Assembly: GCA_032718475.1 (NCBI GenBank)
Contig: JAUCBJ010008174.1
Coordinates: 1-33,036 of the forward strand
Direction: 5' to 3'
DNA length: 33,036 nucleotides
Source of the DNA: Nemertoderma westbladi
Taxonomy: Eukaryota > Animalia > Xenacoelomorpha
The position numbers and the translations under genes were made by a program. Shown in pieces: positions 1 to 33,036 of the stretch (positions are counted from its first letter, which is position 1; each line of letters starts with the position of its first letter). The notes under the pieces are model-generated. The model searched no databases, was not told where the DNA came from, and worked only from the letters and a program-made list of their open reading frames with translations.

Positions 1-329
1 ATTATTATTACCGGTACTAGGCTAATTAGGCCTAAACTATAATCACCGCAAGGGTTTCCGGGGCCATGTTTAGATTACATGATATGGCATGTCTGCAGTG
101 TATGGTACCGGCTGACCTGTATTGCAGTATTGACTAATTGCAGAATTCTCGATTCAGGAATTGAGTACAGCTTGACAGTACCGGTACAAATGGTACATGC
201 AGATTGGCAGACAGCCCCTATGTTTTGCAAAATTTGTCAGAAAACCAGCTGATTTATCCTACAGTAATAATAATTTAACGCATGTTTATTTTGGATAAAT
301 AAATATATTATAACTACAATAACAGTTAC

Positions 330-550
330 ACTGATGCTGCACGAAGGCCCCACGCAAATTCTACTTGGAAAATTTTCAAACTTTTGCCAAACAACATGTG
401 TACCAAGTTTGGATAGATTTCATCAAGGATTGGCCGAGTTATTAACGTTTAAAATAAAATACTGAAAAAAAACGCGACAGAACGACAGAACGACAGGTTG
501 ATTAATGGTACCACTACGCTAAGGCTCTCTCACTTCGTGGCTCGCCCCAC
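330..550. mobile_element. Possible Helentron/HINE (DINE-1-like) non-autonomous fragment
   Basis: AACATGTGTACCAAGTTTGG motif, a short (CGACAGAA)n microsatellite at ~475-497 and an ACTTCGTGGCTCGCCC end. This layout resembles HINE-type elements; resemblance only. Confidence 0.25.
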
Positions 551-856
551 AGTATCTATGTTTATTTGTCGTAGCTGTATCTCCGCTTAAACGCCCCGGT
601 GGTTTGCTACAGGACTTTGTATGCTGATTTTTATGGGTATCGGCTAATATGGAATAGGAAAGTTACGCGTTAATTAATTAAATAATTATCGAGATAATTA
701 AGAATATGGAAGATCTTAACATGTTGAGCTCAATATCCATTGCTCTCGAACACACTTCAGCCAACTTTCATCCAGGAATCTGGTGATGGAGTTAGTGAGT
801 TTTGTGTCGATCCGGTTGGTTCACAGTCTTCACAGTCAAGTTGACTACGTCATCAA

Positions 857-3300
857 TTGGGTGATTGTCTAGGGAGTAGGCCTACTGGTAACTTTACTGT
901 TTTAAACATAAATGCCCAGTGTATTAGAAACAAACTTAATGAGTTTCGTGTCAGGGTTGCATTAATAAAACCGGATATAATTGGAGTGACTGAAACCTGG
1001 TTTGATAGTACTGTACAATATAGATGTGATAAGATACGATGGTGGTGGTGCTGCACTTTATATACGACAGTCTAATATGTTTTCAGTTGAAATAGTTAAC
1101 CCAGGCAATATCTGTTTTGATGATTTTATCTGTTTACGTATAAATCAGAATAATGGTCGTAATTTTACAGTTTGCTGTATTTACCGCTCTACAGCATCTT
1201 CACATGCTAATGACACAGCTTTGCATGTTTTAATTGACAAGTTACTTGTTAATTGTGGTTGTGAAATTTTGTTTACGGTGATTTTAATTTCCCTCATATA
1301 GATTGGGAAAATTTGTGTACATTACACGTTTTTGAAAACACAAGACTGGATAGAAACCATATTTTGAGTTCTAGATTAGACTTATTTTTTACTAAATCCA
1401 TTGATTCAATTTCTGATGTACGTGTACTCTGTCTTCTTGGGAAGTCTGACCATAGTGTGGTGCATGCGGTCTTGAATGTACACCGGGATATTAGTGAACC
1501 TACTCGGACGTACTTGAGATATGACAAGGGTGATTACGACAACTGGCGAACGTCCCTCCGTGACATTGACTGGGATGACCGTCTGGAAGGCAAGGACGCT
1601 GACCAGGCATGGACTGAACTCAAGACTGAATTGCTTAAGGGTACTAAACAATTCGTCCCCCGTAGATCTACAGTTAATGGATAGGATGAACCTTGGATGA
1701 CCAGTGCGACTATACATTGTATACGCAGAAAACAACTGCTTTTCCACCGCTGGCAACAACACCGCACCGATCGTAATTTCCAGCGATATGTATTATCTAG
1801 ACAGTCTACGGGACGCCACGTTCGTAATGCAAAAAATAATTTTGAAAGAAATGTTGCCGAGAAATGTAAACTAACCCTAAAGCTTTCTGGTCGTATGTAA
1901 ACTCCAAGAGGAAAACCAAATCAACTATTGGTCCCCTACGTACCAACAACAACGAAATAATTACGTCACCATATGGAATGTCAGAATTACTTAGTAAGAC
2001 ATATGCGTCCGTTTTTACCAAGCCTGACTCATCTGACCAACTGCATTCTGTTTCGTCCTTGCACACATACATTCCACCTACCACACAGATTGAACCCATT
2101 GTAAATGTAGACTTTTCTCTTGAACAGGTTCAGTATGAGCTGGATCACCTAAACGTAAACAAAGACCCTGGAGACGGTCTACATGGTAGAATATTGAAGG
2201 AACTGGCTAATGTTATTGCTGCTCCTTGTATGTCAATTTTTCAACTGTCGTTTGACTCTGGTGTTATTCCTTCAGATTGTCGAGAAGCAATAGTATCCCC
2301 GATCTTGAAGAGACAACCAAAACGTGTGCCAGATAATTATCGTCCTGTTTTCCTAACATGTATATTAGCGAAAGTGTGTGAGAAATTCATCCGGAATGCT
2401 CTAGTGAGTCACTTCGAGGATCACCAACTCTTTTCAGATGCTCAACATGGTGCACGTTCCCACAGATCTGTAGTAACACAGCTTCTGGAAGTGTTTGAAG
2501 ACCTATCTGATTACATTGACGATCCTGATTTCCAGGGTGCAGATATTGCATACCTAGACCTACGCAGAGCTTTTGACACAGTTTTCCACCCTCTACTGTT
2601 TCAGAAACTTCATGAGTATGGCGTACAAGGCCACTTAGCGCAGTGGATACAAGGTTTCCTGACAGATCGGTCCCAGTGTGTCAGGGTAGATGGTGTTCTC
2701 AGTACTCCTATAGCTGTTACCAGTGGTGTGCCCCAAGGAACTGTCACTGCAGCCTTTCTCTTTCTTGCTTTCGTCAATGATGTGCCTTCCATTGTTTCAT
2801 CCCTGTGCAAGATTTTCGTTGATGATACTAAACTCTACAGGGACATACTATGACGCAACTGACATACAGGCCCTACTAGACTAGTTGAATGGCGTAACCG
2901 CTGGAAATTGCAGTTCAATGATTCCAAGTGCAAGGTGATGCATCTACAGTAGGTTCTAGAAATCCCAAAGTTGCTTATGCAATGAATGGACAGTCACTTT
3001 CAACAACAGTAACCGAGAAACGTGATTTGGGTATAACATTCACATCAGACATGTCCTTCACAACTCACTGCTCACAGACAGCAGCCCGCGCCATGCGATT
3101 CGTCCATCTAATACGTGAACTTTTACCTTTTTAGAAACTCCAATGTTCACCCTGTTGAACAAATCCCATTTACGGCCTCTTCTCGAAAATGGTACAGTAG
3201 TCTGGTCACCGTACCTTCAGCATGATATTGACACCCTTGAACAAGTGCAACACCGTGCCACTTGCCTTGTCCCTTCTCTGACTGACCTGACATATGAAAA
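857..3300 (+). mobile_element. Decayed CR1-clade LINE ORF2 (APE endonuclease + reverse transcriptase), 3'-truncated
   Basis: APE motifs across frames: NAQCIRNK, PDIIGVTETWF, GGGAALYI, CIYRS, LDLFFT, SDHSVV. RT motifs: NYRPVFLT, QHGARSHRS, YLDLRRAFDTV, SGVPQG, FVDDTKLY, W.LQFNDSKCKVMH, RDLG, RPLLE..VVWSPY..DI..LEQVQHRAT. Many frameshifts and stops. Confidence 0.9.
1978..2853 (+). pseudogene. Largest open fragment of the CR1 reverse transcriptase domain
   Basis: 291-aa ORF running from the RT N-terminal blocks to FVDDTKLY, then frameshifted. Confidence 0.85.
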
Positions 3301-3840
3301 CTTTGGGGTGGTAGCTACCCCAAAATAATTTTTCATTACAATTGATTTTATTATGTACGTACTGTAAACTTCCCATTTTACATTCACTTTATAAATACTG
3401 TAGGCCTAAATACTATTCGTATATTTTTAATTATTACAATGTGATATTTTTATCTTCATATACGCTGATTAGCGTACTTTTACCAGTGTAGGCTATGCAG
3501 TATCTCTAAATTTAAAAGGTGCAATCATGAACTTATTGTTACTCTGGCGTCATTAATAACATAACATAACTATTTGACGTCGGTGTGCGCTATTACAGTA
3601 TTAAAGGTCAATAAGACTATATGAGCAATGAACTTGATTGCTTTTCAATATTATCCATAAAATCAACGAGAATTTGTCATTGATTGCTTATTAGTTGTAA
3701 CCCGGAATCAATGTGTGTGTAATATAATACAGTTTGTCAGAATGACTCAAATTTATTTATTTTGGAAATATTATTTTACGAGGTACCGGTACTACTTGGC
3801 TGTAAATACTGTAGGAACAATTTAAGAAATTATAACAAAT

Positions 3841-4234
3841 TATATTTATTTATTTATCAAGCCCGTTAACTAAAAAATCTTACGATAGGTGTGTTAGTAC
3901 CAAAATTATGCAAAAAACTAAAAAGCAACAAGACCTAGACGTTGCATGCAATCAGTGATCAGCTTACAGCAGCCAGCTGATCGGCAGGCCAGTCTTGCAA
4001 AAGCTTGAAATGTATTACATTCAAAAACGTAATCTCTACAATTCCTGGCTTGGCCTCCTGAGAATGCCTTCAGCTGCGGGGCGAAACCTACCGATCAGCT
4101 GGCTGCCGTCAGCTGATCACTGATTGCATGCAACGTCTAGGTCTTGTTGCTTCTTAGTTTTTTACATAACTTTGGTACTAACACACCTACCGTAAGGGTT
4201 TTTACTTAATGTGCTTGATAAATAAATAAATATA
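3841..4234. mobile_element. Foldback/MITE-like element with ~150-bp imperfect terminal inverted repeats
   Basis: 3841-3988 (TATATTTATTTATTTATCAAGC...GCTGATCGGCAGG) is the reverse complement of 4087-4234, with a ~100-bp spacer and no coding capacity. Confidence 0.8.
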
Positions 4235-4765
4235 AATTATAATTATTGGTTAATCAAGGATCTACTTCAATTTAAGAAATGTCCCGACTGGAGACCGCGA
4301 GAATTATAGTTATTTAATGTCAATCATCTATTGGGCACTGCGTGCGAAATTCTGCATTTACATTATATGTGGTCTGACTCAAACTTGGAGGGAAGGTAAC
4401 TTGGAATTTCCTAGCTTGAAAAATTGTCCTTTTTATAATTTTATTGTGAATATAATAGTAGTCAGAGCGTCTACTGGACTACAACATACCGGAAGTAAAT
4501 TATCTTTGGTAGCGCTTAGTTTGGTATAATTACAGTAATTATCCAACAATGCCTATAATTACAGTATGTTTTTAAATTGTTTTAACTTGTTGATGTTATT
4601 ATAATGCTGTTTTTAAAGTTTTTTTTACCTCAGGCCAACTAATATGTGTACTAATACCGGTGGATCAAACTATTAATTATTTGAATTTAGAACTGTGCGA
4701 GCGCATAGATCTACTAATATCGGCATGCTGCATTGTCGCTGCATTATATATATATTACATATATA

Positions 4766-5340
4766 TTAAGATTGCTGTGCCGGCTTGTCAACAAAATTGA
4801 GCCGCCACAACTCCATATCACCCATGACATTTTCTAGATCATCCGCATTTTCAAGGCCAGTGTCCTTTAAGATGCGCATCAAGAGAGTCATGGGCTGTCC
4901 ACCATGCTTATACGCTCCATAAGGGCGCCAAAGCACACGATTATGCACTGGCTAGTCCTCACGGCGAAAGCAAAGTCCTGCAAAGCGGAGGCGGTTCCGT
5001 TCAGGTGTGAAGCTAGGGGAGGTTAATTGAACACCTCCAATGTTATAGTGTCTGGTTGGAGATGTGTTCATTGTACTTGACACAATGAACCCGGCGCAGC
5101 ATTCTTGTGAAAGTGCCATCCAGTGATTTGGAGCCCTCTGCAGTTAGAGCCCACATGGACTCCCATAAGAGTACTGGTACTACTGCTGCCATAAATATTC
5201 AAACCTTAAGGTTCTGTTTTATTCTATGGGACTTCCAAATCCTGGGCAGACTATTTAACGCCTTCCCCTTACGTATCCGAAGGTCTTCACCTGACTTTCG
5301 GATCCATGGTCCCAAGTAGCAGAAGTCATCCACGTATTGA
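4766..5340 (-). mobile_element. RTE-type LINE 3' fragment (degenerate)
   Basis: Translates as VDDFCYLG..RIRKGKA..IWKS..LDGTFTRMLRR and VLWRP..DTGL..M.D..LWR, typical of the post-RT region of RTE ORF2. Confidence 0.7.
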
Positions 5341-5844
5341 ACCAAACCAAGCCTTCCCTCCTGGAGCTTATGAAGTGGATTATGAAATATAAAGATAATT
5401 ATGGGGAAATAAATTAGTGTGATTATTTACTGTGGTGTTGGATACGATTGGAATTTTGGTATCTTTGTCCCGAAGAGTTTTAACTTGCGAGGGTCGATAG
5501 GTTGAGAATATTAGATGGTTTGTTGACAATAGAAGCAATAGATCATTGACTCGCGAACCTCGCGATTTTCTTTCAATTATATAATATTTCTATAAAATTT
5601 TCTAGAACTAAAATATTTCTTCTAGAACATTATTTAAATTAATTGTTAATTTCGTACACGTTAGATACAAAAAACAGTAGTAAATAACAGTACAGCGTAC
5701 ATACAAAGTTACATAATTAAGCACAAATAAAGTAGGGTGGGTAAGTAGATGAACTGTTACAATAATGATAATGTTAATGTTAACCGCCACATTTACTGAG
5801 ATACAATATGACTCAATCAGTTTACTAATTCGTAAATCACGCTA

Positions 5845-7267
5845 CTATTCTGTACATATATAATGCAAAATATTTTCCAATTCATCCTGCTCAAAACCTG
5901 GTACTTCCAAGGTATATCTACAATCAACTAATTCCCTGCACATATTTATGTAAGACGAATTATCTCCGAACCATTTAAAATTATAACATTCCTTTACATT
6001 TGGAAATCTGGCTACCGGGGAATTAACAATAGATGTTGATATATAATTTAGATTTGCACCGCTCACTGACCTACAATCAAAAATATTAAGATTACCTAAA
6101 AATTGTATAGATTGTTTTGGGCTATTTAGAATAGATTTAGTAATAAACTGACAAACCTACCAAAAATCATTGACTTTGGGTATGGGAAATCTACTAAACC
6201 CTCCACAAAGAATCTATGAGTATTGTAAGGCAACCCCCAAACTGATCTAACATTAATATTCCATGAATTAAGTATTTTCAAAAAATTATGTGACGAAAAA
6301 TCCCATAGTGAACTACCATAAAAACTAGTTGCATAAATTCTTTGCAAATTACATAAACAAGACGGATGTGAGAAGCTAAATTCTTGCTTAAGACATTTAA
6401 GTTTTCCAATAAATTTACCGCGCTTTAATTGCATGTCGAAATTGAAACTACCTGAATAGTGCAGAGTGTTGCCTAAATATGTCGCTTGCTTAACCCATGG
6501 TAATGTAACTTCATTTACTGTAACGTTTGTAGATGGTTTAGACCAAGAACGATTAAAGGGTATACATTTCGATTTACTTATATCTGGATTAGTATTGGTG
6601 CTAAATACCATATTAAAATCCTTCGAAAATAATTCGCAATCCTTGAGCATATGCTGCAAACCATGAACTGATGGACACAGCAGAAGTATGTCGTCGGCAT
6701 ATACAAATATACCGAAAAAGCGAGACCCAATGTGACAACCAACTCGAGATTTTCTGAGACGGACGATTAACGTGTTAATAACAATACAGAATAAAAATGG
6801 GCTCGCCACCGAACCCTGCCTACAGCCGTTAGTGATGGAAAATTTGCGCGAGTTAGCGGAACCCCACTTGACATTACAACATTGTTCCCTGTATGTGAAC
6901 ATTAATAACCTTAAAAATAAAGGCGAGAACCCCTTCTTTAGAAGCTCCATAAACAACTTAACCCATTCAACCAGGTCAAAGGCCCGACTCAAATCTAAAA
7001 GGCAACCAAATACTGGCGTATTGAACCGTCTGTAGAACCCGAGAACTTCGGAGACCGCCCATGTGCAACTTGTCGTACTAGACTGCTTCTGAAACCCAAA
7101 TTGTAAATCATCTACGGCCAAGCAATGACCTTGGGAGATTAGCATCACCCATTCTAGAACTTTGAGCACTAAGGATGCGATTGCAATAGCTCTGTAATTG
7201 CTGGAGGTTGAAATATCACCGAGTTTGTCCTTTATGAGCGGAACAAGAGAAGCTGATAATAGGAACT
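5845..7267 (-). pseudogene. 5'-truncated non-LTR retrotransposon RT (RTEX/Proto2-like; clade uncertain)
   Basis: LVPLIKDK..NYRAIAIAS, LQFGFQ, LLDLSRAFDLV, NGCRQGSVASPFLF, GCHIG, YADDILLL. A 1-nt deletion at ~6150 splits it into ORFs 6126-7169 and 5845-6066. Confidence 0.85.
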
Positions 7268-7312
7268 AAAAGGATAAAAGGATAATAATAGGATTTTTCG
7301 TCACATAATTTT

Positions 7313-7750
7313 TTGAAAATACTTAATTCATGGAATATTAATGTTAGATCAGTTTGGGGGTTGCCTTACAATACTCATAGATTCTTTGTGGAGGGTTTAG
7401 TAGATTTCCCATACCCAAAGTCAATGATTTTTGGTAGGTTTGTACAGTTTATTACTAAATCTATTCTAAATAGCCCAAAACAATCTATACAATTTTTAGG
7501 TAATCTTAATATTTTTGATTGTAGGTCAGTGAGCGGTGCAAATCTAAATTATATATCAACATCTATTGTTAATTCCCCGGTAGCCAGATTTCCAAATGTA
7601 AAGGAATGTTATAATTTTAAATGGTTCGGAGATAATTCGTCTTACATAAATATGTGCAGGGAATTAGTTGATTGTAGATATACCTTGGAAGTACCAGGTT
7701 TTGAGCAGGATGAATTGGAAAATATTTTGCATTATATATGTACAGAATAG
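7313..7750 (+). pseudogene. Duplicated C-terminal part of the 5845-7267 LINE ORF2, here without the frameshift
   Basis: 145-aa ORF joining the end of ORF 6126-7169 to ORF 5845-6066. Confidence 0.85.
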
Positions 7751-8256
7751 TAGCGTGATTTACGAATTAGTAAACTGATTGAGTCATATTGTATCTCAGT
7801 AAATGTGGCGGTTAACATTAACATTATCATTATTGTAACAGTTCATCTACTACTACCCACCCTACTTTATTTGTGCTTAATTATGTAACTTTGTATGTAC
7901 GCTGTACTGTTATTTACTACTGTTTTTTGTATCTAACGTGTACGAAATTAACAATTAATTTAAATAATGTTCTAGAAGAAATATTTTAGTTCTAGAAAAT
8001 TTTATAGAAATATTATATAATTGAAAGAAAATCGCGAGGTTCGCGAGTCAATGATCTATTGCTTCTATTGTCAACAAACCATCTAATATTCTCAACCTAT
8101 CGACCCTCGCAAGTTAAAACTCTTCGGGACAAAGATACCAAAATTCCAATCGTATCCAACACCACAGTAAATAATCACACTAATTTATTTCCCCATAATT
8201 ATCTTTATATTTCATAATCCACTTCATAAGCTCCAGGAGGGAAGGCTTGGTTTGGT

Positions 8257-8831
8257 TCAATACGTGGATGACTTCTGCTACTTGGGACCATGGATCCGAA
8301 AGTCAGGTGAAGACCTTCGGATACGTAAGGGGAAGGCGTTAAATAGTCTGCCCAGGATTTGGAAGTCCCATAGAATAAAACAGAACCTTAAGGTTTGAAT
8401 ATTTATGGCAGCAGTAGTACCAGTACTCTTATGGGAGTCCATGTGGGCTCTAACTGCAGAGGGCTCCAAATCACTGGATGGCACTTTCACAAGAATGCTG
8501 CGCCGGGTTCATTGTGTCAAGTACAATGAACACATCTCCAACCAGACACTATAACATTGGAGGTGTTCAATTAACCTCCCCTAGCTTCACACCTGAACGG
8601 AACCGCCTCCGCTTTGCAGGACTTTGCTTTCGCCGTGAGGACTAGCCAGTGCATAATCGTGTGCTTTGGCGCCCTTATGGAGCGTATAAGCATGGTGGAC
8701 AGCCCATGACTCTCTTGATGCGCATCTTAAAGGACACTGGCCTTGAAAATGCGGATGATCTAGAAAATGTCATGGGTGATATGGAGTTGTGGCGGCTCAA
8801 TTTTGTTGACAAGCCGGCACAGCAATCTTAA
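8257..8831 (+). mobile_element. RTE-type LINE 3' fragment (inverted copy of 4766-5340)
   Basis: Mirror copy with an identical 60-aa ORF. Confidence 0.7.
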
Positions 8832-8917
8832 TATATATGTAATATTTATATAATGCAGCGACAATGCAGCATGCCGATATTAGTAGATCTATGCGCTCGC
8901 ACAGTTCTAAATTCAAA

Positions 8918-8922
8918 TAATT
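8918..8922. repeat. Target-site duplication TAATT (left copy)
   Basis: TAATT flanks both ends (8918-8922 and 21925-21929). The paralogous empty site at 4675-4679 has a single copy. Confidence 0.95.
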
Positions 8923-9457
8923 TGTGACGGGATCCACGGAGGATCCCGGTTTATCCGGTTTTCAATCTACGCGTCCCCGCCGTGTGTGTGAAAGGTAAAG
9001 AGTTATTGATCGCTGTATATAGTTCTCCGGGTATAATAGTATAAGATATAATATTGGATACACAAATGGAATGTGAAGACAGAGACGGAGACGGAGACGA
9101 TAATTGAAGTTCCGGTACTACCCTAGCTAAACTGACTTACTATAAGTGAATGAAATGATTACTGTACTGATAATATATATTGCACAGTTGGCCGTGTTAC
9201 ATTACTCAACCGATGCCTTCCCCCCATTGGCTAATAACCCTGTTGTCGCCCTTTGCCTCCCCTGGAGGGTTTCCCTTCACTCTTGTTACTCTCTCTCTCT
9301 CTCAGGGGTGTAACCCCTGACCCTTATTGTGTGTGTGTGTGCTTTCTCCTTCCCACTTTGTTGGGGTGACACGAGGTTGATTGCTCACCCTCGTGTTCCC
9401 CAATATTGCTTAACGGCTTACTTTATGGGGTGGTTAGCGGAATTGAATAAGCTAACA
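8923..9457 (-). repeat. 3' LTR (535 bp)
   Basis: Direct repeat of 21401-21924. Minus strand reads TGTTAGC...GTCACA and is preceded by the PPT. Confidence 0.97.
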
Positions 9458-9466
9458 CTCCCCCCC
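9458..9466 (-). other. Polypurine tract
   Basis: GGGGGGGAG immediately upstream of the 3' LTR on the minus strand. Confidence 0.85.
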
Positions 9467-10013
9467 ATGCTATCTTCCTGGTGAGAAGATAGCATCCACC
9501 TCTAGTGCGCTACAATTCCGCTGGATCCCGATCTAGTATCGGGTGTGGGGTGGAACTATTTTCTTTCGGAGCCGGCTTTCCAGGCCACTCCCTATGGGTA
9601 TGATAATGCTACCCCGTTTGCCTGGCGTCCCGTGTTGGGCCGATCGTGCGCTCCTCCCACACGACTTTTGTTTCCCCAACACTTTCGCCACTCCAACTCT
9701 ACTCTGTTCACACCCTGACCCTCCTCTACTTTTCCTCACCTCGGCTCTAACTCTCGGGCTTCCCTGTCCCTCACTCAGCCTCTTATTCCTCCCCCCCCCC
9801 ACACTTGAATTGCGCTCGCACTCTCTCTACACTCCGCACTCTCTCCGCACTACAACTCAACCTCTAACTCGACCACTCACTCCCGACGAGTTTCACCCCC
9901 CCCCCCCTTTGTACCGTCGCACTCAAGAAGCGTGATGTCGTCCAATGTCTCGTCCGTGGTAGTATTATAGTCCATTGGTCCCCAGTCCCTTCCAGGCATG
10001 TTACACCGAAGTC

Positions 10014-11345
10014 TTAGTTCGTTCCACCAGCCTTTGGGAACCACCTCAAGTCTTTCCCTTTGTCGTCCTCCTCCCTGGGTCGTTTCCTGGTCACTGCCGC
10101 TCCTCTGGTCTTGTCTGCTTTCTGGCTTCGGACTCTCGCCGCCACCTCCTTACTGATCCCGGTCGTTGACTCCTTGGGTGCCGGCGTTATTAGCTCCCGG
10201 TATCGCTTCGCGGGTGGCCCCTCCGAGTGGCCCTGTTGTCTCCCCCTGGTGGCGTCCCATAGGATCATCTTCATTGCCCGCGGCACATGCTCCGCCAAGA
10301 AATCCCTAAACTCTCCTCTACTCTGTGGCGTCCACCTATCCAAATACCTCTGCGTATTTATCACTCCGGCATATGATGCCGCCGTCGCCACTTCCTGGTA
10401 GGTAAACGGAAGCCTCCGTTTGATAATCTCCATGTGAGCCTCCTGATTGATGTTAAAGAAGCCCCACTGGAACTCCTGGGCCTTCATACGTTGCCGAGTC
10501 ATCGCCCCGATGTCGGCCCACTCCTCGAAGATCCTAAACTTCTCTTCGTCGTCCATCCAGTCGCACTGGCGTCCGTAATGTCCCCGAAAGTTACACTTCA
10601 AACATCGGTTATGCAACCGTGGACACGCCCCCATCCTGTGGCTCGACTCGCGGCAATAGAGACAACTAGTCCCTTTCTGGAACCGGTACAAACAGCTCCT
10701 TTCCTGGTGGGTCTGTCTCCCACAGTAGTCGCAGCCGAGTACCAATGTCTCCCGCCCCACGTCGTCTTTCGTCCCAAGCGATCTCCGCGGTCTGTGGAGT
10801 CGCTGGTAGGCGAACTTCCGGACGTTAGTGTCCCTATCTACGTCGATCTCCTCGCCCCTCTCGGGCATCGTCTCCCCGAATACTACCCGTGGTGTCGTCC
10901 CCGGTTGCTCGCCCAACCTGATAGTGCTCCCCGCGAAATCCATCGCCGGCTCCTCGTGCACCCAGGCCCGCTTGCCGGGTCTATCCCAGAAGGCCCTCGC
11001 CCCACTGGCCGTCACCACCCTCCCGCCAACCCAGTCCGTGTCCGAGTGGCCGATCCTCCCGATGGGCGGCATCTCTCCGAACTCGTCGTCGTCTTCGTCC
11101 TCCTCTGGCAGTGGCTCCAACCCCGGTATCCCGGTGGACCCACTATGTCCCTTCCCGCCTTGGCTCTCGCCCGTGGCTCTCCATCCCTCTAGCTCCCCTA
11201 GCCTCCTTAGCGGCTGGGCTGGTCGCCCTCGGCGCCCGCTGGTATGGGCGTCGCTTGCAATCCCGACGTTGACTGTTTCAGTAATCCCACCGTCCATCCC
11301 AGTTCTCGCCCTAGAGACTCCCCCGAACTCCCTGACGAAGTCCAA
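10014..11345 (-). CDS. Extra ORF (ORF3), main part: protein with three CX2CX4HX4C zinc knuckles
   Basis: 443-aa frame with CDYCGRQTHQERSC, CLYCRESSHRMGAC and CLKCNFRGHYGRQC (10563-10733), and an acidic patch EEDEDDDE. No signal peptide or TM segment evident. May continue in another frame to ~9880. Confidence 0.75.
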   Translation of the reverse strand: MDFVREFGGVSRARTGMDGGITETVNVGIASDAHTSGRRGRPAQPLRRLGELEGWRATGESQGGKGHSGSTGIPGLEPLPEEDEDDDEFGEMPPIGRIGHSDTDWVGGRVVTASGARAFWDRPGKRAWVHEEPAMDFAGSTIRLGEQPGTTPRVVFGETMPERGEEIDVDRDTNVRKFAYQRLHRPRRSLGTKDDVGRETLVLGCDYCGRQTHQERSCLYRFQKGTSCLYCRESSHRMGACPRLHNRCLKCNFRGHYGRQCDWMDDEEKFRIFEEWADIGAMTRQRMKAQEFQWGFFNINQEAHMEIIKRRLPFTYQEVATAASYAGVINTQRYLDRWTPQSRGEFRDFLAEHVPRAMKMILWDATRGRQQGHSEGPPAKRYRELITPAPKESTTGISKEVAARVRSQKADKTRGAAVTRKRPREEDDKGKDLRWFPKAGGTN

Positions 11346-11355
11346 CGAAGTTCGT

Positions 11356-11802
11356 CTAAGCCCGCCTGTTCCTCGAAGCCATAGCTCTGTGCCCTAGCTT
11401 CCTCCTCCCTTTCCTCTGCTTCTCTCCGATCCTCTCCTTGAACCCTCCTCGTCTTCCACGGTCCCTTCGTCGTCTAGGATCATGTATCCTCCCCTGCTGA
11501 CGGACTCTACGAACCTCTTCCAATCTTTCCTCGGTGACTCCGAACTTCGCCTCGTCTCCATTCACCACGTAATGGAAATGCTCGAAGATCGCGTTGTCCA
11601 GCGACCGCGTCCCATAGGTCCCGACCAGCCGCTGTTCGTGCACCTCCCTGAAGTGGTCCTGTAGCACTCGCGCTGCGTGACCCTTCTCTAACCACTCGTA
11701 GAATCCCCTCGTCCTCTCTTCCGGAAGCCTCTTGGTGAAATCCACCAGTATCTCCTTTCCTCCTAGCTCCGCCTTTCTCTTTCGCACAAGTTTGCTTGCC
11801 AT
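11356..11802 (-). CDS. Extra ORF (ORF3), N-terminal part; probably joined to 10014-11345 across a frameshift
   Basis: ATG at 11802 in GAGATGG context, MASKLVRKRKAE..., with an Arg-rich RRRRDRGRRGG stretch. The downstream frame is open from 11393, so the two frames overlap. Confidence 0.6.
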   Translation of the reverse strand: MASKLVRKRKAELGGKEILVDFTKRLPEERTRGFYEWLEKGHAARVLQDHFREVHEQRLVGTYGTRSLDNAIFEHFHYVVNGDEAKFGVTEERLEEVRRVRQQGRIHDPRRRRDRGRRGGFKERIGEKQRKGRRKLGHRAMASRNRRA

Positions 11803-12293
11803 CTCGAACTCTGCCCGATCGCTCACCTTTTGGGTGGTGCCTTACCAAGGCGCTATAGGATGAGTGATAGGTTTAGATGGTTTATTTCAGTTCGATGGCC
11901 TATCTCTCTCTGAATTTCTGAGTTATTGCCTATTCTTTACACTACTTGATTATGAAGCTACTAAATGTACCCTAAATCGCAATTTTGTCCGTTACTTTAA
12001 TTATATTCCAGAATTTCCTTTTCCACTGTTACCATAATTTGCTAATTTTCAGCCCTATTTTTATTTTATTTTAATTTAATTTAATTCTACTGTCCTACTA
12101 CTTACTATTGCCTATGGATTATTCTATTTTATAATCCACATTCTGGCCTATTCTGTGGGCCTGTGCAGTACAACAGTATGTGTCGCGTGGCCACACGATT
12201 TATCCAGCTGTACTCATATGCCCCCCTCTCGCTACTCACTACTGACTAATATCTATACTATATATACCCTTCTACCTCTATCTCTTACTAACT

Positions 12294-12662
12294 GGTACTA
12301 CGTACCCTCTTACTAACCTCTAACTCTCTCTAACTAACTAACGGTACTACGTACCCTCTAACTCTTACTCTCTCTAACTAACGGTACTACATACCCTCTT
12401 ACTAACCTCTAACTCTCTCTAACTAACCAACGGTACTACGTACCCTCTAACTCTTACTCTCTCTAACTAACGGTACTACGTACCCTCTTACTACTCTAAC
12501 TCCACTAACTAACGGTACTATGTACCCTCTTACTACTCTAACTCCACTAAGTAACGGTACTACGTACCCTCTTACTACTCTAACTCCACTAACTAACTAA
12601 CGGTACTACGTACCCTCTTACTAACCTCTAACTCCGCTAACTAACTAACGGTACTACATACC
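12294..12662. repeat. Array of 9 GGTAC-TAC-GTACC stem-loop units separated by CT/AAC-rich linkers
   Basis: Units at 12294, 12343, 12383, 12432, 12472, 12514, 12556, 12602 and 12650; spacing 40-49 bp. Confidence 0.9.
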
Positions 12663-12856
12663 CTCTTACTCTTACTATCTAACTTCTATCTGCCTACTTA
12701 CTGCGTACCTAGTTATGTACTATTATTTACTAATAGTATGTACTATTTATTTTATTTTTTATTTTATTTTATGTGTGGGAAGGGCGTCTCGCCCTCAATC
12801 CCACCCCCCTCAGTCCAAAACTTGGACGACTAAACTCTACTAAACTCCACTCTAAC

Positions 12857-14760
12857 TCAAGGTGCCCCCTCTAGCAGACAGCACTTCCCTACAGCCCTCC
12901 TGTAGGTCTTCCTGTCTTTCGCACCTATTTTGCCACCTATACGCACTTCTACCGATCGGACTCTTCCGTCCTCATCGGAGTAAGTGCCTACAACTCTCGC
13001 CAACCGCCACTGGTTGTTGATGATGGTATCATCCGTGACGATCACGAGATCACCCTCTCTCAACTCTCTGTTCGTTTTCCTCCACTTACTTCTTCTGTGA
13101 AGCGTGGGTAGGTATTCCTCAACCCATCTCCTCCAATACTCTGCGCTTATCGCCTTAGCGACTTTCCAACTCTGGCGGGAGTGTATGTCATCTGGGTCTA
13201 TACCCCGCATATCGATGGTCGCTGGCCTTTCCATTAAAAAATGGCTGGGCGTCAGCACGTCTAGTGATTCAGGGTCATCATTCTCTGGGTATAGCGCTCT
13301 GCTATTAATGATACCCTCATACTTCGCAAGTACTGTCCTTAGCACATCCTCCGTAACCATATGGGTGTTCATCAACTTCGTCATCAGATGCTTCGAACTA
13401 CCCACGAGTCTCTCGACGCATCCTAGGGTATGCGGTGCATACGGCGTCCTCCTCTCCCACTTTACTTGTCGTCGCCTCATGGCTGCCCTGACTTCCTCTC
13501 CTTCCAGGATATCCAAGGCCTCTGCCATCTCGTTCTCCGCCCCCACAAAGTTGGTCCCGTTGTCGGAGTATATCACTGCGATCATCCCACCTTTGCGGTC
13601 TCTAAACCTTTCTAAGGCATTAATGAATGCCGATGCGGTTGGATCTTGGGCGAGTTCTATCCCTACCGCCCGCGTGTTATTACATACGAAGATAATACCG
13701 TAGCGTTTCTCCGTGTGCCGCATCACATTGATCTTTATCGGCCCGAACATGTCCACACCGCAATGCGTAAATGGCGGGTCGTGTTGTCTTACCCTACTCG
13801 CCGGTAGTGGTGCCATCTCCTGTATGGCTCGCTCCTTCTTCGCTTGTCGACAGCTCTGGCACTGCCCCACTACCACCTTTACCTTCTTCCTCAACTGTTT
13901 GACCCAAAAGGTCCTCCTTATCTCCGTGAGGGTTCGGTTGGTGCCCCCGTGCAATATCGACTTGTGGGAGTCCCAGATAATCTGGTGGACTATCGGCGAT
14001 CCTATGGGGATGATGATGGGCTTTGGTGGTACGACGATACTGTTGTTGTATCCCACCCTAGAGTTCATTACTAGGATCGCGTCGTCATTAAGTTGTGGTG
14101 ACAGCATGATGAGCTCGCTGTCCCGCCAGAGATGCAGTTGTTTACCGACGCGTTCCACCTCGTCGCCGTAGTTCTTCCTCTGCTCGTAGCGGATGACTGC
14201 TTTGGCCGCTCCTTCCAGATCTATTGTCATTCTAATCTTCACGTCTTTGCCAACTCCCCTGAGGAAATTCCCGAAGGCTCTCCAGTACGCCACTAATTTC
14301 TTGGTCTTGTACCAGCTAGAACTGTAGCTAAGGAGTTTATCTGTCGGATTATCGCACAGTTCTCCTGATTTTGGTTGCACGCCCCTAATCTCCCTCACCA
14401 TCTGGGAGTATATCTCTTCTCCCTCTGAATCTCCCTCTTCTCCTTCTGACACTACTTCTCCTGAGCCCGGGTCCACCTTTCTCATCGGCGGCCAGGCCTC
14501 CTTATCGCTCAGAAACTGTGGCCCGTGTTGCCACAATACTTCCTTCTTCAAGAAAGTGTGGCGTACTACACCCCTCGATAACAAGTCCGCTGGGTTCTCG
14601 TCCGTTGGGCAGTAGTGCCACCTTTCCAGTTCTGTGGTCGCCCTTATTTCGTCCACTCTGTTCGCGACGAATATAGGGTATCTCGTCCTTTCGTTATGTA
14701 GCCAACCAAGCACTACCATGGAATCCGTCCAGTAGTGTGTCTCCACTATGTTGGGATAGC
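12857..14760 (-). pseudogene. pol: pol: RNase H C-terminus, integrase (HHCC + DDE) and DUF5641-like C-terminus
   Basis: WTDSMVVLGWL, CPTDENPADLLSRG, H..HGG...CQSC, CGVDMFGP, YSDNGTNFVGA, GCVERLV, LTPSHFL, W..EYLPTL..RSKW, GDLVIV, WRLARVV (within ORF 12857-15034). Confidence 0.95.
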
Positions 14761-16317
14761 ATCCATTAGGTAGGCTGTAGCCCCAACTCCTAGTCTTGCA
14801 GCTGTCAATTCTAATTTGGGAACCGATGCTGAATCTGGTGGCGTTGACTTCGCCTTGCTGAAGGCGAGTCTGGGCTTGTGAGCCCCCTCTCGTTGTACTA
14901 AATAGAGTGCCGCTCCGTATGCCTCTAACGACGCATTGGAGAACATGTGTAGGTCCAGATTCGTCATGTCCCCATCCGGGAAATACACTCGTGGCATGCT
15001 GTATGTTCCCATTTGCTCCAGGCTCTCTGTCCACTTATACCACTGCTTTCTAATCTCTTCCGGTATCTCTGCGTCCCACTCGTTCTTTAGTTTGTATACT
15101 CTCTTGAGTATCTGTTTCCCGGTGACTAATAGTGGGGATGCTAGGCCTAGGGGATCGTATATCCTTGCTATGTACGACACATAGCCCCTCTTTGTGTGGA
15201 TATCTGCGCCCTCCTGACTCAACTGGTACTTCAGTTCATCCGTCTCTCTGTTCCACACGATTCCCAGTGCCTTCTGTTGAGACTCTATTCTCTTGTTCGC
15301 CATGTCCTGCCCCTTGGCTGTTGTGGGATTATCCATGGTAGATCCTGGTCTCTCATCTTTTATCGCCTCAATAAATTCCTTCGAACTGGATTGGAATTTG
15401 GTTAGGTTGAAGCCGGATCCTTTAAGGATGTCGCGAACCTCGCGCCCTGTGTCCAGTAGCTCCTTAACCATATTTCCAGACTCCATCCCGTCGTCTACGT
15501 AGAAGCCGCGTCGAATCATATCGACGGCTCTAGTACTGTATTTATCTTCCTTTCCCTTTACTGTGTCTCTTACGGCCATAGTCGTCGTGAATGAAGACGA
15601 CTTGGCTCCCATATTCTGTACTATCATCTTGTACATCGGTATTGTCGACGGTTCCACGTCGCCGTTGTACCATAAGAAGCGTTGACTGTGGCTATCCTCT
15701 TCCGTCACACGGACTTGGTTGAACATGCCTTCTATGTCACAGGTGAAGGCGTGTTTCCCATTCCTGAATCTGAGTAGGACCTCTATCCCTGAGTTGTATA
15801 TGTTGGGACCCTCTAGCAGATAGTCGTTTAGGCATTTCCCGTCGGTCTTTGCCGATGCGTCCACTACCATCCGCAGTTTACCTTTCTTCGGATCTAAAGC
15901 CATGTGGAGTGGCAGGTAATATGTCCTGTCCGTGTTCGGTTCGTCGACCGGTAACTCCACGGCCCATCCCTTCTTGACGTACTTTCTGATTGTCTTATGA
16001 ATGTAGTCATTCTTTTCGGGGCTCCGCTTTAATGTCTGTTTCAACTTACGAAGCCTCGTGAGTACCATTCCTTTATTATCGGGCAGTGGTAGCTTTGTTA
16101 GCTTCCATACCATTCCTATGGTATACCGCCCCTCGTCGCATCTCATAGACTCCTCTACGCTCTGCTGAGCCTGCTTGTCTTCCACCGAGGTCCCGACCCC
16201 GGTTTCCTTTAGTCCCTCAAAATCCTGCCTGAGCAGTCTCTTGAGCTGTTCCTCCGCTCTCTCATCCCCCATTTCTTGCATAGTTCCTGCGAACATGCAT
16301 CCTGATGTCTCCGACAT
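14746..16317 (-). pseudogene. pol: pol: Pao-type reverse transcriptase and RNase H N-terminus
   Basis: YYLPLH, KLRMVVDASA, LNDYLLEGPN, LLRFR, DIEGMFNQV, QRFLW, FYVDD, IYDPLG, LHMFSNAS..AYGA, PKLEL. Frameshift at ~14755. Confidence 0.95.
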
Positions 16318-16370
16318 CCTAAATGGTATCTTACTCTTAATTGGCCGCTTAATCTTACTCTTAATTACTC

Positions 16371-16800
16371 TTAGTGGGCCGTCGGGCAGTCCATTCCTAC
16401 TATGATGGATACCTTCCTAACGTCCACCTCTGGGATTGAGAAGTCGATATCATCCAGGAATTTATATTGTTCGACCTCGATGTTGGTTGGCTGCCTGGCA
16501 TTGATATTTATTGACTCTATCACTTGGATGGGGTCGATGGTCGCCCCATAGTCGCATCCCGGTGCCACCGCTGCTATCGCGCACCGCCCGGTCCTCATCT
16601 CCAGGACCTCATCTTTGCTAGAGATTGTTGTTACCGCCATTCTACTTGGCCTCGTTCTCAACCCTATCTCTTCGGCCACCCAATTTTCGATTAATGTGAA
16701 GGCAGCTCCACTATCGACCAGCATCAGCGTGGTCACTGATCAATTGCCTTCTCCAATCACTCGCACTGGTACCACCCCAAGTAGCACCGTTCCTCTCTTC
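16371..16800 (-). pseudogene. Aspartic protease domain
   Basis: VLLGVVPVRV..(in-frame TGA at 16740-16742)..TLMLVDSGAAFTLI...VSIIVGMDCP. Confidence 0.85.
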
Positions 16801-18989
16801 TTCGCCCCTACTGTGCTCGTTGCCATCATTTGACCTTTGCTTTGACCGAACTTGATTGGCGTCTCCTTGCATTGCCTAGCTCTATGTCCACTCATCACAC
16901 ATCGTGAGCAGATCTCATTTCTCGCTGGTATTCTACCTGATCTTCCCTGGGTAGCGCTTGCCAGTACCTGCAGTTCATGGTTTGATGAAGCGCATTTGTA
17001 TGTAGCTGGCATTTGCTCTTTGGGTCATAGCCGTCCTTATACAGTGCATTGCGTATCGCAGTTGCATTTGTACCAAAGTCCCTACTATTCTTATTGTTTG
17101 GGTTCGGCCTACTGGGCGTACTGGGGTTATATTTATTTGTGTTGTTATTTTTCCCCTGTCCGCTCCATGATGTGGTCTTACCCCCGGCTACCTGTGGACT
17201 TGCAGTCCCCTGCGTCGCTGCGTATGGCAGTGATTGCCTGAGCTTTGGTAATGCGTTTGACGTGTTGTGTTCTGGTTTCAGTCTATGGTAATCGGTTCTT
17301 GGTCCCTTTCCCAGGCTGTCCTCACTATAGACTGGGTCGGTTATTAATTCGGCTTCGTAGTTTAAGAAGCTCGACATTTCTTCTAAACTTGGTTCCGCAC
17401 CCTTCCTATCTCGAGTGGAGAAAGCGATTTTTCTCCACTTGTTGCTCAGCCACATCGGTAGTGCCTGCGCTATCGTGGTGATGTTGTTGGACGCGTTGAG
17501 TTCGTATGGCGCGTCTAGCGTCTTTAGCACGATTAGCGCCTTCTCGACCTTGTTCGCGAACGTCTTAATGCTAATGGGATTATCCTTTAGGCCACCCGAT
17601 GTTATGCCCCTCAGGGTTTGCTGGATGATCTTGGCCGGGTGCCCGTATTCCCTGTCCAGTGCCCGCCATGCCGTCGTGAAGCCGCCCTCTATGCCCTGGT
17701 ATTGCCTCACGATGTCGTATGCTGGGCCTCCTGTATATACTTGCAGATATTTTAGGCACTCTGCCTGCGTCAAGTTCTTTGTTAGTATTTCGTTACTATA
17801 CATGCGCCGAAACTTCAGATATTCTTCCGGCCTACTCCCATCGAATTTAAACGGTTCCACGGGTGGTAACTCGATCCTAGTTTTTAACGCATCGATCAAC
17901 GTGGCCATCCCCATCGCCTGCGCTTCCAATGGGTTCGATGGATGTTGTATAGTTTCTCCTGTTGGGTGTGGTCCGTCCGTCCTATTTTCTACCTTCCTCT
18001 GGCTTGGTTATATGATTGGGGGTAGCGGCCCCCTCCATATTTCTGTGTCGCATGATCTATTTTCATCCAAGGGTCTCGTTGTTCTTGCTCCTATCGGGGT
18101 ATATTGTTGATATTGTGATGGGGGAATGTCACCCTGCCCCCCCCCCCCCCACCGGTATGTTTGGTATTGGGGTTGATGTTAATATATTGGGGCCCATGCA
18201 CCTATCCGTAATAATTCCCCCCTCCCCTGGGTATATGTTATGTCCTTGCATGCTGTAGTCATACTGCTGTACTGGTACCGGTATAGGCCTATCAGCTTCT
18301 GGCCTACCTGCCGGTATGTACTCCGTGACTTCCGGGATTAATCCTGTCCTATCGCCTACATTATTCCTGCCAGCATGGCCTATGGTATGTGCAGTAAGGC
18401 CTACAGTATGTCCCACAGTCTGTATGTGTCGCTCGGGATCGAAGTTTAATCTTCTCGAATAATCCTCCCCGCGGCTACCATATTCTCGATCGCTAGCTAT
18501 ATCCCGCCGGGAAGTTTCTCTTCGACCCCCTCCACTGCTCTCATCCTCGTGCCGGTACATCGCATACCCCTCTATTGGCACATAGTGCGCCTCGTCAGGT
18601 CGCGCCTCTCTGGGACGACGGCAATCTCCCGAAGTTCAACCCCACCGACTCTCTGTTCCCATCTCGACTATCGATGGCTCGCTATCCATCCTCGCTCTCC
18701 TATCGTTCGCGGTGATACTTCTCCTACTATCTTCTCTTCTTCTCTTTTCAGTGCAGTATTCCCGCTCGTGAGATCTCTCGTCAACCTCCCGGTTAAACTC
18801 CACTGTTCTTCTTCCCTCTTCTGATCGGGCTCGACGCTTCGTCTGCCCTCTCGCGACGTCAACCTGCCTCTCTCTGCTCGATCGCATGCCGCTGGGGATA
18901 CCCGCAATCCCCCTATTACTCTCCGTCGCCGGGTGTTGCGGTTTACCTAGCTCGGCCCGCGCATTATCCGCAGACGCCTGTGGGACACT

Positions 18990-19205
18990 CTCTGCCCCCC
19001 CCTCTCGCTACTAATCTGTCATGGTGGGGCGCCTGTAGCCTCCCCCCACCCACCGCATCTAACTTCACCATCTCCTACCACACTTCTGCGTCCCTCCTGT
19101 CAGACATTCTCCACCCCCCTTCTCTCGCCACTAATCTTCCATGGTGGGGTGCCCGTAGCCCCCCCCCCCCACTTGCCACATCTTACTTCACTATCTCTTA
19201 CTTCG
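18990..19205. repeat. ~120-bp diverged tandem duplication in gag
   Basis: ATGGTGGGG anchor at 19021 and 19141 with similar flanks. Confidence 0.75.
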
Positions 19206-19259
19206 TCTCTACACCACTCTCTAGTCGACGCACTGTCTCTACTACGGCTGGGTCTATTC

Positions 19260-19425
19260 ACCCCCGCCTCTCTCTCTACTACTGCGTGGCCTACCAGGCC
19301 CACCTCGGGTTGGCTCAACCCCGCTACCTCCTGCCTACCAACTACGTGGCCTACCAGGCCGCCGTCGGGTTGGCTTAACCCCGCCACTTCCTGCCTACTA
19401 ACTACGTGGCCTACCAGGCCCCCGT
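19260..19425. repeat. 60-bp tandem repeat (~2.7 copies) encoding LVGHVV.RQEVAGLSQPDGG
   Basis: CGTGGCCTACCAGGCC at 19285, 19345 and 19405. Confidence 0.85.
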
Positions 19426-19571
19426 CTGCCAGGTTGTGTATGTCCGACACGTTCACATTAATAGCACCACTGTGATTGTCACCTGTTAAACCAATTTGGT
19501 CCTCTAGTTCACCTAAATTATTTTGTGCACCAAAATTAGAAACATAATTATTTTGTTCGTTCGAGATAAGA

Positions 19572-19670
19572 TTATTTGAATTATTTTGCGTGACTTACAT
19601 TATTTGAGTTATTTTGCGTAATTACGTTATTTGAGTTATTTTGCATAATTACGTTATTTGAGTTATTTTG
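19572..19670. repeat. 27-bp tandem repeat encoding QNNSNNVI(T/M) on the minus strand
   Basis: TTATTTGAGTTATTTTG at 19600, 19627 and 19654, with a variant at ~19572. Confidence 0.8.
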
Positions 19671-21024
19671 TAAATTCGAATTCGTATTATTATTTAAATT
19701 ATTTGGATTATTTGTATTTAAATTTGAGTTACTACTACTGGTAAAATATTTCCTGGAATAAAGGTTTGGCTAGAATTATCCAATACGGTACTATTAATAT
19801 TAACGTCGTCTACTGTATTATTATTATTACCCCCCCCCCCCCCCTGCCCGTACAGTCACACCAGTCTCGGGTCTGTCGTGCGGTCCCTGTAAGTGGGGTA
19901 TTAATAAATGTATCCACGGCCCTTGGCTCCTCGAAAGCACCCGAGCCAGCGTCACTCTCTGACAACCCCATCTGCGCCAGTTCCAGTTTGCACTTCTGTC
20001 TAGTTTGGTATTGCATAAGCCCGCTAAGGCAAGTATGTAAATCATCCCGCACACGCTTCCCCTCTGCCACTCTTTCCTTATTCTCCCGCGCGTTCTGCTC
20101 GGCCAATTCCGTCTCTCTCCTAACTCTCTCCATTCGTCTCACCTCCCTCGCCACCTCACGCTCTCTACGTCCCGCCTCGTGCTCTTTACGTTCACTTTGC
20201 TCTCTCGCCTCACCCTCCTTACGTTCACTTTCCTCTCTCGCCTCACGCTCTTCTTGTTCCTTCCTCCCTATTTCCTCGCACTCCCTAAAGCTTCTCGCGG
20301 CCTTCTCGGCCCTCTCTCCGGTCTCTCTAACCAGTTCCATTTCTTTCTCTAATAGCGCTCTCCCCTCCTCTAACTGTCTCTCTACTTCTCTCTGGTCTTG
20401 CGCTATCAGATCGAGATGGTACACCGCATTTATTTCCCTCACCCGTCTTTCTTTTGCGGAGGATGTAGCAGACTTATCGGTTGTGACGGATTCCCTCCGC
20501 CTTCCCGTCCTACTAACTTTCCCCCGCCCCCCAGAACTTCCTCCGACCGACGAGACCGAATCTTCGGGGTTAACCTCGGATTCGCCCTCCTGCGGTCTCC
20601 TCCAACCCACTAATTTTACTCCCCGGGCATCGACTAAGTATGGCCCTATGTACACTACACTAGGCTGTATACCCCTACACTCCCATAGATCACACAGTTC
20701 GCTTGCAACCTCTCTCGCTCTCCCCTCGGCTAGTTCTCTCTGTCCAAAGCGCATTAGGTAGTTAAAGTGTTCGTTCGACTCACCTAGTCGCCTTTTCAAC
20801 TTCACCTGATCTATCTTGGCCCCTCCTTTGGTCTCTTTGAGCAGTTTCCGGGTCGCGTTGTAGGCCCGTCGAAGTCGATCGCTGACCCCGATGTCCTCGT
20901 CGCCGACGTCTCCTCTATCTCTCCGGGTCCGGCGTCGTACCGGCGGCCCCACCGTCGCCATTCCGGTGGACCCACGGTCCACCGGCGACATCGGCGACAT
21001 CGGCACGTCGACCGCCGTCATGTG

Positions 21025-21157
21025 TCGACTCGCCTCTCTCTCCTCCCGACTCGTCTCTCCTTTCTCTCGACTCGTCTCTCCTTTCTCTCGACTCGTCTCT
21101 CCTTTCTCTCGACTCGTCTCTCCTTTCGCTCGACTCGTCTCTCCTTTCTCTCGACTC
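21025..21157. repeat. 21-bp tandem repeat (~6 copies) at the 5' end of gag
   Basis: (TCGACTCGTCTCTCCTTTCTC)n, read as SREKGET or ESRERRD on the minus strand. Confidence 0.9.
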
Positions 21158-21400
21158 ATCCTCTGGTTCCAGACAGCCCCCCTCATCCTGAATTGCCGGA
21201 TCGCCCGTTGTGGATGGCTCCTGTGTCGTGGGCCGATACCGTCTAGTCGCGGCCTCGCGGATCGTTAGATCGCCGTCCGGGGTCCGCGGCGGTGTTGTTT
21301 CTCCCGTTCGACTCATCTTGTACTTTAGATTGGTGGCTGGTAGTCAGTTTCGTGTAACTGTCAGTATCTATTGCTTAGGGCAGCAGTTGGTTTCAATTAC

Positions 21401-21924
21401 TGTGACGGGATCCCGGTTTATCCGGTTTTCAATCTATGCGTCCCCGCCATGTGTGTGAAAGGTAAAGAGTTATTGATCGCTGTATATAGTTCTCCGGGTA
21501 TAATAGTACAAGATATAATATTGGATACACAAATGGAATGTGAAGACAGAGACGGAGACGGAGACGATAATTGAAGTTCCGGTACTACCCTAGCTAAACT
21601 GACTTACTATAAGTGAATGAAATGATTACTGTACTGATAATATATATTGCACGGTTGGCCGTGTTACATTACTCAACCGATGCCTTCCCCCCATTGGCTA
21701 ATAACCCTGTTGTCGCCCTTTGCCTCCCCTGGAGGGTTTCCCTTCACTCTTGTTACTATCTCTCTCTCTCAGGGGTGTAACCCCTGACCCTTATTGTGTG
21801 TGTGTGTGCTTTCTCCTTCCCACTTTGTTGGGGAGACACGAGGTTGATTGCTCACCCTCGTGTTCCCCAATATTGCTTAACGGCTTACTTTATGGGGTGG
21901 TTAGCGGAATTGAATAAGCTAACA
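21401..21924 (-). repeat. 5' LTR (524 bp)
   Basis: Direct repeat of 8923-9457 with about 6 substitutions, an 11-bp indel and small microsatellite indels. Confidence 0.97.
21611..21697 (-). promoter_or_regulatory. Putative LTR Pol II promoter (CCAAT, TATA, Inr-like)
   Basis: Minus strand: CCAAT (21697-21693), TATATATT (~21646-21639) and TCATTTCATTC about 20-30 nt downstream of the TATA. Confidence 0.45.
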
Positions 21925-22370
21925 TAATTAATAGTTTGATCCACCGGTATTAGTACACATATTAGTTGGCTTGAGGTAAAAAAAACTTTAAAAACAGCAT
22001 TATAATAACATCAACAAGTTAAAATAATTTAAAAACATACTGTAATTATAGGCATTGTTGGATAATTACTGTAATTATACCAAACTAAGCGCTACCAAAG
22101 ATAATTTACTTCCGGTATGTTGTAGTCCAGTAGACGCTCTGACTACTATTATATTCACAATAAAATTATAAAAAAGACAATTTTTCAAGCTATGAAATTC
22201 CAAGTTACGTTCCCTCCAAGTTTGAGTCAGACCACATATAATGTAAATGTAGAATTTTGCACGCAGTGTCCAAGAGATGATTGACATTAAATAACTATAA
22301 TTCTCGCGGTCTCCAGTCGGGACATTTCTTAAATTGAAGTAGATCCTTGATTAACCAATAATTATAATTC

Positions 22371-22765
22371 ATATTTATTTATTTATCAAGCACGTTAAGT
22401 AAAAAACCTTACGGTAGGTGTGTCAGTACCAAAGGTATGTAAAAAACTAAAAAGCAACAAGACCTAGACGTTGCATGCAATCAGTGATCAGCTGACGGCA
22501 GCCAGCTGATCGGTACAGTAGGTTTCGCCCCGCAGCTGAAGGCATTCTCAGGAGGCCAAGTCAGGAATTGTAGAGATTCCGTTTTTGAATGTAATACATT
22601 TCAAGCTTTTGCAAGACTGGCCGCCGATCAGCTGGCTGCTGTAAGCTGATCACTGATTGCATGAACGTTTAGGTCATGTTGCTTTTTAGTTTTTTGCATA
22701 CTTTGGTACTAACACACCTACCGTAAAATTTTTTAGTTAACGGGCTTGATAAGTAAATAAATATA
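22371..22765. mobile_element. Inverted copy of the foldback/MITE at 3841-4234
   Basis: Same long TIRs and spacer. Confidence 0.8.
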
Positions 22766-23244
22766 ATTCGTTATAATTTCTTAAATTGTTCCTACAGTAT
22801 TTACAGCCAAGTAGTACCGGTACCTCGTAAAATAATATTTCCAAAATAAATAAATTTGAGTCATTCTGACAAACTGTATTTTATTACACACACATTGATT
22901 CCGGGTTACAACTAATAAGCAATCAATGACAAATTCTCGTTGATTTTATGGATAATAATAGTTATGTTATGTTATGTTATTAATGACGCCAGAGTAACAA
23001 TATGTTCATGATTGCACCTTTAAATTTAGAGATACTGCATACACACATATCTGGTAAAAGTACGCTAATCAGCGTATACGAAGATAAAAATATCACATTG
23101 TAATAATTAAAAATATACGAATAGTACATAGGCCTACAGTATTTAAAAGTGAATGTAAAATGGGAAGTATACAGTACGTACGTAATAAAATCAATTGTAA
23201 TGAAAAGTTATATTTGGGGTACAGTAGCTACCACCCCAAAGTTT

Positions 23245-23874
23245 TCATATGTCAGGTCAGTCAGAGAAGGGACAAGGCGAGTGGCACGGTGTTGCACTTG
23301 TTCAAGGGTGTCAATATCATACTGAAGGTACGGTGACCAGACTACTGTACCATTTTCGAGAAGAGGCCGTAAATGGGATTTGTACAACAGGGTGAACATT
23401 GGAGTTTCTAAAAAGGTAAAAGTTCCACGTATTAGATGGACGAATCGCATGGCGCGGGCTGCTGTCTGTGAGCAGTGAGTTGTGAAGGACATGTCTGATG
23501 TGAATGTTATACCCAAATCACGTTCCTCGGTTACTGTTGTTGAAAGTGACCGTCCATTCATTGCATAAGCAACTTTGGGATTTCTAGAACCTACTGTAGA
23601 TGCATCACCTTGCACTTGGAATCATTGAACTGCAATTTCCAGCGGTTACGCCATTCAACTAGTCTATCAAGATCAGTCTGTAGGGCCTGTATGTCAGTTG
23701 CGTCAAATATGTCCCTGTAGAGTTTAGTATCATCAACGAAAATCTTGCACAGGGATGAAACAATGGAAGGCACATCATTGACGAAAGCAAGAAAGAGAAA
23801 GGCTGCAGTGACAGTTCCTTGGGGCACACCACTGGTAACAGCTATAGGAGTACTGAGAACACCATCTACCCTGA
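23245..23874 (-). pseudogene. Duplicated CR1 RT C-terminal fragment
   Basis: SGVPQG, FVDDTKLYRDI..LQTDLDRLVEW, ERDLG, LYKSHLRPLLE; fewer lesions than the left copy. Confidence 0.9.
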
Positions 23875-24603
23875 TTGCGCCAAATGGTAGGTTCTGGCCA
23901 TGTGCCTGTGGCACTAGTTCCCTTGACCCAAAAATTAAAATTTTGGTATCTAACTAAGTTTGGACCCATTTGATGACATTTGATGCATGCAGGAAGTTCT
24001 TTTTTGAGTCATTAATCTTTCATCAATGTGTTATATTGTTATACATTTCATTATGGTGCATCGCGATGGCACAAAACTTTCAACCCTCTTGGGATCCGTG
24101 AAAATATAGATGAAATTTAAAGACATTTTTTTGCCTCATTTTTTTACCATTTGGCAACTTTTGTGCACCGGTAGAACAATGAAATCGGAAAAAAGTAAAA
24201 AACGCACCGCCCTACTACTTAGTCGATCTAATTCAAAATCGATATTATATAATTGTTTCATTTTATTGTTTACAGCTTCCTGCATGGCTTGCAGGTTTAG
24301 TGAGGACTCGTTTACTCTTTCCCTATAAAGGGAGTCCTCTTTCGCCCGGGCGACCTTTTTATTCGCCCCTGTGGGCCCCATGTCCACCACCGACTCAACC
24401 GAGCCGATGGACACGGCCGGCCATAAGGAAGCATGGTGTCCATCACGAGAATCGGTGATGGTCTAGCTAGGGCCAAAGTTTGAGTGTTATGAGGATGGGC
24501 GAAGGCGGTACTAGACATTCTGTCCGCCAGTAAGGGGGTTGGTCGCACCTGTTTGGGTCGAACAGTGGGCGTAACTATTCGGTCTCTATATACTGTAGAA
24601 GTT

Positions 24604-24700
24604 TTAACCCTATTAGTACCGGGCTATAAAATGTTGTACAAATACCGGGAGGGGGTCATATTGACCCCCCCCCCCCCCCCCCCTCTAAAATCTACAAATA
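24604..24700 (+). mobile_element. piggyBac-like non-autonomous element left end
   Basis: TTAA|CCCT start followed by the subterminal palindrome GGGGGTCA-TAT-TGACCCCC (24651-24669). No matching AGGGTTAA end found in the window. Confidence 0.5.
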
Positions 24701-25130
24701 TTTACGAAAACGTCTGATTTTTTGTTTGTACGTAGGTATCACTTGTCTGGATCCGACCGAAAAAAGAAATTTTCGAAAAAATGTACTGGGGTGGTTATAT
24801 TGCAGCACCAAAATTACAAGTAGTGCACAATTTTCACAAAATTTGAAAGTTACATTTTCGGCTAATTATTTTTCAATACAGGTTTTTTGGGGTGCAAAAT
24901 ACATTGGAAAATATTTAAAAATGATATGATTACTATAAATGGCTGTTTAGTCCTCTCTGCGTAGGAAAAACAAAGTAACCAGCACTTTTCAGTTAGAACA
25001 CAAAATTTTTAATTCACTTATACGATGCTATAAATTCACATTTTCAGGTTTTCGAGGGCGCTGATTCTAATGGAATACATTTCTAATATGCCAGATCATT
25101 GCTACTTGTATTTTTCGGCGTAATTTAGCA

Positions 25131-25512
25131 AATTTTGGTGCTAGCACCAAATTTCGTACCCATCACCAAAAAGTACAAGTTTGCGATGTCCAGTGCTGTT
25201 TTTATTGATTCCATCGGATTCAGGACCCTCATAAACCCGTATAACGCAAGAAACAAGGTGATACTATCTACTTATCAATTTGCATATTTTCCAAAATTTG
25301 GTGCTGGCACAACAATTTTCACCCACCGGCGAAAAATACAAGTTTGAGAACTCTTATGAAATTTTGACTGATTCCATTGAATTCAGAACCATCACAAACC
25401 CGTATAACGCAAGAAACAAGGTGATACAATCAATTGATATATTTGATGGTTTTCAAAATTTGGTGCTAGCACCACATTTTGCACCCACATCCGAAAAATA
25501 CAAGTTTGAGAT
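25131..25512. repeat. 163-bp tandem repeat, ~2.3 copies
   Basis: AAACCCGTATAACGCAAGAAACAAGGTGATAC at 25233 and 25396; TTTGGTGCT occurs three times at the same period. Confidence 0.85.
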
Positions 25513-25770
25513 TGTTGAAGCAAATCGATTGTTATACTTACAGTATATTGTCAACATTTATATTTTTTGTTCACAGCAGTGTTTAATGCAATTTATATTT
25601 AAATTTACCGCTGTGCAATTATTTTTCTTTATGGCTTGTGATTTCTTGCCGCTCATTGGCTCTTTTAAAGAGTGAATGGGATTTTGAGAGCTAGAGAGGA
25701 CGTGGTGCAGAGGAAGGGCTGGATAGGCCAGGGCATAAGCATAAAACCACGGTACTACAGTACTACATAC

Positions 25771-26600
25771 TGTAACGGTATCCTGTCTGCCTGTCTAATT
25801 ATTGTGCTGTGTTATGGATATGCGGTAAGAAGACCAGAAGGGCCTTCAAATCTATGTTTTTTATGAGGATGTACATCAATCTGTAAATTTGTGTAAATTC
25901 AACCTACTGAACTAAGGAATTGCATAATTATTCTGATATATTATTATACCTACTGACTGGAAGCTGACGCTTACTTTCTTTTCGACATTCAGTCAGACAC
26001 CTTACAGCCTTATCTGTTCTGTGTTCCCGAAAGTTTAGCTAGGTCCGCTAATTACTAAACTTAGCGCAGCTCATGGGTGTAATTTCTGCCCCGATTTATG
26101 ATTTCTGGCTGTAGCGATATTTTCGGTCAGCTCATAGAGTCACTAATCTTACAGTATCAGCATACACTTACCGGCAGACCGGTAATTATTCATCTATTTG
26201 AGTAAAGGACGGGTCGAACTACTACCAATTACAGGTAACAAACGGATCCATAATTAATTGTATACTGTCTGACTGTGGAAATGGTAAGTTCCTTTATTGT
26301 TTGACTTGGTTTGTGAGTAGCAGGTGTCTCCTGCATTCCTATGTGAATGAACGGTTGTTTTCTTGATGTTTCCCTCCATAACGCCTTTGTTTGTGTGATC
26401 AAAATGTAGATAATAAATTGTTGGTCTTCAAATTACCGCTACCGCATATCTTCATATCGAGTGACGTCCCAAGGTTGGGTCTTTCTTACTTGCGGTAACA
26501 ATAAAAAACATTAAATACAAGGCTTACCAGTACCGGCATCATACACATTTACAAGGACTGCACACATCCCTTTGCTGATGTTTTGCAGTTTGTGTGAACA
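25771..26600 (+). repeat. Possible 5' LTR of the second BEL/Pao element (boundaries unverified)
   Basis: TGTAAC start at 25771, GTAAGT donor-like site at ~26284, AATAAA at ~26412 and ~26499, upstream of gag-pol. The partner LTR would lie outside the window. Confidence 0.25.
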
Positions 26601-26817
26601 GGTGAATGAAAATTAATATAGGCCTATAGATCTTGCAGATGCGCACCGCGCACAGCATTATCTAGGGTTGATTAACTTGTCGCTGTCGGTGGGTAGTGTA
26701 ATTGTAATTTAACAAGTTTTGTTATTGCTGTAGCCTGTAGGTCAGTAGGTATTGTTCAGGTATCGTACTTCCTGTACTTTAAATAGGCCTATATACCACC
26801 ACCATATACCGGTATTC

Positions 26818-27260
26818 TGACGCCTATTCATTTAGGTATTCCTGTACTACAGTAGTATAGTGTATCTTGTACTGTTTAATTTGATGCCTAATTATATACG
26901 GTAGGTCTGCATACTACAGTACTAGGCCTATATCTGTATATGCTATATGCTGTGCTGTATGGACTTGACTTGACGCCTATTTTCTTATGATCTTAGGTAT
27001 ACATATATTTGATGCCAAATTATACAATTATAATTAGGTCTACATACATATTTTGACGCCTATCAATGTAGGTATACCCGTACTTCAGTATTATAGTACC
27101 CTTTAAATTGATGCCTATTTATTTAGGTCTGCATACTATATGCTGCATGTACCTTACTTTGATGCCTAATTTCTTCTGACATTAGGTATACATATATTCG
27201 ATGCCAAATTATTTAAATGTAATTAGGTCTGCATCCATATTTGATGCCTATTAATTTAGT
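26818..27260 (+). repeat. Degenerate array of 9 TGAYGCCTA-[variable AT loop]-TAGGT units with a 4-monomer higher-order period
   Basis: Units at 26818, 26882, 26971, 27010, 27054, 27109, 27160, 27199 and 27242. Confidence 0.8.
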
Positions 27261-27932
27261 TATACTATACAGTAGATAGGTCTATTGTGTCCATAAACTT
27301 TCTATCAGTACTCGCTTTATTTGAATCTGCACACTTACAAACGTATAGTTTGTTTGAAATACTGTAGGTTTACACCCGGCGGGAGTGTATAGCTGATATA
27401 GTTTAGCTATATAGTTTTAGTTATTACTAGTTTAGATAGCTATATAGTTTATTTACTAGTTCAACCCCATGAAATATTAAATTGTATTGTATCATTGTAT
27501 TTTAATGTAATGTCCTGAGATGCTGTGAAAGATGATCTATTTGTATGATTCGCGGCTAAATATGGATATATATAGGTTGTAATTTGTAGGTAATAAAAGG
27601 CTGAGTTATAGGCCTACTGTACATAAGTATAGAACTTCAGTAAGATTGAGGGTTCGCCTTCGGTTATTTAATATTATAAATATATGTCAGTACATATTAA
27701 GCTGTATAATTATTTAATGCAGGTAGTTATTACGTTCCTTTGGTTTGATCTCTGTTGTACTTTCTATAGATTCACTGTATATTATATACCGGTACCACTG
27801 TATAATATTATATATATTATATATATATTCTCACTGAAACTCTAATTCTAATATACCTGTTCTCTATACATATCGTTGTATTATAATTATACATAGTATT
27901 GTATTATCATATAATGCTTAAATAACTTAACC

Positions 27933-30900
27933 ATGTCAATACCAGGTAATACTGAAACCCCGAGTCCAAATAATTTGGCAACTGCTTCCTCTGGGGATAT
28001 GCATAGTGTAATTAACCTTGATCAAACTGTAATGCATATGTCGGGTAATTCTCAGGCATCTGATGATGAGTACCAAATGTGTTCGGAAATATCGTCACAT
28101 CCCTCTAATCTTTCTGATAAAGAAATTTATGGGTTTAGTAAGCGAGAAGCTATAAAAATATATGGGTATGATCCCACAGATAATAGTCCAGAAACGTTGA
28201 TGAAGCTGGGGATTCCAACTGGCACTGATGAACGCCAATTAAAACAGTCTTTGTCTGCATTTCGTGGACATGTTTCTAGAACAGTCAATGCTATTCATAA
28301 AAGCTGCAGCGGTGTAGTTCCTTCTAGTTATGAAAATATTAATCTTTGGCTGAATGAATCTAATGAAATTCGCATTCGATGGTTGGTTACATGTAATGCA
28401 TTTAATAATGTAATTATTTCTCGTGGTTTGTCAGCATTGACTCCTACTGTTGACATATCTCGGACTACAGGCCTACAAATAATAAGCCAGTTGAATGAGA
28501 GGTTAAATGTTTTGTTACGTCCTCAGAGGATGTCAGACGAAGGGAGAACATTCCCACCCAAGGGTCAAGCAATGTTAAATAAACAATCACAATCAAGGGA
28601 ACTATCTCAGAGTTCGAAGGCTACATCACGGAGGTCAATATCCAGTGAAACTCGGCGAATCTTACAGCAGATAGGAGAACAGGAACGGAAAGCTGATGAG
28701 CAATTACTTCATGACCAAATTGAAGCCTCTAAACAATTCCAAGAATTGCAGGATGGCGTTGAAGATGAACTGAAAAGGGCTGAAACCATAAAAAGAGAAG
28801 AAGAATTAAAACAGCAAATACTGGAAGCAGCAAAAAGGGCAGAAATGGAAAAAAGAATACAGGAAGAATTGGAAAAGAAACAAAAATTAGAGACACAAAA
28901 ATTACGAATTCTACGAGACCAACGTGAAGCAGCAGAGAATTTGAAAAAACAGTTACATCTTCAAAGGCAACATGTTATTGCCAAAGAGATGGAGCGTCAA
29001 TATAGAACCGATTCTGCCTCTAGCCGTTATAGTAAACCTTCAAATAATGGAAGTAATGTTAATGAAAGATGTAATAGTGTTTCTGTTCCTGCTCCTGAGC
29101 CGAATAGTGAATTGGATAGGGCTTATAATGAAACACAGCCAAAATCTATGTCCACAGCTTCAACCTCCCAAGGTCGATTAGTAACTACTACTGAAATATT
29201 AGGAGGAATGTCAAACTTTTCTAGGGTTCAGGTCTCTACCCCATCGCCGCAAACTACAATTAATATTGATACTCAACACCCTTCTGTTTCTGGAGTTATA
29301 GCTGGTGAAGTTCAGATGCTACATGATGATAATTATGCAGTACCCTCCAGTCATATCCAGGTAAGTAAGGGGTTACCATCACTATCTAAACATTCAGTGA
29401 CTGCAAGTGTTAGTGTGCCAACTATTCCACTAATGGCTTCATCATCTGCTGTGAAAGATAAAATGGAGTCTCTTGTTGTCACTCTTACAACAAACCATCA
29501 TCCCAGTAATCCGATATCACAATTTACACACCAGGAAATTAAAGAAATTCCCAGGCAACTCCCAGTTGATACATCCAGAAAACCAAATTTCTTTGATCAC
29601 CTTCGTCCTGTACCATCAACCTTACGTCCATCATATCCTAACAAGGAATTTCCACCTCATTCTGTAAGTTTTAATCCTTATACATCAGTTGCAGGCCAAA
29701 ATTATAGTAATACAATCCCTATACAACGACCACATTCAGGTTATATGCCGTATCAAGAAGCATATTTCCCCGGTCTGAATTCGTCAAACCGATCCCCAAG
29801 ATATCCTTCACATTCACCTGCCTTCCATTCTACTGGAATTTATCCCGAAGAATCTACAAATTATGACCCCTTTGTAGGTGGTAGTGAGAGACCAATTGGG
29901 GATTATGGTGGTGAAACTCATTACAATTATTCAGAATTTGATAATATTCAATTAAAAACTAATGATGCGAAAAGAGGATTATATTCTGTAATTAATGATA
30001 CTAAGAATGCAAAACAACAGTTAAGTTCTATCAGGGAAGAATTAGAAGCTGAACGAATGGAACTGGCTCGTATGAAGGATTCTATAAATATTCAAAGAAT
30101 GGAACAGGTTCAAGAGAGACATGAGTCATCTCATCCTCCTCCTCAGCCAATGTTTGCAAAGAAAAGTATTCTAAAACCAACTGAAAAATTTGAAATAACA
30201 TCACATGAGAAGGACAAATTAGAACATCCTGATAATATTGTAGCAGATTGTGATTCTGAACTTCCAAATGAGTTTATATCGAATTTCAGTTCCAGCCATC
30301 TTAATAGAACCGACCCAAATCTTAGTTTGGCAAGGGTTTTTTCTCGGATGGATGCCAGACAATCATCAGTTTTAGATCCTCATTTGAAGTTTGATGGAGA
30401 TCCACTTAAGTATCTTGCCTTTGAAAATCATTGCAAAACATCTTTCACTGATGTACCTCTGACTGATAGTGAACGATTGAATAATCTGATAAAAATGTTA
30501 GAAGGGACTCCAAAGGAATTAGCTTTGTGCCAAATTGGTATACCAAATGGATTTAAGATCGCATGGGAACAATTGAAAGAGCGATATGGAAATAAGGCCA
30601 CGATAGCTACATCTATGATTGAGAATCTTCTTACCGATGGTAAACAGGTTTCTTATGGATATTCATTGGTCAAATATGCAGACAATATAGATCGTGTTTC
30701 AAACCAACTAAAGTTATTAGATCAAGAAAGCCAACTTGACCAAAGAATAATTATTAACTGTTTAGTTGCTAAATTCCCTGAAAAGGTAAAGCTAGATTGG
30801 TTGAAATACGAGATGAACTTAAAATCAAAATCTAATAAAGGTAAAGAAATAAATCTACGAGATTTACGTGATTACCTAAATAGACAGAGAGAGATATGGA

Positions 30901-33036
30901 ATCTTGGGAGACAGTATAATACTCAACTTCCAGGAAAGTATAGTAATAGTCGACAGACCCCAGATAAGGTAAGGAGAACAGCTGAAGTTGGTTCAGAATC
31001 TGAAGGTTTCCCAGTAAGTGATGGATTTGACTGTGATGTAAATGATGAATCTGTTGTGAGGGCAATAAAGTCAAAGTCAAAAGTAAATTCTGCATTGTCG
31101 TCGAACCAGAAACATACATTTGACACATTAGTGAGACAGGTGATATCAGCTAACAAGGAAACTATTGACAATCCTGCAAATACTCTTCATAAAAACAGTG
31201 CATATTTCCCTTGTTCACGCTGCAAATCTCATGAACACCCTATTTATAAATGTGCTGAATATAGACAAGATTCACTGCAGAAGCGTCGAGAATGGTCTAA
31301 AGATAATAAACTCTGTTTTAACTGCCTTTCTGTTGGACATCGTAGAGATAAATGTCGCAGTAATATTCGATGTAAAGTGTGTAGCAGAAAACATCATACA
31401 CTCTTGCATGATAAAAACTTCTCCAAAGATCAAGAGCGAGAAATAGAAAGAATTCGTTATACATATGATATTGATGAAGATTTATCGATGGACAACTTTG
31501 AAGATGGTGAATTTGAGGATTCAGTCATTCCCGAGAGTGTCATGCGAGCACTTGAAAAGGGGGCACACTCCTTGAATAATACTATGAAAGCATTTGATAT
31601 AATTCAGGTACTTGTAAAAGGTGATAAAGGAAGTAAGATTGTTTATGCGCTTCTTGATGGTGGGAGTTCTAGGACCTTTATTGATGCAAAACTTGCCCAG
31701 GAACTATTTTCTACTTATGATTCAACCACCTTTAGAGCTTTGGGTTTTCTAAATATCTGGAATACTACATTGGCTACCAATTGTGCTAGAGGTTTTTTAT
31801 CAGCAGTAGATGGGGATATAGAATATTCTACTAAATTTACCTTTATTGATAATTTCACAGACACAAACTCTGTACCCTATGATTGGTCAAATGATTCCTT
31901 ACGATTGACATATGATATTCCATATTACCCTGTAGAGTATACTGGAATTCCTATTCTTATAGGCAAAGACCTGTTTGAGGCTCATGAACAGATCGAAAAG
32001 CGCCCGGCAGACCCTGGACCTCTAGAAGATAGAGCTATTCGCACAAGACTTGGTTGGTTCTTTAGTGGACCATGTATTAAAACAGTGGAGGAAAGGGAAC
32101 AATATCCGACAAGATGTATAGATTCAAATGAGGTTCGAGATAAAGTGGAACTTTCTACCAGTGACTCCGAAAGTGCTAATGATGAGGTTGACCATATTTT
32201 TAGGATCAAGGAAGATTTTCTTATGGATAACCTGCAAACTGATACTCTAAATAAACCTAACTCAGCTGAAGAATTATTGTTTAATAAAACTATTAGTCTA
32301 GAATTTAATTCAATTGATAAGATTAGAAACATACTGGAAAAATTGGAAACTACAGAAAGTATTGATGATCAATATAGAATTAGAGACCATCTTTTTGATA
32401 TTATTCAATCTGAGGCTGAATTGAATCAAGCTGCTCGCAAATGGATAGATGGAGATATTGTAGAAAATAATTCAAACCAATTAGCCCTTTCAACAAAGGA
32501 ACTCAGAGCTATAGAGATTCAGCGCTCAACTATAAAACAATTACCTGATAAACACTATGAAGTAGGGTTATTATGGAAAGATGCACTACCTCAATTATAC
32601 AATAATCGTAGCTTGGCAGAACAATGTGCTGAATCTCTAAAAAGAAGGCTAAGTAAGGATGATAACCTACGAATCATGTATACGGAACAGATGGACAAGT
32701 GTATAAATAATGGATTTGCGGAAATAGTCCCTGATGATGAGTTGTATCGTAATGATGGTCTTGTATATTACCTTCCTCATCATCCAGTGATCAGACCTGA
32801 CAAACCAGGAAAGGTTCGCGTTGTATATAACTGTGCAGCTACATTTAAAGGGCAATCCCTAAATTCTGAAATTATGCCTGGCCCTAACCTTTTACGTTCT
32901 CTTCATGGTATACTTCTTCGTTTCCGCCAGTTTGATATTGCAACAACTTCTGATATCGAGGGGATGTTCCTCCAAGTAAAAGTACTTGAACGTGAAAAGG
33001 ACTGCTTACGTTTTCTGTGGTGGCCGGGTGGACGAT
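27933..33036 (+). CDS. BEL/Pao gag-pol polyprotein, 3'-partial (>1700 aa)
   Basis: CCATGT start. In one frame: LSAFRGHVSR, coiled coil, KFDGDPLKYLAF (DUF1759-like), CSRCKSHEHPIYKC / CFNCLSVGHRRDKC / CKVCSRKHHTLLH, protease YALLDGGSSRTFI, RT YYLPHHPV..KVRVVYNCAA..GPNL..LLRFR..DIEGMFLQV..LRFLWW. The frame is the same at start and end, and the ORF track lists no stop-terminated ORF in it. Confidence 0.93.
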   Translation, partial: MSIPGNTETPSPNNLATASSGDMHSVINLDQTVMHMSGNSQASDDEYQMCSEISSHPSNLSDKEIYGFSKREAIKIYGYDPTDNSPETLMKLGIPTGTDERQLKQSLSAFRGHVSRTVNAIHKSCSGVVPSSYENINLWLNESNEIRIRWLVTCNAFNNVIISRGLSALTPTVDISRTTGLQIISQLNERLNVLLRPQRMSDEGRTFPPKGQAMLNKQSQSRELSQSSKATSRRSISSETRRILQQIGEQERKADEQLLHDQIEASKQFQELQDGVEDELKRAETIKREEELKQQILEAAKRAEMEKRIQEELEKKQKLETQKLRILRDQREAAENLKKQLHLQRQHVIAKEMERQYRTDSASSRYSKPSNNGSNVNERCNSVSVPAPEPNSELDRAYNETQPKSMSTASTSQGRLVTTTEILGGMSNFSRVQVSTPSPQTTINIDTQHPSVSGVIAGEVQMLHDDNYAVPSSHIQVSKGLPSLSKHSVTASVSVPTIPLMASSSAVKDKMESLVVTLTTNHHPSNPISQFTHQEIKEIPRQLPVDTSRKPNFFDHLRPVPSTLRPSYPNKEFPPHSVSFNPYTSVAGQNYSNTIPIQRPHSGYMPYQEAYFPGLNSSNRSPRYPSHSPAFHSTGIYPEESTNYDPFVGGSERPIGDYGGETHYNYSEFDNIQLKTNDAKRGLYSVINDTKNAKQQLSSIREELEAERMELARMKDSINIQRMEQVQERHESSHPPPQPMFAKKSILKPTEKFEITSHEKDKLEHPDNIVADCDSELPNEFISNFSSSHLNRTDPNLSLARVFSRMDARQSSVLDPHLKFDGDPLKYLAFENHCKTSFTDVPLTDSERLNNLIKMLEGTPKELALCQIGIPNGFKIAWEQLKERYGNKATIATSMIENLLTDGKQVSYGYSLVKYADNIDRVSNQLKLLDQESQLDQRIIINCLVAKFPEKVKLDWLKYEMNLKSKSNKGKEINLRDLRDYLNRQREIWNLGRQYNTQLPGKYSNSRQTPDKVRRTAEVGSESEGFPVSDGFDCDVNDESVVRAIKSKSKVNSALSSNQKHTFDTLVRQVISANKETIDNPANTLHKNSAYFPCSRCKSHEHPIYKCAEYRQDSLQKRREWSKDNKLCFNCLSVGHRRDKCRSNIRCKVCSRKHHTLLHDKNFSKDQEREIERIRYTYDIDEDLSMDNFEDGEFEDSVIPESVMRALEKGAHSLNNTMKAFDIIQVLVKGDKGSKIVYALLDGGSSRTFIDAKLAQELFSTYDSTTFRALGFLNIWNTTLATNCARGFLSAVDGDIEYSTKFTFIDNFTDTNSVPYDWSNDSLRLTYDIPYYPVEYTGIPILIGKDLFEAHEQIEKRPADPGPLEDRAIRTRLGWFFSGPCIKTVEEREQYPTRCIDSNEVRDKVELSTSDSESANDEVDHIFRIKEDFLMDNLQTDTLNKPNSAEELLFNKTISLEFNSIDKIRNILEKLETTESIDDQYRIRDHLFDIIQSEAELNQAARKWIDGDIVENNSNQLALSTKELRAIEIQRSTIKQLPDKHYEVGLLWKDALPQLYNNRSLAEQCAESLKRRLSKDDNLRIMYTEQMDKCINNGFAEIVPDDELYRNDGLVYYLPHHPVIRPDKPGKVRVVYNCAATFKGQSLNSEIMPGPNLLRSLHGILLRFRQFDIATTSDIEGMFLQVKVLEREKDCLRFLWWPGGR

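Follow-up and report, generated by a model that had tools for sequence, protein, structure and literature searches.

A BEL/Pao element of Nemertoderma westbladi with a third gene of three CCHC knuckles, a probable nuclease-free member of a conserved accessory gene family

The window, namely the whole stretch of 33,036 nucleotides analysed here (contig JAUCBJ010008174.1 of the Nemertoderma westbladi assembly GCA_032718475.1), contains a BEL/Pao retrotransposon with a third open reading frame, ORF3, behind the integrase. ORF3 and its relatives in other elements almost certainly constitute a genuine family of BEL accessory genes kept by selection, and the best reading of the sequences is that ORF3 would be an old BEL/Pao gene for an accessory RNA-binding protein, ancestrally a knuckle-guided RNA trimmer. 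The full proposal, that the copy in the window is an exonuclease-less member of this conserved third-gene family, likely made separately from Gag-Pol and binding and managing the element RNA, is given an even chance.

Regarding the element, it has TG...CA LTRs, a 5-bp target duplication, a polypurine tract (PPT) and the gag-PR-RT-RH-IN order of BEL/Pao elements, with the Pfam domains arranged as DUF1759, aspartic protease, RVT_1, Peptidase_A17, integrase and DUF5641 (Table 1). The two LTRs are 98.8% alike (6 mismatches in 517 aligned columns), and a 12-bp duplication near 8929-8940 is found in the 3' LTR and not in the 5' one. The element sits inside one arm of a near-perfect inverted repeat of ~3.6 kb (2681-6306 versus 7288-8922 plus 21925-23874), which flanks an RT-bearing ORF (6126-7265); the matching arm, with one TAATT only, represents the empty site. 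This is a young but defective insertion, defective because its gag-pol is split over several frames. The stretch after the 5' LTR (21330-21400) has no canonical TGG start of a primer-binding site in this copy, and it may be a private rearrangement, since the depth is near single-copy at the two listed positions within it, 21363 and 21372; TGG-type primer sites occur in two relatives, L013 and L023. Contigs from three DNA runs reach every one of the 30 bins into which the element was divided, those of ORF3 among them, and yield tens of thousands of records of mixed identity; the sibling copies are observed as short contigs, and the record counts give no copy number. The element belongs to a family of many copies in which the ORF3 region is present, so that the absence of ORF3 from sibling copies, envisaged in the initial annotation, was not borne out.

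Table 1. Positions of the element and of its parts in the window
Feature	Position	Strand	Basis
BEL/Pao element, 13,002 bp	8923-21924	-	LTR pair, TSD and Pfam domain order
Target-site duplication TAATT, left	8918..8922	none	sequence
Target-site duplication TAATT, right	21925..21929	none	sequence
3' LTR, TG...CA	8923..9457	-	alignment with 5' LTR
PPT	9458..9466	-	sequence
ORF3, 596 codons from ATG to stop	10014..11802	-	sequence; longest open part 11393-10014
Conserved module, three CCHC knuckles and helical part	10335..10742	-	profile match E 4e-40, conservation, structure model
Low-complexity Gly/Arg/acidic linker	10800..11540	-	sequence; no homologue aligned N-terminal of query residue 177
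N-terminal segment, start ATG and RKRK	11541..11802	-	no significant relative, no exonuclease domain
Tandem repeats of 40-48 bp, pol-ORF3 spacer	12290..12691	none	repeat scan
RNase H end and integrase (H2C2, rve, DUF5641)	12857..15034	-	Pfam
Reverse transcriptase and Peptidase_A17 (Pao) region	14746..16416	-	Pfam, E 3.8e-38
Aspartic protease fragment	16371..16739	-	Pfam
Gag capsid region (DUF1759)	16895..18007	-	Pfam; knuckles at 17011 and 16910, the latter across a frameshift
5' LTR	21401..21924	-	LTR alignment

An AT-rich, tandem-repeat spacer separates the end of the integrase (12857) from the ATG of ORF3 (11802), which has a strong context, with G at -3 and +4, in keeping with its earlier description as Kozak-like. 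The initial annotation had drawn a sense-strand coding region of about 600 codons between the integrase and the PPT: location and length hold (596 codons), but the frame is not open throughout, being interrupted twice in this copy, first by a frameshift close to 11540 and then by an in-frame stop codon (11394-11396), and it ends at 10014 instead of 9880. The traits reported for the protein were all located, these being RKRK (residues 7-10), Arg/Gly-rich stretches, the acidic patch EEDEDDDE and three CX2CX4HX4C knuckles, starting at 10733, 10664 and 10604 and followed by FEEWAD..TRQR..WGFF. Two or more knuckles appeared in none of 100,000 residue shuffles of the longest open piece (11393-10014, 459 aa); this piece is basic as predicted, with a pI of 9.2. 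ORF3 also lacks a signal peptide or TM helix, again as stated before, its highest 19-residue hydropathy being 0.49, and env-like traits are absent, with neither a TM anchor nor an env Pfam match in the ORFs of the window. The RKRK-type basic motif is non-specific, and it occurs in 49 of 49 ORF3 frames.

This copy of ORF3 probably yields no full protein. Sibling contigs deviate from it at the first break (one contig in run X5, loose ends in run X2), and some siblings have deletions in the N-terminal half, at 11427-11785 (three runs) and of a few bases at 11212. Just upstream of the ATG, at ~11836-11855, a short hairpin (GCCTT/AAGGC) is accompanied by words that resemble splice acceptors and donors; the hairpin word recurs in loose ends of diverged sibling contigs.

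As for the relatives of ORF3, word-indexed searches gave nothing useful (one of them covered proteins of 1550-4425 aa only), and this initial blank was a sensitivity artefact, because exhaustive phmmer (cut-off E ≤ 0.001) matched ORF3 to 76 protein clusters, the best with an E of 1e-18 and 35% identity. The best-matching stretches of all 76 fall within residues 177-437 of the query and comprise the knuckles and, in most clusters, the helical part, recognizable by its FE-AD-G-T-R-WG-F and Y-L motifs; a few of the weakest matches cover the knuckles only. In the alignment of this module, the ligands C58 (76/76), H53 (75/75) and C65 (74/75) are near-invariant, and so are, after the knuckles, G97 (73/75), T100 (71/75) and G112 (67/75). 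These CX2CX4HX4C arrays with conserved ligands are knuckles of the retroviral type, and a profile of 21 homologues, built with the window excluded, matches the window's module at E 4e-40. The module has no Pfam match. Its best PDB match by profile is TbRND, the RNase D of Trypanosoma brucei (PDB 7C42; E 1.3e-6, knuckles only), and weak matches to nucleocapsid proteins were found too; in an Atlas look-alike search with a full-length relative, TbRND ranked first at 0.86, which is to be taken as a lead only. The AlphaFold2 model of the module, made from the alignment of homologues, had a pLDDT of 80.6 and a pTM of 0.71, compared to a pLDDT of 36.5 for the single-sequence prediction without alignment. 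Foldseek of this model gave no match at E ≤ 0.001, which does not imply that the fold is new, and the best hit by VIA-align had a Z of 2.8 (rmsd 2.7, 65 aligned); a homodimer prediction, made without the alignment, scored 0.00 and was uninformative.

The genomic surroundings of the relatives were retrieved with a search motif present in 58 of the 76 proteins. At least 120 metagenome stretches match it in the 26 of 64 parts scanned (~300 estimated), and flanks were taken for 80; 12 more stretches are from prokaryote genomes or MAG bins. Among the matches listed, the module profile confirmed 124 of 132 motif loci, and the eight that failed were dropped as chance matches. No relative turned up in viral contigs, and of 511 stretches from a protein-based scan of metagenomes none was confirmed. 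The loci derive mostly from a few assembly series and are not independent host samples. A BEL integrase lies upstream on the same strand in 32 of the 34 confirmed loci with more than 5 kb of upstream sequence, among the matches listed, and an opposite-strand pol in none; the initial annotation had proposed to check whether homologues always sit downstream of BEL integrases. The two exceptions are L022, with decayed remnants, and L012, without BEL pol in the 10 kb upstream. With more than 3 kb upstream, the integrase was present in 37 of 46 loci, and a wider query added L056 and L063. Of 26 neighbouring ORFs scanned, 23 had DUF5641 (20 of them also Peptidase_A17) and three had no match.

At many loci, an open gag-pol of 2,000-2,400 aa is followed by an ORF3 frame of 640-1,590 codons. 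L023 has both LTRs (797 bp, 95% alike), and in L013 a primer site and a purine tract enclose gag-pol-ORF3; some terminal repeat was found in 8 of 29 long loci, several of these repeats being assembly overlaps. Six loci (L123, L124, L127, L128, L130 and L132) are BEL/Pao elements or ORF3 in bacterial MAG bins, likely through eukaryotic contamination. In L124, the BEL gag-pol frame (3542-9538, minus strand) includes a deoxynucleoside kinase domain at residues 583-778, in frame and upstream of the RT (PF01712, E 6e-46); it is an unusual nucleotide-supply capture, and the same element has an exonuclease-knuckle ORF3.

The inheritance of the module was compared with that of the integrase in the 29 elements where both are intact. 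The two trees share four multi-member groups and most subgroups, and the pairwise identities correlate (rho 0.67, reached in 0 of 5000 permutations) over 28-88% integrase identity; the deep branches are unresolved in both trees, and the window stands on a long branch, its integrase being 28-38% and its module 21-38% identical to those of the other elements. Module and integrase thus descend together, which does not imply that they co-evolve. Regarding selection, dN/dS was calculated from 106 overlapping module pairs of at least 60% identity: pairs at 83-97% identity gave values of 0.02-0.15, and more distant pairs gave up to 0.5 as silent sites saturate; the pair L021/L033 has 48 silent and 6 replacement changes. 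The corresponding integrase values were mostly saturated and were not used. These ratios indicate strong purifying selection on the module among the relatives. In the window's own family, selection is weakly suggested by the 18 silent changes among 40 listed differences, versus 11.9 expected (P 0.024; 190 further rows exist, and two of those listed are in the module).

These data weigh on the view that ORF3 is a nested insert (a LINE ORF1 or a second gag), neutral captured DNA or a diverged env. Such an origin could account for the broken copy in the window, for an N-terminal half without relatives and for the module of L012 away from any BEL pol; it is nonetheless very improbable, given that 32 of 34 loci agree in slot and strand, and given the shared descent with the integrase, a dN/dS far below 1, the lack of a TM segment and the absence of env, capsid and LINE ORF1 Pfam matches from the window ORFs and from the ORF3s of 34 relatives, none of which reached the Pfam cut-off. 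Neither the nested insertion nor the neutral evolution that the initial annotation had allowed for found support, and its central claim, an extra non-env gene belonging to the BEL/Pao element, is sustained by slot, co-descent and purifying selection.

The module is preceded by at least 220 residues in 31 of the 76 proteins, and 22 of these 31 have an N-terminal domain in common; seven of the 22 served as profile seeds. A profile of 21 such proteins matched EXD2 (E 5e-11), Egalitarian (1e-3) and WRN (1e-2), and a nuclease-only profile from 18 loci matched EXD2 at E 8e-12 with the D-x-E of ExoI in register. EXD2 aligns with the domain from ExoI to ExoIII, and the matches to Egalitarian and WRN are weaker; by these profiles, most relatives fuse the module to an EXD2-like DEDD 3'-5' exonuclease domain. 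EXD2, Egalitarian, WRN-exo and EXD1 differ from them in being cellular genes without the knuckle module, and the DEDDy family includes catalytically dead RNA adaptors too.

Among the 49 ORF3 frames open for at least 300 residues before the motif, 42 match the nuclease profile, and the four catalytic acids of these domains, expected in the motifs D-x-E (ExoI), D (ExoII) and Y/H-x3-D (ExoIII), are all kept in 26 (DEDD, with Y or H), reduced to two or three in 3, and to one at most in 13. In one integrase clade of 10 members, all 9 that were scored are acid-lost forms, and L015 is a further case. As for the seven frames without a match, the N-termini of L047, L059 and L061 differ from the nuclease, L035 is by eye a divergent nuclease, and the remaining three are truncated, by a frameshift or by the end of the contig. 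L047, L059 and L061 form with L082 a subgroup in which another conserved N-terminal region replaces the nuclease. In the window, the two nuclease profiles match none of the frames, and the ORF3 there is thus one of at least two nuclease-free forms. Two candidate identities for its N-terminal segment were discarded: as an exonuclease remnant, its faint match was equalled by 119 of 2000 shuffles, and as the alternative N-terminus of L047, L059 and L061 it had no match. The N-terminal part of the family thus appears in three states, with the DEDD acids intact, with the acids lost, or with the domain absent. Separately, L005, L015 and L051 have very long ORF3 frames (1,330-1,590 aa), with 500-900 extra residues N-terminal of the nuclease.

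Based on these states, the core job of ORF3 is likely RNA binding, with trimming as an optional addition, since no form has lost the module whereas catalysis or the entire nuclease can go; the constant presence of the module is in part by design, as the loci were collected via the module and nuclease-only elements would escape. In the mechanism proposed, a spliced or subgenomic RNA would serve for the translation of ORF3 from a start codon of its own, and the three-knuckle-plus-helix module would grip the full-length element RNA and protect it or route it to export or packaging. The EXD2-like nuclease of the ancestral form would shorten the bound RNA at its 3' end or tail, much as the knuckles of TbRND pass RNA on to the exonuclease of that enzyme. 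That ORF3 is translated separately, from an RNA that is subgenomic or spliced, is likely, because each of the 31 loci measured has an in-frame ATG 2-1254 nt past the pol stop; this ATG often has a strong context and lies 30-50 residues ahead of the nuclease. In 6 of the 31 loci (L007, L029, L034, L069, L076 and L128), ORF3 begins to be open immediately after the pol stop and in the same frame, the stop being TGA-C in five and TAA-G in one, and translational read-through is possible.

This arrangement also touches on a particle-borne helper of reverse transcription, that is a second, nucleocapsid-like chaperone whose nuclease trims the primer or proofreads cDNA ends; a second nucleocapsid was one of the options in the initial annotation. 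Three knuckles of the retroviral type, the weak profile matches to nucleocapsid proteins, the strict linkage to pol and the possible read-through fusion to the integrase in 6 of 31 loci would suit it, but at most loci ORF3 has an independent frame and its own ATG, and an entire clade with long open pol frames lost the catalytic acids, which argues against a need for proofreading. In addition, Gag retains its own knuckles: the initial annotation had credited the window's Gag with only two atypical ones and proposed a nucleocapsid function split between Gag and ORF3, but one knuckle is canonical (16910) and the other a CxxH variant (17011), ~100 nt apart as in related BEL Gags, and ordinary Gag knuckles are present in 15 of 15 ORF3-bearing relatives checked. 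A split nucleocapsid is not supported by these counts, and the helper role is rather improbable.

The main rival of the RNA-binding accessory gene is a counter-silencing factor; the initial annotation had likewise named an anti-silencing role, next to a Rev/Rex-like one. The module of such a factor would bind piRNA or siRNA precursors or uridylated ends, the DEDD domain trimming or destroying them and the nuclease-dead or nuclease-less forms sequestering them. Counter-defence genes often evolve fast and are family-specific, hence the slow evolution of the module, and its co-descent with pol over 28-88% integrase identity, count against this role, and slow, clade-wide conservation would be more in line with a role in core replication than with an arms race. 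In its favour, catalytic loss is compatible with sequestering, and the architecture resembles that of TbRND, the top look-alike mentioned above, for which the available part of PMC7797062 gives guide-RNA depletion on overexpression and a preference for U-rich RNA; moreover, two factors of piRNA biogenesis, Maelstrom and EXD1, derive from DEDD enzymes and are inactive, as pointed out by Rodriguez et al. (PMC5408684). On balance, counter-silencing is possible yet doubtful. Similarly tentative is an evolutionary version of it, in which a deep BEL/Pao clade would have had, since its origin, an RNase D-like counter-defence gene for a knuckle-guided exonuclease, stripping decay-marking tails from the element RNA or destroying host small RNAs; this gene would have been reduced time and again, first to a nuclease-dead and later to a nuclease-free RNA-binding suppressor, the latter being the window's ORF3.

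Among known systems, TbRND is like the relatives in having an N-terminal DEDD exonuclease and C-terminal CCHC knuckles, but it is a cellular guide-RNA trimmer with four fingers, whereas the family has three knuckles and a nuclease closer to EXD2; the two likely represent a parallel architecture. Juno and Vesta, LTR retrotransposons from bdelloid rotifers, are Ty3/gypsy-type elements and not BEL/Pao. The zinc-finger domain of TbRND gives RNA binding and raises cleavage, according to the part of PMC7797062 available. Like the relatives described here, rotifer Juno, Vesta and Athena/Terminons have a non-env third ORF with a DEDD 3'-5' exonuclease behind pol; these DEDDy ORF3s are family-specific and were acquired at least twice, whereas the present gene has been passed down through a deep clade of BEL elements, and the words 'CCHC' and 'zinc' do not occur in the available text of that paper, whereas the nuclease of the present family is joined to a module of three knuckles (PMC5408684; rotifer DEDDy ORF3s are cited also in the accessible portion of PMC6338049). 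The window's ORF3, without nuclease, departs from the rotifer proteins, the likeness being one of description and not of sequence comparison.

A non-env gene in the ORF3 slot can be required for the export of genomic RNA, as is CERV of C. elegans Cer1 in the available text of PMC10309623. Cer1 is a Gypsy element, and CERV is spliced to gag exons and has G-like and ring-forming M domains and a C4-type loop; it has no CCHC array, and 'exonuclease' does not occur in that text. Set apart by its described domains, CERV is best taken as an analogy of position and possible role and not as a homologue. The env-like ORF3s of BEL/Pao elements (roo, F-type; mosquito, chuvirus-like gB) share slot and superfamily with the present gene but are membrane fusogens, unlike the soluble, basic, Cys/His-rich protein predicted here; in the part of PMC13524379 available, the additions given for BEL elements are all envelope-like. 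In the literature outside subscription papers, Repbase and Dfam, the available part of PMC8220671 included, no BEL/Pao element was found reported whose ORF3 has a DEDD nuclease or an array of knuckles; those papers or database entries may already hold such elements.

The family almost certainly represents a second, old type of third gene in BEL/Pao besides the envelopes, about as conserved as the integrase and built on a protein module without a match in Pfam or fold libraries. The natural series of intact, acid-lost and absent domains, placed on the tree of the elements, opens the function of non-env ORF3s and of element-borne DEDD nucleases to testing, and intact natural ORF3s, for example those of L036, L046 and L013, are at hand for biochemistry.

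Elsewhere in the window, long, repeat-rich and partly coiled-coil-like frames with 21-, 33- and 60-bp repeats lie upstream of the Gag capsid (18100-21340), and the three frames scanned from this stretch had no Pfam match. A tandem repeat of three units of ~163 bp spans 25123-25511, and two more CCHC knuckles with BEL-Gag-like spacing, likely a fragment of another element, are found on the plus strand at 31212-31360.
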